Shown: piece by piece, positions 1-52,902 of the stretch | Position numbering within the stretch: position 1 is the stretch's first letter | Layout of the letters: each line of letters begins with the position of its first letter | NCBI GenBank assembly: GCA_964571295.1 | Contig: CAZNAO010000002.1 | Coordinates: 8,594-61,495 of the forward strand | Length of the DNA: 52,902 nucleotides | Direction: 5' to 3' | Source of the DNA: an uncultured Gammaproteobacteria bacterium | GTDB lineage: Bacteria > Patescibacteriota > Patescibacteriia > Magasanikbacterales > UBA922 | Made by a program: the position numbers and the translations under genes | The notes under the pieces: generated by a model | The model's input: the letters and a program-made list of their open reading frames with translations, nothing else | Database searches by the model: none | Told to the model about the DNA's origin: nothing

Positions 1-322
1 GCGTCGCTTTTGCAAGATCATTCAATTTGAAACGTTTCCCCGCAGAATCTTTCACTACTCTCAAAAGATCAAGGTGTGGAAATTGGTTGATGTTTCCTGC
101 GTAATATTTTTTTAAAACAGCAAGATCAAATGATTCACTATTAAACCCAATCAATCGCTCAGCTTTTTCGAATATGGGCCAAAGATTTCCCAATTCATGT
201 TCATCAAACGAACGATACGAATCAGTCTCATATTCATAAACTGATACAACCGTTACTTTTAACGTATCGAATTGTCTGATGTCTCCAATAGTTTCAATAT
301 CGAATACTACTTCTCGGGACAT
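1..322 (-). CDS. 3'-5' exonuclease, DEDD/PolB-exo-like (partial, C-terminus outside the window)
   Basis: Manual reverse translation from the ATG at 322 gives MSREVVFDIETIGD..., with an ExoI-type DxE motif (FDIET). The frame stays open to the window edge. Confidence 0.55.
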   Translation of the reverse strand, partial: MSREVVFDIETIGDIRQFDTLKVTVVSVYEYETDSYRSFDEHELGNLWPIFEKAERLIGFNSESFDLAVLKKYYAGNINQFPHLDLLRVVKDSAGKRFKLNDLAKAT

Positions 323-328
323 AGGTAC

Positions 329-682
329 TTACTGTTTTTTAAATTTGACTGAAAAAATGGGTTCGTAATTATTCTTGTATTCATCTGAGAGTTCGAATGT
401 TTCACCTTTCATCATTTTGGTCAAGGCGATATCATTGAGCATTTCATTATCTGATTCAAGATCAATTTTCAAATCATCAAGCTTTTGCATTTCACTTGCG
501 AATCCTTCTTTGATCGCAGTTTCTACACGTTTTTTGTTTTCACGAAGAGATTTCATTTTGTCAGTGATTTCTTGATATTCACCATTACTCGCAAGCGCAT
601 CCCGAAACATCACTTTAATATCCTTCATTTCTTTTTTAGTTTTTTGAATACGGTCGAATATTCCTTGAATATCTTGTTCCAT
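329..682 (-). CDS. hypothetical coiled-coil protein
   Basis: 117-aa ORF rich in K/E heptad-like sequence. It is tightly packed with its neighbours on the same strand. Confidence 0.5.
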   Translation of the reverse strand: MEQDIQGIFDRIQKTKKEMKDIKVMFRDALASNGEYQEITDKMKSLRENKKRVETAIKEGFASEMQKLDDLKIDLESDNEMLNDIALTKMMKGETFELSDEYKNNYEPIFSVKFKKQ

Positions 683-790
683 AGTTTTTTATTATATAAG
701 TGGGATTATTGTATCACAATGAGTTCTAATATCCAATATCTTCAATACCCTCTATTTAACAGCTCGCGCCATCGAATATGAGCCATTGAA

Positions 791-2002
791 TTACAGTCGG
801 TCTTTGTATTTGGCGACAACCGCATTGAATGCTTCGCGATGGCTTTCGTCAATCGGATCTCCCGGTGGGAATTCTACGGTCAATGGATTCACCAAGACTC
901 CATTCTGTCTGATCTGATAATGCAAATGTGGACCGGTTGAAAGACCTGTTGAACCCACGTAGCCGATCACTTGTCCCTGCACTACACGAGTACCAGCCTT
1001 GATTCCTTTTCCAAAGGCTGACAGATGCGCATATTCAGTAATAAATTTATCATTATGTTTGATCGTAACAAAATTTCCAAATCCTCCACTGTTCCACCCT
1101 GCAAAAGTGACCGTACCGTCCCCCACAGCCATAATCGGAGTTCCAATTGCGGCAGCATAATCAATCGCAAGATGTGTCGTGTTTCTTCCTAGTATTGGAT
1201 GAAATCGCGCAGTCGTGTATCCTGAGGTTATCCGCTTGTATTCAAGCGGTGCACGGAGAAATGCTTTTACCATCGACTCCCCGTTTTCATTGAAATAAGA
1301 TGGTTTTCCTGACTCTTGTTCATATAGAAATGCGTATAGTTCCTTACCATTGTTTACGAATTTTCCCGCATGTACCAATCCAGTCCCCGCGTCCTCTCCA
1401 TTCCGTTTCCGTTTATCATAAATCACAGAAAACGAATCGCCGTATTGCACCTGAGTTGAAAAATCAATCGTCCATGCAAAGGTATCAGCAAACTGCATGA
1501 TAACCGAATCCGGGACACCAAGCGCGAGTGCATCCAAATACATGGATGAAGAAACCACACCTGAAGCATTTACTTCTTCAACCTCATACTCGATCGGAAT
1601 AATTTCAATCCGTGAATCTGAAAAAAAGAAACGAACAATCAAATCCTTGTTTTGTTCATAATCGAGGTATGCAAACGTTCCATCCATATTTTTTGCCAGA
1701 GTCAGAGGCTGACCGACACGTACTCGGGTGAAATCATACGTCGAGGATGCGGCATCAAGAATATGAAGCATTTCAGCATATGAGATACCAAGCGCGTCAG
1801 TCGCAATACCAAATGTATCGCCCTCGGCGATCACATGTGTTTTGGTGGTAAATTGAGGCGGTTGAACGACCGGAAGCACGGCCGCTGCATCAGCGACTTC
1901 GATGATCTTTTCTCCTTTGACGGATGTATCTTTGGTAAAGAAATAGTAGCTCAATCCTCCCACGACCACGATTAAAAAAATGAGTGTAAGTTTGAGTTTC
2001 AT
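791..2002 (-). CDS. M23 family metallopeptidase (murein endopeptidase-like) with N-terminal TM anchor
   Basis: Carries HxxxD and the HLHYQI motif of M23 peptidases. Start moved to the internal MKLKLTLIFLIVVV signal/TM (ATG at 2002). Confidence 0.85.
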   Translation of the reverse strand: MKLKLTLIFLIVVVGGLSYYFFTKDTSVKGEKIIEVADAAAVLPVVQPPQFTTKTHVIAEGDTFGIATDALGISYAEMLHILDAASSTYDFTRVRVGQPLTLAKNMDGTFAYLDYEQNKDLIVRFFFSDSRIEIIPIEYEVEEVNASGVVSSSMYLDALALGVPDSVIMQFADTFAWTIDFSTQVQYGDSFSVIYDKRKRNGEDAGTGLVHAGKFVNNGKELYAFLYEQESGKPSYFNENGESMVKAFLRAPLEYKRITSGYTTARFHPILGRNTTHLAIDYAAAIGTPIMAVGDGTVTFAGWNSGGFGNFVTIKHNDKFITEYAHLSAFGKGIKAGTRVVQGQVIGYVGSTGLSTGPHLHYQIRQNGVLVNPLTVEFPPGDPIDESHREAFNAVVAKYKDRL

Positions 2003-2092
2003 AGTGTGAAATAGCTCACACATCATAGCAAAAAACACACTCTCTGTCACTTATCCTTGAAAAAACGGCTAAGTTTAGGTAAGATTAAACAT

Positions 2093-3013
2093 ATGCCTAT
2101 TACACTCGCATTTTTTGGAACCCATGAATTTGGAGCAACAATCCTCGAATCACTCACAAAAGATGATCGTTTTTCAGTTGATCTGGTCGTCACTCAACCT
2201 GATAAACCGGTGGGTAGAAAACAAGTCCTCACTCCTCCACCTGTAAAAATTCTGGCAGATAAACTAGGGATAAAGACTGTGCAGCCAGAAAGTCTCAAAA
2301 ATTTTCATCTAGAACAAAACATATTTGATACTGCAGTTACCGCGCAATATGGGTTACTTATTCCTTCACACTTGTTCAACGAAACAAAACACGGATTTGT
2401 GAACGTACATACTTCACTCCTTCCTAAATATCGTGGGGCGTCCCCTATCCAATCAGCACTTATTAATGGTGAAACAGAAACGGGAGTAACCATCATGATC
2501 ATGGACGCGGGAATGGATACCGGTGATATTCTTTCGCAAGAAAAAATTGCAATCAGCCCAGATGAAACCTACCCGGAACTCGATACACATCTTGCTGAAA
2601 TAGGTTCAAAACTGTTACTAAAAACATTACCCGAGTATATTGATGGAAAACTTACTCCTCAAAAACAAGATGAAACCAAAGTCACCGTGTGCAAAAAACT
2701 TTCACGTGATGATGGAAAGATTGATTGGAACAAAACTACTGAAGAAATTTACAATCTTTATCGTGGCACCATGCCATGGCCTGGAATCTGGACAACACTC
2801 GATGGAGTACGGGTTAAATTATTAAAAATTAAGCCAGCATCTATTACTTTGGAACCTGGTGTAATTCAAACTTCAGACGATAAAATATTTGTAGGAACCG
2901 GAGATGGATCGATCGAGGTAATAAAAATACAATTTGAAGGAAAAACAGCGCTCGAGGTAAACGCTTGTCTTGCCGGATATTGGCTTACACTCGACAGACA
3001 GACATTTTCATAA
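2093..3013 (+). CDS. fmt: methionyl-tRNA formyltransferase
   Basis: Motifs HTSLLPKYRGASPIQ and TGVTIM match the Fmt family layout. Start placed at the ATG at 2093 (MPITLAFFGT). Confidence 0.9.
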   Translation: MPITLAFFGTHEFGATILESLTKDDRFSVDLVVTQPDKPVGRKQVLTPPPVKILADKLGIKTVQPESLKNFHLEQNIFDTAVTAQYGLLIPSHLFNETKHGFVNVHTSLLPKYRGASPIQSALINGETETGVTIMIMDAGMDTGDILSQEKIAISPDETYPELDTHLAEIGSKLLLKTLPEYIDGKLTPQKQDETKVTVCKKLSRDDGKIDWNKTTEEIYNLYRGTMPWPGIWTTLDGVRVKLLKIKPASITLEPGVIQTSDDKIFVGTGDGSIEVIKIQFEGKTALEVNACLAGYWLTLDRQTFS

Positions 3014-3055
3014 ACCAATCGACTCGCCGCCGGTTGGTTTATATTCCCTACTACT

Positions 3056-3775
3056 TTACATGATACCATGTTTACGTGTCACAACTGACTGGGCTTGTTC
3101 GTATTTTCTGACACGCCCGGCAAAAAACGGTAGCCACCTAAAAGGTGCTTGATAGGCAAACGACGGAAGCCATAAACTCATGGACCCTCTTGCCTCAATC
3201 TGAAAGAGTACCTCATCAATCCACACTCCCTGCTTTCCCTGTTCCCCCATCGTGAGCCATAAATCCCAATCCTGAAACCGCTTCAATGTCTCGTCCCACG
3301 AAATCGCCTCACACCTCCGGATAAGCGACGTTGACATGATATAGTTTCTTTTTTTTAATTCTTCAAACGAAAATGTTTTACCACGCATGACTTTTTTTCC
3401 AAACAAAAAATTGGAATACGCAAATGATGCTCGTGGGTTCTCCTGCAGTGCAATATGCATCTTCTGAAGCATGTCCGTATTCCCGACCGCATCCGCGTCC
3501 CAAAAAATTACATACGTGCCCGTCGCTTTCTCAAATCCTCGATTTCTTGCCGCCGGCGCTCCTTTGTTCTCTTGCCTCACATATATAAATTGCGTGTCAG
3601 AAGATTCATTTTTTTTTACTACAGTATCAAATACTGAACGAATGTTCTCAGTACTCCCATCATCAACTACGATAATTTCAAGTGGATGATATGATTGCTG
3701 AGCCACTGACTCAAGCGCGCGAAAAAAAACTTCAGCTCGATTGTACACCGGGATTACCACGCTTATTTGCTCCAT
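3056..3775 (-). CDS. glycosyltransferase family 2
   Basis: VVIPVYNR...VVDDGS...DAD motifs typical of GT-A/GT2 enzymes. Confidence 0.85.
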   Translation of the reverse strand: MEQISVVIPVYNRAEVFFRALESVAQQSYHPLEIIVVDDGSTENIRSVFDTVVKKNESSDTQFIYVRQENKGAPAARNRGFEKATGTYVIFWDADAVGNTDMLQKMHIALQENPRASFAYSNFLFGKKVMRGKTFSFEELKKRNYIMSTSLIRRCEAISWDETLKRFQDWDLWLTMGEQGKQGVWIDEVLFQIEARGSMSLWLPSFAYQAPFRWLPFFAGRVRKYEQAQSVVTRKHGIM

Positions 3776-5157
3776 AATGTTTTGATTTCTTTTTTGCTTT
3801 CCTCCTCATCACTCACTCTGAGCGCAAGCGCCGAGCGCACCACTTCACGATCATCCCATGGAATCATTCTTCCTCCTGCAATGCACATTCCCTGTTCACT
3901 TCCTTTTCCGGTGACCAGAACTATATCTCCCGATTCTGCCATGGCAACCGCACGTTCTACAGCTTCTCTGCGATCTTCAATTATAAATAAATTCTTGCCC
4001 GGCACTTTCCCTTTTTTCTCAACTGCGCCGGACACATCCCGCATGATTTCAAGCGGATCATCGTCATAAGGATCTTCATCGGTTACCACTACGATATCTG
4101 CATGACGCCCTACGTATTCTCCCACCGAAAACCGTCGGGATTTGTCGCGTCCGCCACCCGTAGAACCAAATACGTGGATAATGCGTTTAGGTGATAATTC
4201 GGATACGATACTATACAGCGCCTCGATCGCTTTCGGTTCAAACGCATAATCAACAATGACCTGAAAACCGTGTGGTTCTGCTTCATGAATGAATTCGGTT
4301 CGACCCGGCGCATTCTCGAGACGGAGCGCAATATCCCTAATTTTTTCCGATGACACCCCTAGTATGGAAAGTATGCAAAGTGCAATCGCGCAGTTCTCGG
4401 CATTATGCACACCGTATATATGAGGCGCGACCCGCATCGTATTGAATGAAAATGAAATTCCTGTGGATTCTGACCTGACTTCGGAAATCGTAAAATACTG
4501 TTCAATATCTTCAACCATCCTTTCCCCTCTACCAAACGCATATCGACGATCGAATTTTCCGGCATTCAAAAAATCAGGAGCATGAATGGAATCGCCATTG
4601 ACGAGGGCGATTTTCGGAACGGGTTCTTCCGAATTACCAAGTTTTTTTCTCCGACTCTTTCCCACGTGCTTAAAAATTGAAAGTTTTGCTTGTTTGTAAT
4701 TTTCAAAACTACCATGAGATTCGATATGTTCAGGATAGAGATTGGTCAGGATCATGAAATCGTAATTGATAAACGTGTGCCGGTACTGTACCGCCCCCTC
4801 GGAGGTCGTCTCGACAATTGCAATATCGCAATTTTTATCGACCATCTCGCGCAGATATTTCTGAGTTTTCATTTTTCCGAGCATGGTCATTTTCTGATCG
4901 TTCAATTTATTTTCTCCTGCAATATAAAAATCAATCGTTGAAAGAGAGCCTACGCGGTATCCTGCAGCCTCAAGCGCCGTACGAAGCAGGAAAATCGTCG
5001 TTGATTTCCCGCTGGTCCCCGTGACCCCGATCACCAATAATTCATTTGATGGATTCCGGTAATATAGCGCACCCACAAGCGCAAAAAACCAGTGCCTCAG
5101 ATTGAGCACGCGCTTCGGGATATATTTTTTGATAAGCGATTTCAACTTTTGAACCAT
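3763..5157 (-). CDS. Mur ligase family protein (MurE-like)
   Basis: GVTGTSGKSTT P-loop, plus central and C-terminal Mur ligase domain features (VTDEDPYDDDP in place of the DNPR region). Confidence 0.8.
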   Translation of the reverse strand: MVQKLKSLIKKYIPKRVLNLRHWFFALVGALYYRNPSNELLVIGVTGTSGKSTTIFLLRTALEAAGYRVGSLSTIDFYIAGENKLNDQKMTMLGKMKTQKYLREMVDKNCDIAIVETTSEGAVQYRHTFINYDFMILTNLYPEHIESHGSFENYKQAKLSIFKHVGKSRRKKLGNSEEPVPKIALVNGDSIHAPDFLNAGKFDRRYAFGRGERMVEDIEQYFTISEVRSESTGISFSFNTMRVAPHIYGVHNAENCAIALCILSILGVSSEKIRDIALRLENAPGRTEFIHEAEPHGFQVIVDYAFEPKAIEALYSIVSELSPKRIIHVFGSTGGGRDKSRRFSVGEYVGRHADIVVVTDEDPYDDDPLEIMRDVSGAVEKKGKVPGKNLFIIEDRREAVERAVAMAESGDIVLVTGKGSEQGMCIAGGRMIPWDDREVVRSALALRVSDEEESKKEIKTLWSK

Positions 5158-5172
5158 ACCATGATTCCGGAG

Positions 5173-5745
5173 TTATTTCCTCAGTGACAATTCATACACG
5201 ACATGCTCGATCTTCGAGACCGCAGTTTTCGCCTGGTCAAATTTATTGCGAAGATAGCTCGTAAGATTGCATTCGATCAATTCCCCGATGATCTCTTCTG
5301 CAGCTTCGGCACACTTGGTGACCGTAGCATGGTCGCGCGCGGTCGCAGCTTTGACCGCATACCGATACAATTCTCCGGGTACATCAGTCAACCCGGCGAC
5401 ATACGACTCTGGCGAGATTTTCAACCCTTTCACTTCTCCGATTTTTCCTGTCGTCACAAACTGATACATAAGCTCAGCCTCTACAAATTCTTCAATCGCG
5501 GCTTTATAAGCACCTTCATCAAGAGCCCGAGTATCTTTACTGTATGTTTTTGCGATAGTCCCAAGGATCGTTTTCGCTTCTGCCAGTTTTGTTCCCGCTT
5601 CTTTCACCTGATCACGATGTAGTGCAAAGATCGCGCGCTTGGCATGAAATAAGGCATCATTTGAATCCTTGATCACTTTCTGACGGACGTCAGCATATGA
5701 CAATAAGTCTTTTCTGATTTTTGAGAGAAGCGAAGTATTGAGCAT
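5173..5745 (-). CDS. translin family protein
   Basis: All-helical 190-aa protein. The YVAGLTDVPGELYRY segment matches the translin/TRAX signature (GLxDxxGELxR). Confidence 0.6.
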   Translation of the reverse strand: MLNTSLLSKIRKDLLSYADVRQKVIKDSNDALFHAKRAIFALHRDQVKEAGTKLAEAKTILGTIAKTYSKDTRALDEGAYKAAIEEFVEAELMYQFVTTGKIGEVKGLKISPESYVAGLTDVPGELYRYAVKAATARDHATVTKCAEAAEEIIGELIECNLTSYLRNKFDQAKTAVSKIEHVVYELSLRK

Positions 5746-5753
5746 AGGAAATA

Positions 5754-6242
5754 TTAAGTTATTGATTGTAACAATTTAATAGCAGGAAATTCGACTGGGT
5801 GGCAATTTTTCTCATCCAATCCTGCAAGCGGTACCCACTCGACACGCGCTATCTCATTGGGGTTTTCACTACTGTTGATCGCATACGTATCTTGTATGGT
5901 AGAAATAAGTTTTGCAGGATAAAACAATAATACTCCTCGGCAGAACATTTTTTTGGTTCGATGATAAAAATTATTTTCTGCGACATAAAATGGGGTAGTT
6001 TGAAGCGGTTCAATCCGATATCCGGTCTCCTCATAACATTCTCTAATCATTCCCTCTATCGTTGTCTCATGAGGCTCCACCCCTCCCCCCGGTAGCTCAT
6101 ATAATGTATTCCACGTTGGAACATTCACTAAAAGTTTATCCTCATCTGACAATACCAAGGAATACGCCGAAATTCGCCAATGTATTTGTTCTCCTTCAGG
6201 AAGTACGTACTCATTTAAATTCGCATCACGAAATATTTTCAT
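5754..6242 (-). CDS. NUDIX hydrolase
   Basis: Nudix box GGGVEPHETTIEGMIRECYEETG. Confidence 0.85.
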   Translation of the reverse strand: MKIFRDANLNEYVLPEGEQIHWRISAYSLVLSDEDKLLVNVPTWNTLYELPGGGVEPHETTIEGMIRECYEETGYRIEPLQTTPFYVAENNFYHRTKKMFCRGVLLFYPAKLISTIQDTYAINSSENPNEIARVEWVPLAGLDEKNCHPVEFPAIKLLQSIT

Positions 6243-6383
6243 ATACGTTTAAGTATAGCCGAAACAGGTCAAAAAGCAAGCAAACAAAAACCGCCGCGTT
6301 TGGCCCGGCAGTTTTGCGGTGAATTGTTTTCTCCTGACTTACGCCAAGGAGTACACCTGGGATTCCTAATGTAGTTCGATCTT

Positions 6384-7169
6384 CTAGTCCAATCCGATCT
6401 CAGTCGCTGCTCGCTTGTATCCATTGATTCCGAGCTGTCCTGATGAATTCAATTGGAACAACTTATCATGCATTGCCCAACCAAATTCAGAACCTTGTTT
6501 CTTTGCACACTCAAATGCTTCTGCTGCTTTCTGCGCATTCGGATGGAATGAAAGTGGGAAATGTCGATAAGTAAATTTCACTTTATCGCCGTATTCAGCA
6601 AGCATCTGTTTTACTACCGGTTCGAAGCGGAGACAATATGGGCATTCAAAATCTGAAAATTCAACTACAGTAACTTTTGCTTTCTCATTACCTAGCCATA
6701 TAGCATCTGGCAATTCAGGAACCGTGACTTTGGTAACTACGCCCGTATTCGGATCTTTGAGAAATTCGAGATTTTCAAGAGGTTGTCCATTAATTGCAGC
6801 TTCGATGACTTGCTTGAATGATTCATATGGATATGCGCCACTGACGAGGACACCATTCACAAAAGTTGCGGGTGTTCCATTGACTCCGATTGATGCTCCG
6901 AGTTGCTGATCAGCCGCAACGACACTTGCCGTCTCACCTCCATCGAGACATTGGCTGAATTCTTCCGGTCCCTGCACATTACCCGTTGCATCAGTTACAA
7001 CTGTGGTGGTTCCTGATTTCTTGACTGTCTTCCCCGATCCTCCACCAAGCATAATCCCAAGAAGAATAAAAAAGCCAATCGTGCACAACACCATAATTCC
7101 ACCTACGAGACCAGTAACAAACATTTGCTTCGGAGACAGTGCATCGAAGACGCTCTTTTTCTCTTCCAT
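6384..7169 (-). CDS. DsbA-like thioredoxin-fold thiol:disulfide oxidoreductase, membrane anchored
   Basis: CPYC active site in FSDFECPYCLRF, with an N-terminal TM helix. Start set at MEEKKS (ATG at 7169). Confidence 0.85.
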   Translation of the reverse strand: MEEKKSVFDALSPKQMFVTGLVGGIMVLCTIGFFILLGIMLGGGSGKTVKKSGTTTVVTDATGNVQGPEEFSQCLDGGETASVVAADQQLGASIGVNGTPATFVNGVLVSGAYPYESFKQVIEAAINGQPLENLEFLKDPNTGVVTKVTVPELPDAIWLGNEKAKVTVVEFSDFECPYCLRFEPVVKQMLAEYGDKVKFTYRHFPLSFHPNAQKAAEAFECAKKQGSEFGWAMHDKLFQLNSSGQLGINGYKRAATEIGLD

Positions 7170-7268
7170 ACGAAAAAAATTAGATATAAGGCTAAACTTG
7201 TGCTGCAAGTATAGCATGGGTCGTGTATAGATACAATTGTGGATAAAGATTTATTTCACAATACTTCA

Positions 7269-7297
7269 TTGACAGGTGGCATACTGATGGTTATAGT
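7269..7297 (+). promoter_or_regulatory. sigma70-like promoter for the SOD gene
   Basis: TTGACA, 17-nt spacer, TATAGT, ending about 35 nt upstream of the ATG at 7333. Confidence 0.4.
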
Positions 7298-7332
7298 TAC
7301 TATTGATCCACTCTTAAATATAAGTTGTTATT

Positions 7333-7914
7333 ATGAAACACGAACTCTATCACCTTCCCTATGATTTCAATGCTCTTGAGCCGCATATTGATGCCACAAC
7401 GATGGAAATACACTATACCAAACACCACCAAACATACCTTGATAATTTTGTGAAAGTGGTCGAAAAATATCCAGAACTCCAGGAGAAAACAGCTGAAAAC
7501 ATATTGCGATCATTATCTTCTCTTTCAATTGATGCAGCTGACCAGAAAACACTTCAGAATCATGGTGGAGGATTCGTCAATCATAATTTATACTGGTCGA
7601 TCATGGGTCCCGCGAAACAAATCGACGAGTTACTGAAAACAGAGGTTGAACATGCATTCGGTTCAGTTGAGTCATTTAAAAAAACATTCAGTGAACTCGC
7701 TACCAAGCATTTTGGTAGCGGATGGGCATGGCTCGTACGAGACGAACAAGGCTCTCTTGCAACCTATACACTACCCAATCAAGATTCTCCGTATCTCAAA
7801 AATCATACCCCACTCATCGGACTCGATGTCTGGGAGCATGCATACTATCTTAAATATCAAAACAAACGTGCAGACTATATTACTGCATGGTGGGAAGTGG
7901 TCACCCTCCTATAG
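7333..7914 (+). CDS. sodA: Fe/Mn superoxide dismutase
   Basis: HHQTY, DVWEHAYYL and other SOD_Fe/Mn signatures. Confidence 0.95.
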   Translation: MKHELYHLPYDFNALEPHIDATTMEIHYTKHHQTYLDNFVKVVEKYPELQEKTAENILRSLSSLSIDAADQKTLQNHGGGFVNHNLYWSIMGPAKQIDELLKTEVEHAFGSVESFKKTFSELATKHFGSGWAWLVRDEQGSLATYTLPNQDSPYLKNHTPLIGLDVWEHAYYLKYQNKRADYITAWWEVVTLL

Positions 7915-7972
7915 TTTTGATTCTATTCTGTATTTTGACCGTTTGACAAAAACCAATTTTTCGGTTACTTTT

Positions 7973-8294
7973 GGGGTAGAATCATTCGCCCCCATACTTT
8001 AGGTGTCCAACCTGGAGTCTGTGGGTGAAAGTGCGTATTCCCCCAGGGACAGCTCTGGGGGGTTCCCTCCAGAGAAACTCTAGCTGGAGTATAGGCTATG
8101 CCGGTGTCTTGTAACGCACATACAGCAACCGCTGCTCCTGCAAAGTTGAGCGCGAACTCTGTATAACACCGGCAATCATGCAACCGTAGGCGAGCGGAAA
8201 CATGATCGAGTTTTGACACTTCCTAGTACGTGTGACGGCTACTGGGAAGTGTCTCTGTCCTGTGGACTTTTAAGAAAAAAAGGGTGAAGGACAA
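7973..8294 (+). ncRNA. candidate structured ncRNA of unknown class (strand tentative)
   Basis: GC-rich patch with no credible ORF. Six or more perfect helices, e.g. 8100-8107/8166-8173, 8215-8228/8240-8253 and 8040-8046/8055-8061. Upstream is TTGACA(7943)-17 nt-TACTTT; downstream is the terminator at 8295-8331. Confidence 0.4.
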
Positions 8295-8331
8295 CAAAAA
8301 ACCCTGTACCGTTCTGGTGCAGGGTTTTTTG
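8295..8331. terminator. bidirectional intrinsic terminator (rpoD on the minus strand, candidate RNA on the plus strand)
   Basis: 10-bp stem ACCCTGTACC/GGTGCAGGGT with a 5-nt loop, flanked by an A-run and a T-run. Confidence 0.7.
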
Positions 8332-8346
8332 TTTCATTCTCAGTCT

Positions 8347-9693
8347 TTAGTAATCACTCAACTTTTCAATCACCTCAAAACTCTTGATCTTCTCAATCGC
8401 TTTTGCTTCAATCTGACGGATACGTTCGCGGGTGACGCCGAATTCCTTACCCACTTCTTCAAGTGTATGTGTAACTCCGTCTTCGAGACCGAAACGCATT
8501 TCAAGAATTTTCTTTTCACGCGGAGAGAGATCCTGGATCGCTTCGCGAATATAGTCTTTTAGCAATTCAGATCCTGCAGCCGCAGACGGACTAATATTCT
8601 TCACATCTTCGATAAAGTCTGAAAGCGAGGTGTCATCATCGTCATCATCTCCGACCGATGTTTCAAGGGAAACCGTGTCCTGCGAAATCTTGATGATATG
8701 TTTGACTTTCTCGACGTCTTCACCCATTTCTGCTGCAATTTCCTCAGGTGTTCCGTCGCGACCCAAATCCTGTAACAATCGTCGTGACACCTGCTGCAAT
8801 CGATTGATCGTTTCCACCATATGCACCGGGATACGGATAGTGCGTGAATGGTCAGCAAGCGCACGCGTGATCGCTTGTCGAATCCACCATGTCGCGTAGG
8901 TCGAAAATTTGAATCCTTTTCGATAATCAAATTTCTTAACGGCACGGAAGAGACCAATATTCCCTTCCTGTATAAGATCAAGTAAGGATAATTGTTTTCC
9001 TACAAACTTCTTTGCAATTGAAACGACGAGACGCAGATTTGCCTCGATCATGCGACGTTCGGCCTCCTTGTCTCCACGTTCCTTGCGTTTTGCAAGCGAC
9101 ATTTCATCTTCAGCATTGAGCAAGGGAACTTTTCCTATTTCTCGTAAATACATCTGGATCGAATCCTGTGAGATACTTCCAAGATCAAAATATGATCCTG
9201 TGTCCCGATCCGGTTGATCCCCCTGAAAACTCCGGAGCATTTCCTTCTTTTTCTCGACCGATTGTTTCCCGCCGAGCAATCCTTCCTGTCCTTCAACCAA
9301 TGAAATACTGCTCTTGTCAAGCAAATTCAAAAAATATTCGTACAGATCGAGATAATGCTCGACTCTTGGAAATTTCAATAGGACTTCTTTTTCAGTGAGA
9401 AATCCTCGATTACGCCCTTTGTTTACAAAATCCTGAACATCTGACGATGTAGGCGGCAATACTAAGTCCTGTGTCTCAGGCCGCCGTTTGAATTGCGGCC
9501 TATTCCCTGTATTGATTTTTTTTTCGTTCTTTTTTCCTCGAAAGAAGCGAGGAGTTTTTTTCTTGTGAGCCCTTGATGATTTAGAGCTCTTGGCACTTCG
9601 TGCCCGTGATGGTGCCGCCTTTTTTGAGGCGGTGGTAAATTTTTTCTTTGCCTTACTCAGCAAAGATTTGGTTGTCGATGGTTTTTTGGCCAT
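8347..9693 (-). CDS. rpoD: RNA polymerase primary sigma factor with a long basic N-terminal tail
   Basis: Regions 1.2-4 are present: [39 protein letters not shown]. Confidence 0.95.
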
Positions 9694-9769
9694 GCGAACT
9701 AAATTAAATTACGATACAAAATACATGGAACTCGACACACGGAGTATCTTTTTCCATGTATTTTGTATG

Positions 9770-11569
9770 TTACATAAACTTACTCAACTCCTTTATTAAC
9801 CGATCTACTTCTGCTTGCTCACCTCGTGCTTCTGCTTCCGACAATCTAGCTTGGATAGTGACCCGATTCTCTTTATTCCATTCTGTTTTTATTCGAAGAG
9901 CAAGTGTTTCGACTTCTTTTCCCCGTGTATCGGGCGTAAATTCAGAAAAATCTTTTTCACCGAGCAACATGAGAACCTCCACAGGATTCTCGTGATTTTC
10001 CTCTGAATATCGATCACGAATGGAGCCAACTTCAATAGGAATAGACTGAGTATAACCTAACTTTATTATTTCGTAAAGATCGGTATGAATCGGTGTGGAA
10101 AATGGCCCGATTGTGAAAAATTGAGTAGGAAGTGAGGTCACGGTTTCTGGAAACGCCAGTATCAACCCAAAAAGTCGATCAAGTAAAATTTCGAGTCGTC
10201 CTTTTTGAATTGATTTTACGCTCGGCTCCGGTTTTTTTTCCACACCAAATGTCTTTTTTTGCCCACTTTTCAAAATGCGCAACATATCTTCACGAAGCAC
10301 TGATACATCCACCTGTAACCGGTGCGACAGCTGCGTTAACCAATGATCACGTTCGACTGCATACGGAATACGTGAAATCTCCTGCAAGAGTTCATTTGCT
10401 ATTTGTTGCTTCGCTTTAGGATCAGCGATATTTGCGTGCGCAAAGCTCCGATCAAAATACCAATTCATAATTTCTTTTGCATTCACAACCGCAGCAAACC
10501 ATGTTTCTTTGTTCTTCTTGATACATTCATCAGGATCTTTCCCTTGTCCTTCCGGAATTTCGATCACTTTCACATTCATACCTGCTTCGATCAACAGATC
10601 AATACCGCGTTTCGCTGCAGCAACCCCTGCCACATCTCCGTCAAACGACAACGCAATATTATTGGAATAACGCTTAAGGAGTGCGATCTGATGTTCGGTC
10701 AATGCGGTGCCACTGGTCGCGACGACATTGGTCATACCTGCCTGGTGGCACGCGATCACATCCATTTGCCCTTCGACCATGACGATCAGATCTTTCGCTT
10801 TGATTTCACGCTTTGCTTTATTTAGACCAAACAATACCCGTGATTTGTCATACAACATCGTTTGCGGCGTATTTACATATTTACCTCCCGAATGTTCGGT
10901 CTCGACCAAAACCCGCCCGGTAAACCCGACCACCGTATCATGCGCATCCCATATCGGAAACATGATACGCCCCCGAAACCGATCATAAAACCCGCGCATA
11001 CTCCTCGCATCCACCCCTTCTTTTTTGATTGCCAGCCCGCTCGCAAGGATATCATCAATCGCATGGCCTTTTTTCAACAAATATTTCACCAGCAAATCCC
11101 ATTGATCCGGTACGAATCCGATCTGCCACGCTTGAATCGTATCCCGACTCAATCCACGATTGATCAGATAGTCCTCTGCCGACTTTGACTGCGGTAATTT
11201 GGTCAGAATATAGTGGAAAAATTTTGCCGCCTCATGATTGATCGCTTTGATCCTGTTTTTCTGACTGGTCTCAACCGAACTTCCTGTTCGGGACAATTGC
11301 ACTCCCGCTTTATCGGCGAGAAATTTGAGTGCATCGCGGAATTCCATTCCTTCAAGTTCCTGGATAAACGAAAAAATATCGCCGCCCTTGCCACACCCGA
11401 AGCAGTGCCAGCTCTGACGTTCGCGATTCACCATAAACGACGGGCTTTTCTCGTGATGTATCGGGCACAAGCCCTTATGATTGATCCCTGCCGGCTTCAA
11501 TTGAATATATTCGGAAATCAAATCAACCACGTCTATTTTTTCTTTTATCTTGGAAATATCGTCGTTCAT
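9770..11569 (-). CDS. dnaG: DNA primase
   Basis: Zinc ribbon CPIHHEKSPSF...HCFGCGKGGD and Toprim EGQMDV. It lies upstream of rpoD, as in the classical dnaG-rpoD arrangement. Confidence 0.95.
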   Translation of the reverse strand: MNDDISKIKEKIDVVDLISEYIQLKPAGINHKGLCPIHHEKSPSFMVNRERQSWHCFGCGKGGDIFSFIQELEGMEFRDALKFLADKAGVQLSRTGSSVETSQKNRIKAINHEAAKFFHYILTKLPQSKSAEDYLINRGLSRDTIQAWQIGFVPDQWDLLVKYLLKKGHAIDDILASGLAIKKEGVDARSMRGFYDRFRGRIMFPIWDAHDTVVGFTGRVLVETEHSGGKYVNTPQTMLYDKSRVLFGLNKAKREIKAKDLIVMVEGQMDVIACHQAGMTNVVATSGTALTEHQIALLKRYSNNIALSFDGDVAGVAAAKRGIDLLIEAGMNVKVIEIPEGQGKDPDECIKKNKETWFAAVVNAKEIMNWYFDRSFAHANIADPKAKQQIANELLQEISRIPYAVERDHWLTQLSHRLQVDVSVLREDMLRILKSGQKKTFGVEKKPEPSVKSIQKGRLEILLDRLFGLILAFPETVTSLPTQFFTIGPFSTPIHTDLYEIIKLGYTQSIPIEVGSIRDRYSEENHENPVEVLMLLGEKDFSEFTPDTRGKEVETLALRIKTEWNKENRVTIQARLSEAEARGEQAEVDRLIKELSKFM

Positions 11570-11659
11570 ACTACTCTCGAGAGTACTCTATTGTGTACAA
11601 CTTGGCAAGATTTTATCCATGACTATTGACTTATACTGTCACCAGCATATACTTATTGC

Positions 11660-12120
11660 TTGTGCCTAGTGTTTATGGATGACCTACTCCCCCAACCTGG
11701 ATGCAATCCAGGTAAAGGAAAACCCGTCATGCGTGGTGTCATCGTGAATGGTGTTTCAAAATTGTTCTCTGTCCTGAGTTCTGGTCTGAAGCGTCTCCGT
11801 GCCAAGCGGAATCCTCACCAGAACCCTAGGACCTCTCCCGCCTCCACACAGAAGAAGGTCCGCGAGCGGCACACCCACTCCGCTGCTGCCCGTGACGAGA
11901 TGGATCTCATTGATTTCCGCTGACATAGCTCCCCAGTGAGCCTCTTCGTCACGGCCACTACGGCTGTAGTGCCTCGTTCCGACGAGGATCCTTTGTCGCC
12001 ACATTCGTGATCCAGGGGGAGGAGCCATCACACGCAAACACCGCTCGCATCCCCATTGCCGAACCCGATATCTATCGGATTTAGCAAAAGGAGAACCTAC
12101 GAGCGGTGTTTTTGTTTTTA
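11660..12120 (+). ncRNA. candidate large structured ncRNA of unknown class (strand tentative)
   Basis: 460-nt GC-rich intergenic block between dnaG and the kinase gene; only Arg-rich junk ORFs. Eight or more perfect helices, e.g. 11695-11702/11706-11713, 11778-11785/11817-11824, 11890-11898/11946-11954, 11956-11961/11966-11971 and 11972-11977/11982-11987. Promoter TTGACT(11626)-16 nt-TATACT. Terminal stem 12038-12047/12100-12109 is followed by TTTTTGTTTTT. Confidence 0.4.
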
Positions 12121-12131
12121 ACCTTAACGGA

Positions 12132-12839
12132 TTAAAGTTCAATAAACGGTCGGATTACGGTTCCTCTGAACTTTTTTCCCTCTATAGCCTTCTTCACCTC
12201 ATTCAGGTCACTACCTCGAACAATCGAGACGGTCATGCCATACTTTTCCGCGTCCCTGCTCGCGACCGGATCAAACGGAGAATTTTTCCCCGGTTCCCAC
12301 GCATTCCCTACAATTTCTTTCCGGTAGGTTTTCCAGTCGATCACTTCGACCTTTTCCGCATCAGGAAATTTGTTCGGGTCCTTGGTATACACATATTCGA
12401 TGTTCGACACATTCACGAGTTCTTTTGCCCCATATGCCCGCGCGAGCAATACCGCATCTGCGTCCGTACTGCATCCAGGCTTCCAGCCGCAGGCGACGAT
12501 AATCGATTTTTTGGTTTTGACCGGTTTGGTCGGATCACTGATTACTTCTTTATGCGCGTATTCACCAAAAAATAACCGTACAAAATTGGCATTAAGCCGC
12601 GTAGTCTCAATGCCGATCAGATCAAGCGTTTTTGCATCTGCTTTGATTACGCTTTTCAACCCTGTTTGATACGTCCGAGCAGTTGCTCCACCGCCAATAA
12701 CCAAAATAAAAGAGGTGCCTTTTTTTACCTCTGATAGAATTAACTGTTTGAATTTTTTGAGAAATTCGATGTTGAATCCGGTCGACGGGATAATAATTGA
12801 TCCACCGATTGAGAGAATTTTGGTTTGTCGTTTCGCCAT
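12132..12839 (-). CDS. amino-acid-kinase family protein, probable archaeal-type UMP kinase
   Basis: ILSIGGSIIIP and FILVIGGGATAR motifs, with size (235 aa) like archaeal-type PyrH. Confidence 0.65.
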   Translation of the reverse strand: MAKRQTKILSIGGSIIIPSTGFNIEFLKKFKQLILSEVKKGTSFILVIGGGATARTYQTGLKSVIKADAKTLDLIGIETTRLNANFVRLFFGEYAHKEVISDPTKPVKTKKSIIVACGWKPGCSTDADAVLLARAYGAKELVNVSNIEYVYTKDPNKFPDAEKVEVIDWKTYRKEIVGNAWEPGKNSPFDPVASRDAEKYGMTVSIVRGSDLNEVKKAIEGKKFRGTVIRPFIEL

Positions 12840-12948
12840 ACACGATAATGATTAAATTGACTAGCTCGCACTTTAAAACCGCTCGACGTGCGGTAGGCAG
12901 TCTTACCTTTTCCTGCACGATTCGAGCTATATTTTTTCATACATTTCC

Positions 12949-13290
12949 CTATTCTTTGGTAACCACACTTGAGATAATCCAGCTGGTAATACTAAAGAGT
13001 AATGCTCCCCAAAATGCTCCCCAGAACCCGCTTACTTCAAACCCTTTCACGATTGACGATGCAAACCAGAACATGAGCGCATTGATCACCAATGTGAAGA
13101 GTCCAAGTGTAATGATATTCACCGGTAGTGTCAAAATAAGGATCAACGGACGTATGAGCGCATTCACGATTCCAAGCACGATCACCGTAATGATTGCTGA
13201 ATACCATCCACCCAATTTGATCCCCTGGATGACATTGGAGATGAGAAGCAATGCTCCTGCATTGAGTAACAACCGAAGGACGAAAAGCAT
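12949..13290 (-). CDS. holin family 4 / DUF360 (YvlD-like) small membrane protein
   Basis: 113 aa with 3-4 TM helices. LIRPLILILTLPVNIITLGLF is typical of this family. Confidence 0.65.
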   Translation of the reverse strand: MLFVLRLLLNAGALLLISNVIQGIKLGGWYSAIITVIVLGIVNALIRPLILILTLPVNIITLGLFTLVINALMFWFASSIVKGFEVSGFWGAFWGALLFSITSWIISSVVTKE

Positions 13291-13418
13291 ATGGGATGTT
13301 TAAAATAATACTGTAAGTATAGCACAAAAGACCGATCACGCAATAGAGAAATCCTGTTATTTACAGAAAAAATATACTCAGGTACACTAGAAACGTTCAA
13401 AATAATGATGCAAAACAT

Positions 13419-14783
13419 ATGCCAGAACTGAAACTATATAATACGCTCACCCGAGAAATTGAAATATTCAAACCGATTGAAAACAAGAAGGTCGGACTCT
13501 ATACCTGTGGACCGACGGTATACAATTATCCTCACGTCGGAAACTATCGGGCATATGTCACCGCAGATATTCTTAAACGCGTCCTCATGACTCATGGATA
13601 CCAAGTGAACCATGTCATGAACCTTACCGACGTTGACGATAAAACTATTCGTGATTCGCAAAAAGAACATAAAAGTTTAAAAGAATTCACCGAGTACTAT
13701 ACTGAAAAATTTTACGAGGATTTATCAAAACTTAATATACAGCCCGCGACCATATACACTAAAGCAACGGACCACATCGGAGAAATGGTTGCAATTATTG
13801 AAAAACTTATTGAAAAAGGCTTCGCATACACGGACGACCACGGAAGTGTATATTTTAATGTTCAATCCTGGAAAGACTACGGGCACCTTTCCGGTCTTGA
13901 CCTACAGGCATTGAAACATAATGCGGCAGGCCGAATAACAAAAGATAATTACGACAAAGAGAATGCACATGATTTCGCGCTATGGAAGGCATGGGATGAA
14001 GCTGACGGCGAGGTATTTTGGGAAACTTCTCTCGGCAAAGGCCGCCCCGGTTGGCATATTGAATGCTCGGCAATGTCCATGAAACATCTAGGCAACCATT
14101 TTGATATCCATACCGGTGGCATCGATCTTATTTTTCCACATCACGAGAATGAAATCGCACAGTCAGAATGCTCGACTGGCGAACACTTCGTGAACTATTG
14201 GGTTCATAATGAATGGCTCTTGGTTGACGGTAAAAAAATGTCGAAATCAGATAAAAATTTCATCACCATACCTGAGCTTATCGAAAAAGAGTATTCCCCA
14301 CTTGCTTACCGCTATTTCTTATTGCAGGCACATTACCGAAAACAGCTCAATTTCACCTGGGAAGCACTTGAAGCTGCAGAAAATGGTATTAGAAATCTAT
14401 ACCGAACGATTCAATCACTCGGTTCTGAAGTTGGCAGTACCGATGAAGTATGGTACACGAAATTCCAAGATGCGCTTGCCGATGATTTGAATACACCACA
14501 AGCGCTTGCACTATTCCACGATATGCTCAAATCAGACATACCACCAGCATCAAAACTTGCAACCGCATATGCATGTGACGAAATTCTAGGCTTGGGATTA
14601 CAGCAAATCAAAAATCACTCCGTAGAAATTCCTGCCGCAGTGACCAGACTTCTCGAAGAACGTGCGAATGCTCGCGCGGAAAAAAACTGGTCCGAGAGTG
14701 ATCGACTCCGTGATGAGATCAATCGGCTCGGATTTGATATTGACGACACCGCAGACGGGCAGCGCCTCACCACCCGTGCATAA
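13419..14783 (+). CDS. cysS: cysteine--tRNA ligase
   Basis: HVGNYR (HIGH-type) and KMSKS motifs, plus WHIECS. Confidence 0.95.
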   Translation: MPELKLYNTLTREIEIFKPIENKKVGLYTCGPTVYNYPHVGNYRAYVTADILKRVLMTHGYQVNHVMNLTDVDDKTIRDSQKEHKSLKEFTEYYTEKFYEDLSKLNIQPATIYTKATDHIGEMVAIIEKLIEKGFAYTDDHGSVYFNVQSWKDYGHLSGLDLQALKHNAAGRITKDNYDKENAHDFALWKAWDEADGEVFWETSLGKGRPGWHIECSAMSMKHLGNHFDIHTGGIDLIFPHHENEIAQSECSTGEHFVNYWVHNEWLLVDGKKMSKSDKNFITIPELIEKEYSPLAYRYFLLQAHYRKQLNFTWEALEAAENGIRNLYRTIQSLGSEVGSTDEVWYTKFQDALADDLNTPQALALFHDMLKSDIPPASKLATAYACDEILGLGLQQIKNHSVEIPAAVTRLLEERANARAEKNWSESDRLRDEINRLGFDIDDTADGQRLTTRA

Positions 14784-14862
14784 CTTCTTCACATTTTGTA
14801 GCGGGCTGGTTTATTTTTTGCTATACTATACGCGCACGGATTTCCGTGTGCGTTTTCATGCT

Positions 14863-15405
14863 ATGGCAACACCGGACACTTTGAAACAAAATATACCCTC
14901 ATCTGAAATACCCGTAACAGAAGGTGCTTCTTTTCGAGTAGAACAGCAACCAAAACCACAACCTGAAAGCATAGTCCACTCCCCTGAAACGGAAAAGTCA
15001 TCCGAAACTGAATCGCAACCAAAACCACAACCTGAAAATGTAGAATCAGCAATTCAGTCATTGACCCAAAAATTACGCGGCAACAAAAAAAAGAAAACCG
15101 AGATCCCGACCATCAAAGACGAAATTACCCGACGCGTCGAGCGCGTGATGGAAGAAGGATTGGGAGATGCCTACCGCGAATTGACCGTAGTACAGCAACA
15201 GGAATTCAAAATCAAAGGAGAAGAAACGGCGTGGAAAATACGACAACTACTCAAACGCGGACATATCAAGATAAAGGAAATTTTCAAATTGCTCGTGGAA
15301 TGGCTACGCCTCCTACCGGGGATCAATAAATTTTTTATCGAACAAGAAGCAAAGATAAAAGCGGACAAAATTCTGGCACTGAGCAAACATCAACGCTTCG
15401 AATAA
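14863..15405 (+). CDS. hypothetical protein with duplicated QPKPQPE segment
   Basis: In-frame ATG at 14863 after the cysS stop. The 23-nt DNA repeat gcaaccaaaaccacaacctgaaa occurs twice, 72 nt apart. The gene ends 5 nt before the ATPase gene. Confidence 0.55.
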   Translation: MATPDTLKQNIPSSEIPVTEGASFRVEQQPKPQPESIVHSPETEKSSETESQPKPQPENVESAIQSLTQKLRGNKKKKTEIPTIKDEITRRVERVMEEGLGDAYRELTVVQQQEFKIKGEETAWKIRQLLKRGHIKIKEIFKLLVEWLRLLPGINKFFIEQEAKIKADKILALSKHQRFE

Positions 15406-15410
15406 TTCCT

Positions 15411-17990
15411 ATGTTACCACTGCTGCAATTCACTACCGGATTTCCTGAAGAAACCTCACTCGTCGTACCTACCGGGATCACTATCCCGTTTTTTACAGTG
15501 ATTGTTGCGGCAGTAACTCTCATATCAATGATAGCTATTATTCTGATTATCCGAAGTGTTCTCCATTCGGTTCATCAGGTACGGAAAGCATTTGATCGTA
15601 CCGTACTCCATATTCTCGTACCCAAAGAACGCAAATCCGAAGGTTCGGGAAATGCATCTCAGGAAGACCGTCTTGAACAAGTGAAAGAAGAAATTGGAAT
15701 CACTGAAACATTCTTCTCCACCGTTGCCGGACTGAAGCCTGAGCACGGACTCGGAAAATGGTTTACCGGTCGAAATGACCACATCTCATTTGAATTAGTG
15801 GTTGACAATGGACTCATCAACTTCTATATCGCGGTCCCACACAAATTCAAGCCGTTTGTTGAACAACAGATCAATGCGCAATACCCCTACGCACATATCG
15901 AAGAAATCACCGACTATAATATTTTTACTGAAAAAAGTTCCATTGTGGGGGCGTATCTTAAAGCAAAAGACGCTGCACCACTCCCTTTTAAAACCTATAA
16001 AAAAATGGATTCCGATCCCCTGTCCGGCATACTCAATGCACTCGCCCGGATCCACGAGGCAGACAGTTCTGCTGCAATCCAATTCGTACTTCGTCCTGCG
16101 TATAAAAAATGGCGTCGCGAAGGGGTACGCATCGTTCGCGAAGTCCGAAAAGGAAAACGGTTTGAAGAGGTGGTTGGTGGAAAACATTCAATCGGAGGTT
16201 TTTTAAACTCATTCAGTGCTGAAGCGAAACGGCAGGTTCTTGATCTCAATACCACAGAAACAACAAAGGAAGCATACCAACTCTCAGCTCTCGAAGAAGA
16301 AATGCTCAAAGGAATCGAAGAAAAACTGATCAAAGGAGGGCTCGATGTCACGATTCGTGTCGTATCAGCATCTGACAATCCAGAGCTTGCCCGCATGAAT
16401 CTCGACAATATCGTCAATTCGTTCGGCCCGTACAATCTCTACCGGTACGGCAATTCACTGGAAGCGATCGTTCCCAAAAATCCGCAAAGCATTATCCGAT
16501 CGTTCATCTACCGCTCATTTCATGAAAAGCGCCACAGTATCCTCAATACCGAAGAAATGGCAGGATTCTGGCATCTGCCGCTTCACTCGACTGAAGCTCC
16601 GAATATCAAGTGGCTCCTTGCGCGTAAAGCTCCACCACCACCCAACCTCCCTACAAGCGGTATCGATCTCGGACGAGTCATCTATCGCGGGCAGGAATAT
16701 CCCGTGAAGATGAAAGACGAGGACCGTCGCCGTCATCTCTATGTCATTGGAAAATCCGGAAGCGGGAAATCAGTGTTCATCGAAAACCTTGCGGTGCAGG
16801 ATGTGATCAATGGCAAGGGTCTTGCGGTTATTGACCCTCATGGAGATTTTGCTGAATACGTACTCGAACACATCCCGAAAGAACGCGCTGACGACGTCAT
16901 CATCTTCAATCCATCTGATTTCGAGCGACCGATCGGACTCAACATGCTTGAAGCAAAAAGTGAGGATGAAAAAGACTTTGCGGTGCAAGAAATGATCGCG
17001 ATCTTCTACAAACTCTTCCCTCCTGAGATGATCGGACCCATGTTCGAACACAACATGCGAAATGTGATGTTGACCCTCATGGCCGACCTCGATAATCCAG
17101 GCACCATAATAGATATTCCCCGCATGTTCACTGATGATGCGTATGTCAAAAAATATCTGGTGAAATTAAAAGATCCGGTTGTACGTGCATTCTGGGAAAA
17201 AGAAATGGCAAAGACGAGTGATTTCCATAAATCGGAGATGCTTGGATACCTTATCTCGAAAGTCGGACGATTCGTAGAGAATGAAATGATGCGGAATATC
17301 ATGGGACAGCAAAAATCAGGATTTGATTTTCGTGATATCATGGATAACCAGAAGATCCTGATCGTCAACCTTGCTAAAGGAAAAACCGGTGAAGTGAATG
17401 CGAAACTTATCGGCCTCATCATCGTCGCGAAGCTCCAAATGGCGGCACTCGGCCGCGCTGACCTTCCGGAAGATCAGCGCAAGGACTTCTATCTCTATAT
17501 CGACGAGTTCCAAAATTTCATCACTGATTCGATCGCCACCATCCTTTCCGAAGCCCGCAAGTACCGGCTCGACCTCATCATTGCGCATCAGTATCTCGGA
17601 CAACTGACTGATGAAAAAGGCAAATCGGATATCAAGGATGCGGTTCTTGGAAACGCAGGTACTATGGCAGCCTTCCGTATCGGTCCTGAAGACTCGGAAT
17701 TGCTTGCCAAGGAATTTGCACCTGTATTTGGCCCCTATGACCTTATGAATGTCGAGAAATTCACCGCCAATATCAAACTGCTTATCGACAATGAACCCAC
17801 CAAGCCCTTTAATATGGCAACCTACCCCCCAACTCGGGGAAACAGAGAATTGGGTAATGCTATCCGCGAACTCTCACGCCTCAAACACGGCCGTGATCGA
17901 CGGATTGTGGAAGCTGAGATACTTGAACGTACCAAACTCGGAGAAAGTACCGAGGGAAGTAAAACAGACATGATCGAGGCGAGTCTGTAA
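15411..17990 (+). CDS. VirD4/TraD-like (type IV coupling protein-like) P-loop ATPase, N-terminal TM
   Basis: Walker A YVIGKSGSGKS, Walker B FYLYIDEFQNF, and the AHQYLGQL motif typical of the TraG/TraD C-terminal region. An N-terminal hydrophobic helix is present. Confidence 0.75.
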   Translation: MLPLLQFTTGFPEETSLVVPTGITIPFFTVIVAAVTLISMIAIILIIRSVLHSVHQVRKAFDRTVLHILVPKERKSEGSGNASQEDRLEQVKEEIGITETFFSTVAGLKPEHGLGKWFTGRNDHISFELVVDNGLINFYIAVPHKFKPFVEQQINAQYPYAHIEEITDYNIFTEKSSIVGAYLKAKDAAPLPFKTYKKMDSDPLSGILNALARIHEADSSAAIQFVLRPAYKKWRREGVRIVREVRKGKRFEEVVGGKHSIGGFLNSFSAEAKRQVLDLNTTETTKEAYQLSALEEEMLKGIEEKLIKGGLDVTIRVVSASDNPELARMNLDNIVNSFGPYNLYRYGNSLEAIVPKNPQSIIRSFIYRSFHEKRHSILNTEEMAGFWHLPLHSTEAPNIKWLLARKAPPPPNLPTSGIDLGRVIYRGQEYPVKMKDEDRRRHLYVIGKSGSGKSVFIENLAVQDVINGKGLAVIDPHGDFAEYVLEHIPKERADDVIIFNPSDFERPIGLNMLEAKSEDEKDFAVQEMIAIFYKLFPPEMIGPMFEHNMRNVMLTLMADLDNPGTIIDIPRMFTDDAYVKKYLVKLKDPVVRAFWEKEMAKTSDFHKSEMLGYLISKVGRFVENEMMRNIMGQQKSGFDFRDIMDNQKILIVNLAKGKTGEVNAKLIGLIIVAKLQMAALGRADLPEDQRKDFYLYIDEFQNFITDSIATILSEARKYRLDLIIAHQYLGQLTDEKGKSDIKDAVLGNAGTMAAFRIGPEDSELLAKEFAPVFGPYDLMNVEKFTANIKLLIDNEPTKPFNMATYPPTRGNRELGNAIRELSRLKHGRDRRIVEAEILERTKLGESTEGSKTDMIEASL

Positions 17991-18035
17991 AAAAATAAAA
18001 CCAAACAGCACATTAACTCAGTAACCAACACCAAT

Positions 18036-18785
18036 ATGGACCACATTTCGAATCTACTTAACTTTTCAACTGCAAATCACGACGGGGACAATACTCCTCC
18101 TGATGACATGAATATCAGCCGCGGGATTCCCACATTTGATGATTTGCCGCTCGCATCAACCCAGAAATCTCCTGAGAAAGAGAACAGTAACACAGGACAA
18201 CCACAACAAGTGCAAACGGAAGATCAAGTATCTGCCAAATCCTCTGAGCTCAACATCCCTGACCTCAAGAAACGTCTCTACACACTAAAAGATGAGATTT
18301 CTTCAATTATCCGACTACTTGAAACTGGGACAACAGCACCGGAATTATCTAGTAACACCAGCCGACCAAAACCTACCCAGACAGAAGGCTCTCAGATAAT
18401 GACACCCTCAGGAGAGCAAATCATCGAAGGAGTGTTTACTGGAGAAAAAATGCGAGGACCAGACGGACACGAGTATGTGGTTCCGCCGAATTATGCAAGT
18501 AAATCGAAACTGGTCGAAGGCGACCGTATGAAATTGACGATTACGAATTACGGAAAGTTTATCTACAAACAGATCGGGCCAATCGAGCGTAAGCGCATTA
18601 TCGGCGTACTTCAGTTTGACGAAGCGACCCAGATGTGGAGCGTCGTACACGAAGGAAACACTTATAAAATCCTTACTGCATCAGCCACCTTCTATCACGG
18701 GAAACCCGGTGACCACGTCGTCATTCTCGTACCGAAAGATATGGCGTGTAGTTGGGGTGCAGTTGAGAATATTATTGCATCGTAA
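18036..18785 (+). CDS. hypothetical protein (disordered N-terminal half, beta-rich C-terminal domain)
   Basis: 249-aa ORF co-directional with and directly downstream of the ATPase. No motif recognised. Confidence 0.55.
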   Translation: MDHISNLLNFSTANHDGDNTPPDDMNISRGIPTFDDLPLASTQKSPEKENSNTGQPQQVQTEDQVSAKSSELNIPDLKKRLYTLKDEISSIIRLLETGTTAPELSSNTSRPKPTQTEGSQIMTPSGEQIIEGVFTGEKMRGPDGHEYVVPPNYASKSKLVEGDRMKLTITNYGKFIYKQIGPIERKRIIGVLQFDEATQMWSVVHEGNTYKILTASATFYHGKPGDHVVILVPKDMACSWGAVENIIAS

Positions 18786-18869
18786 ATATAAAAGCCACAA
18801 AGGGTACAAAAGCACATCACCTTTGTTACTTTTGTACCCTGTATTTCCATTTATAATTCTGTATAAATC

Positions 18870-18897
18870 AAAAGCCCCCGAATTACCGGGGACTTTT
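18870..18897. terminator. bidirectional intrinsic terminator
   Basis: AAAAGCCCCCG-AATTAC-CGGGGACTTTT hairpin between convergent genes. Confidence 0.6.
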
Positions 18898-18916
18898 AAT
18901 ATAAACAAAATTTGAT

Positions 18917-19180
18917 TTAGGCAGCGCTCAAATGGTTGTTTACGAGCTTAGCCATTTCAAACATGGTTACTTCACTCTTACCACCAAAGATTGCTTTGAG
19001 CTTGTCATCAGCCAAAATGTTTCGTTTGTTTTTCGGATTCTGAAGATCATGCTTCTTGATGTATTCCCACATTTTCTTTACTACCTGTGATCGAGGCATT
19101 GGGCCTGCTCCTACTACTGCTGCGAGCTCCGAAGAGACCTTGTAGGGTCGGAGGAGTGCTGGATTTGCTTTGCGTGGCAT
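18917..19180 (-). CDS. SWIB/MDM2 domain protein
   Basis: 87 aa. VVKKMWEYIKKHDLQNPKNKRNILADDKLKAIFG is the classic SWIB pattern. Confidence 0.85.
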   Translation of the reverse strand: MPRKANPALLRPYKVSSELAAVVGAGPMPRSQVVKKMWEYIKKHDLQNPKNKRNILADDKLKAIFGGKSEVTMFEMAKLVNNHLSAA

Positions 19181-19377
19181 AGAGATATGATTAAATTATT
19201 AAATGGTTTATCGCGAGCTCTATTGACAGAGTGGTCTCACGATTACTATGCACTGCTAGTATAGCACTGAGGGTATTCCCTCGCAAGAGGGTACCCCTCC
19301 TCTCGATTTGTATGCTCAAAAAAACTACGATATACTATTGTTCTATTTTGATCACTTTGCACACTTATTGAAACCCT

Positions 19378-21006
19378 ATGGCACTTTACCACAAACACCG
19401 TCCACAGACCTTTGATACCGTGATCCACCAAGAACATATCATGATTACATTGAAGAATGAATTGACTGGCGGAAAAATCGCACATGCATATCTCTTCTCA
19501 GGTCCGCATGGCGTTGGAAAGACCACGACAGCGCGTATTTTAGCTAAATCTTTGAACTGCACCAACCGAAAACCAAGTGACCCGAATCCCTGCGACACGT
19601 GCGATTCATGCCGAGATATTTCTCAATCTCGTTCAATTGACGTCATCGAAATCGATGCGGCAAGTCAGACCGGAGTTGATAACGTGCGTGAAAATATTAT
19701 CGAAAACGCACAGTTCAAACCTACCCGGGGGAAATATAAAATTTTCATCGTGGACGAGGTCCATATGTTGTCCACAGCCGCCTTCAACGCGCTCCTCAAA
19801 ACACTGGAAGAGCCACCGGAACACGTGGTTTTTATCCTTGCAACAACTGATGCCCAAAAACTACCCGCGACCGTGATCTCACGCTGCCAACGCTTCATAT
19901 TCGGCAAAGTTCCTGATGAGACCATGAAAAAACACCTATCGAAAATCGCGGAAGAAGAGGGGGTTTCCATTCATGACGATATTCTGACTGCGGTTGTACG
20001 TAAAGCACGCGGAGGCGCACGTGATGCCGTAAGTCTTCTTGATCAATTAATCGCACTTGGCGAGAAACATATTACGAAAGAAAATGCTGCGTTTGTCATG
20101 CCGACAACCTCGAATGAGGCACAAATCACGTTTCTTATCAATCTGACCAACAAACACGCAGATGCAGCCTTGGAAAACATCAAGGTACTGAACGAACAGG
20201 GCACCTATCCCCACATCTTTGCCGAGGAGCTCGTACAACTCATTCGACTACTCCTAATCACCTCCGTCGATCCTAAACTTGCAAAAAAAGAAGCATATTT
20301 ACCGGACCAGGACTTCATCACACTTGAAGCAATCTCAAAACAAATTTCCCGTGGAGATGTCGTTCGCCTTATGGACCGGACGATCAGCCGCATGAATGAA
20401 ATCAAATCATCGCAACTTCCCTACCTGCCACTGGAGTTGCTTGTGGTCGAATGGACGAGCGGAGAAGAATATCCCTCCCCAACTTCAATCAGCACAGATG
20501 GTCCGAAGTCCATTCCTCCAACACCACTCCAGCCTCCAATAACTACGAAGACAACCACTCCTCCGAGTATCACAACCAACCCGGAAACCAAAGAACAGAT
20601 AGACGCACCTATAACTGTCGTAGACCAGCCAAAAGTTGAAGCAACTATCCAACCGGAAATCCAGACGGACCCTATTCCGGCATCTCTCGACATGACCTCG
20701 GTTACCAAAGCATGGAATGCCCTCATCAAGGATATGGAAAAAAGTACACCATCCCTTATTTTCATTCTCAAAAATGCATCACTCAAATCCGTGCGCCAAG
20801 GCATTCTCCCGGTCGAAGTAGCCTACAGCTTTCACCAGGACAAACTAACCCAGACGGTAAACAAGAAAAAAATAGAAGATGGACTTGCAACACATCTCGG
20901 ATTCCGGATTGCGCTTGAGGTGAGTGTGGACGCAAGTAAACAACCAAAAGATGCAGCTGCAGATCTCAATGACCTTGCTGCTGCATTTGGCGGAAGCGTG
21001 GTCTAG
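19378..21006 (+). CDS. dnaX: DNA polymerase III subunit gamma/tau
   Basis: GPHGVGKTT Walker A, zinc module CxxCxxC, DEVHML, SRCQRF. A Pro/Thr-rich linker precedes the C-terminal domain. Confidence 0.95.
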   Translation: MALYHKHRPQTFDTVIHQEHIMITLKNELTGGKIAHAYLFSGPHGVGKTTTARILAKSLNCTNRKPSDPNPCDTCDSCRDISQSRSIDVIEIDAASQTGVDNVRENIIENAQFKPTRGKYKIFIVDEVHMLSTAAFNALLKTLEEPPEHVVFILATTDAQKLPATVISRCQRFIFGKVPDETMKKHLSKIAEEEGVSIHDDILTAVVRKARGGARDAVSLLDQLIALGEKHITKENAAFVMPTTSNEAQITFLINLTNKHADAALENIKVLNEQGTYPHIFAEELVQLIRLLLITSVDPKLAKKEAYLPDQDFITLEAISKQISRGDVVRLMDRTISRMNEIKSSQLPYLPLELLVVEWTSGEEYPSPTSISTDGPKSIPPTPLQPPITTKTTTPPSITTNPETKEQIDAPITVVDQPKVEATIQPEIQTDPIPASLDMTSVTKAWNALIKDMEKSTPSLIFILKNASLKSVRQGILPVEVAYSFHQDKLTQTVNKKKIEDGLATHLGFRIALEVSVDASKQPKDAAADLNDLAAAFGGSVV

Positions 21007-21042
21007 AAACAAAAAACGAGTGTACCGCACTCGTTTTCCTGT

Positions 21043-21360
21043 CTACAACTCTAGAGGATACCCTTGTTCTCTCCACAATCGCATTCCCCCCGTCATGTTG
21101 TATACCGACCCGAATCCCAGCATATCAAGCTGTGTAGCCGCGAGCATACTACGCCCTCCCGACTGACATACCAGATACACCGTGTCATATTTTTTCAATT
21201 CTTCGGTACATGCAGTAATATCACTCATCGGAATATTCAACGCACCAGGAACCTTCCCACTCTTCACCTCGAATGGGAATCGTACGTCTATGATTACTAC
21301 TCCCGATTTCTTCTGTTCCACGATATCATGTAATTCTGTAGTTGTAATTTCTTTAAACAT
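21043..21360 (-). CDS. rhodanese-like domain protein
   Basis: 105 aa with active-site loop CQSGGRS. Confidence 0.85.
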   Translation of the reverse strand: MFKEITTTELHDIVEQKKSGVVIIDVRFPFEVKSGKVPGALNIPMSDITACTEELKKYDTVYLVCQSGGRSMLAATQLDMLGFGSVYNMTGGMRLWREQGYPLEL

Positions 21361-21395
21361 AGATTAATGATGAAACAATATAAAAACTATCTTTT

Positions 21396-21424
21396 AAAAA
21401 ACACGGCCAAATGGCCGTGTTTTT
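21396..21424 (-). terminator. intrinsic terminator downstream of tRNA-Gln(CUG)
   Basis: ACACGGCC/GGCCGTGT stem flanked by A and T runs, immediately 3' of the tRNA. Confidence 0.6.
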
Positions 21425-21425
21425 G

Positions 21426-21496
21426 CTCGGGGACAGGGACTCGAACCCCGATACACAGGACCAGAACCTGTAGTCCTACCATTAGACGATCCCCGA
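21426..21496 (-). tRNA. tRNA-Gln (anticodon CUG)
   Basis: Hand-folded cloverleaf: acceptor UCGGGGA/UCCCCGA, anticodon arm ACAGG-UUCUGGU-CCUGU, T-loop UUCGAGU. 71 nt, CCA not encoded. Confidence 0.9.
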
Positions 21497-21605
21497 ATAT
21501 ATTTTACGCAATATAGTGTACCAAAATAAGCAAAAAAGTCAAGATATCTATTGTGGTTTACCCACCCTCTATGATACAGTATTCAAACATCATAAAAATT
21601 CTATT

Positions 21606-22325
21606 ATGAATATCAAGCTTATACTGGTTGCTTTTACCAGCGTGATATTTCTTACCGGTTGTGGAGCTGCTTCCACTTCCCGCTCGCCGAGACCGACTAC
21701 TGGACTTGCGGCAGAAGACCTCTTCTCTCCTTCGAACCCTGTTCCTGAAGAAACCGGCCTCGACCTATCCACTGCGGATTCTCACACAAACATTACTTTT
21801 TCACCTAATCCACTCACAGAAACCGCGCCCTCTATGGAATTCAATGTTTCAAAACACTATACTGCAATCCTCCATACCAACAAAGGCGATATTGAAATCG
21901 CGCTCAATTTCGGACAAACTCCGAATACCGTCAAAAATTTTGTTGACCTCTCACGCAAAGGCTTCTATATCAATACTATTTTTCATCGAGTGATTGACGG
22001 ATTCATGATTCAAGGCGGTGACCCTGAAGGGACCGGTATGGGAGGTCCAGGATACCGATTCGATGATGAGCCGTTTACCGGAGAATATACTCGCGGTGCA
22101 GTAGCCATGGCAAACGCCGGGCCGAACACGAATGGCAGTCAGTTCTTTATCATGCATACCGACTACCCTCTACCCAAGAATTACACGATTTTTGGCCACG
22201 TCACCAAAGGAATTGAGGTCGTGGATGCGATCGCTACCGATGAAGTCCAATATAGTCCGACCGGCGAGCTTTCGGTACCCGTCACCCCCACCGTGGTCCA
22301 TAGTATTGAGATTATTGAGTCATAA
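21606..22325 (+). CDS. cyclophilin-type peptidyl-prolyl isomerase, lipoprotein
   Basis: [15 protein letters not shown] core. Signal peptide with LTGC lipobox after the ATG at 21606. Confidence 0.9.
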
Positions 22326-22415
22326 AAAACCAAAAACCTTCAACTATTGCTTATTTTAGCAAAAAGTGCTATACTCCCCGCTTATTCACGAATAGTTCTA
22401 ATTATATTCTTTACT

Positions 22416-22928
22416 ATGCGTAATTTTAGAGACAATCGAGGTGACAATCGAGGTGGTGGAGGCGGAAGATTTGGTAAGCGAAATTTTGGAAGCAATCGCG
22501 GAGGTGGATATGGCGGAGGTGATAGAGGTCGTCGAGATGGTGGTGCGAAGCCCGGTATGCACGCGGCAACTTGTAACGAATGTGGCAGGTCATGTGAAGT
22601 CCCTTTCCGACCTACCGGTGACCGACCAATATTCTGTAGCGAATGCTTCGGTAAGCAGCAAGGTAGAGGCAATGCCCCGCGTGAGAAAAAATTTGACCGG
22701 CCACGATTCGAGAACAAGCGACCTGACTTCCGAACAACACCCGCTCAAGATAGCAAAGCAATTGCTGAGCTTACCCAGCAGCTCGAAGTAATGAATAATA
22801 AGCTTGAACGGATCCTTAATCTCGTCATGCAAAGTTCTCCTGAGAAGGAACAAGCCCCTGAAAAAACAACTGAAGTCAAACCAAAAAAAGCAAAGGCAAA
22901 AAAAACTACCACCAAAAAGAAAAAATAG
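22416..22928 (+). CDS. CxxC-x17-CxxC zinc-ribbon protein with RGG-rich N-terminus and Lys-rich C-terminus
   Basis: CNECGRSCEVPFRPTGDRPIFCSECF zinc ribbon, RGG repeats, KKAKAKKTTTKKKK tail. Confidence 0.7.
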   Translation: MRNFRDNRGDNRGGGGGRFGKRNFGSNRGGGYGGGDRGRRDGGAKPGMHAATCNECGRSCEVPFRPTGDRPIFCSECFGKQQGRGNAPREKKFDRPRFENKRPDFRTTPAQDSKAIAELTQQLEVMNNKLERILNLVMQSSPEKEQAPEKTTEVKPKKAKAKKTTTKKKK

Positions 22929-22982
22929 CTCACTGTGTTATAGAAAACATCCCTTTACAGAGGGATGTTTTTATTTTTCATT

Positions 22983-23741
22983 TTATGATTTCTTCTCATG
23001 TTGATCGCAGTAATACACAATTGCGTCTCGCATGAATACAGCAAGTCCTGGTCGAAACTTTTCATAATATTCCGTGAATCGTGGATCCTCGACATACATT
23101 TTTCCCAGATTTCGAAACATTTCGTAACTACATTCGTAGAAAAAATTTATTCCGTCATGACTTTTCTTGATAAGCTCCTGCACGTCGGGATGATCGACCC
23201 CTTTATCCATCGCGTCAGCGATTGCAGTCGTGTGTTTCTCACCATCTTCTTTTAGTTTCTGCATTTCCACTTTAGTCATCTTACTTACTTTCTTCATGCT
23301 TTGTTTGTACGCGTCAGTATTCCCCCATCGTTCTTTTACTTCATCTTGATATTGTTTGACATCCTCATCCTTGAAGACATCATACATTTCTTTTTCATTG
23401 ATTTTTTGATTCGAATTCATAGCGGTTATAGTTGTATTAATTGCGTGAATTAATTTCTCAAGCCTCGTCTGCTTCAGCCGTATGAGCTTCTTCTGATCCC
23501 GAAGCGCCTCAATCACACTGAAACCGGGTCTATTGAGCATGCGCTTGATATCTTCAAGTGAAAATTCTAGCTCCCGAAAAAAGAGTATCTGCTGCAGACG
23601 AATAAGTTCTCCTTCTTCGTAATAACGATAGCCGTTTTTCGCACTATATGCAGGTTTAAGCAGCCCAATCTCATCATAATAATGAAGGGTGCGCACGCTA
23701 ATACCAGCTAATTGTGCGAGTGCCTGAACGGTATATGACAT
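22983..23741 (-). CDS. MerR family transcriptional regulator with TipAS-like effector domain
   Basis: N-terminal HTH YTVQALAQLAGISVRTLHYYDEIGLL, followed by a C-terminal helical effector domain. Confidence 0.85.
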   Translation of the reverse strand: MSYTVQALAQLAGISVRTLHYYDEIGLLKPAYSAKNGYRYYEEGELIRLQQILFFRELEFSLEDIKRMLNRPGFSVIEALRDQKKLIRLKQTRLEKLIHAINTTITAMNSNQKINEKEMYDVFKDEDVKQYQDEVKERWGNTDAYKQSMKKVSKMTKVEMQKLKEDGEKHTTAIADAMDKGVDHPDVQELIKKSHDGINFFYECSYEMFRNLGKMYVEDPRFTEYYEKFRPGLAVFMRDAIVYYCDQHEKKS

Positions 23742-23881
23742 ACATTTTAGGATCCTACATTACTTATACTAAACTATTACGTAACGTTAGAGTCAAATAT
23801 GTTTATCCACAGATATAATATCGCACACCTTTATAATATTTATCTACTTCCTTTTCATATCATGTGCTAGAATTGAGGCAT

Positions 23882-25420
23882 ATGAAACAATCCTCATTCC
23901 CATTTTCCCTGAACTATCCCATTCTCGGCTGTATCGCAGCACTCCATCTCGTAGCGTTACTTGTAAAAGGAAACACGGTATTGGAATGGACCGCACTCGG
24001 TCTCATGGGAATTATGGTTGCCATACTTACCTATCGATCGCTTTTTACCGGATTCCTCGTGGCGGCAGTCGAAATATTCATCGGAGGGCATGGACACCTC
24101 ATACATGCACCGATTATCGGATTCTCCTTTTCACTCCGCATGATCATATTCCTTGCGGTCATGGGTTCATGGCTTGTTCTTCTGATTCAAAAAAAAATTC
24201 GATTCAACTTTTTATTGCGAACACAATATCCGTTTGTCATACTTGCTGCCGTACTCATCCTGGGAGTACTCGTAGGACTGTTGAGAAAAAATTCTTTTGC
24301 CGCCATATTCGATGATGCCAACAGCTATGCCACCCTGGCACTTCTCTTCCCACTCATCGGGATTTCCTGGACAGAAGAGCGGAAAACACAACTCCTCTCA
24401 GCACTCACCACTTCTGCAGTGTGGCTTTCTTTTGTCACCATCATATTATCTTTTGTCTTTACCCATGCCGGTGAGCAGTTTACCCGTCCGATCTATGTCT
24501 TCTTCCGAGATACACGACTTGCCGAAGTAACTCTCCAGTCAGTTACCAATTCAAGCGGTACGATCGCACATCCACTTGCTGCACGAGTCCTTGGAGACAG
24601 TGGATATTGGTATCGCATTTTCATGCAGTCACACTTTTTTATCGTTGCCGCACTACTCCTTATTGTCTCCTATATGATGATCGCGATTCAGGAAGGCCAT
24701 GCTCGCGTTCGCTATGTTTCGCTAGTACTCATACTATTCGGTAGCGCACTACTGATATCACAATCACGAAGTTTTTTTGTCGGGCTTCTCCTCGCTACAC
24801 TGACCGTCATAGCCGCTTCTTTTTTCCTCCGTCGGTCGGATACACGGCGATTGATCCAGCGCCTTGGCGTACTCGCGCTTCTCGGACTCTGTGCAGGAAC
24901 AGTCGCTCTTCTTACGATCCGCTTCCCGCTCGCAGTCAATCCGCCTATTGAACAAGCACTCTTCTATGATACCTCAGTCGACACCACACGCACCTCAGCA
25001 GTGACCAGCCGTTGGACACTTGTCCGCACTTTGAACGAAAAAATTATCGCATCCCCTGTTGTCGGATCAGGATTCGGTACTGTATTGTCGTATGAGAGCG
25101 ATGACCCAAGAGTGTTCGATGAAACCGGTGGGACCATCCTTACTACGTATCGTTTTGAATGGGGATATCATGACATCTGGATCAAAATGGGCCTCCTCGG
25201 GCTTGCCGCACTTGCCGCATATTATTTCATGATCACCCAACAACTCACACGTGCCTGGGGCATGGTACCTCGATGGCTCCTCGTCGGAATTTTGGGTGGA
25301 CTCATCGCACTAAGCATCGCACACATCTTTTCTCCCTATCTCAACCATCCGATCGGTCTCATCTGGTTGCTCTGTGTAATTCCGTTTATATACACAGAAA
25401 AAAATGAAAGTGTGATATAA
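23882..25420 (+). CDS. O-antigen ligase/polymerase-like polytopic membrane protein
   Basis: More than 10 TM helices with a central loop (SQSRSFFVGLLLA region) resembling the Wzy_C family. Confidence 0.6.
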   Translation: MKQSSFPFSLNYPILGCIAALHLVALLVKGNTVLEWTALGLMGIMVAILTYRSLFTGFLVAAVEIFIGGHGHLIHAPIIGFSFSLRMIIFLAVMGSWLVLLIQKKIRFNFLLRTQYPFVILAAVLILGVLVGLLRKNSFAAIFDDANSYATLALLFPLIGISWTEERKTQLLSALTTSAVWLSFVTIILSFVFTHAGEQFTRPIYVFFRDTRLAEVTLQSVTNSSGTIAHPLAARVLGDSGYWYRIFMQSHFFIVAALLLIVSYMMIAIQEGHARVRYVSLVLILFGSALLISQSRSFFVGLLLATLTVIAASFFLRRSDTRRLIQRLGVLALLGLCAGTVALLTIRFPLAVNPPIEQALFYDTSVDTTRTSAVTSRWTLVRTLNEKIIASPVVGSGFGTVLSYESDDPRVFDETGGTILTTYRFEWGYHDIWIKMGLLGLAALAAYYFMITQQLTRAWGMVPRWLLVGILGGLIALSIAHIFSPYLNHPIGLIWLLCVIPFIYTEKNESVI

Positions 25421-25486
25421 TTGTCATGCTTTTTTTGAAATATGTTTTTCTTTTAACTTTTGACCTTCGACTTTTGATTTTGAAAT

Positions 25487-26434
25487 ATGCCTGTTTACCT
25501 CTCAGTTCTTATCCTTGTCGTGTTATTTTTCTTTCTAGGCGCTTCTGCCAATGTAGTCGTTGATAATATCAAAAAAATCGCAAAAACCCTCAGAGTTCCC
25601 ACATTTATCTTGGGATTGATTCTGGGTATTCTCACGTCATTTCCCGAACTTTCGATCGCGATCAACACCTCGATCAAAGGTGTTCAGGATGTATCGGTCG
25701 GCAATTTGTTCGGCGGAATTTTCGTGGTATTCTGCATCATTCTCGGACTGGGACTTATACTCAATCGGAAAATAAAAACCGATGGTAAGGTTACTACCCC
25801 ATTACCTGCATTTGCATTATTATTCACCCCACTCATACTCGGATTCGACGGAATTTTGACCATGCTTGATGGGGTTATCATCTCTCTTGGTTATCTTGCA
25901 GTTCTTACGCATTTTTATTTTAGAACCAGAGATGCTCAATCTGTTGGTATTACCATCGTAAAATCGAATACACTCGTCAAAGAAATATTTTTTGTAATCA
26001 GCGGAACCCTCGTCGTAATCGGAGCTTCGAATTTCATCGTAAAAATTACGGTTGACATCCTTTCAGTATTCAATATTTCCGGCTTTACCATAGGACTCAT
26101 GGTATTTTCACTCGGTACCAATCTGCCGGAATTGACCGTCATCATCACCTCCTGGAGAAAAAAGCTCAAAGAGATTTCATTCAGCCACATGCTCGGCTCC
26201 GCAATCGTCAATCCTTTGATTTTTGCAATCATGACATTCTTTGCGCCTGTGCCCATGGCAGTCGACCGGGCATATCTTTTTATCTGCTATTTCCTCTTCA
26301 TACTCTCGGCAGTACTTCTTTATTTTTACAAAAGCAATAAGAGCCTCAGTCGTCCTGAAGGTATCGTGCTCCTCATTATTTTCCTGATTTTTGCCGCCCT
26401 CCAGGCTACGCTCCTTCCTGCGCATTTGATGTAA
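25487..26434 (+). CDS. CaCA family sodium/calcium exchanger membrane protein
   Basis: Two internally repeated halves with alpha-repeat-like segments (GNLFGG; GTNLPEL). Confidence 0.75.
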   Translation: MPVYLSVLILVVLFFFLGASANVVVDNIKKIAKTLRVPTFILGLILGILTSFPELSIAINTSIKGVQDVSVGNLFGGIFVVFCIILGLGLILNRKIKTDGKVTTPLPAFALLFTPLILGFDGILTMLDGVIISLGYLAVLTHFYFRTRDAQSVGITIVKSNTLVKEIFFVISGTLVVIGASNFIVKITVDILSVFNISGFTIGLMVFSLGTNLPELTVIITSWRKKLKEISFSHMLGSAIVNPLIFAIMTFFAPVPMAVDRAYLFICYFLFILSAVLLYFYKSNKSLSRPEGIVLLIIFLIFAALQATLLPAHLM

Positions 26435-26485
26435 GCGAGTGTTTGCCCAAGGATATTCTCCCCAGGCAAACACCATACGGCGGCA

Positions 26486-26833
26486 TCAGACTTCGGCGGG
26501 GCGCTGGCGTCGCCAGACGACCTTCTGATGTGCTCCGACACGGCACACATCGACCGCCTCAGTCCCGATCACACCGTCGACCGAATAGAGCCAAAAAAGG
26601 CTCTCTCCACGATCTTCACGGATTCCGCGGATCTCGGTGACGTAGGAGTGCTGTCTGCCATCGACCTGTCTCACCTCATAGACCACATCTGCCTCATGCA
26701 CCAGCAGACGTTTCAGTACAGTCTCATCCCCATCAAGGTCGACATCGCACCCGGATTTCACGAGCGCCATGCTCGCGAGTGCTACACCGCCCTTGAGAAG
26801 ACTTCCCAAGAATGCACGACGATCGGTTTCCAC
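26486..26833 (-). CDS. DUF4430 (transcobalamin beta-domain-like) protein with Tat-type signal, GC-rich
   Basis: GTG start preceded by AAGAAGGTGGAG. Twin-arginine signal DRRAFLGSLL followed by a Cys (VKSGC). C-terminal YVTEIRGIREDRGESLFWLYSVDGV...VVW matches the DUF4430 pattern seen in the genes at 31084 and 31685. Confidence 0.65.
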   Translation of the reverse strand: METDRRAFLGSLLKGGVALASMALVKSGCDVDLDGDETVLKRLLVHEADVVYEVRQVDGRQHSYVTEIRGIREDRGESLFWLYSVDGVIGTEAVDVCRVGAHQKVVWRRQRPAEV

Positions 26834-26957
26834 CTTATCAACTCCACCTTCTTAGACACACAACACCCGCCAGGATTTCTGGCGGGTAGTATGTTCATTT
26901 AGACATCCGATACGGATCACAACACAAGCACGGAATTGCGATACGTAATGGGATATC

Positions 26958-27105
26958 AAAAAAACATTTCTCCGCTCCTGCTCGGGAGTTGAAAAAACTA
27001 TTATGAGCGCTCTTGACCGGGCTTGTATACCGTTGCGGCACAGCGGAGGTTACCACTTAATAGGTTACCTCACTTCCAGAGTATGCTCAGCGTTTGTAAA
27101 AGAAC
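26958..27105 (-). promoter_or_regulatory. cobalamin riboswitch-like leader (aptamer plus terminator)
   Basis: Minus-strand core GUGGUAACCUCCGCUGUGCCGCAACGGUAUA (27025-27056) fits the GGUGnnAAnCC...GCnGnnCCGCAACnGUAA cobalamin core. B12-box-like CUCCCGAGCAGGA (26976-26988) is followed by a U7 tract. Promoter TTGACG(27142-27137)-18 nt-TACACT. The leader lies upstream of the DUF4430 gene. Confidence 0.6.
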
Positions 27106-27275
27106 TGCATGAAGTGTACCATGCAGAAAATCTCGCCGTCAAAATTGGCTAACTGCTTTATTTTTTCATAGTTTTCTGGTAACATATCCACACCACTAGT
27201 CAAAATTTCCTAGTCCAAAGCCATAAAGCAAAAAAACCAAAGAACCAAAACAACAAGATAGAAGAACGTAAAAAT

Positions 27276-28121
27276 ATGAGTATTATTATCGACGGAAAAC
27301 AACTGGCATACAACATCCTTACCAATATACAGGCCGATGTTTTGGAACTCAAAAAAAACGGGATTACACCGAAACTAGCGATCGTCTGTATCGGAGAACA
27401 CAAACCGTCAAAAACATATATCAGAAGAAAAAAAGAAGCAGCTGAAGCGGCCGGCATCGCTTTTGAATTACACGAATACCCACACGACACTACAAAAGAA
27501 AAAATCATTTCAGAAATCAAAAAAATCCAAAAAAACAAACATCTTTCAGGACTCATCGTCCAACTTCCCCTCCCCGAGCCCTTATTTACGACTGATGTAT
27601 TGAATGCGATCGATCCCGATCTTGACGTCGACTGTCTTACCGATACCCAGCTCGGCACCCTCGTCATGAAAACCAATACGATCGCCCCGCCGACTCCCGG
27701 AGCAGTACTCGAAATCCTTGAATCACTCCAGGTGGACTTGAAAGGCAAACATGTAGCTGTGATCGGAGCAGGAGCTCTGGTCGGAAAACCGCTCGCGATC
27801 ATGCTTCTCAACAAAGAAGCAACCGTAACGGTCGCGAACGCATATACACACAATCTCAAAAAAATAACCAAGCGCGCGGACATTGTCGTTTCTGCGGTCG
27901 GGAAAAAAAATCTGATAACCAAATCACATATCAAAAAAGGAGCGATCGTGATCGATACCGGGATCGTCTTTGACAACGGAAAAATGTACGGAGATGTAGA
28001 TTTTGTCCCTGTCGCAAAAAAAGCCGGGGCTATTACGCCGACCCCTGGAGGAGTGGGTCCAATCACGGTAGCACTCCTCCTCAAAAATACGATTACCCAA
28101 GCAAAAAAATTATCCCGATAA
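27276..28121 (+). CDS. folD: bifunctional methylenetetrahydrofolate dehydrogenase/cyclohydrolase
   Basis: Typical FolD length and motifs (GxGxxVGKP, TPTPGGVGP). Confidence 0.95.
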   Translation: MSIIIDGKQLAYNILTNIQADVLELKKNGITPKLAIVCIGEHKPSKTYIRRKKEAAEAAGIAFELHEYPHDTTKEKIISEIKKIQKNKHLSGLIVQLPLPEPLFTTDVLNAIDPDLDVDCLTDTQLGTLVMKTNTIAPPTPGAVLEILESLQVDLKGKHVAVIGAGALVGKPLAIMLLNKEATVTVANAYTHNLKKITKRADIVVSAVGKKNLITKSHIKKGAIVIDTGIVFDNGKMYGDVDFVPVAKKAGAITPTPGGVGPITVALLLKNTITQAKKLSR

Positions 28122-28135
28122 TCCGGGATAATTTT

Positions 28136-28870
28136 TTATTTGAACGTATGTTTCCTACTGAGTGCGTATTTGAGAATGCACCAGATCGCCTGAAAGCCAT
28201 CCCTCCAGCCGATCTTCTTGCCTTCGGCATAGGTCCTACCATAGTATGATATTCCGACTTCATAGATCCTCACCCCGGGATATCGTGCCACTTTTGCAGT
28301 CACTTCAGGCTCGAATCCGAATCGCTCTTCGCGTAAATCCAACTTTTGGATCACTTCCCTCCGGAACAATTTGTAGCCCGTCTCCATGTCGGTCAGATTG
28401 AGATTGGTGCACAGGTTGGAAAGGAAAGTGAGAAATTTATTACCAATGGTGTGCCAGAAGAATAACACCCGATGAGGATTCCCTCCCATAAACCGGGAGC
28501 CATACACCACGTCTGCAAACCCATCCTGTATTGGCTGAAGTAATAGTGCATATTCTTTGGGACTGTATTCCAGATCCGCATCCTGGATGATTACATAATT
28601 TCCGGTTGCAACCCGTACTCCCGTATGGATCGCAGCACCTTTTCCCCGATTCATATCATGACGTTTATATACGATCGGAGCACCCGGATGGGTCCGTATA
28701 TAGTTCTCAATTACTGATTTGGTCGCATCGACTGAACAATCATCGATTACGATAATTTCTTTTTCCATGCCGTGAGGGAGTATGGTCTCCTGTACACTAT
28801 CAAGTACTGAAGAAATCGTACTCTCTTCATTAAATGCAGGAATAAGTATTGAAAGTTTTTGTGTCTCCAT
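28136..28870 (-). CDS. glycosyltransferase family 2 (polyprenol-phosphate glycosyltransferase-like)
   Basis: LIPAFNEE...VIDDCS...QDADLEY motifs. Start set at METQKL, which avoids overlap with dus. Confidence 0.85.
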   Translation of the reverse strand: METQKLSILIPAFNEESTISSVLDSVQETILPHGMEKEIIVIDDCSVDATKSVIENYIRTHPGAPIVYKRHDMNRGKGAAIHTGVRVATGNYVIIQDADLEYSPKEYALLLQPIQDGFADVVYGSRFMGGNPHRVLFFWHTIGNKFLTFLSNLCTNLNLTDMETGYKLFRREVIQKLDLREERFGFEPEVTAKVARYPGVRIYEVGISYYGRTYAEGKKIGWRDGFQAIWCILKYALSRKHTFK

Positions 28871-28874
28871 ACGA

Positions 28875-29906
28875 TTATGAAACCGGCTGAAATTCACGAA
28901 GGATCTGCTCAAGCTCTGCAATACTTTCGACTGTCATCAACTTCATACGCAACTCCTTCATACCCTGTATTTTCTCATGAACACGCTCATTTTTGAAATA
29001 CCACGCCAAATGTTTGCGGAAAGTAGTAATCGCCCGAGATTTTACGGTCTCGATATCAACACCCTCTTTTTGATTCTGTTTTCCTTTGACCCGTACCCGT
29101 GACTGGAAGTCGATATGCAATTTTGCATGTTCAATTACGGTGTTAATTCTTTCTTCCCATGACACGCAATAGTCGGGATTCAGATATTCTTTGAAAAACC
29201 ACGGATTACCCAAGGCACCGCGTGCGATCAAGACACCATCTGCACCGGTAATCGCAAGCGCTTCATCGACCTGACGTGGCTGATGAATATCACCATTGGC
29301 AAGCAATGGCACGGTCGCGATATTTTTTGCTTCCCCGATCCGTTTCCAATCAGAAACACCTGAATACCCCTGTTCTTTGGTTCGTCCGTGAATCGTGATC
29401 ATCTCGGCACCGGCTTCTTCGATCGCCGGAATAAAATATCTAAAATCATCAGGACTGCTCCATCCCAATCTGATTTTAATCGAAAGCGGTGTTGCGCCGA
29501 TCGCTCGTTTGATCTCACGAATAATATCTTGCGCAAGTTTCGGATCTTTCATGAGTGCACATCCATTGAAATTGCTCGTGATTTTATACACGGGGCAACC
29601 CATATTAATATCGATTCCTTCTGGACCCGCATGTTCCATGACAATTGCCGCGGCCCGCGCCATCGTGAGCGGGTCTGAACCGAAAATCTGCTGTACAATC
29701 GGGCGTTCAGCAGGAACAAAATCTGTCATGCCGAGTGTTTTTTCATTGTCTCGGACTATTGCTTCGGCAGAAACCATTTCACGAAACACCACATCAGCCC
29801 CTCCGATCGTTCTTACCATTTGACAAAAGGCCGAATCAGTCATGTCGGCCATCGGTGAAAGCGCAAGAATTTTTTTGTTTTTAGCCAGGATATCATTGAT
29901 CCACAT
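28875..29906 (-). CDS. dus: tRNA-dihydrouridine synthase
   Basis: LSPMADMTDSAFC, INMGCP and the IHGRT TIM-barrel Dus signature. Confidence 0.9.
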   Translation of the reverse strand: MWINDILAKNKKILALSPMADMTDSAFCQMVRTIGGADVVFREMVSAEAIVRDNEKTLGMTDFVPAERPIVQQIFGSDPLTMARAAAIVMEHAGPEGIDINMGCPVYKITSNFNGCALMKDPKLAQDIIREIKRAIGATPLSIKIRLGWSSPDDFRYFIPAIEEAGAEMITIHGRTKEQGYSGVSDWKRIGEAKNIATVPLLANGDIHQPRQVDEALAITGADGVLIARGALGNPWFFKEYLNPDYCVSWEERINTVIEHAKLHIDFQSRVRVKGKQNQKEGVDIETVKSRAITTFRKHLAWYFKNERVHEKIQGMKELRMKLMTVESIAELEQILREFQPVS

Positions 29907-29996
29907 ATAGACAATAAGAAATAACGTAGCGGGGCTGGAAAATTTCCAAGCCCCACCACAAAAAAGAACCGTTCGAAGGCGAGAAAATATCTCGTC

Positions 29997-30230
29997 CTAT
30001 CGGCGACCCAATCTCAGCCAGCGTGCACCGGTCCACTCGGGCTTGCCGAAGACCATGACCTCGAGACAGTCGAGTCGTTCGAAGATGTGATCCTTCGCGT
30101 TCTCGACCACAGCCACCATCCCCGCCTTGAAGGCCTCGATCGTCGGCTTGAACTGTGCCAACAGTCGATCATCGAAGTCGAGCCATCCACCGTTCATTTC
30201 TTCCACCAATGAGTTGAACATCTGAAGCAC
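29997..30230 (-). CDS. hypothetical protein (GC-rich islet)
   Basis: 77-aa ORF with protein-like composition in a compositionally atypical segment. No motif recognised. Confidence 0.4.
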   Translation of the reverse strand: MLQMFNSLVEEMNGGWLDFDDRLLAQFKPTIEAFKAGMVAVVENAKDHIFERLDCLEVMVFGKPEWTGARWLRLGRR

Positions 30231-30361
30231 TCCTATACACCAAGACTTATTTCTTGCTTGGCTTATCTGTATCTAAAAATATTTTCACATATAGATAAGC
30301 CGACAGTCCGAGACAAATCCCTGTAGTACAGGTATGTCTCGGACTGCCATCCTCCTTGCCT

Positions 30362-30706
30362 TCACGCACGCACCTTCTCCGGGGCTCGGTATGCCGCGTG
30401 TGCGGCAACCTTGCCCTCCATCTCGAGCTCGATCCTGATCTGATCGACCAAGTCGTCGCCCTCTTTCGGCGTCATCGCGACGATCAACTGTCCGACCGGA
30501 GTGTCGATCGTGACCGAGACATGCTCTTTGAGCGTCTTGAAGGACGCGACGTAGAGCTGCCGGAAGACCGGACTCTGCCACTCCTTCGTGACCGTGATTA
30601 CGTCTTTCGCGGACGAACTCACTTTCATCGAGCCGACGATCTTGCCCGGTCCCCCGAATAATGCGTCGAGCTTCATCTCGATTTCCTGCGCTTTTTCCGG
30701 CTTCAC
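30362..30706 (-). CDS. hypothetical protein (GC-rich islet)
   Basis: 114-aa ORF with balanced composition, preferred over the overlapping Arg-rich 158-aa frame. A 12-bp perfect hairpin follows at 30303-30349. Confidence 0.45.
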   Translation of the reverse strand: MKPEKAQEIEMKLDALFGGPGKIVGSMKVSSSAKDVITVTKEWQSPVFRQLYVASFKTLKEHVSVTIDTPVGQLIVAMTPKEGDDLVDQIRIELEMEGKVAAHAAYRAPEKVRA

Positions 30707-30861
30707 AGCGGTTTCCCCCTTTGCATTGCGCTGTCTCCCTGGTCAATACAGGCATGACCAAAAGATAGACGATCCTACCCTATTCTTGCTTCGCTGTCAA
30801 GGTTACCCGAATTATCCACACGATACCAAAAAATGGCTATAATAACAAGGTATTCCCCTAT

Positions 30862-30889
30862 TTGACAACAACAACACAGCTGATACAAT
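30862..30889 (+). promoter_or_regulatory. sigma70-like promoter with extended -10
   Basis: TTGACA(30862-30867), 16-nt spacer, TGaTACAAT(30881-30889). Confidence 0.5.
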
Positions 30890-30896
30890 TCCCCTA

Positions 30897-31075
30897 TCAT
30901 TTACAATCCAACCATATCCTACTGGAACCGGGGTGGAATTCCCCGACTGTGCCGCAACGGTAAAAGTCCGATCTTGTAGAATATGTGTCCTCCCGAGCAG
31001 GAAACGATACGTCGTATCTTTATGATACCGGCGTATTGTATATACACATTCCTCGGCTCAGGGGAATTTTTTTTA
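30897..31075 (+). promoter_or_regulatory. cobalamin riboswitch-like leader (aptamer plus intrinsic terminator)
   Basis: Core GGAACCGGGGUGGAAUUCCCCGACUGUGCCGCAACGGUAAAAGUCCG (30924-30970) and B12-box-like CUCCCGAGCAGGA (30990-31002). Terminator AUUCCUC/GGGGAAU (31048-31067) plus U8. Shares an exact 16-mer CTGTGCCGCAACGGTA and the 13-mer with the leader at 26958-27105. Confidence 0.7.
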
Positions 31076-31083
31076 TCTCAACT

Positions 31084-31704
31084 ATGCAAAAAAAGCTCCT
31101 ATATTTCCTCATTACTCTTTTTGCCACGGCGACCTTGGTAAGCGGGTATTGGATAGTTGAAGGCCAAAAAATCAAAACGCCTGAAAACGAACCAATTACC
31201 ATTACCGAATCGCAATACGATGATAGGCAAGAGGTTGCAGAAGAGGAACAGGAAATTGAATCCAATACCGAAGACACTGTCAATTATCGGTCCACGACCA
31301 CTCAGACAATCAGTGATCCCAACCATCAGGAAACCAAGCCTCCTGCAGAGGCGACAATCGCCCCCGATGAAGAAACTAATCCTTACGAAATATTTGAAGC
31401 GAAAGTGACGCTCGCGATCGATGGAAAAAATCTTCATATCCCCTATCACGATAGCATGACCGCTGAACGTGCGATGCGGGAAGTTGCACAACGGTATCCT
31501 GAATCATTCCACTATGAAGGAATCGAATATGGCGGGGACCTCGGCACATTCGTGACGGCGATCAACGGTAAGAAAGAAAATCCACAAGAAAAAATGCGCT
31601 GGATCCTGTATCTCAATGGAAGCGCATCAAATAAAGGAATATCAACACTCAAACTTAATCCAGACGATATACTCTCATGGAACTATGAAAAAGAAACTCT
31701 ATAG
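31084..31704 (+). CDS. membrane-anchored DUF4430 domain protein
   Basis: Start at MQKKLLYFLITLF (signal/TM), then an acidic linker. C-terminal GTFVTAINGKKENPQEKMRWILYLNGSASNKGISTLKLNPDDILSW matches the DUF4430 pattern. Confidence 0.75.
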   Translation: MQKKLLYFLITLFATATLVSGYWIVEGQKIKTPENEPITITESQYDDRQEVAEEEQEIESNTEDTVNYRSTTTQTISDPNHQETKPPAEATIAPDEETNPYEIFEAKVTLAIDGKNLHIPYHDSMTAERAMREVAQRYPESFHYEGIEYGGDLGTFVTAINGKKENPQEKMRWILYLNGSASNKGISTLKLNPDDILSWNYEKETL

Positions 31705-34348
31705 CCTGCTCGTAATCATATCACTTCTTTTCTCAAATATCGGATTTGTATACGCAACAGAAGAATCTATCGAAGAAACAATTGTCGAAACTACAGAACA
31801 AATTCCGCAAGAGAATACTCCAGACGAAACCGTAGAATCACCAACTTCAACTTCTGATGCAATACCTGAAAATCTGCCTACGCGTACGGCGAAACTCAGA
31901 ATCGAAACATCTGAAGGGGTCTTGTTTGAAGATTCCGTTACCTTTAGTGCATGCAAACCATATGAGACGTCTGAAGAATATACACTCAACGCGAAATGCC
32001 TCATTGAGCAAACGGACGGACTGGACGTAGTTTGGGCTCCGGGTGATGACGCATGGCTTGATCGAATAAACCAATACGGCACAAACTTTTCAACAGGCTT
32101 ATACTGGACATACTTTGTAAATCTCGAATATGGGTCAGTTGCACTGAATCGTTTACCAGTACATGAAGGAGATGAAGTGTTGCTTGCGTACGGGATAAAC
32201 CCGCTTAAGATAGAAATGGACACTCTTTCACCCACCCTTTACACGACAACGACAGTGCGTGTATATGAATTTGGTTTTGATGAATTCTGGGCTCCGGTAT
32301 GGCTTCCTTCAAACAGCAGTACTCTATTGCTCGACGGTGATTCGGTTGCCGTCTCTCAAAATGGAGAAGTAGCTCTTGCATTTGATGCACTCGATATACA
32401 AACGCTTCGGGCGGTTAAAGCGGGATTTGCCCAAAGCAACACTATTGACGTGCATTCGGTATTACCGACAACCCGAGCGGAGTTATATGCAGTTGCACAC
32501 GGACAAACTCTGTTCCATGACACGGTAGAAGTCAGTGCATGCAGACCCGACGAAGCACAAATTGAGAGATACACTCTCAACGCAAAATGCCTCATTGATC
32601 AGTCCCTCCTCGCTGTGTCTTGGAATTATTACGGAGGACCTGGCGCATTTCTGGATTCAATAAATGACTATACAACTGATTGGAACAACAACTATTGGTG
32701 GGTATACATGATAAATTTGCAGCCAGAAGAAACGCTTGCACTCAATCAATACCAATTACGTGAAGGAGATGAAATATTGATCTACTACAATGCACTTCCA
32801 TTGGATATTGCATTTTCAACTACCACTCCGGTTGTAGGTACTACGTCATCTATTTCAGTTTTAGAATTTTCATACCCTCAGTGGATATCTACTACGAATA
32901 CTATCCTTACTATTAATGGCGAAATTCATGAACTTGGTGAATCGTCGCAGTATGAATTGAATATCACGACCACCACACCCTATCTGATTCGTGCGGAAAA
33001 AGAAGGATACATCACGATTGAAAAAACCTTGGTAGCAACCACGACCCAATCTACCGGTGAATCAACTGGAAACAATGAAGGAACAGGAAACAGTGGCGGC
33101 TCATCAGGGGAAAGTACCACCAATCCTGTACAGCGCATGATCCAATTCCTCGACAGCACACAAAATGCCGATGGATCATTCGGTTCAACTCCATTCTTGA
33201 GTGACTGGGCTGCACTTGCCTATGGTTCATGGACCGGTTCTTCACAGGGACTAAGTCTGCTCAAAAATTACCTTGCGACTGATCCTAATCCGCTTGACGG
33301 ACCGAACACGACGGCAAATTATGCACGGCGTGCAATGGCACTCATGGCAGTCGGTGTGAACCCGTATTCCGGGACCGCAACCAATTACATTGAAAAAATA
33401 ATTGCAGAATTTGATGGAAAACAATTCGGAGATACAGGACTGATAAATGACGATATCTTTGCACTGGTTCCACTTCTCAAAGCAGGATACCAACATGATG
33501 CGCTTGTCGCTTCCACAACTACATTCATCGTTGAGCATCAGGAAGCGAACGGATCATTTGGCTCGGTTGACCTCACGGCAGCTGCAATCCAGGCACTCTC
33601 CCCGCTCTCGTCGATTACCGGAGTCTCCGATGCGCTGGTGCGAGCAAAAGCATATCTCAAGAGCGCAGAGCGGACTGACGGCGGATTTGGTGATGTATAC
33701 GCGACTGGATGGGCACTCCAGGCAATCAGCGCCCTGGGTGATACATCTGCCGAATGGCTATTGAATGGTAATTCACCTGTCTCATATATCACCCAAAAGC
33801 AGGCTGCCGATGGTGGGTTACTCGTCGAAGACAGTACCACCAACCGTATCTGGTCTACTTCATACGCAATCCCCGGCCTGCTTGGCAAATCATGGAATAC
33901 GATCCTTGCCTCATTTGAAAAACCCGGAACCACACATGGAACCGGTGAATCAAGCACTACAACAACTCCGGAAATCGTCACTTCGACACCAGTACTTGGA
34001 GATACAGCCTCCTCTACCCCGACATCAACGATTGACGTAATTATTGAAGAAACAGATGCATCTTCGACTGTGATTAGCTCTCGGCCGCTTGCATCAGTAT
34101 CCGAGCGAACTATAGCCCTTACACCTACAATCGTCCGAGGAGAACGAATTACCGAAAACGAGGAGATTACGACTGAATCCGAAGACACGATAACTCCTAC
34201 ATCTTCAGCAGAAATAGTACTTGGAGAGACGACCGCTACTCCCGACTCACCACCTTCTCTGGCAAAATATATATTTTGGGGTTCGAGTGCCGCACTGTTG
34301 CTTGTACTTGGTTACACCTGGTCTACCCGACCCACTTCAAAAAAATAA
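31685..34348 (+). CDS. large surface protein: 2x DUF4430-like domains, Ig-like spacers, alpha/alpha-toroid (prenyltransferase/transcobalamin alpha-like) domain, C-terminal TM anchor
   Basis: Signal peptide MKKKLYSLLVIISLLFSNIGFVYA. Two paralogous ~110-aa blocks (YTLNAKCLIEQ.../YTLNAKCLIDQ...). Repeated QNADGSFG / ANGSFG / TDGGFG / ADGGL motifs typical of alpha/alpha toroids. C-terminal hydrophobic helix plus a basic tail (TRPTSKK). Confidence 0.8.
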   Translation: MKKKLYSLLVIISLLFSNIGFVYATEESIEETIVETTEQIPQENTPDETVESPTSTSDAIPENLPTRTAKLRIETSEGVLFEDSVTFSACKPYETSEEYTLNAKCLIEQTDGLDVVWAPGDDAWLDRINQYGTNFSTGLYWTYFVNLEYGSVALNRLPVHEGDEVLLAYGINPLKIEMDTLSPTLYTTTTVRVYEFGFDEFWAPVWLPSNSSTLLLDGDSVAVSQNGEVALAFDALDIQTLRAVKAGFAQSNTIDVHSVLPTTRAELYAVAHGQTLFHDTVEVSACRPDEAQIERYTLNAKCLIDQSLLAVSWNYYGGPGAFLDSINDYTTDWNNNYWWVYMINLQPEETLALNQYQLREGDEILIYYNALPLDIAFSTTTPVVGTTSSISVLEFSYPQWISTTNTILTINGEIHELGESSQYELNITTTTPYLIRAEKEGYITIEKTLVATTTQSTGESTGNNEGTGNSGGSSGESTTNPVQRMIQFLDSTQNADGSFGSTPFLSDWAALAYGSWTGSSQGLSLLKNYLATDPNPLDGPNTTANYARRAMALMAVGVNPYSGTATNYIEKIIAEFDGKQFGDTGLINDDIFALVPLLKAGYQHDALVASTTTFIVEHQEANGSFGSVDLTAAAIQALSPLSSITGVSDALVRAKAYLKSAERTDGGFGDVYATGWALQAISALGDTSAEWLLNGNSPVSYITQKQAADGGLLVEDSTTNRIWSTSYAIPGLLGKSWNTILASFEKPGTTHGTGESSTTTTPEIVTSTPVLGDTASSTPTSTIDVIIEETDASSTVISSRPLASVSERTIALTPTIVRGERITENEEITTESEDTITPTSSAEIVLGETTATPDSPPSLAKYIFWGSSAALLLVLGYTWSTRPTSKK

Positions 34349-34386
34349 TATAATATCGTATACTTACTCCCGTCGAACTATAACCC

Positions 34387-34929
34387 ATGCTTATGAAAAA
34401 ATATCTGAGTATCGTACTGGCTCTTGCTGGATATGGCATCATTGCCCGTCTCATGCCGCATTCTCCTAATTTTGTACCTATTACAGCGCTTGCACTCGTC
34501 GGCGGCCTCTATCTCCCGCGACAGTGGGCATATGTGGTTCCGATTGCCGCAATGTTCGTGAGCGATCTCATTATCGGTTTCTATCACCCACTCATCATGC
34601 TCTCAGTCTATGCATGTCTCATTCTTGCCACATATCTCGGGAGCAAGGCACGAAGACACAAGCGTTTCACCCTGATCGCAAGTATTACTCTTGCAAGCTC
34701 GATCGCGTTTTATCTTGCTACCAATGCGATGGTATGGGCATTCGGCACGCTGTATCCAAAGACTATAAGCGGACTTATGGAAAGCTATTATCTGGCTCTT
34801 CCTTTCTTCCGCAATAGCCTCCTCAGTGATTTCTTCTACACCGGAGTGTTGGTGGGAGGTATTGAGCTCATGCGATTCGCGATTCGCACCAAAAACACCA
34901 CACCTGCCGCTGACAAACCTATTGTATAA
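34387..34929 (+). CDS. small polytopic membrane protein, possible vitamin-transporter (ECF S-component-like) subunit
   Basis: 180 aa, about 5-6 TM helices, N-terminal HSPNFVPITALAL motif. It is the last gene of the riboswitch-controlled operon, before the terminator. Confidence 0.6.
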   Translation: MLMKKYLSIVLALAGYGIIARLMPHSPNFVPITALALVGGLYLPRQWAYVVPIAAMFVSDLIIGFYHPLIMLSVYACLILATYLGSKARRHKRFTLIASITLASSIAFYLATNAMVWAFGTLYPKTISGLMESYYLALPFFRNSLLSDFFYTGVLVGGIELMRFAIRTKNTTPAADKPIV

Positions 34930-34942
34930 TATTACCCCATTC

Positions 34943-34972
34943 AAAAACACCCTGATGATCAGGGTGTTTTTG
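34943..34972 (+). terminator. intrinsic terminator ending the riboswitch-controlled operon
   Basis: ACACCCTGA/TCAGGGTGT stem followed by TTTTT. Confidence 0.7.
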
Positions 34973-35108
34973 ATAAACAGTAAAATTTGACACACTTGCC
35001 AATTATTTCTCTTCCTGATATACTCTCTGATTATAAATTTACTCATTGACCAACGAGCAAGCGACTGCAGACCCTTGCGATTTGTTCTTTGTTATCTTTT
35101 TCTATCCT

Positions 35109-35795
35109 ATGGACACACCCAAGAAAAAAATAGCGGTATTTGATATCGATGGTACTATTTTCCGTTCCAACCTTCATTTTGAGCTTTTCAAAGGACTGGT
35201 GGAGTATGGAATATTCCCCTCGATCGTGCTCAAAGAAATCGAGGAATATCATGACGACTGGATCAACCGCCGTGGACATTACCGGGATTTCGAAAAATCG
35301 CTTATTGTCTCCTATCAAAACCGCCTGAAAGGAAAAGTGGTTGAAGATATTGAAAAAGTCAGCAGGATCGTCGTTCGGGAAAAAATGGAACATGTCTATG
35401 TCTACACACGTGATATGATCGAGAGATTAAGGCACGATCATATCCTTCTTGCTATTTCAGGCTCTCCTCACGAAATTGTCACAGCGTTCACCGAATACTG
35501 GAAGTTTGACCGTGCATATGGCACCGTATATGCATCTGAAAACGGCATTTTTACAAGTGACATCATTTTCCCTTCATACGAAATCAAAGATCAAACTCTT
35601 AAAAACTTTTGTATTGAATCAGGTCTATCACTCGAAGGATCGGTCGGTATCGGTGATACGAGCGGAGACGTTCTATTCCTCGACCTCGTCGAACATCCGA
35701 TCGTATTCAACCCAAGCAGAGAACTGTTTTCCGTAGCACAAGAAAAGAAATGGAAAACTGTTGTCGAACGAAAAGATGTGATTTACGAAATATAG
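35109..35795 (+). CDS. HAD-IB family hydrolase (phosphoserine phosphatase-like)
   Basis: DIDGTIF motif I, SGSP motif II, GDTSGD motif IV. Confidence 0.85.
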   Translation: MDTPKKKIAVFDIDGTIFRSNLHFELFKGLVEYGIFPSIVLKEIEEYHDDWINRRGHYRDFEKSLIVSYQNRLKGKVVEDIEKVSRIVVREKMEHVYVYTRDMIERLRHDHILLAISGSPHEIVTAFTEYWKFDRAYGTVYASENGIFTSDIIFPSYEIKDQTLKNFCIESGLSLEGSVGIGDTSGDVLFLDLVEHPIVFNPSRELFSVAQEKKWKTVVERKDVIYEI

Positions 35796-35820
35796 TCACT
35801 GGTCGAAAGTCCACAAATTT

Positions 35821-35853
35821 AAAAACATCCTGATGTGCAGTCAGGATGTTTTT
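35821..35853. terminator. bidirectional intrinsic terminator
   Basis: ACATCCTGA/TCAGGATGT stem flanked by A5 and T5, between convergent genes. Confidence 0.65.
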
Positions 35854-35858
35854 GTATA

Positions 35859-36395
35859 TTACGAACCAGATTCTTGGTCACTTGTTTTTGTCCTCTTCTC
35901 AAACTTTACACCGTTAGGATGTTTCATCTCCCTATTTTTTTGTTGGTGATTTTTCATAAACTCGATCCGTTCGTTTGCCTGAGTCTGTGTGATTACGCCC
36001 TTGTCAACCAATGCCTGAATCCGTTCTTTCATCTTTTCCTCTACACGAGCCTGCATTTTTTCCCTTATCGCCGCAAGGTCAATTCCCTTTTCTTCAAGAA
36101 GTGTCTCCAGCCTTTTTCCCTCTGCCCACGCAGCTTTGATTTCGTCAACCGGTATTCCGGTCAATTCTGCCTGCTCCACAAATAGCGTTGATTGTTTTTG
36201 CGCAAATTCCTCAGGAGTTCCGAGGTTTCCCCTCATAAAACCACCACCATGACCCCCTCCCATCATAAACATTCCTCGAGTTGCAGGCACCATGTCAGAC
36301 ACGTTCTCAGTTGAATTTTGGGCGGAGACCACGCTTGCACCCAAAACCGTCAGGGCAAGAGCCGGAACTATTCCATAAATAATTGTTTTTTTCAT
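35859..36395 (-). CDS. secreted helical protein (DUF2680-like)
   Basis: Signal peptide MKKTIIYGIVPALALTVLGASVVSA. Last gene of the ECF sigma operon. Confidence 0.5.
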   Translation of the reverse strand: MKKTIIYGIVPALALTVLGASVVSAQNSTENVSDMVPATRGMFMMGGGHGGGFMRGNLGTPEEFAQKQSTLFVEQAELTGIPVDEIKAAWAEGKRLETLLEEKGIDLAAIREKMQARVEEKMKERIQALVDKGVITQTQANERIEFMKNHQQKNREMKHPNGVKFEKRTKTSDQESGS

Positions 36396-36472
36396 AAAAA
36401 TGAAATTAGTATTTAATGTGCGATGTATTTCCCGGGCTACATTACTAGTACACACACAACCAATCCTTTATT

Positions 36473-37168
36473 TCATTCCGGAATTTGGCGCACACCAAAT
36501 GCTTCTATCGTCCTGCCTGATTTAGGACCAACAACCATCACCCGATCCCCCACTTCAAGCTTTCGATGTGTCATGAGACGGGTTCCTGGTCCTATCGAGA
36601 CAATAATTACTTCCCGTCTCGGATTTTCCATATCGAATCCTTTCTGTGTAAAGAAAATAATTTTTCCTACTTCGGCGTTGCGCCATACTGGTTCCCGTAT
36701 ATCCCGATACAGATTTTCTACCACTGGAATATGCACATATTCCACACGGCGCATGATAACAAAATGAAGCGGCGTCCGAGTGAGTATCCAGGCGGTCGCG
36801 AGTACAATCACCACAACCCCGAATGCGGAATACAGAAGCGGACGACGGTAAGCAAATGAATATTTCCGCACAAGGAGTTCAAGCACGATCAGAAATATAC
36901 CGACCAGGATAATCAATATCCAGGGCAATGACTGAAAAAATACGAACAGTCCCCGAAGTCCAAGACCTGGAGCGAATATGATACCGGTTTCTCGGAGTCC
37001 GAACATAATCAAACTCATCAAATAGATCAACACCAGAGAGAGAATGGTGAATCCGAGAACCGCCAACATGGTTTTGAGGACAAAATGCCACCGAGGACGC
37101 ATCACAATTTCACCCTGCCTGATTGCCGAGAGAATTTTGTCTTGTAATTTTTGGTTTTGTTCGTTCAT
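36473..37168 (-). CDS. polytopic membrane protein, putative anti-sigma/partner of the ECF sigma
   Basis: Start overlaps the sigma gene stop (ATGA coupling). 4-5 TM helices. Confidence 0.55.
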   Translation of the reverse strand: MNEQNQKLQDKILSAIRQGEIVMRPRWHFVLKTMLAVLGFTILSLVLIYLMSLIMFGLRETGIIFAPGLGLRGLFVFFQSLPWILIILVGIFLIVLELLVRKYSFAYRRPLLYSAFGVVVIVLATAWILTRTPLHFVIMRRVEYVHIPVVENLYRDIREPVWRNAEVGKIIFFTQKGFDMENPRREVIIVSIGPGTRLMTHRKLEVGDRVMVVGPKSGRTIEAFGVRQIPE

Positions 37169-37728
37169 ATACTTGATTCAAGTTTGCAGTTTTTTTTGAG
37201 TTGCGCTTTTGCTCGCGCAATACGGACTCCCACGGTAGATATCGGTATCGAAAGAATATCCGCGATTTCTTTGTATTCCAGCTCTTCCAGATAACATAAT
37301 ATCAGAACTTCACGGTACTTAGGAGCAAGCTCCTTCAATCTATCTACAATTTTTCCGATATTTTCTTTCGTATCAAGCGCTTCTTCAAGAGAATTTTCCG
37401 CGGATATAGGCAATTTGACCAGTGTATCGAAGTCAAAAAATGACACAGGCTCTCGTCCGTTTTTCTTGATTACGTTGATAAACGTATTGTGCGCAATCCG
37501 ATATATCCAGGTCGAAAATTTTCTATTGGTATTAAAACTCTTGATGTTTTTATACGTCTTGATAAATACCTCCTGCACCGCGTCTTCCAAGTCTTCATAT
37601 GAATACAAAAATCGCTGACCGTACCGCAGCATTTTTTGTTCATATCGTTGAAATAGGATGGTAAACGCCTCTTGTTTGCCGCTCTGCACTTCCCGGGCAA
37701 GCTCCTCATCGCTTAGGATTATTTCCAT
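37165..37728 (-). CDS. ECF-type RNA polymerase sigma factor
   Basis: Region 2 (FSTWIYRIAHNTFIN) and region 4 (LSIPISTVGVRIARAK) signatures. Confidence 0.9.
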   Translation of the reverse strand: MEIILSDEELAREVQSGKQEAFTILFQRYEQKMLRYGQRFLYSYEDLEDAVQEVFIKTYKNIKSFNTNRKFSTWIYRIAHNTFINVIKKNGREPVSFFDFDTLVKLPISAENSLEEALDTKENIGKIVDRLKELAPKYREVLILCYLEELEYKEIADILSIPISTVGVRIARAKAQLKKNCKLESSI

Positions 37729-38324
37729 ATACGCAATCTGACACCCAATATATATTTATCTCTAATACACCTATCTTATGGGTTTTATTTCAAAAGCCGG
37801 ATACCCGCCCGGCTCTTGTCTGTATTCAAAACTTTTTATTTTCCCTGCCTGCCTTTACAGCTCTTCAAAATAAACCACTTCTTTTTCCCCATAGTGATAA
37901 TATCTCGACATAAAACTGGTCTCTGAGCAGGCCAGTTTTATGTTACAATATAAGCACTAGTCGCCATTTTTTTCGTCTTCATCTTTTTGGTCTTCTTCAC
38001 CCATTTTTTTGCCGATATCAAAATGGTTCGGTTTTTGCTCATCATCGTTGTTGTGGTACATATAATTTACACGTTACACTAAATTCTCTTTGATTCTCGA
38101 GCATCGAAGAAAATTAGCATGAATAAAGACTCCTATTTTTACTATAAACCCCCCATTACTATAAGTCAACAGAGTATCTTATTCTCTTGACAATTACTTT
38201 TATGTATGATATATTTTGCTGTTTATTTTGGGCTACACCAAACGTACTTTCATAAGCACGTTTCATGAAGCCACAAAAGAGGGGTGGTCTTTCACACCTT
38301 ACACAATCCACCAAGGAGCAGGTC

Positions 38325-38891
38325 ATGGATCTCACCGCTGAGTTTCTAGCACAGTACAAGGCTGGAAATCAAGGTGCACATACACTCGTATACCAACACT
38401 ACCAAGGAAAGATATTCCGTACCATCATACGCATGGTCAAGGATGAACAGATAGCTGCAGAGTTGACGCAGGAGACATTTCTCAAATCGATCGAACACGC
38501 GAAGTCCTTCAACACGCGTTATCAGCTGAGCACCTGGCTCTACCGCATCGCACAGAACCTGGCAATCTCACACCTACGCCGAAAACGAAACCGGAGATAC
38601 ACCAACTACACCGAAGAGGGCGGATATATTGGCAACTCATCTCGTGTTGCAAGTCTGAATCCTCACATTGAACCGTACGATGCGGCCATGATCGCAGAGC
38701 TCCTGCATGCATTTTCGAAACTCAGTCCCAAGGAACAACTCCTTCTGGAGCTCCAGTTCAAGGGAATGACCTTCGAAGAAGTGGCTCATGAACTCAACTG
38801 TCCAGTGGCAAACACGACCAAAACACAGACTATTCGAGCTCGAGCTAAGATGCGTGCGCTCATGCCGGATTATGTCCGGCGCATCCCATAA
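38325..38891 (+). CDS. sigma-70 family (ECF-like) sigma factor
   Basis: AAGGAG RBS 6 nt before the ATG at 38325. Region 2 LSTWLYRIAQNLAISHLRR, plus a region 4 HTH. Promoter TTGACA(38188)-17 nt-TATATT upstream. Confidence 0.8.
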   Translation: MDLTAEFLAQYKAGNQGAHTLVYQHYQGKIFRTIIRMVKDEQIAAELTQETFLKSIEHAKSFNTRYQLSTWLYRIAQNLAISHLRRKRNRRYTNYTEEGGYIGNSSRVASLNPHIEPYDAAMIAELLHAFSKLSPKEQLLLELQFKGMTFEEVAHELNCPVANTTKTQTIRARAKMRALMPDYVRRIP

Positions 38892-39039
38892 TTGAGGAAG
38901 ACACCGTGGGTTAAGGAACGATTTCGTGTGTACTGCAACATGTTCGCAGTAGACGGATCCCGAAATCGAGGAATATTTCTGGAGCGAATCCGTCGCTCCA
39001 CTACAAAAGAACACCACAGGTGGTGCTCTTTTGTTTTTC

Positions 39040-39456
39040 TTAGGAAATCGATTTGAGAGTTTTAGTGAACGTTTCAAGAGAAGCGTGCGTGTCTTTACCC
39101 AACACTTCCTCGACCAGAATCTCTGCCCGCTCCATTCCTTCCTGAAACAATTCCCTTCCTGATGTCCGAAGTGCTACATAACTGACTCTGGCATCACGAG
39201 CGTCTGCCTGTCGCTTGATATATCCGATTTTTTCCATCGGCAAGAGGAGGCGGGTAATGCCCGACGGGGTCAACCCCATTTTTTCTGCAAGGTCAGTACG
39301 GCGCATTTTCCCTTCTTCCGCCTGATTCAGATGAAACATGATAATGAACTCACTCCATCCGAGCCCCCCAAGCCGCGCATCAAAACGACGGGACATAACC
39401 GCATAGGTCTTGGCAACCTCTATGAAAAACTCCACCCCAGCACGTGTCTGTTTCAT
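39040..39456 (-). CDS. MarR family transcriptional regulator
   Basis: Winged-helix core RRTDLAEKMGLTPSGITRLLLPMEKIGYIKR. Confidence 0.9.
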   Translation of the reverse strand: MKQTRAGVEFFIEVAKTYAVMSRRFDARLGGLGWSEFIIMFHLNQAEEGKMRRTDLAEKMGLTPSGITRLLLPMEKIGYIKRQADARDARVSYVALRTSGRELFQEGMERAEILVEEVLGKDTHASLETFTKTLKSIS

Positions 39457-39546
39457 AATTAATTTGATTAATACTTAATATATCAACCATATTACAACAG
39501 TATACTTGTCTTGTCAAGAGTTGCTGATATGCTATGATACCTCTCT

Positions 39547-40050
39547 ATGCAACTCCCCTATCGTAAGCCCGGAAAATACAGTCAGGCTCCGTTTGACCCC
39601 TACCTCACCCAGGAGAAATACGACGAACTTTCTCGAAAACTTGAACGCCTTTTCCAGAAACGCCCGCTTGCCGCACAAGAAGTAGGACGGCTTGCTGAGC
39701 TTGGGGATTTTTCAGAAAATGTCGAATATCAACTCGCTAAAGGACGTTTGCGACGAATCAATGAACAGATACTCATCCTCGAAAATCAGCTCAAACAGGC
39801 AAAAGTCATCCGTACCGATCACTCTTCCCCTTTTGTAGAACTCGGTGACACGCTGGAAGTCGTGGTAAACGGTACCACAAAAACACTTACCATTCTTGGA
39901 TCTTCTGAAACCGATCCTACCCGCGGAATTATTTCCCAACATTCACCAATCGGTACCGCATTACTTGGGAAACGAATTGGAGAAACTGTTGCCATTCCGA
40001 TCGGGAAACGGACCGTCACCTATACGATCACATCAAAAAAGCGCCTGTAA
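39547..40050 (+). CDS. greA: transcription elongation factor GreA
   Basis: Coiled-coil N-terminal domain with GDFSENVEY, followed by a C-terminal FKBP-like domain. Confidence 0.9.
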   Translation: MQLPYRKPGKYSQAPFDPYLTQEKYDELSRKLERLFQKRPLAAQEVGRLAELGDFSENVEYQLAKGRLRRINEQILILENQLKQAKVIRTDHSSPFVELGDTLEVVVNGTTKTLTILGSSETDPTRGIISQHSPIGTALLGKRIGETVAIPIGKRTVTYTITSKKRL

Positions 40051-40059
40051 GCGCTTTTT

Positions 40060-41262
40060 TTAATTTTGTTCGATTTCCCGGGACAAAAGCAGTTTACCTT
40101 TCTCTGCCCATTCAACAAATCCTCCGTGCTCCATTTCAAGAATATAATCGCTCACGATCGTTTTGCGGTCCGCAGGATCCGCATCTGTCTCTAGATATTT
40201 CTCGATACAATCGTATTGGAATTCCAATCGTTCCTGTTCGTCTTCAATCTGAAGCCACAAATTATTTTCAAATGCCCAGGTAATAAATTCAGGGTCGTCT
40301 TTCTTTTCTTTAATCATCATTCGTAAACTCTCCTGGATCGCTGCTACATTATTACCACTATAGTCGTCTTTTGACAGATACCCCTTGATCGGTTCCATGG
40401 TTTTTTGCAAATATTCATTCAACTGATCTGGGATGTACGGGATATCCGCGACTGTATGTGCTGGTCGCATCGCAAGCGTGATTTTTTCTGGATTTTCTGA
40501 AATTTTCATATTCGAGAGGGTGCGTACGATAGTTTCCGCCTCATCAAATGTGAGATCAGTTTGTATGATTTTGTAGATAATGTAATGAAGTACGGCGTCG
40601 ATTTTTCCTGGGTCATCCGGAATATAATCAATAAGCATACGCTTGATAAAGGTCGAGTGATTGTGCGCACGCTGCGGCTCACCAATTTGATATACATGGC
40701 GCTGACGAAGCCACTGCAGAGTCTCAGTTGTCGGTAATCGGAGACTCCGAAGGATTCCTAATGTTTCAGAAAATCCAACAATGACAACATAATCAGCTTT
40801 CTGTCCCAGAATTTTTTCGATCTGCGTGATACCATATTCGATCCCACCGAATCCGCACGCATTCGATACATAATAATCGCTTGAAGTGGTCCCAGCACCC
40901 GGAGGCAACGGCGAATAGGTACCGCGCGGAACTGCAGTAATGGTCACCTGTTCTTTTTTTGTATCAATCGAAACCATCTGAATCACATCACAGTGTCCAG
41001 CGGTCTGACCTACGCGTTTATCAAGACCAAGCAACAGTACCCGTACGATACCATCATCCCCAAATGGATCCGAATCCTTAGTGGTATCTTTTTCCATTTT
41101 TGCCCGCCGAGCTGACAGCACCCTCTCGATTGCTTCTTCTTGTGCCCGTACCACCGCACGCCCATCGTCCCCTGCTTTAAACCATAACAATGCCTTATAC
41201 CCATACCAGGCCAGGACTCCAATTATCAGAATACCGAGAATAATTATTAGTGTTTTTTTCAT
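40060..41262 (-). CDS. LytR-CpsA-Psr (LCP) family protein with C-terminal extension
   Basis: N-terminal TM. VLLLGLDKR...GHCDVIQMVSID resembles the LCP core motif. Confidence 0.6.
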   Translation of the reverse strand: MKKTLIIILGILIIGVLAWYGYKALLWFKAGDDGRAVVRAQEEAIERVLSARRAKMEKDTTKDSDPFGDDGIVRVLLLGLDKRVGQTAGHCDVIQMVSIDTKKEQVTITAVPRGTYSPLPPGAGTTSSDYYVSNACGFGGIEYGITQIEKILGQKADYVVIVGFSETLGILRSLRLPTTETLQWLRQRHVYQIGEPQRAHNHSTFIKRMLIDYIPDDPGKIDAVLHYIIYKIIQTDLTFDEAETIVRTLSNMKISENPEKITLAMRPAHTVADIPYIPDQLNEYLQKTMEPIKGYLSKDDYSGNNVAAIQESLRMMIKEKKDDPEFITWAFENNLWLQIEDEQERLEFQYDCIEKYLETDADPADRKTIVSDYILEMEHGGFVEWAEKGKLLLSREIEQN

Positions 41263-41324
41263 GCAAACTATCCTACTATTTTTGGTTCAAAAAGACAACT
41301 GCCGTACTGTGCATGTCTTGTGTA

Positions 41325-41400
41325 TCAAAAAACCACCCATCGTTTGTAGTAAGTATATCCCTATTGCATACTTACCACAATCGAAGTGTGGGTGGTTTTT
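41325..41400. terminator. long imperfect hairpin with flanking A/T runs
   Basis: AAAAAACCACCCA...TGGGTGGTTTTTT enclosing a second helix (GTAGTAAGTAT/ATACTTACCAC). It lies downstream of the 2H-phosphoesterase gene. Confidence 0.5.
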
Positions 41401-41450
41401 TGCACGCACACCTCGATTAGTGTACGAACCTTAGCCCGTATCGTGTTCCA

Positions 41451-42146
41451 TCACAGCGGAAAACGGTGATGCACGACGAAATTCATGCCCTTCTGATTGA
41501 GCTCGTAGGACACGATGTCGACCGCGGAGAAGACATTGTCCCGCTGCACGATCGGGCACGTCTCCACGATACGCGCCAGCTCGCTCTTCTCGAGGATCTC
41601 GGGTGAGACCAGCTCAGTGAAGCGTGCGAGTGTCATGTGCACTCCCCACGGTTCGACCGGCAGCACACCTCGCACCCTAACCCTCTCGAGCATGAACGAC
41701 ATCATCTCGATCAGTTCAGAAGCAGGGTACGCTGTCACGAGTGCCGTTGTCCGATTGAAAATCGCACGGTTGAGTTTGCTCATGAGACGGCTCTTGTCGT
41801 GACTCGCCCACTGTTGCACAGTCTCCTCGACCGCATCATGGAAGATGTCCACGAGACGATCTTTTTCTTCGTCACTTCCCGGTACATCCGTGACCGTGAC
41901 CGTAGTATGGAGATCGGTCGGTCGGTAGACGAGCACCGACGGAAGTACCCGCTTCATGTCGAGAGTCCATTGTGCGAACTCTTGCATGATCGACACCTGC
42001 GGACGCAGGACGATCCCGACACCACTCGCACGGTTCTGGTACGCCGGGTCGGGCACGAGTCCTTCCTTGATCGCATCCCGGTATCCGAACCATAATTTCT
42101 GATGGATTTTCTCCTGGTGCTGCACGAACTCGGGGTAGTTGAGCAC
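41451..42146 (-). CDS. 2H phosphoesterase superfamily (LigT-like) protein, GC-rich
   Basis: Two HxT/S motifs at the appropriate spacing: LHTTVTV and VHMTLAR. GTG start with a GGAAGG RBS. Confidence 0.55.
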   Translation of the reverse strand: MLNYPEFVQHQEKIHQKLWFGYRDAIKEGLVPDPAYQNRASGVGIVLRPQVSIMQEFAQWTLDMKRVLPSVLVYRPTDLHTTVTVTDVPGSDEEKDRLVDIFHDAVEETVQQWASHDKSRLMSKLNRAIFNRTTALVTAYPASELIEMMSFMLERVRVRGVLPVEPWGVHMTLARFTELVSPEILEKSELARIVETCPIVQRDNVFSAVDIVSYELNQKGMNFVVHHRFPL

Positions 42147-42283
42147 GATTTACCTTCCTTTTTGGGTTGTGAGTGTCTTTTCGGACTATATGTATCTATC
42201 ACGTCAACCTTATTTTGTCAAGCTATGGATATATCAAAAAATGCCTCTGATAGGCATTTTTACTAATACGAAAGAAGTCAATC

Positions 42284-42937
42284 CTAGGATTTTACTTTTC
42301 TCTCTTTCTTTTGGATTTCTTTTCCCGTGACAATCAAATAAATCAATACGCTCACTATTGCCGCAAAAAAACACCAGACTGACGTAAAATTTTCATAATA
42401 CAGCCACGACGCAATAAATGCCGAAACTGCCATTACGGAAAATACTACTTTGACCATATATCTGCTCGACATTACTCCCGCCCCGACCGTCACGAGTATA
42501 TAGATTATTGCAGCCACCATGCTATAAGGAGCCGAATAGTTATAATAGATACACTGATTCACCACTGATGCAGGTGTAGGATTCAGAAGAAAATTAGCAT
42601 ATAAATATATGCCGAGCGCCGTACCTACGAGACACGCGGCCGTAAGCACCTTTCGCCGCCACCCAAACGGCTCAATACTGCGCACCGCAAATGGGACGAA
42701 TGCCGGCCACCAGAATAGTGCAAAAAATAAAAACAGTGAACTTAATAACAACGTGTCTTTACCCGTCCCTCCGATACTCAACCACAACCCACCTTCGACT
42801 GCCTGCTGAATTGCAAAGACGAGTGGCAGTGTTGCGAGTGGAAGCATTTTCTTTTCTTTTGTCCGTATAATTGCAGCTATCCCAGTCGCGCCGAGCACGG
42901 CGCTTGCGGTAAAACTTGCAGCAGCTGAAAAACACAT
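42284..42937 (-). CDS. integral membrane protein of unknown function
   Basis: 217 aa, about 6-7 TM helices. A terminator hairpin lies at 42238-42262. Confidence 0.6.
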   Translation of the reverse strand: MCFSAAASFTASAVLGATGIAAIIRTKEKKMLPLATLPLVFAIQQAVEGGLWLSIGGTGKDTLLLSSLFLFFALFWWPAFVPFAVRSIEPFGWRRKVLTAACLVGTALGIYLYANFLLNPTPASVVNQCIYYNYSAPYSMVAAIIYILVTVGAGVMSSRYMVKVVFSVMAVSAFIASWLYYENFTSVWCFFAAIVSVLIYLIVTGKEIQKKERKVKS

Positions 42938-42946
42938 AGATAGAGC

Positions 42947-45900
42947 TTAGTTACACGCGGCTGCATTCAGTGCGGCACGGGTCGCGGGTCCGATATACCC
43001 AACCTGTTCGATACCCTGAGCTTTCTGGAAACGAAGTACAGCATCTCTCGTGAGAGGACCAAAAAATGCGGTCGGTATATGAGAAAAATATGATGCTTTG
43101 GTTAATAATGTCTGTGCCATTCGAACCGAATCATTGGTCATACCATACGTAAGGGTCTGCTCGGTCCTGAGGCAGGCAGCACTACCACCCTCCCTTCGTG
43201 TGGCAGTGGATTCTCGTGTTGACCCATTACACGAACCTTCGTGTATCTGTTTTATTTTTGCAAGACTCGTCGTGTAGATATACCCTGTTCCTTTAAAAAT
43301 ACCCCATGGTGCCAAGACATCGGCTGCATTTTTTTCTTGCCACCGGATCACCGCATCGACATCAATTTTTTCATAGATTCCATTAATCGGAAGTTGTGTC
43401 CCCTCATACGTATTCAAAAATTTTTCCAGAAGACGCACATCATCAGGATTATTAGTAGTTCCGAATTTTACCGGATTATGCAGGTATACTTCTACCGCAC
43501 AGGCAAGAGTGGGAGGAGACACCACCACCGATGTCTCCGTGAGTGTAATCGTGTCAGAAATTACCAACGTACCCCCATCTCCTGACCGAAGCTTTACATA
43601 TACCGTTTTCATTCCCGGTGTCGCACTGAGCGTGTATGGATATGAATTTGCAAATTGCACAAAAGTAGCGTTTTCAAATTTAGGATCTTCGCTTATTGCC
43701 ATTTCTACTGCATTAGTCGCACTGACGGAAAGCGTGACACTTCTTTCAGAAGTTTCCGCTGCTCCTGTATTTATTTCAAGTGCACCAGTAGAGGTAGTTG
43801 CTCTGGTAATTTTCGGAATACTTGGTGGAGTGAAGGTGCTGCCAGAAGAAACCGGCTGACCGAATAATCCAAAAATGGAAAAACTGTTCGAGGTGCAACT
43901 GATCGTATTTGCCGCGGTATCCGTCGTACAATTTTCGAGTTTTTGCCACGAACTATTATGGTAATGATAGAGTGCAAGTGTCGTCTCACGCAGACCGAGA
44001 ATATCGGCATCGGAGTACGTATAGGTAATCGTCACTGGGGCATCAAACGAATCAAGTACGGTTGTACCATTGATGATCGCTTTCGCATCGAATACAACCG
44101 GACCCACTTTTTCCGCACGCGTAAACGGCATACCGGTCGCACTGAGAGCCTGGGTTCCGGATAATGCGTGCACTTGAATTACAACCGAATCTGAGGACGT
44201 GGTGATATTTGCCGGAAACGTAAACTGTATTGCCGAATTCTGTTCCGAAAGTCCCGTCGAACCTCCCGAGGCTGTAGTGATAGGAGTAGAGGTCGCGGCT
44301 GATACCGATGCCTGCCCCGTACAGCCGGATGTCATAAATACTCCATCAGCATCAGTCGAAGTCGAGACATTTCCCCAGCGATCACGTGATTCCACTTTGT
44401 AGTAATAGGTCGTACAAGAAATAAGCGAGGAGACCGGTGAGCCGTGCGTATACACGCGCGTACTCGTATTTATTTCATTCGTACTCATATAACTTGAGGT
44501 TGGTGTAATCGTATAATACACCCTGCTCGATGCTGATTCATTGGTATTCCAGCTGATAGTTGCCGTGGTCGCACCCGTGACTGCTGCCACATTGGTAATA
44601 ATAGGCGCCACATGTTCCTCGATCAAAACCGTAACTAGAATCGTATCCGTTCCCCCGATACCGTCCGACGCTTCGACTACAAAACTATCTTCTCCACTAT
44701 AGTCTTCAACCGGAATATAAGTGACCGTAATACTATCTCCCACACCGGTCGAACTGACAGTGCCATGGGATGCAGCACCTGACACACTCCATGAAATACT
44801 GTGATAATCAGGATCAGTCGCGTTCAAGGTCAATGAAAACGGAACCGGGTCGGCATTCATATCCATCGTCACTTCGACTTCGCCACCTTCGGTAATTTCC
44901 GGAGGATTATTGATATCGGTAAATCCGATACTTCGGAAGGTTGCATTGCTTTCATCATATCCGTCAAATACTACAAATTCAACCATTCGTGAGTCGGATA
45001 CGGGCTCGGTACTGCTGTTCATATATCGTACCGACCGAAGTGCAGCCTGGTAATTGGCGAGTGTTGAGGTGCCGGTAAGATACAATACACCACTCACGAA
45101 CGTTCCACTGATGCCATTCTGATTGATGAATATAAGGCTGTCTTCCTCCGACTCGTAATTGTCCGTAATAGCAATCGTCGAACTTACGATCTCGTCTGAG
45201 TCAACATCAGTAATGGTTACCGCGTCGTCAATAATGACCCCTCCTGATCCAGTAACATATTGCATTTCTGGACGCGTAACCGCAGGAAACAGCGATGCCT
45301 GCGGAATCACTGTCATGCCCTGACCCGGGTATTGCCATTGCAGAATTGCCACTTCCCCACCTCCCCGTTCATAGAATTCAAATCGGATATCATGCATTGA
45401 ATCAGCCTCGAAGGTGACCGGTGTTGCATAATCAAGAGTCGTACCATGCAACGTCCAGTTGTCGAGTACCAATTCTCCATCGATCCACAACCGGACCCCA
45501 TCGTCGCTATACGTAGTAAAAATAAACTCACCGCTTACCGGAGCTTTCACCTGTCCGGTCCACCTGACACTGAAATTTTCCACATCCAGTCCTGGAACGC
45601 CAAAATTATTTTCAAAATTTACTGTGCTATCGATTCTCTGATACGTCGGCCCCGTAAGATCCCATTCATTGATATAGTATGTCGCACTCAACCCAATTCC
45701 TGTGGGACCGCTCAGGGTCTGAAGCACGGGAGCGTCATTGACTGCAGTAATCGGTATCGTCACAGTTGATGAAGGAGAATTGACAGCGCCATCATGCGGA
45801 TCAACAACTACATATACGAAAAAAGCATCGGTGTCACGACCTGCGTCTGGTCTAAACCTGAAATCAATCGTATCAGTATTTAAACTAAGTGTGGTGCCCG

Positions 45901-46216
45901 CAGTTCCCAACCCAATACTACTACCATCTCCCGTCCACAGTGTCCCTCCGGTTACACTAATAATACGTATTGCTGATGGCGCACCACCTTCAGGATCGAC
46001 TAAATTGGGCACAATCAATCTAATATTTGAGCTTTCCGGCTGTACTGCATCTTCATTGATACTCACCGGACTCTCATCGATCGGACTGACCACGGTCGTA
46101 TTGCCGCCCGCCTCGGGTGCTGCGGCGCGTACCACTCCTACGCCGATATTCAAAAAGCAGAGTGAGAATATCGTTACGACGCTTATCATGCGCACTAATA
46201 GTTTGCGATTTTTCAT
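42947..46216 (-). CDS. giant secreted adhesin-like protein (cadherin-like, PA14, Fn3, C-terminal peptidoglycan-binding domain)
   Basis: Signal peptide MKNRKLLVRMISVVTIFSL. NDAPV and NNPPEI cadherin-like motifs. PA14-like YYINEWDL...FSVRWTGQV...DDGVRLWIDGELVLDNW. Fn3-like ATISWNTNESASSRVYY. PG_binding_1-like VRMAQTLL...RDAVLRFQKAQGI. Confidence 0.8.
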   Translation of the reverse strand: MKNRKLLVRMISVVTIFSLCFLNIGVGVVRAAAPEAGGNTTVVSPIDESPVSINEDAVQPESSNIRLIVPNLVDPEGGAPSAIRIISVTGGTLWTGDGSSIGLGTAGTTLSLNTDTIDFRFRPDAGRDTDAFFVYVVVDPHDGAVNSPSSTVTIPITAVNDAPVLQTLSGPTGIGLSATYYINEWDLTGPTYQRIDSTVNFENNFGVPGLDVENFSVRWTGQVKAPVSGEFIFTTYSDDGVRLWIDGELVLDNWTLHGTTLDYATPVTFEADSMHDIRFEFYERGGGEVAILQWQYPGQGMTVIPQASLFPAVTRPEMQYVTGSGGVIIDDAVTITDVDSDEIVSSTIAITDNYESEEDSLIFINQNGISGTFVSGVLYLTGTSTLANYQAALRSVRYMNSSTEPVSDSRMVEFVVFDGYDESNATFRSIGFTDINNPPEITEGGEVEVTMDMNADPVPFSLTLNATDPDYHSISWSVSGAASHGTVSSTGVGDSITVTYIPVEDYSGEDSFVVEASDGIGGTDTILVTVLIEEHVAPIITNVAAVTGATTATISWNTNESASSRVYYTITPTSSYMSTNEINTSTRVYTHGSPVSSLISCTTYYYKVESRDRWGNVSTSTDADGVFMTSGCTGQASVSAATSTPITTASGGSTGLSEQNSAIQFTFPANITTSSDSVVIQVHALSGTQALSATGMPFTRAEKVGPVVFDAKAIINGTTVLDSFDAPVTITYTYSDADILGLRETTLALYHYHNSSWQKLENCTTDTAANTISCTSNSFSIFGLFGQPVSSGSTFTPPSIPKITRATTSTGALEINTGAAETSERSVTLSVSATNAVEMAISEDPKFENATFVQFANSYPYTLSATPGMKTVYVKLRSGDGGTLVISDTITLTETSVVVSPPTLACAVEVYLHNPVKFGTTNNPDDVRLLEKFLNTYEGTQLPINGIYEKIDVDAVIRWQEKNAADVLAPWGIFKGTGYIYTTSLAKIKQIHEGSCNGSTRESTATRREGGSAACLRTEQTLTYGMTNDSVRMAQTLLTKASYFSHIPTAFFGPLTRDAVLRFQKAQGIEQVGYIGPATRAALNAAACN

Positions 46217-46369
46217 AGGTGCACATAGTATACCACAAATCATCCATAGTTTATGGACACCGATGTGGATGAATGTATATATTAAAACACCTCCCGAAAG
46301 AGGTGTGAGATTCAGCACAAAGAGCACCTCTTCGACGATTCCGGTGACGGAACCAGAGAACGGCGAATA

Positions 46370-47293
46370 CTATATCTTCTTCGGAAAAATAACCGAGAGC
46401 AATAGTGAGAATCCGAGCGCTGACATGATCACACTGAACGACACTACGGACGAAAGATGGATGTGGAATAATCCCGCAAGCATCTTCAATCCGATGAAGA
46501 TGAGGATAAATGACAACCCTTTCTGCAGGTAATGGAACCGGTGAACAACACCTTCGATCAGGAAGAAGAGTGATCGAAGTCCCATAATCGCGAAGATGTT
46601 TGAGGTGAAGACAATAAACGGATCCTGGGAGATCGAGAATGCCGCAGGGATGGAATCTACCGCAAAGATGATATCCGTCGCCTCTACGAGGAGTACGATC
46701 ATGAAGAGGACTGTCGCATGACGCTTGCCATTTTCCTTCAGGAAGAATTTGCCATCATGGTAATTGGTACTGAATCTGAATAGTTTCTTTGCGAATTTCA
46801 ATATCGCATGGTCATGAAAATCCGCATGCTCTTCTTTCTTGTCCCAGAAGAGTTTGACACCGGTATAGAGAAGAATCGCTCCAAAGATATAGAGTACCCA
46901 GTGGAACTGACTGATAATAAACGCTCCCAATCCGATGAATATCGCACGGAATACGATCGCGCCCATGATACCCCAGAACAATACCTTGTGGTAATACTTT
47001 TCCTCGAGCCCGAAGAAGTTGAAAATAAGCAGGATGACAAAGAGATTATCGACTGAAAGCATCTTCTCGGTCACGTATGCGCTCATGAAGGTAATTGCTG
47101 CGTCGCCACTCATGAATGCCCAGATGAGCCCTGCAAATGCTACTGAGGTGCCGATCCAGAACATCGACTGCAAGAATGCGGATTTGATTGAGATCTTGTG
47201 CGCTTTTCGATTGAAGTATCCAAGATCTAAGGCTAAAAACCCGACAACAATAACCGCAAATACGATAAACAGATTGAGCTCGGTGAGGAGCAT
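46370..47293 (-). CDS. TerC family integral membrane protein
   Basis: Typical TerC pattern (EKMLSVDNLFV, VDSIPA). Confidence 0.9.
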   Translation of the reverse strand: MLLTELNLFIVFAVIVVGFLALDLGYFNRKAHKISIKSAFLQSMFWIGTSVAFAGLIWAFMSGDAAITFMSAYVTEKMLSVDNLFVILLIFNFFGLEEKYYHKVLFWGIMGAIVFRAIFIGLGAFIISQFHWVLYIFGAILLYTGVKLFWDKKEEHADFHDHAILKFAKKLFRFSTNYHDGKFFLKENGKRHATVLFMIVLLVEATDIIFAVDSIPAAFSISQDPFIVFTSNIFAIMGLRSLFFLIEGVVHRFHYLQKGLSFILIFIGLKMLAGLFHIHLSSVVSFSVIMSALGFSLLLSVIFPKKI

Positions 47294-47422
47294 AGATCAT
47301 GTGTTCAAGATGGAAATTTGAATGAAGGAAAGTATAGCAGAGAACTAAACAATAATCAATGCATTGCATTATTACTATATAACTAAAAAGAATACACTCT
47401 TTTGCATGTATTCTTTTTTATC

Positions 47423-47437
47423 GCTCGGGCGACTGGA
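47423..47437. repeat. degenerate copy of the tRNA-Gln(UUG) 3' end (att-like scar)
   Basis: GCTCGGGCGACTGGA here versus GCTCGGGGACAGGGA at 47843-47857. The copy is immediately adjacent to an orphan terminator hairpin at 47389-47420. Confidence 0.45.
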
Positions 47438-47446
47438 CGACGTTAA

Positions 47447-47840
47447 AACTTTGGTACCTACTATTACCGCATCTCGTGTCGAGTGAGAGGCCCCACATAC
47501 CCGCTCGCCGGAATATTCCAACTTAATTGATGATACGCTCTACAAGAGTAAAATTGAGGCTTTAAACAATGAGCAAGTATCGCTTGAGACCCAGCGAACA
47601 CGATTACTTGAAAAAGCAACCTATAACCCTTCTCGCACTTTGGAACGCATCAAAGAGGTATTTTTAACTGCAAATACAGCCAAAAAAGAATTTCTTACTG
47701 CAGAAAATAACAAACGAAGACAATTACTTGGAATTTTACTTTGGAACCATTTAATTGTAGATCAAAAAATCGCTAAAACTACATTCAAAGCTCCCTATTC
47801 GTATATAGCAAAAACCACCCAAAAGGGTGATTTTGCAACA
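47447..47840 (+). pseudogene. large serine recombinase, C-terminal remnant (frameshifted, no catalytic domain)
   Basis: Frame +2 gives FGTYYYRISC, which looks like a zinc-ribbon YYYxC motif. After a frameshift the sequence reads ...LERIKEVFLTANTAKKEFLTAENNKRRQLLGILLWNHLIVDQKIAKTTFKAPYSYI. This follows the conserved C-terminal pattern of large serine recombinases (F..A..AK..F..G....KR.IL..LGSNL.L.DKKL). The ORF then runs through a terminator and into the tRNA. Confidence 0.55.
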
Positions 47841-47843
47841 ATG

Positions 47844-47914
47844 CTCGGGGACAGGGATTCGAACCCCGATAGCTGGGACCAAAACCCAGAGTCCTACCAT
47901 TAGACGATCCCCGA
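47844..47914 (-). tRNA. tRNA-Gln (anticodon UUG)
   Basis: Hand-folded cloverleaf with anticodon arm CUGGG-UUUUGGU-CCCAG and T-loop UUCGAAU. It begins 1 nt after the ftsX stop. Confidence 0.9.
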
Positions 47915-47915
47915 A

Positions 47916-48821
47916 TTACGTTCGCAAATACTTACGCATTGCGAGCAGACTCGAGATAAGGGTGAGTAGAAATACTGACCCGAACTGTATCCCGAGCAGG
48001 AGGAGTATATGTGATGAAAAGTAGGTTGTCAAGATTGCACTCGACTCAAAAACGACGCTGATATAGGGGTCGAGGAAGCGGAGGGTGAACCATACCGCGA
48101 CCGCAGTAATGGCACTACTCACGACGCTGAAAATAAGCGATTCGAGGATATACGGTCCACTGATAAACCAATTGGTCGCCCCCACCAGTCGCTTGATCCC
48201 GATCTCGGCGCGCTGGGTATAGATTGCGACCCGGATGGTATTGAAGATAATGACAAATGCAATCACGGCAAAGAGTGCAGTAAGTGCATAGGTAAAGCGC
48301 TCGACCTGATGCGTAACGGTCTCAATCCGATCGATTGCAGTCTCGGTATCTCCGAATGTTTTCGCTTCGATGATATCCTCGTACTCCGGCACCGAAAGTG
48401 CAGCGATGATTTTCTCATAATCTCTCGGCTCGCGCGTCTTCACGATCAGGGTTGAACCGAGTGGATTGGTACCAAGTTCGTCAAGTGATGCGATAATTTC
48501 AGTGTTTCCGGAATAGGTCGATTTGAATTCTTCGAGTACTTCCTCACGACTGAGGTATCGCTCTTCGGTTACCTCTGGCAAACCTGAGACGAAGTCGCGC
48601 ACTTCCGTAATTTTTTCTTCTGGAGCTGCTGGATCAAAATAGATACTTACATCAATCTGATCCTTGACCGAGGTGATCGATCGGTCGGTCAGGACGCGCA
48701 CGATGATAAGTGTATTGATCGACAGGAGCATGAGCACCAAAATGAGTACAGTCATGACAGACAGGCTCATGTTTCGCACGATATCCTGGAACGAGAATTT
48801 GATTATTCGACCTAAAGACAT
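47916..48821 (-). CDS. ftsX: cell division permease FtsX
   Basis: 4-TM FtsX topology with a large periplasmic loop, downstream of ftsE. Confidence 0.85.
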   Translation of the reverse strand: MSLGRIIKFSFQDIVRNMSLSVMTVLILVLMLLSINTLIIVRVLTDRSITSVKDQIDVSIYFDPAAPEEKITEVRDFVSGLPEVTEERYLSREEVLEEFKSTYSGNTEIIASLDELGTNPLGSTLIVKTREPRDYEKIIAALSVPEYEDIIEAKTFGDTETAIDRIETVTHQVERFTYALTALFAVIAFVIIFNTIRVAIYTQRAEIGIKRLVGATNWFISGPYILESLIFSVVSSAITAVAVWFTLRFLDPYISVVFESSAILTTYFSSHILLLLGIQFGSVFLLTLISSLLAMRKYLRT

Positions 48822-48921
48822 AATAAAATTTCTAATTATTCTAATTGATCTAAATATCCTAACATTTTGAACATTTTTAGAATAATTAGACTAATTAGGT
48901 TAATTAGAATAATTTCCCCAT

Positions 48922-49602
48922 TTAAATCCGGTATTTCCCTTCCCGCTCGTCACTTGATACTCGTCCCTCATGCAATACCACGACTCTGCGGCGAAGCTGA
49001 TTGACGATTTCACGGTTGTGCGTCACGAGCACGATCGTGGTACCGAATTCATTTATTTTTTTCAGAATCTCAATGATTTCCTGCGTATTGATTGAATCGA
49101 GGTTACCGGTCGGCTCATCTGCCACGAGAATTTTCGGACGATGCACGAGTGATCGGGCGATCGCTACACGCTGCTGTTCGCCACCTGAGAGCTGATGCGG
49201 ATAGCGATCCAATTTGTGTGGCAATCCCACAATTTCAAGCACACGCGGAACTACAGCTCCGATACGTGAGCGCTTTTCCCCTGCCACTTCGAGTGCAAAG
49301 GCGACGTTTTCTTTTACGGTCTTTTTGGGTAATAATTTGAAATCCTGAAAAATCACGCCGATCTGACGGCGAAGCAAAGGAATATCCGAGAGTCCTATCT
49401 TAGTGATATCCCATCCTCCGATCTCGATCGATCCTGCACTTGGTCGCTCTTCGGCAATCAGCATTTTTACCAGGGTCGTTTTTCCAGTCCCGCTTTGTCC
49501 TACGATTGAGACAAATTCGCCCGGTTCGATATGGAGGCTCACTTCATTCAATCCCACGCTGTCGCGGGAATAGAATTTGCTGACATTTTTGAGCGTAATC
49601 AT
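48922..49602 (-). CDS. ftsE: cell division ATP-binding protein FtsE
   Basis: Walker [13 protein letters not shown] signature LSGGEQQR, Walker B ILVADEP. Start at [11 protein letters not shown]. Confidence 0.9.
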
Positions 49603-49829
49603 AGATAACATAGATACGTGAAATACAGTATAACATATCTTTGAATCATGGAACAATACACATGAGACGGGCAGTACACTTTTCAACCTCTTCTGTATTT
49701 ATTTTCATTAACCTATATAAAATAAAAACTCACAAAACCAATCATTTCACCATTGTTTTCATTTCACATTGTTGCTTTTTTCCCGATGCATCTTCATGAT
49801 ATACTGTAAGCTTAATACTACATATTGAT

Positions 49830-50675
49830 ATGCCCACACTTCACATTCTCGGATCGGGAAGCTGCTTTCCGACAACATTACAAAAGGGGCGATTGCCTCC
49901 GGGCTATCTGATCGAATGGGGACAATCTTCCCGTTTGCTTTTTGAATGTTCCGAAGGAATTACCCGACGACTGGAAGCGATCGGCGTCTTGCCCGATGAT
50001 ATCGCGCACCTTGCGGTGAGCCACTCGCATCCCGATCATTGCGCCCTACCACAATTCATCCAATCCACACACTGCTCCCGCAGCACCAAACCCGGATTTT
50101 CACGGGACGATCCGTCTACGTTTTCGGAATTGCATCTCTACACGTCGAAACATATTATCAAAAACCTTCCGATCCTCAACAAAATTCATTTTCAAGAGAC
50201 GGTCGCCGGAAAAACCGCAGGTCTCGTATTCCCGATCATTCATCCGCATGAACTTCCTGCGCCTGATTCAATCGCTCTGCCTGAAGGGGCCACACTCACT
50301 GCAGCGCATGTGTATCACGGATTCGGCAAAGTCGATGCGCTCGCGTTCCGCCTCACGCTTCCGTCGGGCATAGTTATCGCGTATTCGGGAGACACGGGCA
50401 TGTGTGATGGAATCATGGACATCGCCCGGGGTGCTGACATATTCATTTCAGAAGCATCGACCTTGATCGGGGACGACACAGCTGCACACGTCTACGGACA
50501 CCTGAATCCGAGACAAGCGGGTGAGATCGCGCGACAAAGCGGGGTCAAACAATTGATTCTCACCCATTATGCCGGATTTGATTCGCCCCGTGCCATGAAA
50601 AAAGACTGTAAACGAAGCGGCTTTGCCGGGAAAATAATCATTGCGATGGATGGAATGAAACTGCGCATACCATAA
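49830..50675 (+). CDS. MBL-fold metallo-hydrolase
   Basis: HSHPDH metal-binding motif. Confidence 0.8.
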   Translation: MPTLHILGSGSCFPTTLQKGRLPPGYLIEWGQSSRLLFECSEGITRRLEAIGVLPDDIAHLAVSHSHPDHCALPQFIQSTHCSRSTKPGFSRDDPSTFSELHLYTSKHIIKNLPILNKIHFQETVAGKTAGLVFPIIHPHELPAPDSIALPEGATLTAAHVYHGFGKVDALAFRLTLPSGIVIAYSGDTGMCDGIMDIARGADIFISEASTLIGDDTAAHVYGHLNPRQAGEIARQSGVKQLILTHYAGFDSPRAMKKDCKRSGFAGKIIIAMDGMKLRIP

Positions 50676-50704
50676 TAAATCCTGCACCAGAACGGTTGCA
50701 GGGT

Positions 50705-51115
50705 TTATTTCGTAGCATCAGGCTTCAGATTGAGACAGACCGAATTCATACAATACCGCATACCGGTATCCGTGGGTCCGTCGGGGAATACATGTCCCAA
50801 ATGCGATCCACAATGCGCACATACGATTTCGGTGCGGCGCATGCCATAACTCTCATCAGTGATTTCACTGACCGCACCCGGAAGCGCCGTATCAAATGAC
50901 GGCCAGCCCGTGCCTGAATCGAATTTGGCATCAGAAGAAAACAACGGACTGTCACATACTTTGCAGTTATACGTTCCCTTGGTTTTTTCATATAACAATT
51001 CTCCCGAAAATGGAGCCTCGGTTCCTTTTTCACGTAATACGTGATATTCCTCTGGTGTTAATTTGTCTTTCAATTCTTTTTCGTCCATATGATTATAGTT
51101 CGGAGCCAATAGCAA
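50705..51115 (-). CDS. msrB: peptide-methionine (R)-S-oxide reductase
   Basis: CxxC...CxxC zinc site, GHLGHVF and RYCMNS motifs. Confidence 0.95.
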   Translation of the reverse strand: MLLAPNYNHMDEKELKDKLTPEEYHVLREKGTEAPFSGELLYEKTKGTYNCKVCDSPLFSSDAKFDSGTGWPSFDTALPGAVSEITDESYGMRRTEIVCAHCGSHLGHVFPDGPTDTGMRYCMNSVCLNLKPDATK

Positions 51116-51142
51116 GAAAGTTCATAAAAAAAATGTATTTTC

Positions 51143-51709
51143 CTACTCACTCTTGGCTTCTGTCTGTGAACTTACTAATAATTCTTTAAATTGTTTCTGT
51201 AATTTATCGAGCTTTGGCTTGATCACCAGCGCGCAATACGGTTTGTCCTTATGATGCTCGTAATAATTATGGTGATAGTCCTCCGCTTCGTAAAAAGTTG
51301 TCGCCGGGACCACTTCCGTAACCACCGGATGATCGTATGCATGACTCTCATTCAGTTCCGCGATAATTTTTTCAGCTGTATGTTTTTCTTCATCATTTGA
51401 GTAGAAAATTGCTGATCGGTACTGAGTGCCGACGTCCGCACCCTGCCGATTGCGCGTGGTCGGGTCATGGGTATTGAAGAATACCGCGAGCAAATCGTCG
51501 TATGAAATAATTGATGGATCGTATTCGATCTTGATCGCTTCTGCGTGTCCGGTCGTTCCCATACTTACCGCCTCATACGTCGGATTCGGGACTCCGCCTC
51601 CGGTATACCCCGGCACGACTGAGACGACACCTTTTAGTGCCTTAAATACCGCTTCAGTACACCAGAAGCAGCCATTTGCGAAAACTGTGGTTTTGAGTGG
51701 GTGGTCCAT
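51143..51709 (-). CDS. msrA: peptide-methionine (S)-S-oxide reductase
   Basis: GCFWC active site with GHAE and YHQNY-like motifs. Confidence 0.95.
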   Translation of the reverse strand: MDHPLKTTVFANGCFWCTEAVFKALKGVVSVVPGYTGGGVPNPTYEAVSMGTTGHAEAIKIEYDPSIISYDDLLAVFFNTHDPTTRNRQGADVGTQYRSAIFYSNDEEKHTAEKIIAELNESHAYDHPVVTEVVPATTFYEAEDYHHNYYEHHKDKPYCALVIKPKLDKLQKQFKELLVSSQTEAKSE

Positions 51710-51777
51710 ATAAAGCTAGTATAGAACAGGAATGAAACTTAAACAAATTTAAATCACCCTGCTAAGGTGATTTAATG

Positions 51778-51794
51778 TGAGCCGACATCGGGGA
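51778..51794. repeat. exact 17-bp duplicate of the tRNA-Thr 3' end
   Basis: TGAGCCGACATCGGGGA occurs at 51778-51794 and at 51935-51951 (the tRNA T-stem/acceptor 3' half). Confidence 0.8.
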
Positions 51795-51936
51795 AATCTC
51801 ACCATTCCACGAAAACCTTCGGGTTTTCGTGTACTTTCCTCAGCATGTGAAACCTTACGGTTTCACCCTTCCCTCGGTTCGACCCTGCTCATCCAAACCA
51901 ATAATAAACACGTGCTTAAGCACGTGTTTATTATTG

Positions 51937-52009
51937 AGCCGACATCGGGGATCGAACCCGAGACCTACAGTTTACGATACTGTCGCTCTACCAGCTGAGC
52001 TATGTCGGC
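51937..52009 (-). tRNA. tRNA-Thr (anticodon CGU)
   Basis: Hand-folded cloverleaf: acceptor GCCGACA/UGUCGGC, D-loop AGCUGGUA, anticodon arm ACAGU-AUCGUAA-ACUGU, T-loop UUCGAUC. 73 nt. Confidence 0.9.
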
Positions 52010-52118
52010 GCGTGACTTATACGTCGAAAGTTGAACATCATAAAGTCCAGAGAAAATACTAAAATATCTGACTTTTGACAAAGAGTAGTGTAACGAATGT
52101 TAAGTGAAATGTCAATTG

Positions 52119-52189
52119 AGCGGGATACGAGAATCGGACTCGCTTCTCTGGCTTGGGAAGCCAGCATAATACCATTATACTAATCCCGC
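52119..52189 (-). tRNA. tRNA-Gly (anticodon CCC)
   Basis: Hand-folded cloverleaf: acceptor GCGGGAU/AUCCCGC, anticodon arm CUGGC-UUCCCAA-GCCAG. 71 nt. Confidence 0.85.
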
Positions 52190-52192
52190 ATG

Positions 52193-52224
52193 AAAACGTC
52201 CGGCTGTGTTACGCCGGACGTTTT
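52193..52224 (-). terminator. intrinsic terminator after the parvulin gene
   Basis: 12-bp stem AAAACGTCCGGC/GCCGGACGTTTT. Confidence 0.65.
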
Positions 52225-52225
52225 A

Positions 52226-52902
52226 TTATTCCATGGTTCCGGTAGTTTCGACTGTCTGCACCTCTGGAGTACTGGTCGGCGCAGTCGTCAATTCTTCAAA
52301 CGGATTCCTGAGACCTTTTGATACCTTGATTTCAGCTGAAAGCAATCTACCATTCATATAGTCTGCAAATGGTGCGGTGTCATTCTCATTAGTTGCGAAT
52401 AGTATATGTCGTGCTTTTACTTCTTTGACACTTTCTCCGGTTGTTGCATCTTTGGTCGTGCGGATATCATCAACACGGATGATGTGATAGCCGAATTCGG
52501 TTTCCACCAATTCAGAAGCGAGTTCACCTTTTTTTAGAGCAAATGTTGCTTCTTCGAATTGAGGTACCATTGCCCCCGGACCAAACCATCCCAAATCTCC
52601 GCCCTGATCTTTGGTACTGTCTGATCCGAATTCACTTGCCAGCTGTTCAAATTTTTCCCCTTTCTTGATTCGGTCAAGCACACTTTGTGCCTTAGTCTTG
52701 ATTTCTTCTTTTGCATTCGGATCACGCACCGAATCCAAATATACGGTTGATAGCTTACTCTCAAGTTCTGCAGGGTACACAATCTTCTGTACGAACTCAT
52801 CAAGGTTCCAGCCGTAGCGCCCTGAAATTTCCTCATCTGCTTTCTCACGGTTTTCAAAACTCGGCAACAATTTCGTATCGACGATGGTATTGAGTTCATC
52901 CT
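52226..52902 (-). CDS. parvulin-type peptidyl-prolyl isomerase (PpiC/PrsA-like), N-terminus outside the window
   Basis: PpiC core DLGWFGPGAMVPQFE...FGYHII. The frame stays open to the window edge. Confidence 0.85.
   Translation of the reverse strand, partial: DELNTIVDTKLLPSFENREKADEEISGRYGWNLDEFVQKIVYPAELESKLSTVYLDSVRDPNAKEEIKTKAQSVLDRIKKGEKFEQLASEFGSDSTKDQGGDLGWFGPGAMVPQFEEATFALKKGELASELVETEFGYHIIRVDDIRTTKDATTGESVKEVKARHILFATNENDTAPFADYMNGRLLSAEIKVSKGLRNPFEELTTAPTSTPEVQTVETTGTME

Follow-up and report, generated by a model that had tools for sequence, protein, structure and literature searches.

A candidate structured RNA gene, restricted to one genus, between sod and rpoD in Candidatus Magasanikbacteria

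Several kinds of bacterial non-coding RNA offer points of comparison for the locus discussed here. The OLE, GOLLD, ROOL and raiA motif RNAs are products of stand-alone genes, several hundred nt in length, with multi-helix, covarying folds in which long-range helices close multi-way junctions, and with a genomic context that does not reveal function. 6S RNA folds as a rod, a hairpin of about 180-200 nt whose 5' and 3' ends pair and whose middle opens into a large bubble; it associates with the RNA polymerase holoenzyme that contains sigma-70, and serves as the template for product RNAs. The "type I" 3'UTR-derived small RNAs, such as MicL and DapZ, are short and Hfq-dependent, with a seed as the acting part. 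The CPR bacteria, whose genomes are tiny (about 0.9 Mb), form a large, uncultured part of the bacterial tree; to our knowledge, almost nothing is known of their regulatory or structural RNAs. Our search of the literature on CPR/Patescibacteria non-coding RNAs found nothing relevant.

We analyzed a window of 52,902 nucleotides, that is, the whole stretch of DNA from which the present locus is taken. The source genome, from Candidatus Magasanikbacteria (CPR), is labelled G000. A block between sod and rpoD had been proposed to be either an atypical or reduced rnpB, or an unrelated RNA. It is the second proposal that fits: the locus has a conserved position, its own conserved promoter and covarying helices. 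We consider it likely, at a probability of roughly 0.7, that the block is a stand-alone plus-strand gene for a novel, genus-restricted and highly structured RNA of about 350 nt. The RNA, which ranges from about 300 to 450 nt in relatives, fits no described RNA family and is limited to one genus. The features are as follows.

About 7979-8330, plus strand: predicted non-coding RNA, between sod and rpoD.
7943-7948, plus strand: -35 hexamer TTGACA, 17 nt before the -10 hexamer, invariant in 7/7 homologues.
7966-7971, plus strand: -10 hexamer TACTTT, with TAnnnT in 7/7 copies.
7987-8027, plus strand: 5' hairpin H1, with a core of 7996-8004/8010-8018 and an outer extension.
8028-8043, plus strand: C-rich linker, consensus RCGUCUCCCC, here GUGCGUAUUCCCCC, conserved in sequence in 7/7 copies.
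8044-8052, plus strand: 5' strand of helix P2, CAGGGACAG, pairing with 8255-8264.
8053-8074, plus strand: hairpin H3, CUCUGGGGG ... CCCUCCAGAG, with arms 8053-8061/8066-8074.
8075-8080, plus strand: 5' strand of helix P4, AAACUC, pairing with 8208-8213.
8081-8207, plus strand: variable domain enclosed by P4; three hairpins in G000, 100-200 nt and different in other species.
8208-8213, plus strand: 3' strand of P4, GAGUUU, pairing with 8075-8080.
8215-8253, plus strand: H5, a 14-bp hairpin immediately 5' of the P2 3' strand.
8255-8264, plus strand: 3' strand of P2, CUGUCCUGUG, inside the 10-mer CTCTGTCCTG.
8265-8295, plus strand: 3' tail with ACUUUU (kept in 6/7 copies), an A-run and an AGGACA box (8288-8293).
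8296-8330, both strands: two-way intrinsic terminator (A6, CCCUGUACC, loop, GGUGCAGGG, U6), common to the RNA and rpoD.

Transcription would run on the plus strand from the locus's own sigma-70-type promoter, with a start predicted near 7978-7980 from the promoter spacing, and would end at the terminator common with the convergent rpoD. The promoter, which begins 29 nt past the sod stop codon, had been noticed in the original prediction as a promoter-like TTGACA-17 nt-TACTTT, and the -35 hexamer, the spacing and TAnnnT are indeed kept in every homologue. It goes unlisted by a consensus scanner because its -10 hexamer agrees with TATAAT at just 3/6 positions. The strong bidirectional terminator noticed at the same time is also borne out, as it is visible in the predicted fold and as terminator-only partial Rfam matches on both strands; near-identical terminator-like hairpins are found again at many sites across the genus. 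The rpoD transcript, from the opposite strand, reaches this terminator 16 nt past the rpoD stop codon. No terminator lies between sod and the RNA, so that the same sequence is probably the 3' end of sod transcripts too. The block was described as GC-rich and ORF-poor; the first part stands (G+C of 0.517 versus 0.444 for the genome), but the block is not wholly free of ORFs, since it holds a minus-strand ORF of 84 aa, which is not conserved. The RNA is single-copy in the G000 genome. As judged from sequence, conserved non-coding DNA lies between a promoter of its own (7/7 promoters) and an intrinsic terminator, the arrangement looked for in a stand-alone bacterial small-RNA gene.

What fold does this RNA adopt? 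The plus strand folds at -156.1 kcal/mol, with z = -8.84 relative to shuffled sequence. In the architecture that the copies show, the 5' hairpin H1 and the C-rich linker are followed by the long-range helix P2, which closes a four-way junction made up of P2 itself, H3, a second long-range helix, P4, and the long hairpin H5; the P4 arm holds a freely varying domain of 100-200 nt. H1 is found in all seven copies with differing sequences, the P2 duplex forms in all seven at -11.5 to -19.4 kcal/mol, the loop of H3 varies from 4 to 17 nt across species, and at the H5 position every copy has a hairpin whose base runs to 6 or more uninterrupted pairs (in the folds, some 16 pairs or more in total). 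When the innermost P2 pair alone is fixed, P2, H3 and H5 form together in 7/7 folds, and P4 also forms in 5/7; P4 is a weak, all A-U helix in G005 and G001. Left free, the junction state is the minimum-energy fold in three of the seven copies and lies within 1.2 kcal/mol of it in two more. In G008 and G005 an alternative hairpin is more stable than the junction state by 8-10 kcal/mol. The linker could base-pair with the G-run before it, or with H3 along its 5' arm, though covariation does not support these putative pairings.

The helices first listed for the locus fared unevenly. Predicted folds and comparison of homologues support 8100-8107/8166-8173, 8175-8180/8201-8206 (both being hairpins of the G000 variable domain) and 8215-8228/8240-8253. 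The proposed 7973-7976/7989-7992 lies 5' of the likely start site and lacks conservation, 8011-8017/8067-8072 clashes with the covarying hairpins H1 and H3, and 8040-8046/8055-8061 is an alternative pairing, the covarying H3 being 8053-8061/8066-8074. The two long-range helices, P2 (8044-8052/8255-8264) and P4 (8075-8080/8208-8213), were not on that list.

The same fold is kept by matched mutations across seven diverged copies of one genus. For H1 and H3 we used a model-based alignment, in which 83.4% of cells are paired, versus 38-54% with partners slid; the alignment was fitted to the model, and is therefore biased toward the proposed structure. Both sides have changed in 13 of the 25 pairs (9/16 in H1 and 4/9 in H3), versus 5.9 +/- 1.8 in shuffles, none of 500 of which reached 13. 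Compensatory substitutions in H1 and H3 thus go beyond controls, as is looked for in a structured RNA family, with the reservation that the set comprises only seven distinct, mutually related sequences from one genus, so that the covariation statistics are weak. The evidence for P2, P4 and H5 was tabulated species by species. P2 shows one true compensatory swap (A-U to G-C, in G004) and one paired deletion, of one base per strand, in G001, and no more. P4 covaries at three positions, with CUC/GAG, UCU/AGA and UUC/GAA among species, and the arms of H5 are almost wholly different in sequence among species with the hairpin kept. In the variable domain, G007 retains 8100-8107/8166-8173 through a C-G to U-A change and wobble changes. 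Some helix positions hold G-U pairs, one of them with GU:4 GC:3, and these are compatible with the plus strand only. We set aside column-wise pair counts on MAFFT alignments, in which indel-shifted helices fall out of register, and junction-anchored "compensatory" counts were not taken at face value, as register shifts inflate them. The comparative alignment and covariation check called for in the original prediction favors the second of its two options, an unrelated RNA, with helices that covary in the seven copies.

How might such an RNA act? Conserved nucleotides are found chiefly in or beside the junction helices, not in open loops, and the peripheral helices keep shape, not sequence. Because conservation is centered on the junction helices and the periphery keeps shape only, we favor, tentatively and at somewhat less than even odds, a mode of action that depends on three-dimensional structure, with the RNA as a regulator that binds proteins or provides a scaffold. 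Action as a seed-pairing antisense RNA is less likely than this, though still worth keeping in mind. A bolder and rather speculative suggestion is that the RNA is the founder of a new complex-fold RNA class in ultra-small CPR bacteria, with the junction core as a catalytic or ligand-binding center or the heart of an RNP, and with the C-rich/G-rich pairings as a two-state switch.

The most durable competing explanation, which we nonetheless consider unlikely, is that the RNA is a base-pairing riboregulator or a conformational switch. A riboregulator would pair with mRNAs through the anti-Shine-Dalgarno-like CUCCCC of the linker, the CCCUCC of H3 or the strands of P2, and the conservation of the linker sequence in all seven copies agrees with this; however, no conserved target is found, the lone candidate being a 10-mer common with a locus at 11.6-12.1 kb that is not conserved past G007, and with 300-450 nt and five conserved helices the RNA goes beyond typical seed-pairing small RNAs in both size and complexity. 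The 11.6-12.1 kb locus had been brought in for two shared 10-mers. These are exact, and within the window each occurs in these two loci only, but they are in the same order in both loci, not in non-collinear order as had been thought; and the shared motif is kept in only the nearest relative, G007. Since the motif does not track the variants of the RNA beyond G007, the link is unsupported. A switch would exchange the junction state for a second one, where the linker would be bound to H3 along its 5' arm, and the 3' strand of P2 to the AGAGGACAG-like box farther downstream. Pairing of the linker plus CAGAG with CUCUG plus the G-run is possible in every copy; in G005 and G008 this pairing grows to about 15 bp and gives the minimum-energy fold. 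The downstream AGGAYA box is present in 6/7 copies, and in G008 this box is part of a terminator-like hairpin of -18.0 kcal/mol. Against this, the AGGACA box can pair with the P2 3' strand only as a weaker alternative hairpin, the duplex being below P2 in every copy and comparable in G008 alone; the compensatory change in G004 fits P2, but leaves a C-A mismatch with the downstream box; and runs of G and C yield alternative pairings by chance.

Is the RNA needed by the cells that carry it? Seven homologues, all in one genus, share the position downstream of rpoD. Within the genus the RNA is absent from G002, has an unrelated structured block in its place in G003, and has a tandem duplicate in G001. 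It is not essential, having been lost in at least two congeneric species; absent from two species and duplicated in one, as judged by whole-genome model searches and the RpoD tree, it is an accessory element. Model searches covering the family and the order, about 250 genomes in all, found the RNA in no other genus, and a pattern scan of named genomes gave nothing beyond G004, G005 and G009. A metagenome scan for close relatives of RpoD gave sequences at best 75% identical, with no congeners, and model R1 matched at 0/36 of the loci. A 24.9-bit match of R1 in another genus was treated as false, as it is inside an ORF of 159 aa, which by its appearance we take to be ndk-like. Across the family, the spacers downstream of rpoD are mostly <150 nt, with no comparable structured RNA; the sole long one, in G079, holds a cluster of unrelated palindromic hairpins. 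We note that contigs from four sequencing runs, one of them an RNA run by guess alone, contain near-identical short pieces across parts of the RNA, in wastewater, activated-sludge and bioreactor samples; among the runs listed, none is recorded as RNA.

Such a distribution raises the possibility that there is no trans-acting function: the block could simply serve sod and rpoD as an insulator or a structured 3'UTR, or be an insertion that is selfish or in decay. The position between convergent genes with no terminator after sod, the absence, replacement and duplication among congeners, and a sequence turnover that is very fast relative to RpoD would all agree with this. We consider it distinctly improbable, however, as the promoter is present in 7/7 copies, including that of G005, where the gene upstream is not sod; extensive compensatory change indicates selection on the fold; and the element is single-copy in the genome, with no match in the viral contigs, phages and plasmids that we searched for a mobile origin. 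The original prediction had itself named two findings that would count against an RNA gene, namely a lack of conservation and a region that is merely the rpoD 3' UTR. Position, promoter and fold are conserved in the seven copies of the genus, and the RNA is not the rpoD 3' UTR, rpoD being on the opposite strand.

That the transcript is the mRNA of a small protein is less probable still. A short frame, SP.EDS...PPEK.L, is seen again in several copies, but it falls on P2 and H3, where the paired nucleotides are best conserved. Its two blocks are 17, 17, 30, 29, 27 and 30 nt apart (mod 3 = 2, 2, 0, 2, 0 and 0), so that no frame is kept, and the second block of G004 and G005 is in other frames. 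The ORFs, of 20-86 aa, have start codons that are scattered and lie within hairpin H1, and substitutions go with the pairing, GGACA to GGGCA being matched by UGUCC to UGCCC, and do not track codon positions.

Could the locus be a familiar RNA in disguise? At the gathering score, no Rfam family matches at the locus. At E <= 10, with both strands of 7900-8360 searched, no family covers the 5' core; there are 26 weak matches, all within the 3' portion that starts at about 8150 and ends with the terminator, and OLE (RF01071), GOLLD (RF01998), ROOL (RF03087) and raiA (RF03072) are not among them. The cmscan run proposed along with the original prediction, with the RNaseP_bact_a/b (RF00010/RF00011), tmRNA (RF00023), 6S (RF00013) and SRP (RF00169/RF01854) models, likewise found nothing here at E <= 10, whichever strand was searched.

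It is highly improbable that the locus holds the assembly's missing tmRNA, SRP RNA or 6S RNA in very divergent form. One would think of this because searches of G000 gave no tmRNA, 6S or SRP RNA, though SmpB is encoded; ARAGORN also found no tmRNA in the window or in the G000 genome. However, the carriers G008, G004, G005 and G009 have standard tmRNAs elsewhere, at 97-117 bits, so that the RNA is not tmRNA, and the locus has no tRNA-like domain. Nor is it SRP RNA, since no Ffh or FtsY is found in any genome searched: an Ffh M domain is lacking in 10/10 genus genomes, and no SRP-type GTPase is found in the genus, family or class samples. SRP subunits have been reported absent in many CPR bacteria (PMC8080830). 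The RNA also lacks a conserved domain IV with a GNAR cap, and its hairpins H3 and H5 vary freely in their apical loops. A hairpin on contig C18 that is SRP-like by eye gave no SRP match at E <= 1. For 6S RNA, the fold is branched and not a rod with a central bubble. All three housekeeping RNAs are further disfavored by the dispensability of the RNA within the genus.

The reading as an RNase P RNA, reduced or very atypical, is refuted: the case for it consists of short string resemblances (8023-8035 and 8075-8096, which do lie where they were placed, and AAAAGTCCAC, listed as the best match to the universal motif but on the wrong strand, where it reads as the reverse complement of the 3' tail, which 6/7 copies conserve), whereas the RNA has neither the RNase P P4 pseudoknot nor the universal motifs in register, having instead a four-way junction and a 5' hairpin; its lack in two congeners and in all other searched genera is incompatible with an essential ribozyme; and a search of the rest of the genome, also proposed at the outset, found a canonical, full-length rnpB on contig C8 (G000:C8:12636-13048; RNaseP_bact_a, 153.8 bits, model positions 1-367).

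What is gained by describing such an RNA? That a tiny genome keeps a 350-nt non-coding gene with a fold under selection implies a real function; that some species have lost the gene means that this function is dispensable. The reach of the finding is limited accordingly, to one genus in which the RNA can be done without. A newly defined RNA family with a clear architecture does, all the same, give experimenters something definite to take into probing, pull-down and metatranscriptome-mining work, and ruling out RNase P, tmRNA, SRP and 6S RNA takes away a tempting misannotation.

We return to the described systems. RNase P RNA of class A (RF00010) resembles the present RNA in length, in being structured and in its G+C enrichment over an A+T-richer genome, with a few string resemblances, but the present RNA is not universal within its genus and its helix topology is different. 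With 6S RNA (RF00013) it shares being stand-alone, structured and probably abundant. The partner of 6S RNA includes the primary sigma factor, whose gene, rpoD, adjoins our locus; this adjacency may simply be inherited gene order in a young genus. Unlike those of 6S RNA, the ends of the present RNA do not pair together, and its fold is a branched four-way junction.

Like the type I 3'UTR-derived small RNAs, the RNA is directly 3' of a gene, sod, on the same strand, with a promoter just past the stop codon and a terminator that the upstream mRNA must use. It differs in its length of about 350 nt, its complex, conserved predicted fold and its having no identified seed; and in G005 a gene other than sod lies upstream. 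With OLE, GOLLD, ROOL and the raiA motif RNA it has in common a stand-alone gene, a length of several hundred nt, a covarying multi-helix fold with long-range helices that close a multi-way junction, and a context that does not reveal function. Compared with these RNAs it is far narrower in distribution, being found in one genus, and has no Rfam model match; it is smaller than OLE, GOLLD and ROOL; and its architecture, a 5' hairpin plus a four-way junction, is different from that of all four.

The segment between a sod-like gene and rpoD is laid out like a gene: promoter and terminator are conserved, and selection acts on its complex fold. It defines a structured non-coding RNA family that is new and narrow in distribution. 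The original prediction was largely right in what it observed; of its two readings, an atypical or reduced rnpB or an unrelated RNA, it is the second that stands. The features of the locus, numbered in the window (8594-61495 of contig C2), are these:

7333-7914, plus strand: sod-like ORF, 193 aa, the 5' neighbour of the RNA
7943-7948, plus strand: -35 hexamer TTGACA, read in the sequence, 17 nt before the -10
7966-7971, plus strand: -10 hexamer TACTTT, read in the sequence
~7979-8330, plus strand: the RNA, predicted extent, ~350 nt
8296-8330, both strands: two-way terminator hairpin, 17-bp stem in the fold, A-run 5' and U-run 3'
8347-9693, minus strand: rpoD ORF, 448 aa, convergent with sod

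As predicted, the block is GC-rich (0.517 versus 0.444 for the genome). The proposed promoter-like site is present at 7943-7971, and its spacing and hexamer pattern (TTGACA, 17 nt, TAnnnT) are retained in all seven copies of the RNA; a generic promoter scanner omits it because the -10 agrees with TATAAT at just 3 of 6 positions. The strong bidirectional terminator is borne out by the fold and by matches, on both strands of 8296-8330, to the terminator portion of leader families (Rfam, E <= 10). Near-identical versions (84-98% identity) of the terminator hairpin, AAAAAACCCTGnACC...GGTnCAGGGTTTTTT, stand at dozens of sites, spread over several genomes of the genus and some genera outside it. Examples in the source genome, G000, are G000:C4:26052-26092 and G000:C8:13044-13083, and one copy immediately follows rnpB. 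Either strong constraint on a terminator sequence or a small mobile terminator-like repeat may account for this.

Does the RNA belong to a universal family? The RNase P-like strings that prompted the rnpB reading are indeed present (8023-8035 and 8075-8096, plus strand; 8262-8271, minus strand). No Rfam family attains threshold at the locus, RNase P, tmRNA, 6S and SRP models included, and at E <= 10 all 26 weak matches lie in the 3' part (~8150 to the terminator), with none over the 5' core. The search for a canonical rnpB elsewhere in the genome found a full-length class A RNase P RNA on contig C8 (153.8 bits); the rnpB reading is incorrect. Standard tmRNAs (97-117 bits) occur at other loci in five congeners, four of which also carry the RNA. 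None was found in the fragmented G000 assembly (0.907 Mb in 59 contigs, 99.5% complete, its gaps only ordinary 100-N scaffold gaps), which encodes SmpB (smpB, C40:267-689); given the five congeners, the G000 tmRNA is probably unassembled. SRP RNA was not detected in G000 or five congeners, as expected from the lack of the Ffh M domain (PF02978) in all ten genus genomes. For the SRP-type GTPase domain common to Ffh and FtsY (PF00448), nothing above partial P-loop level was seen in the genus, 61 family genomes or 81 class genomes, and motif scans of G000 for SRP GTPases likewise gave none. These results agree with the reported absence of SRP subunits in many CPR bacteria (PMC8080830). The source organism itself belongs to the CPR (Patescibacteria), to judge by two congeners with the RNA whose public records bear the names Candidatus Magasanikbacteria or Magasanikiibacteriota. 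6S RNA was not detected in G000, and its rod shape does not match the fold of the RNA.

How widely is the RNA distributed? A DNA search of 40 relatives gave a full-length match only in the congener G007 (85% identity) and a partial match in G008; reading downstream of rpoD in the congeners, together with an nhmmer search, added G009, G004 and G005, and R1, a covariance model built on the 5' module of the RNA, added G001 (49.6 bits). Each of the seven copies sits immediately downstream of rpoD in convergent orientation, and all except that of G005 follow sod. R1 had no further true match in 107 family genomes or 151 order genomes; one borderline match in another genus lay inside an ndk-like ORF and was discarded. 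Among the remaining congeners, G002 lacks the RNA, its sod running straight into the terminator and rpoD; in G003 a structured block unrelated to the RNA fills the slot; and in G006 the contig ends at rpoD and R1 has no match elsewhere in the genome. In the RpoD tree G002 and G003 fall among the carriers, so the genus ancestor had the RNA, and loss or replacement came later. It is dispensable and, across the family and order genomes searched, restricted to one genus.

Several side observations concern these loci. The G003 block (L062:2900-3175, minus strand) is ~280 nt long and bounded by a promoter-like site and a terminator; it is G+C-rich, folds strongly (z about -7.9) and shows no sequence resemblance to the RNA. 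It is perhaps another RNA gene, unrelated to the first, in the equivalent position. The RpoD of G004 clusters with those of G000 and G007 (support 100/100), at 93% identity to the G000 protein. The G004 RNA, by contrast, is similar to the G009 copy (75% over 117 nt) and can hardly be aligned with the G000 copy. The discord in sequence relationships points either to recombination whose breakpoint lay close to the shared terminator (window ~8330-8347; cf. the locus extracts L017 and L024), or to faster change in the G000 and G007 RNAs. G005 (L155; CAYSXR010000019.1) has a public record titled 'uncultured Gammaproteobacteria bacterium', a label that is probably wrong, as its RpoD and RNA put it in the Magasanikbacteria genus. 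In G079, of another genus, the spacer downstream of rpoD (L033, ~420 nt) contains clustered palindromic hairpins of the CCCCUCC...GGAGGGG type, which have no relation to the RNA and resemble a repeat family.

The plus strand of 7975-8335 folds at -156.1 kcal/mol (z = -8.84) and the minus strand has z = -6.96; the frequent G-U pairs assign the RNA to the plus strand. Free folds of the seven copies, which are barely alignable across subgroups, repeatedly give the same elements:

P2: long-range helix, CAGrGGaCAG with CUGuCCyCUG
H3: junction hairpin, CUCUGGGG ... CCCUCCAGAG
P4: long-range helix, AAAyyC with GrrUUU, enclosing a 100-200-nt variable domain
H5: junction hairpin, abutting the 3' strand of P2 on its 5' side

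With just the innermost P2 pair fixed, P2, H3 and H5 form in all seven copies, and P4 is predicted in five; in G005 and G001 it is possible, but with A-U pairs only. With joints of just 0-3 nt between helices, the core forms a four-way junction; 5' of it stand the H1 hairpin (15-21 bp) and a conserved C-rich linker. Three helices of the original prediction hold (8100-8107/8166-8173, 8175-8180/8201-8206 and 8215-8228/8240-8253). Of the others, 7973-7976/7989-7992 is upstream of the likely start, 8011-8017/8067-8072 clashes with covarying helices and 8040-8046/8055-8061 is an alternative pairing; P2 and P4, which organise the fold, were missing from the list. The RNA is single-copy in G000, and G001 has a second copy:

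L072:~420-760, minus strand: tandem, diverged copy of the RNA in G001, between copy 1 and rpoD

It retains H1, the linker, P2 (CAGGGguCAG with CUGCCCUG), H5, the tail and the terminator.

The proposed covariation test in relatives was run on the seven copies, a small set of sequences related to one another. For H1 and H3, in a model-based alignment that leans toward the model, 83.4% of cells are paired versus 38-54% with slid partners, and both-sided change is seen in 13 of 25 pairs versus 5.9 +/- 1.8 after shuffling; across 500 shuffles, no observed measure was attained. The P2 duplex is present in every copy (-11.5 to -19.4 kcal/mol), with an A-U to G-C swap in G004, one base lost per strand in G001 and two one-sided compatible changes, and P4 occurs as CUC/GAG, UCU/AGA and UUC/GAA. 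The H5 arms have little in common except the closing pairs. Raw compensatory counts from the junction-anchored comparison are inflated by register shifts.

A further locus was said to share two 10-mers with the RNA:

11626-12120: second promoter-to-terminator locus, G+C 0.537, no Rfam match

Both 10-mers are exact, each occurring twice in the window, solely at these two loci; they had been called non-collinear, and their order is in fact the same. One is the 3' strand of P2. The body of the sister locus is kept only in G007 (91% identity), more distant congeners having the terminator only. Its shared motif is likewise kept only in G007 and is absent in G008, G009 and G004, and the closest string in G005 does not track that genome's own P2 variant. 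We treat the sharing as coincidence or a very recent feature.

What does the RNA do? Primary sequence is conserved in and adjoining the junction helices, while peripheral helices keep shape and not sequence; together with the large size, this makes action via the fold most likely, with the RNA serving as a regulator that binds protein or provides a scaffold. We give such a fold-based ribonucleoprotein or regulator a probability of about 45%. A base-pairing regulator or switch seems to us rather unlikely, and here the alternative pairings bear on the question. The linker with CAGAG has a possible partner in the 5' arm of H3, and this pairing reaches ~15 bp in G005 and G008, where it is better by 8-10 kcal/mol. 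A AGAGGACAG-like box further downstream, kept in six of seven copies, is a possible partner of the P2 3' strand; the resulting duplex is always weaker than P2 and comparable to it only in G008, and the compensatory change in G004 tracks P2 and mismatches the box, so that covariation favours P2. A two-state design is possible on these predicted pairings. We consider improbable a cis role for sod or rpoD, beside which the RNA lies, and equally so a selfish or decaying element; the RNA has no match among phages, plasmids or viral contigs. A ribozyme is very improbable. That the RNA is a small-protein mRNA is just as hard to credit: a frame SP.EDS...PPEK.L recurs among copies, but it overlies the paired core, the inter-block spacing (17, 17, 30, 29, 27, 30 nt) keeps no reading frame, start codons are inconsistent and inside H1, and substitutions track base pairing, not codon positions.

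As sod and the RNA have no terminator between them, sod transcripts should end at the RNA's terminator too, just as with small RNAs that are embedded in a 3'UTR and have a promoter of their own.

Follow-up and report, generated by a model that had tools for sequence, protein, structure and literature searches.

The closest described systems are of several kinds. Bacterial small open reading frames (sORFs) can encode single-pass membrane proteins, and their genes are lineage-restricted, fast-evolving and often overlooked in annotation. S. aureus RNAIII (hld) and the enterobacterial sRNAs derived from 3′ UTRs are precedents for dual-function and 3′UTR RNAs. The type I toxin mRNAs hok, aapA1, txpA and bsrG encode small membrane-type peptides on long structured mRNAs, and in the txpA/ratA and bsrG/SR4 pairs the two transcripts are convergent and have a bidirectional terminator. 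Riboswitch-controlled antisense transcription is also known elsewhere. Finally, the C-terminal tip of SSB (DDDIPF) binds DnaG primase, among other partners (PMC3632105, PMC5872125).

The locus that we compare with these systems lies in a 52,902-nt stretch of DNA (the window) from Ca. Magasanikbacteria, in the gene order rpoD-dnaG, gap, pyrH. The gap between dnaG and the kinase gene is 562 nt long and GC-rich, and a first-pass annotation had read it as a large non-coding RNA (ncRNA) of a new class. We conclude that the locus is most probably an mRNA, encoding an orphan small protein and carrying an unusual and conserved 3′ UTR, and not a new large ncRNA class. Much of the outline given by the first-pass annotation nevertheless stands. 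The GC excess over the flanks is real: values between 11700 and 12100 are 0.56–0.60, compared with a mean of 0.448 for the window (SD 0.047, 300-nt windows). The plus-strand frame is also as described, with TTGACT-16-TATACT at 11626–11653 on one side and, on the other, a terminal stem (12038–12047/12100–12109) followed by TTTTTGTTTTT. Since dnaG and pyrH are both on the minus strand, the unit of about 460 nt is antisense to both neighbors, and its layout supports an autonomous plus-strand transcription unit. The features of the locus are as follows.

9770–11569, minus strand: dnaG.
11580–11608, minus strand: candidate dnaG promoter, read from the sequence (−35 TTGCCA at 11603–11608, 17-nt spacer, −10 TACTCT at 11580–11585).
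11626–11653, plus strand: predicted sigma-70-type promoter of the small gene (TTGACT, 16 nt, TATACT), from a promoter scan.
11659–11728, plus strand: predicted 5′ UTR of about 70 nt, from a presumed transcription start.
11729–11923, plus strand: small ORF of 64 aa, ATG 11729 to TGA 11923, MRGVIVNGVSKLFSVLSSGLKRLRAKRNPHQNPRTSPASTQKKVRERHTHSAAARDEMDLIDFR, from a public gene call and comparison.
11929–12021, plus strand: 3′ UTR three-helix domain P1–P3, from independent MFE folds and a hand-fitted alignment.
11929–11934 with 12016–12021, plus strand: P1, CUCCCC with GGGGAG.
11951–11955 with 11963–11967, plus strand: P2, ACGGC with GCUGU.
11973–11977 with 11982–11986, plus strand: P3, CUCGU with ACGAG.
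12027–12037, plus strand: A-rich linker (CAUCACACGCAAACA-type), from the sequence; the equivalent segment is A-rich in all relatives.
12038–12109, plus strand: putative terminator hairpin of 72 nt, from the MFE fold and covariation.
12110–12120, plus strand: U-tract (UUUUUGUUUUU) of the putative plus-strand intrinsic terminator, from the sequence.
12132–12134, minus strand: pyrH stop codon.
12132–12839, minus strand: AA_kinase/UMP kinase gene (pyrH).

The same arrangement is found in relatives. Twelve distinct versions of the cassette were identified, all at the pyrH–dnaG site and all in one clade of Candidatus Magasanikbacteria (besides the window, the carriers are L002, L003, L004, L005, L051/L115, L110, L111, L116, L117/L118, L119 and L120). 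The cassette is single-copy, syntenic and vertically inherited, and it is absent from the close relatives L001, L112/L113 and L114. Comparison of these loci shows a cassette that is ancestral to the one clade and has disappeared from some members. Insertion of a mobile element was considered and rejected: the empty sites of L001, L112 and L114 have neither a target duplication nor terminal repeats, and carry a simple terminator instead.

The upstream end of the unit is well conserved. TTGAC(A/T)-16/17-TATAAT-like hexamers occupy the equivalent position in 11/11 relatives with complete upstream sequence. The predicted 5′ UTR opens with a conserved YUUGUG, contains a C-run, CUCCCCC, at 11686–11692, and has a Shine-Dalgarno sequence, AAGGA, at 11715–11719, 9 nt upstream of the ATG. 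A local hairpin at 11695–11713 keeps its pairing in L110, the closest relative, by means of a U·G change, and it is not conserved in lineages other than those of the window and L110.

The first-pass annotation had seen no believable ORF in the gap. The 64-codon ORF at 11729–11923 is, however, already called as a gene in a public protein collection (P0001; a second entry, P0002, is 88% identical), and its frame and position are kept in relatives. ORFs of 58–79 codons, matching in position and strand and starting 40–75 nt past the predicted 5′ end, are present in the 12 distinct cassettes; the frame is open in 11 of them, the exception being L004, with one in-frame TAG. The comparison of the window with L110 has just 16 substitutions to go on (8 synonymous, 8 non-synonymous) and gives a dN/dS of 0.30 (binomial P = 0.026); in shifted frames pS ≈ pN, and the N-terminal 24 codons have synonymous changes only. 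The L003 and L111 ORFs, both of 76 codons and without indels, differ by 59 substitutions, split 17/10/32 over the codon positions (chi-square P = 0.0016), with a dN/dS of 0.14. For L002 and L005, dN/dS is 0.44, and every alignment gap is of whole codons. Homologous loci, where the first-pass annotation had proposed to look, thus show coding-type substitution in three ORF pairs (dN/dS 0.14–0.44), a third-position excess and no indels that shift the frame. A conserved protein-coding signal was what that annotation had named beforehand as speaking against a non-coding locus, and it is present. As judged from these substitution patterns, the small ORF is shown to be under purifying selection. A minus-strand ORF of 128 codons (11756–12142) was rejected as a gene, being broken in L110. 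Comparative coding tests are the quickest discriminator between a small-protein gene and a new RNA class. One further value is of interest: dS in the ORF is 0.19, lower than the 0.57–0.73 in dnaG and pyrH. It follows that there is constraint at the nucleotide level beyond coding, which leaves room for an RNA function.

The N-terminal segment of the window peptide is basic and amphipathic, and a basic linker connects it to an acidic C-terminal tip. In most homologues the N-terminal segment is a transmembrane (TM) helix, followed by a linker that is mostly basic and again an acidic tip. The Kyte-Doolittle-19 maximum exceeds 2.2 in 9/12 homologues, is 1.04 in the window and L110, and is −0.24 in L116; the window peptide thus lacks the TM helix of the nine. 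The TM motif IPAV(L) and the acidic tip are common to different lineages. The organization of the gene is much like that of bacterial sORF genes for single-pass membrane proteins: its own promoter and Shine-Dalgarno sequence, a short ORF of 58–79 codons, an N-terminal hydrophobic helix with a charged tail, and a lineage-restricted, fast-evolving sequence of the sort that annotation often overlooks. In contrast, the peptide has no homology to described families, the window lineage has an amphipathic basic helix in place of the TM helix, and the 3′ UTR is unusually long and conserved. Searches of five peptides against Pfam, NCBIfam and PADLOC gave only sub-threshold, composition-driven matches and no toxin match. 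A phmmer search of the window peptide against 1.84 billion representatives recovered only its own cluster (P0002) and one marginal protein of 522 aa. As far as these sequence searches reach, the peptide is an orphan, lineage-specific small protein without a described family.

The C-terminal tip deserves comment. A terminal Phe is found in 5/12 homologues (…SDLDIGGF, …SDLDIAGF, …ADLDEAGF, …LDDLEINGF and …GDDTESF), and together with the acidic and hydrophobic residues of the tip it resembles the SSB tip, a likeness that is one of resemblance only. The small gene is, moreover, adjacent to and divergent from dnaG. In contrast, the window peptide ends in …DLIDFR, the L003 and L111 peptides end in …DVSQ and …APTQ, and there is no OB fold. 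SSB and FtsZ genes were sought by tblastn in the window and the fetched loci for comparison of C-termini; neither was found.

At the other end of the unit is the 72-nt hairpin. Its outer stem is ACACCGCUCG/CGAGCGGUGU (12038–12047/12100–12109). In the interior, CCCC pairs with the GGAG of an AAGGAG box, and the apical stem is CCGAUA/UAUCGG; the conserved interior sequence is GCAYCCCCAYUG … GCAMAAGGAGAAYC. The MFE is −34.9 kcal/mol (z = −6.8), and the hairpin with its following U-tract is present in 12/12 cassettes. In 11 sequences, 94.5% of cells pair, against 36–45% for slid controls, and nine pairs have changed on both sides. An alignment of eight sequences contains 16 G·U pairs when read on the plus strand vs 3 on the minus strand. 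The hairpin is thus shown, by alignment, to covary, and the G·U pattern favors the plus strand. In the convergent pyrH transcript, read from the minus strand, the A-rich linker becomes a U-rich tract just after the hairpin, and the pyrH stop codon lies 11 nt from the plus-strand U-tract. Sequence features of an intrinsic terminator are therefore present on both strands, and we infer a bidirectional terminator, with termination both ways. With such terminators the hairpin has in common the GC-rich stem, the A-rich tract upstream, the U-rich tract downstream and the position 11 nt from the pyrH stop; it differs in its 72-nt length with internal loops and in an interior conserved well past the needs of termination. 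Among the window, L111, L003 and L051, the hairpin is 89–97% identical, while the DnaG proteins are about 72% and the peptides about 20% identical. Roles as terminator and stabilizer leave this identity of the interior unexplained. So strong a conservation of the interior suggests a further role that depends on sequence, perhaps in binding a protein or in letting the two convergent mRNAs pair through their complementary 3′ ends.

The hairpin is not a multi-copy repeat. With the hairpin model, the 53-kb window yields one copy, and other positions in 80 Magasanikbacteria loci yield only weak terminator-like matches. A scan with the hairpin pattern TCGGATNNRGCAMAAGGAGAA gave 28 matches in JGI metagenomes and one in IMG/VR; these are chance matches, since none fits the covariance model.

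Between the ORF and the hairpin, P1 forms a C-run/G-run helix that encloses two hairpins, P2 and P3, with extra hairpins specific to the window lineage. The layout recurs in 10/12 3′ UTRs in independent MFE folds. In a hand-fitted alignment of eight sequences, P1 and P2 show several standard pair types and P3 one compensatory pair; because this alignment was fitted to the structure, the covariation support for P1–P3 is only moderate. MAFFT misaligned P1 between subgroups, and only the hand alignment was counted for P1–P3. The C-run, the G-run and the P3 stem are conserved in sequence; loops and junctions vary freely, so that conservation is confined to stems. In the folds of the window and L110, the 5′ UTR C-run closes onto the 3′ UTR G-run and encloses the ORF. 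In other lineages the G-run pairs with the 3′ UTR C-run instead, and a 5′–3′ lock of the mRNA was rejected as not conserved across lineages. Ribosome-mediated attenuation at P1 was likewise rejected, because the distance from stop codon to C-run varies from 0 to 31 nt.

How, then, did the gap come to look like a large structured RNA? The eight helices listed by the first-pass annotation are all perfectly complementary; those in the ORF and mid-UTR, however, are not conserved and show no covariation. Two helices in the terminator are invariant among relatives, and 11972–77/11982–87 is conserved and corresponds to P3. In the closest relative, the helices that begin at 11695/11706 and at 11778/11817 stay paired by way of U·G changes, and those that begin at 11890/11946, 11956/11966 and 12007/12027 lose pairs without compensation. 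For the fold of the whole 466 nt, z is −5.0 (plus strand) and −5.4 (minus strand). Without the terminator hairpin, z of the 466-nt unit is −3.1. Folded separately, the ORF, the 5′ UTR plus ORF, and the 3′ UTR without the terminator give z = −0.3 to −1.3 (30 shuffles), and the hairpin alone gives −6.8. For this reason, most of the helix density is the chance yield of GC-rich sequence plus one very strong hairpin. What survives of the large-ncRNA claim is a conserved, covarying, plus-strand-specific terminal structure; conservation of RNA structure is confined to the 3′ ~190 nt, and the unit is not non-coding. A GC-rich, helix-dense intergenic island with promoter and terminator can thus be a missed small-protein gene rather than an RNA class.

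The Rfam comparison suggested by the first-pass annotation was run over 11450–12300 with the Rfam 15 covariance models, among them RNase P, tmRNA, SRP, 6S, OLE, GOLLD, ROOL, HEARO, raiA and riboswitches. No family matched at gathering score, and at E ≤ 10 only sRNA41 appeared (E = 4.4); the cassettes of relatives gave no match. ARAGORN reports neither tmRNA nor tRNA at the locus, in agreement with the earlier opinion on tmRNA.

We propose the following account of the locus. The promoter at 11626–11653 would drive an mRNA of about 460 nt with a leader of about 70 nt that carries the Shine-Dalgarno sequence. The 64-codon ORF would be translated into a small protein that has a cationic amphipathic N-terminus in the window lineage and a single TM helix in most relatives, then a largely basic linker and, at the C-terminus, an acidic tip that ends near Phe. 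In the 3′ UTR of about 195 nt, the C-run/G-run helix around two hairpins would be followed by the 72-nt hairpin with U-rich tracts on both sides. The hairpin would terminate both the small-gene transcript and the convergent pyrH transcript, and would insulate dnaG-rpoD from pyrH read-through; hairpin and three-helix domain together may protect the 3′ end of the mRNA. The transcript ends, the two-way termination and the stabilizing role of the 3′ structures are thus proposed from the layout, and the small protein would presumably act at the membrane through its acidic tail.

Other readings must be weighed against this one. That the whole ~460-nt unit is a non-coding RNA of a new class, with a fortuitous ORF, fits the lack of Rfam, tmRNA and tRNA matches, the strong whole-unit z-score and the conserved promoter and terminator. 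We regard it as very unlikely: the ORF is open in 11/12 cassettes (with the TAG of L004) and its substitutions are of the coding type, helices in the ORF and mid-UTR are broken uncompensated in the closest relative, sub-regions without the terminator fold no better than shuffles, and the middle of the locus is barely alignable as nucleotides although the peptide architecture persists. A dual-function RNA, or a regulatory RNA derived from the 3′ UTR, is a more serious rival, unlikely as we think it. Here the conserved 3′ ~190 nt would be the main selected element and would work either in trans or in cis, through base pairing or by binding a protein. The hairpin, in a 3′ region that shares the mRNA terminator, is kept where the peptides have diverged to ~20% identity; sequence conservation extends to the C-run, the G-run and the P3 stem; the ORF has a lower dS than the neighboring genes; and covariation is specific to the plus strand. 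As in RNAIII and the 3′UTR sRNAs, a transcript of a few hundred nucleotides encodes a small peptide, and the structured 3′ domain, with a C-rich box in the terminator hairpin, is best conserved. Unlike theirs, however, this C-rich box is partly paired within a stem and not exposed in an apical loop, and neither sequence nor Rfam comparison shows a similarity. The analysis identified no target, no site of processing and no promoter inside the unit, and there is only one copy in 53 kb.

Still less probable is a type I toxin–antitoxin-like module, in which a membrane-active peptide would be the toxin, the long structured mRNA would keep translation low, and the antitoxin would be either an undetected antisense RNA or the convergent pyrH mRNA with its fully complementary 3′ end. 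Like the type I toxin mRNAs, the locus combines a small peptide of putative membrane type (one TM helix in 9/12 homologues, a cationic amphipathic helix in the window) with a long structured mRNA, a patchy presence among relatives (the cassette is missing in L001, L112/L113 and L114) and a convergent complementary 3′ end. Its peptide evolves fast and its regulatory RNA parts are conserved, the window fold pairs the 5′ UTR C-run with the 3′ UTR G-run around the ORF, and the convergent transcripts with a common bidirectional terminator can be likened to txpA/ratA or bsrG/SR4. Against this, a promoter scan of 11000–13000 found no minus-strand promoter-like site and thus no dedicated antisense RNA gene, and between terminator and pyrH there is no space for an antitoxin gene, only the pyrH 3′ end overlapping. 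The 5′–3′ closure is not conserved across lineages. At 58–79 aa, with extended hydrophilic tails and an acidic tip that is conserved, the peptides exceed most type I toxins in length; the cassette is vertically inherited, syntenic and present in one copy, and it is under purifying selection; and PADLOC and Pfam gave no toxin matches. Least probable of all is a riboswitch-like 3′ element, with a three-helix aptamer and the hairpin terminator allowing regulated read-through into an antisense RNA against pyrH. The three-helix domain is immediately upstream of the intrinsic terminator, the G-run has two possible partners, the P1 C-run and the CCCC box of the terminator arm, and riboswitch-controlled antisense transcription has the precedent cited at the outset. 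However, in P1–P3 only stems, and not loops or junctions, are conserved; G-run and terminator are complementary over no more than 4–5 G·C pairs, whose formation would not disrupt the 10-bp outer stem; Rfam gives no match; and the gene downstream, pyrH, is convergent and not on the same strand.

The mRNA of an orphan small protein remains our preferred reading. With it, the sparse knowledge of gene regulation in candidate-phyla-radiation (CPR) bacteria (Patescibacteria) gains an orphan family of small proteins and a 3′UTR/terminator motif of unusual conservation; literature searches on small proteins and ncRNA of Patescibacteria and on SSB-tail mimics yielded nothing relevant. The motif lies beside the core dnaG-rpoD operon and, if a sequence-specific function is true, would be among the few regulatory RNA elements described in CPR. 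It is tempting to join the two halves of the locus, in what we regard as a speculative and rather improbable proposal: a CPR dual-function RNA whose near-invariant 3′ domain, made up of P1–P3 and the CCCC/AAGGAG hairpin, would serve as a new regulatory motif that pairs or binds protein in a sequence-specific way (for instance in a kissing interaction with the complementary pyrH mRNA 3′ end), and whose membrane-anchored peptide would engage a replisome protein, the candidate being the primase encoded next door, via its SSB-tip-like acidic C-terminus.

A last observation concerns the dnaG side of the gap. The putative dnaG promoter is a candidate only, because it scores under the promoter-scan threshold. 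About 10 nt separate it from the dnaG ATG downstream, it stands back-to-back with the promoter of the small gene, and the block is kept in all relatives, those without the cassette included.

The window was assigned to Candidatus Magasanikbacteria (Patescibacteria/CPR) through its DnaG homologues. The gap at 11570–12131 separates two minus-strand genes, dnaG and pyrH, and is laid out as follows.

9770–11569, minus strand: dnaG, with primase domains
17 bp from the small-gene promoter and ~10 nt before the dnaG ATG, minus strand: candidate dnaG promoter TTGCCA-17-TACTCT, a conserved block
11626–11653, plus strand: small-gene promoter TTGACT-16-TATACT, from a promoter scan
ATG 11729 to TGA 11923, plus strand: small ORF, 64 aa, with AAGGA 9 nt upstream
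12038–12109, plus strand: long hairpin, then UUUUUGUUUUU
12132–12839, minus strand: amino-acid-kinase-family gene (pyrH), 235 aa, homologues named UMP kinase in the sources

The anatomy described by the first-pass annotation is real, since its elements were found in place and no Rfam or tmRNA match was obtained. The GC content of 11700–12100 is 0.56–0.60, about 3 SD above the window mean of 0.448 (SD 0.047). The eight helices reported there are each perfectly complementary, and the promoter and the hairpin with UUUUUGUUUUU frame the locus on the plus strand. The view that this is neither a tmRNA nor an RNA of known family also held: ARAGORN found no tmRNA in the gap region, and cmscan gave no Rfam match there at gathering thresholds and, at E ≤ 10 over an 851-nt region, a chance match alone (sRNA41, E = 4.4). 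The gap is one of five such GC-rich islands in the window. The other four (≥ 0.56, 300-nt windows) lie at 26351-26800, 30301-30750, 41401-42150 and 50201-50550, and ORFs 26528-26902 and 30285-30761, inside GC-rich islands, have no Pfam match.

With the gap sequence as nhmmer query, an insert of ~450–600 nt upstream of dnaG was also found in loci L002, L003, L004, L005 and L051 of related genomes. A peptide-profile search and PyrH-homologue look-ups added L110 (the window's closest relative), L111, L115 (the same as L051), L116, L117/L118, L119 and L120. The twelve distinct cassettes all lie between pyrH and dnaG. In L001, L112/L113 and L114 the cassette is absent, the pyrH–dnaG spacer measuring just 105–110 bp and containing a simple terminator, and it was not found in about 70 more distant Magasanikbacteria loci. 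Comparison of empty and filled sites revealed no target duplication and no terminal repeats. The distribution fits a cassette ancestral to one clade, with a few later losses. At the cassette's place directly downstream of pyrH, L121 (PyrH 70% identical to that of the window) has a 279-aa TIR-domain gene (1181-2020). L120 carries an extra 212-aa gene without a Pfam match (2365-3003) between pyrH and the cassette. In L117/L118 (2517-3708), the 675-aa length called for DnaG arises from the gene caller having carried the N-terminus antisense across the cassette; the true start, like that in the window, aligns with MNDDISRIKEK.

Nucleotide conservation is strongest at both ends of the cassette, and the middle is hardly alignable. 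At the upstream end, TTGAC(A/T)-16/17-TATAAT-like hexamers occupy the same relative position in all 11 cassettes with complete upstream sequence and are followed by a conserved YUUGUG. The TTGCCA-17-TACTCT block is retained also in relatives that lack the cassette; it is a candidate dnaG promoter that scores under the promoter-scan threshold.

The gap had been read as a non-coding RNA locus with no believable ORF, a reading against which a conserved protein-coding signal in homologous loci was to count. That signal was found. A plus-strand ORF of 58–79 codons, preceded by a purine-rich Shine-Dalgarno-like sequence, occupies the same place in all twelve cassettes. The L003 and L111 ORFs, 76 codons each, differ by 59 substitutions and no indels, with a codon-position split of 17/10/32 (chi-square P = 0.0016) and dN/dS of 0.14. 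The L002 and L005 ORFs give a dN/dS of 0.44, with every gap in their alignment a whole number of codons. Between the window and L110 there are 8 synonymous and 8 non-synonymous substitutions among 16 (dN/dS 0.30, binomial P = 0.026). Only synonymous changes fall in the first 24 and last 10 codons, and the two shifted frames showed no substitution bias. For the same pairs, dnaG has dN/dS of 0.07–0.08. On these alignments, the substitution patterns are those of coding sequence. The product is already called as a gene in a public protein collection (P0001), where a near homologue, P0002, is 88% identical. In L004 (reverse complement of 3400-4000) codon 48 of the ORF is followed by an in-frame TAG, beyond which the frame runs on to the conserved terminal …ADLDEAGF; a sequencing error, read-through or recent pseudogene formation could each explain it. 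The window's minus-strand ORF of 128 codons is broken in L110 and was rejected as a gene.

The folding signal is concentrated at the 3′ end. Fold z is -5.0 (plus strand) and -5.4 (minus strand) for the whole 466 nt, -6.8 for the terminal hairpin by itself (-34.9 kcal/mol), and -3.1 for the remaining 373 nt. The ORF, the 5′ UTR plus ORF, and the 3′ UTR without terminator, each folded separately, give z of -0.3 to -1.3 (30 shuffles each). The stability excess comes mainly from one hairpin, with a long-range C-run/G-run closure in addition. In L110, helix 11956–61/11966–71 keeps 3 of 6 pairs, and helices 11890–98/11946–54 and 12007–11/12027–31 suffer uncompensated pair losses.

The hairpin is 89–97% identical among the window, L111, L003 and L051, loci whose DnaG proteins are ~72% and small peptides ~20% identical. 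With 11 sequences on a covariance model, 94.5% of cells are paired and nine pairs show both-sided changes, against 36–45% pairing in controls with the partner slid 1–3 columns. An independent MAFFT alignment of eight sequences gives 95.2% paired and eight pairs changed on both sides. Three of the outer-stem covariations represent a single haplotype switch (CGCUCG vs CAGUUG). The eight-sequence alignment favours the plus strand as the selected RNA, both in G·U pairs (sixteen vs three) and in pairing cells (198/208 vs 185/208). An A-rich tract precedes and a U-tract follows the hairpin in all cassettes, and the convergent pyrH stop codon is 11 nt from its end, so that, judged from these signals, it should terminate both the small-gene and pyrH transcripts. 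In L120 (3055-3149) the hairpin has diverged (40 bits), with the outer stem retained and a different interior. At L018:10-98 (+), a more distant Magasanikbacteria genome carries a hairpin with the same CCCAYUG … CAGUAGGAG layout (27.5 bits against the model); placed at the end of a contig and 4 kb away from dnaG, it could be a distant relation of the motif at a different locus.

When the twelve 3′ UTRs were folded independently (MFE), ten showed a common layout upstream of the hairpin. In it, helix P1 joins a C-run located soon after the stop codon to a G-run lying 10–25 nt ahead of the hairpin, and encloses hairpins P2 and P3. A hand-fitted alignment of eight sequences has several standard pair types per position in P1 and P2 and one compensatory pair in P3 (CUCGC/GCGAG; window CUCGU/ACGAG). 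Since the structure guided this alignment and P1 could not be aligned by MAFFT, support for a conserved three-helix domain is moderate.

The small protein matched no Pfam, NCBIfam or PADLOC family at threshold, and an exhaustive phmmer search of 1.84 billion representatives matched only its own cluster. An N-terminal transmembrane helix (Kyte-Doolittle-19 maximum 2.3–3.5) is present in nine of the 12 homologues, several of which have a common IPAV(L) motif. In place of this helix, the window and L110 have a cationic amphipathic one (KD 1.04, hydrophobic moment 1.84); L116 has neither. Outside the last 12 residues the net charge is positive in 9/12; those residues are net acidic in 11/12, with hydrophobic residues in several tips (…SDLDIGGF, …SDLDIAGF, …ADLDEAGF, …LDDLEINGF, …GDDTESF, …LDELAEFGL; window …DEMDLIDFR). 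In most TM-type homologues the positive charges come after the helix, which predicts a cytoplasmic tail by the positive-inside rule. As a lead only, the acidic tip is similar to the C-terminal hexapeptide of SSB (DDDIPF), whose binding partners include DnaG primase (PMC3632105, PMC5872125), and the small gene is divergent from dnaG.

The best-supported reading, one that we consider quite probable, is that the cassette is a small-protein gene and that the long 3′ UTR of its mRNA is conserved and structured and ends in a bidirectional terminator common with pyrH. Sequence comparison demonstrates the coding selection, the promoter conservation, the plus-strand-favouring hairpin covariation and the clade-restricted distribution with losses on which this draws. 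The transcript would extend from the promoter to the hairpin, where it and pyrH would terminate; the 3′ UTR structure would protect the mRNA 3′ end, and the protein would be membrane-associated and act via its acidic tail. The small-protein reading leaves two features unaccounted for: the near-invariance of the hairpin interior (GCAYCCCCAYUG … GCAMAAGGAGAAYC), G-run and P3 stem, and an ORF dS of 0.19, below that of neighbouring genes (0.57–0.73). Both would be compatible with a dual-function RNA or 3′UTR-derived regulator, which we think unlikely.

More doubtful still is a type I toxin-like module; the peptide type, structured mRNA and patchy presence among relatives fit, but the promoter scan gave no antisense RNA gene and a translation lock is not conserved. 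A pure non-coding RNA is poorly supported and, given the coding signal, very improbable, and a riboswitch, also poorly supported, is the least probable; the three-helix domain lacks conserved loops and junctions, and this speaks against a ligand-binding aptamer. The cassette is thus unannotated but of known kinds (small-protein gene, structured 3′ UTR, bidirectional terminator) and no new RNA class; the surprise is how strongly the 3′ hairpin is conserved in a CPR lineage.

Elsewhere in the window, a VirD4/TraG-like type IV coupling protein of 859 aa (15411-17990, +) is adjoined by ORFs 14662-15405 and 18036-18785, without Pfam match. An AdoCbl-II (cobalamin) riboswitch at 30916-30982 (+), with 40 bits where the gathering score is 36.5, lies directly upstream of ORFs 30985-31704 and 31616-34348, with DUF4430 and cobalamin-binding-like domains. 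The Translin family is best known in eukaryotes and archaea; this Patescibacteria genome encodes a 190-aa member at 5173-5745 (-) (Pfam E = 2e-22).

Follow-up and report, generated by a model that had tools for sequence, protein, structure and literature searches.

Surface proteins that fuse SLBB domains to an alpha/alpha toroid, and whose operon also encodes a further SLBB paralogue, were predicted in 2007 to act as B12 scavengers in auxotrophs (PMC1796856). A split pair of transcobalamin-like proteins from Lactobacillus sakei, Lsa1839/Lsa1840, has been claimed to capture haem (bioRxiv 10.1101/864751). BtuM has been found to function without an ECF module (PMC6072759), and the P13/antiterminator/terminator logic of a corrinoid riboswitch has been shown by mutagenesis for the metE leader of P. 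megaterium (PMC10327014).

The locus described here occupies positions 30862-34973 of a 52,902-nt stretch of DNA (the window) from Candidatus Magasanikbacteria, a small-genome bacterium. A near-consensus promoter is followed by a cobalamin riboswitch, a terminator, three co-directional genes (g1-g3) and a final terminator (Table 1). We read this locus, with a probability of roughly 80%, as an operon for capturing and importing corrinoids (the vitamin B12 family) that is switched off when the cell has sufficient B12. Computation shows the match to a riboswitch, the alternative folds of the leader, the assignment of domains and folds to the proteins, and the conservation of gene neighbourhoods. 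A sequence-only reading of the same DNA had already proposed B12-controlled corrinoid scavenging, and this is supported by the riboswitch, by the toroid and S-component-like folds and by the related loci. Its statement that no experimental characterisation of the architecture and its control was known still holds, but the design of the surface trap, SLBB (DUF4430) plus toroid, and its role in B12 scavenging had been predicted computationally in 2007. New here are the retention of the operon across Patescibacteria and the association of DUF6580 with B12 across phyla.

Table 1. Features of the operon and its leader (positions in the window)
Feature	Position	Strand	Basis
Sigma-70-type promoter: TTGACA, 16-nt spacer, extended -10 TGaTACAAT	30862..30889	+	site scan
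Class-II cobalamin riboswitch aptamer	30913..30985	+	Rfam RF01689
Aptamer P1	30913-30922 paired with 30976-30985	+	fold
Aptamer T-loop hairpin GGGG-UGGAAUU-CCCC	within 30913..30985	+	
Aptamer conserved core ACGGUAAAAGUCCGA	within 30913..30985	+	
Aptamer L5, UGCCG	30950-30954	+	
P13/L13 regulatory hairpin, stem UCC/GGA	30991..31002	+	covariation
Loop L13, CGAGCA	30994-30999	+	
Variable hairpin, P13-to-terminator interval	31004..31039	+	predicted in both alternative folds
Leader intrinsic terminator, AUUCCUC-GGCUCA-GGGGAAU + U8	31048..31075	+	terminator scan
g1, 206 aa: N-terminal membrane anchor, acidic low-complexity linker, C-terminal DUF4430 (SLBB)	31084..31704	+	Pfam
g2, 887 aa, exported: signal peptide, acidic linker, two [DUF4430 + Ig-like] units (~61-450), 24-residue linker, alpha/alpha toroid (480-745), Thr/Ser/Glu-rich disordered stalk (750-858), C-terminal helix (859-880) and basic tail	31685..34348	+	Pfam + AlphaFold
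g3, 180 aa, DUF6580 membrane protein, candidate corrinoid carrier	34387..34929	+	Pfam + AlphaFold
Operon-end terminator, perfect 15-bp hairpin	34941..34973	.	read from sequence

Conserved neighbourhoods and the DUF6580 membrane protein

The leader and all three genes co-occur repeatedly in many related contigs, so that the operon is conserved beyond chance. Among 80 DUF6580 loci, 63 carry a DUF4430 and/or toroid gene upstream and co-directional with DUF6580, a pattern that reflects conservation of the operon in Patescibacteria; four loci beyond these 63 have an upstream DUF4430/toroid gene by Pfam, and a g1 homologue lies upstream in 58 of the 80. Riboswitches of the cobalamin clan scored at or above the gathering threshold in 18 of the 46 loci scanned, and three of six further loci gave sub-threshold matches at the correct place. 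Such riboswitches often precede the related operons, where they represent three different Rfam families of this clan; no riboswitch was detected in the relatives L006, L007 and L012.

The association of DUF6580 with B12 extends across phyla: the links are riboswitches, BtuB-like receptors, and clusters that contain the AdoCbl-dependent ribonucleotide reductase NrdJ together with adenosyltransferases. In L051, L065 and L077 the genes are ordered as NrdJ, a CobA- or PduO-type adenosyltransferase, DUF4430 and DUF6580, with a riboswitch preceding DUF4430 in L077/L079. The DUF6580 genes of Ignavibacteria, Flavobacteria and Verrucomicrobia adjoin BtuB-like TonB receptors, and a cobalamin riboswitch is present at three such loci (L062, L066 and L069); none was found at the Verrucomicrobia locus L061, and the DUF6580 genes of L067 and L076 have no B12-related neighbour. 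We found no paper on DUF6580, and this unstudied carrier family with a wide B12 link is the new lead from the analysis.

The g3 protein matches DUF6580 in Pfam at 7.5e-44, and comparison with homologues suggests that its real start is probably the ATG at 34393. Its AlphaFold model (pLDDT 89, pTM 0.81) gave the best Foldseek matches to FolT, RibU, ThiT and PanT, with TM scores of 0.55-0.65 and weak E values (0.2-0.8). When the DUF6580 family profile was compared with the PDB, the one match, a weak one, was the B12 S-component CbrT (6fnp_A, E 0.068; hhalign probability 52%). The ECF-S-like character expected of g3 was thus recovered by AlphaFold and Foldseek at the level of the fold, but not by the Pfam ECF S-component models, none of which matched g3. 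An S-component-like fold is modelled for g3, and its assignment as a carrier is a soft one. BtuM has a conserved Cys, whereas no counterpart was found in the g3 family.

Two energy sources may be considered for such a carrier, with the operon and its substrate unchanged: DUF6580 may work alone, in the manner of BtuM, or it may be a group-II S-component docking, like CbrT, on a shared EcfA/A'/T module encoded elsewhere. Genes for shared group-II ECF modules typically lie apart from those of their S-components, and both the closest structural matches of DUF6580 (ECF transporter S-components) and its lone PDB sequence match (CbrT of ECF-CbrT) are compatible with docking. In addition, SLBB proteins usually adjoin CbiO/CbiQ-type genes according to Burroughs et al. 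(PMC1796856). However, none of the 80 loci has an ABC ATPase within ~5 kb of DUF6580, the sole ABC ATPase of the window is FtsE, and the absence of a Pfam S-component match also speaks against an ECF partner. The BtuB-like neighbours described above are the genomic context of BtuM, and the proximity to adenosyltransferase genes follows the metabolic-trapping logic proposed for BtuM (PMC6072759). We regard dependence on a distant ECF module as possible, though on the doubtful side. As a solitary carrier or otherwise, g3 would carry corrinoids across the membrane, and the imported cofactor may then be adenosylated and used mainly by a class-II ribonucleotide reductase, both enzymes presumably being encoded in other parts of the genome, since the window itself contains neither an adenosyltransferase nor any enzyme that depends on B12. 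For the Magasanikbacteria lineage, a host auxotrophic for B12 would be plausible.

The three co-directional genes had been described as closing with a terminator, which was confirmed at the position listed in Table 1. This hairpin has a folding energy of -22.2 kcal/mol; with an A-run on one side and a U-run on the other, it could terminate transcription from either direction.

The cobalamin riboswitch and its proposed switching mechanism

The promoter proposed earlier was borne out: it matches 11 of 12 consensus positions, carries the upstream TG and is the top-ranking site across 30700-35200, and both of its hexamers are invariant in the related leaders L001, L003 and L004. Transcription would start at about 30896. 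The cobalamin riboswitch that had been recognised downstream was checked against Rfam covariance models, which gave a match to RF01689 (AdoCbl-II, clan CL00101) at 30916-30982 on the + strand, at 40.0 bits and thus above the gathering score of 36.5. The E value is 3.8e-6 for the whole window searched with all 4227 Rfam families and 2.5e-8 for the leader alone, and this is the sole non-tRNA Rfam match in the window. Model positions 9-18 (J1/3) and 72-74 (P3) are deleted in the alignment, and the core that had been quoted, GGUGGAAUUCCCCGACUGUGCCGCAACGGUAA, falls within the match. The stem of the T-loop hairpin shows a compensatory change from G-C to A-U in L003 and L004.

The strong conservation of the element CUCCCGAGCAGGA, previously called B12-box-like, shows it to be real; it is not the B12 box, however, but the P13/L13 hairpin downstream of P1. 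Of 120 riboswitches with the same aptamer core, 85 carry P13/L13, and its three stem pairs covary among 86 distinct sequences (pair 1: CG 58, UA 10, AU 12; pair 2: CG 62, GC 10, UA 8, UG 4; pair 3: UA 53, CG 20). Both L5 and L13 are invariant in the sequence sets compared; a candidate kissing contact between the two loops is proposed solely from their complementarity (5 bp with one bulged A). The arms of the variable hairpin that follows show compensating changes among the window, L001 and L003, as read by eye. The leader terminator was found as previously described and is invariant in L001, L003 and L004.

Positions 31049-31063 can pair with 30992-31003 (CCC-GAGC-AGGAA), so that P13 nucleotides double as the 5' strand of an antiterminator. 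This antiterminator is the minimum-free-energy fold of the free platform (-32.9 kcal/mol), and holding P13 with L13 unpaired gives the terminator fold (-28.5 kcal/mol). The switch model has a gap here, in that the lowest-energy fold of five more distant leaders retains the terminator. A translational version occurs in L054, where the P13 hairpin overlaps the ribosome-binding site. [quoted passage not shown]

A different ligand-free pairing had been suggested at first, between the 3' arm of the terminator and the AUUCCCC of the aptamer. On paper, GGGGAAUU and AAUUCCCC form eight perfect base pairs, which are retained in L003 and L004 with one G-U wobble. However, a local, G+C-rich 5-bp T-loop hairpin has AAUUCCCC as its 3' strand. 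This hairpin is present in the minimum-free-energy fold and belongs to the ligand-independent aptamer scaffold, and its compensatory change in L003 and L004 has no counterpart in the terminator. This pairing would also leave the invariant P13/L13 without a role, and the published dissection favours P13 against the terminator 5' arm (PMC10327014). We therefore consider it improbable, and the P13 antiterminator is the likely alternative structure. In the presence of ligand, a corrinoid bound to the class-II aptamer would let L5 kiss L13; this contact would keep P13 closed, the leader terminator would form and the genes would be silent. In its absence, P13 would melt and its strand would pair with the 5' arm and loop of the terminator, allowing RNA polymerase to read through.

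Surface proteins g1 and g2

The domain calls made earlier for both proteins, namely DUF4430 blocks, Ig-like units, a toroid and the membrane anchor of g1, were confirmed; the C-terminal anchor proposed for g2 corresponds to the terminal helix of its model. In g1, Pfam detects DUF4430 at residues 131-203 (1.2e-10), and the one hydrophobic segment spans residues 6-25. The two DUF4430 stretches of g2 (1.6e-11) bring the total for the pair to three. The g2 protein contains four Q/ExxxGG/S(F/L) repeats and no LPXTG motif; Cobalamin_bind (PF01122) scores 27.3 bits, just above the cut-off of 25, over 43 residues only, and squalene-cyclase and prenyltransferase repeats fall below the Pfam cut-off. The AlphaFold model of g2 has a mean pLDDT of 79 with domains above 90, showing confident beta-rich units and a helical toroid, but at a pTM of 0.47 the beta domains are not reliably placed against the toroid.

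Human transcobalamin is composed of the same two modules, but their order is reversed in g2. The transcobalamin likeness claimed for g2 held in part: Foldseek matched the toroid to transcobalamin and intrinsic factor structures (2bb6, E 2.5e-6; 2pmv, 1.3e-5), but g2 also matched terpene cyclases and alpha2-macroglobulin-type proteins, and the best hit of the toroid family profile was squalene-hopene cyclase (3e-9; intrinsic factor 0.01, transcobalamin 0.33). Terpene cyclases and thioester domains are at least as close to the toroid as transcobalamin is. The membrane-tethered g1, and g2 on its stalk of ~110 residues, would together expose one toroid and three DUF4430 domains of the transcobalamin-beta type outside the cell, and these domains may bind corrinoids and pass them inward.

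A different tetrapyrrole, for example haem, could instead be what the surface proteins capture. Such a role was claimed for the L. sakei pair, where a related ECF operon was tied to haem uptake and haem was docked into models of the alpha and beta domains (bioRxiv 10.1101/864751). That claim depends partly on docking, whereas a cobalamin riboswitch controls the operon here and in many relatives, and NrdJ and a corrinoid adenosyltransferase adjoin it in some of them, which makes haem a very improbable substrate. It is even harder to credit g2 as an adhesin or an alpha2-macroglobulin-like protease trap unrelated to B12, with Ig-like domains and a thioester-type toroid: the whole g2 model gave its best Foldseek matches with alpha2-macroglobulin, TEP1, CD109 and complement proteins (E 1e-8 to 1e-6), but these alignments (TM ~0.2, rmsd ~30 A) reflect only a common mix of domain types, and the CxEQ thioester motif was not found in the g2 sequence. 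Such a role would also leave the riboswitch, the two DUF4430 domains of g2 and the conservation of its partners g1 and g3 without an explanation. Each DUF4430 unit of g2 contains one Cys pair, which together with the signal peptide fits an exported protein.

Operon organization and its control

The three co-directional genes g1, g2 and g3 encode a DUF4430 protein (206 aa), a protein combining DUF4430 domains with an α/α toroid (887 aa), and a small DUF6580 protein (180 aa), respectively. We read this operon as a system for B12-repressed corrinoid capture and uptake, with a probability of about 0.8. A B12-controlled corrinoid capture function had already been proposed in the sequence-only reading, and it is now supported by several independent computational lines, with some details corrected. 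The promoter, cobalamin riboswitch, leader terminator and three co-directional genes closed by a terminator, all claimed in that reading, were all confirmed (Table). The g1 and g2 reading frames overlap by 20 nt.

Table. Features of the operon, of the g2 model and of related DUF6580 loci (window positions unless residues or another locus are named)
Feature	Position	Strand	Details
Promoter-like site	30862-30889	+	TTGACA-16 nt-TACAAT, 11/12 matches, upstream TG; best site in scan of 30700-35200
RF01689 (AdoCbl-II, cobalamin clan CL00101)	30916-30982	+	40.0 bits (gathering score 36.5)
L5	30950-30954	+	UGCCG, aptamer loop
L13	30994-30999	+	CGAGCA, loop of P13 hairpin
Intrinsic terminator	31048-31075	+	AUUCCUC-GGCUCA-GGGGAAU + U8; terminator scan, folding
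g1	31084-31704	+	DUF4430, 1.2e-10, 42.1 bits (cut-off 23.8; Pfam)
g2	31685-34348	+	DUF4430 x2, 1.6e-11, 44.9 bits (cut-off 23.8; Pfam)
g3	34387-34929	+	DUF6580, 7.5e-44 (Pfam)
Operon-end hairpin	34941-34973		perfect 15 bp, A- and U-runs flanking, -22.2 kcal/mol
g2 model, N-terminal end			signal-peptide helix, then disordered acidic linker
g2 model, beta-rich repeats	residues ~61-260 and 261-450		each DUF4430 + Ig-like sandwich
g2 model, toroid	residues 480-745		helical, after 24-residue linker; pLDDT mostly >90
g2 model, stalk and anchor	terminal helix, residues 859-880		Thr-, Ser- and Glu-rich disordered stretch of ~110 residues, then terminal helix and basic tail
NrdJ/adenosyltransferase clusters	L051:1312-5522; L065:31-3737; L077:1338-5468 (L079 alike)		Patescibacteria
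BtuB-like receptor loci	L061:146-3440; L062:305-3184; L066:1685-5522; L069:2796-5480		Verrucomicrobia, Ignavibacteria, Flavobacteria

An Rfam scan of the whole window at gathering thresholds returned four tRNAs and RF01689 (E = 3.8e-6), the only non-tRNA match, whose E-value was 2.5e-8 when the leader was scanned alone. The T-loop hairpin GUGnAAUUC and the core ACGGUAAAAGUCCGA are both present and aligned to the model at high posterior probability. RF01689 was also found with the covariance model in three related loci, L001, L003 and L004 (41-45 bits), where leader identity is 82% and the promoter, the CCCGAGCAGGAA element and the terminator are invariant. In L003 and L004, the stem of the T-loop hairpin carries a compensatory change from G-C to A-U.

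The aptamer core and the T-loop L4 resemble those of class-II (env8 type) riboswitches such as that of P. megaterium metE (PMC10327014). Unlike these, the window aptamer has no recognizable J1/3 internal loop or P3 helix, with model positions 9-18 and 72-74 deleted in the RF01689 alignment. Class-II cobalamin riboswitches without an identifiable J1/3 have been reported previously, for example from Enterococcus faecalis, and ligand choice among the members of this class ranges from AdoCbl- to MeCbl-selective, with J1/3 acting as one selectivity determinant (PMC6158498). Thus, the ligand preference of the window aptamer is not readable from its sequence.

The leader element previously described as B12-box-like lies outside the RF01689 model. 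When metagenomes were scanned with the aptamer core, 120 riboswitches from diverse organisms were obtained, only about ten of them linked to the operon and most being unrelated class-II riboswitches. Allowing at most one substitution, CCGAGCAGG was present shortly 3' of P1 in 85 of the 120, and three base pairs around the loop CGAGCA covary in 86 distinct sequences (pair 1: CG 58, UA 10, AU 12; pair 2: CG 62, GC 10, UA 8, UG 4; pair 3: UA 53, CG 20). This covarying stem identifies the element as the P13/L13 hairpin of corrinoid riboswitches, and the earlier label was replaced. L5 and L13, read as CG(A)GCA, can form five base pairs with one bulged A, and both loops are invariant in the sets used, L5 having been held fixed in the aptamer-core query. 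Judging from complementarity alone, the two loops may form a kissing contact.

When folded freely, the expression platform (30990-31076) forms an antiterminator (-32.9 kcal/mol), in which CCC-GAGC-AGGAA pairs with UUCCU-cg-GCUC-a-GGG. Folding with P13 closed and L13 unpaired leads to the terminator (-28.5 kcal/mol). The switch probably works by alternation between P13 and the antiterminator/terminator pairings. A transcriptional P13/antiterminator/terminator platform has been dissected in P. megaterium metE (PMC10327014), which shares with the window leader both the bulged L5/L13 complementarity and a P13 3' side complementary to the 5' arm of the terminator. The folding test was extended to eight relatives, with L003 and L004 left out: the antiterminator was thermodynamically favoured in the window, L001, L182 and L193, and not in the five more distant leaders L105, L152, L166, L184 and L189, which kept the terminator in the minimum. 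The leader of locus L054 (4471-4966) contains no terminator; there, the DUF4430 gene has its ribosome-binding site within P13, formed by the 3' side of the hairpin (AGGA), making this a translational form of the switch.

Predicted surface proteins g1 and g2

The g1 protein has a single, N-terminal hydrophobic segment. The AlphaFold model of g2, built with 29 homologues (mean pLDDT 79), has the domain order beta-Ig-beta-Ig-alpha-stalk-anchor, with a further beta domain supplied by g1; at a pTM of 0.47, it gives no reliable inter-domain geometry. All four Cys residues of g2 are located in its DUF4430 units, one pair per unit, and a sequence search revealed neither a CxEQ thioester motif nor LPXTG. 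The Pfam search that had been proposed returned the expected DUF4430 domains (PF14478) and, marginally, Cobalamin_bind (PF01122; 27.3 bits, cut-off 25), confined to 43 residues (648-690). The squalene-cyclase and prenyltransferase matches of g2 were below threshold.

When the full g2 model was compared with the PDB using Foldseek, α2-macroglobulin, TEP1, CD109 and complement proteins ranked on top. Homology to the α2-macroglobulin/TEP/complement proteins was rejected: with a TM of ~0.2 and an rmsd of ~30 Å, these matches reflect only that both sides contain Ig-like domains together with a toroid, and since g2 has no thioester motif, the likeness is one of architecture. The domain-sized matches (~300 columns) were drimenyl-diphosphate synthase, transcobalamin (2bb6, 2v3n) and intrinsic factor (2pmv, 3kq4). 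The toroid aligned to these four B12 carrier structures with 16-19% identity and E-values of 1e-6 to 1e-5 (2.5e-6 and 19% for 2bb6). A profile of the g2 family searched against PDB sequences ranked squalene-hopene cyclase (3e-9) ahead of intrinsic factor (0.01) and transcobalamin (0.33). Single-sequence PDB searches with g1, g2 and g3 gave nothing useful, and the sequence leads all came from family profiles. By its model, the g2 toroid appears transcobalamin-like at the level of fold, though not specifically so, and the DUF4430 domains are a firmer link to transcobalamin. The suggestion that both transcobalamin modules sit on one exported protein is supported at the level of the predicted fold (2bb6, 2pmv).

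In transcobalamin, intrinsic factor and haptocorrin of mammals, an α/α toroid is likewise combined with a DUF4430/SLBB beta domain. Those are soluble proteins with one alpha domain followed by one beta domain. In g2, the domain order is reversed, and Ig-like spacers are present along with a stalk and a membrane anchor; the operon encodes three beta domains per toroid (two in g2, one in g1), and toroid sequence similarity is marginal. These bacterial proteins offer the two modules of transcobalamin for study both apart (g1) and fused (g2), which is relevant to a bacterial origin of the animal carriers, as has been proposed (PMC1796856).

From computational analysis, Burroughs, Balaji, Iyer and Aravind described in 2007 secreted or anchored bacterial SLBB proteins fused on either side to α/α toroids, with further Ig-like domains, another SLBB paralogue encoded in the same operon and CbiO-/CbiQ-like neighbours (PMC1796856). 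These proteins occur in organisms without B12 synthesis, and the authors inferred B12 scavenging from these features (PMC1796856). The architectural novelty first claimed for g2 was therefore overstated. The window operon resembles the 2007 systems in its signal peptide and anchor, a toroid that can lie C-terminally, Ig-like spacers and a second SLBB gene (PMC1796856). It differs in having DUF6580 and no ATPase, where the 2007 systems generally have CbiO-like ATPase and CbiQ-like genes, and in its patescibacterial host, the earlier examples coming from low-GC Gram-positives, planctomycetes and euryarchaea (PMC1796856). Riboswitch control is not discussed in that description (PMC1796856). Neither the riboswitch class nor the concept of SLBB-toroid B12 scavengers is new; what differs here is the DUF6580 partner in place of an ECF module, the host group and the link between DUF6580 and B12 across phyla.

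In gut Bacteroides, the surface-exposed B12-binding lipoproteins BtuG and BtuH serve the purpose predicted here: encoded in riboswitch-controlled loci, they capture B12 outside the cell with high affinity and pass it to a membrane transporter (PMC8941943, PMC10404256). These proteins have unrelated folds and feed the outer-membrane receptor BtuB, which has no counterpart in the window operon. BtuH was considered as a possible DUF4430 protein and dropped, as the BtuH paper mentions no DUF4430, transcobalamin or intrinsic factor. In Lactobacillus sakei, split alpha and beta transcobalamin-like proteins are encoded beside an ECF transporter, for which haem has been argued as the substrate (bioRxiv 10.1101/864751). 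The functional tests of L. sakei lsa1836-1840 in this preprint are the only experiments on bacterial DUF4430/toroid proteins that we found in the literature.

DUF6580 as a candidate corrinoid carrier

The structural model of g3 (40 homologues, pLDDT 89, pTM 0.81) is a seven-helix bundle with an S-component-like fold, and ECF S-components account for all of its best PDB matches, namely FolT (5d0y, TM 0.58/0.65, probability 1.0), RibU, ThiT and PanT, with weak E-values of 0.2-0.8. The ECF-S-like match predicted for this protein was thus obtained by fold. It was not obtained with Pfam, where g3 matched no S-component models such as PF12822 and DUF6580 was its sole match. Among sequences of solved structures, the DUF6580 profile reached only 6fnp_A (E 0.068, helices 1-4), which belongs to Pfam ECF_trnsprt (PF12822 at 3.8e-11) and comes from 6FNP, the ECF-CbrT vitamin B12 transporter. 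A direct hhalign comparison of DUF6580 with CbrT gave 52% probability over helices 1-3. The DUF6580 family is large and comprises 6,022 cluster representatives (50% identity) at an E-value limit of 1e-3, and 4,129 at 1e-10; its invariant residues include R21, H25, N28, D60, Y66, K92, W117 and a PFFRN motif. We found no paper mentioning DUF6580.

A carrier with this fold could depend on an ECF module or work alone in the manner of BtuM. CbrT, from the B12-specific transporter ECF-CbrT of Lactobacillus delbrueckii (PDB 6FNP, PMC5997447), equals g3 in size and fold class and is the only solved protein touched by the profile. However, g3 falls outside Pfam ECF_trnsprt and no EcfA/A'/T genes lie near DUF6580: no ABC ATPase was found within ~5 kb of DUF6580 in any of 80 loci, nor in the operon, and the 52.9-kb window contains no EcfT/EcfA/EcfA' module. 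BtuM of Thiobacillus denitrificans, a solitary B12 transporter, is like g3 a small membrane protein of ~20 kDa, sharing the S-component fold that g3 has by model, and DUF6580 genes also co-localize with btuB-like receptors and a corrinoid adenosyltransferase in the absence of a nearby ECF module (PMC6072759). On the other side, DUF6580 has no detectable sequence similarity to BtuM, occurs in other phyla and has no Cys equivalent to the cobalt ligand Cys80 (PMC6072759). The DUF6580 profile did not match BtuM (6ffv) at E up to 10, BtuM was absent from the top 50 Foldseek matches of g3, and no Cys occurs among the invariant or nearly invariant columns of the family. The solitary, BtuM-like mode seems somewhat ahead of ECF dependence.

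B12-related context of DUF6580 across loci

A scan of one genome per species revealed at least 551 confirmed DUF6580 relatives, from which the best 80 loci were kept. The named homologues of g2 and g3 belong to Candidatus Magasanikbacteria and other Patescibacteria. When open reading frames were searched with the window proteins, a DUF4430-like and/or toroid gene was found upstream of DUF6580 on the same strand in 63 of the 80 loci; a toroid gene was present in 46 loci and accompanied by a DUF4430-like gene in 41. With Pfam, DUF4430 genes were also recognised in L051, L054 and L077 (L079 has the layout of L077), as were diverged toroid genes in L015, L022, L030 and L037. A JGI contig with a 56%-identical g2 homologue (P0004) carries the same three genes. 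The window protein itself (P0001) was absent from the contig index. Minimal operons, consisting of a riboswitch followed by a small DUF4430 protein and DUF6580, are present in L054, L077 and L079.

Riboswitches were surveyed in 46 of the 80 loci at Rfam gathering thresholds, and a cobalamin-clan riboswitch (RF01689, RF01482 or RF00174) was found in 18, located upstream on the DUF6580 strand in 15 of these. The riboswitches of L069 and L080 lie on the opposite strand and face a divergent receptor gene. L060 has a second AdoCbl-II riboswitch (2463-2536) located 3' of DUF6580, before a gene truncated by the end of the short contig. Six operon-bearing loci gave no gathering-threshold match: three have sub-threshold cobalamin matches directly upstream of the g1-like gene, and the other three have no cobalamin match at all, a tRNA filling that space in L006. 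Thus, riboswitch control is common, but not universal. Our literature searches found no paper on Patescibacteria with cobalamin riboswitches, and nothing useful that connects the candidate phyla radiation to cobalamin and ribonucleotide reductase.

In a group of patescibacterial loci, the AdoCbl-dependent ribonucleotide reductase NrdJ (TIGR02504; 681, 623 and 758 bits in L051, L065 and L077, respectively, against a cut-off of 400) is followed by a CobA- or PduO-type corrinoid adenosyltransferase, a riboswitch (L077 and L079), a small DUF4430 protein and DUF6580. These clusters are a compact unit for B12 uptake, activation and use. In four loci from other phyla, DUF6580 lies beside a TonB-dependent receptor whose best NCBIfam match is the B12 receptor model, at scores below the cut-off. 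A cobalamin riboswitch was detected in three of them (L062, L066 and L069) and not in the Verrucomicrobia locus L061; L066 also carries a DUF5074 protein. The window contains neither a BtuB-like receptor nor an adenosyltransferase. Two loci from Sphingobacteriia and Bacteroidales (L067 and L076, ~4971-5531) have no B12-related neighbour of DUF6580, indicating that its B12 context is not universal. Genes for a glycogen-branching enzyme and an isoaspartyl dipeptidase flank DUF6580 in these loci.

Four independent kinds of context thus tie DUF6580 to B12: cobalamin riboswitches from three Rfam families, partner genes for DUF4430 proteins, BtuB-like receptors, and clusters with NrdJ and adenosyltransferase. 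For many bacteria that need B12, no inner-membrane transporter of the vitamin is known (PMC6072759), and DUF6580 is a testable candidate for this missing class of carriers.

A tentative route for B12 entry

Patescibacteria are a very large, mostly uncultured group of bacteria with minimal metabolism. To our knowledge, how they acquire cofactors is largely unknown. We tentatively propose, at somewhat short of even odds, that DUF6580 (~6,000 clusters at 50% identity) is an unrecognised, BtuM-like family of corrinoid carriers without an ATPase of its own, which would be the main B12 entry in Patescibacteria, fed by a surface relay, and one component of the inner-membrane route in Flavobacteria, Ignavibacteria and Verrucomicrobia. 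In the patescibacterial relay, transcobalamin-type beta domains and the toroid would feed DUF6580, and this route would supply AdoCbl to the class-II ribonucleotide reductase. If true, DNA synthesis in these Patescibacteria would depend on that enzyme, and the B12 carriers of animals would have in the relay a bacterial counterpart that may even be related to them. The locus can be regarded as a compact parts set for B12 acquisition in Patescibacteria, with a switch, surface binders and a predicted carrier, each of which is testable.

Other features of the window

The only ABC ATPase of the window is FtsE, encoded with FtsX at 47916-49686 (- strand), a pair that is not an ECF module. The gene at 42947-46327 (- strand) encodes a large (1126 aa), probably cell-surface protein that combines PA14, bacterial Ig (Big_9), cadherin-like and peptidoglycan-binding domains. 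Two genes for ECF-type sigma factors are located at 37165-37728 (- strand) and 38265-38891 (+ strand). The first overlaps the gene of a 231-aa multi-pass membrane protein without a Pfam match (36473-37168), which could be an anti-sigma factor. An 859-aa protein (15411-17990, + strand) contains coupling-protein domains for type IV secretion (VirD4/TraG/TrwB type) and a HerA-like ATPase domain. Over the 52.9 kb (44.8% G+C), the + strand has more C than G (13132 versus 10572), corresponding to a GC skew of about -0.11.
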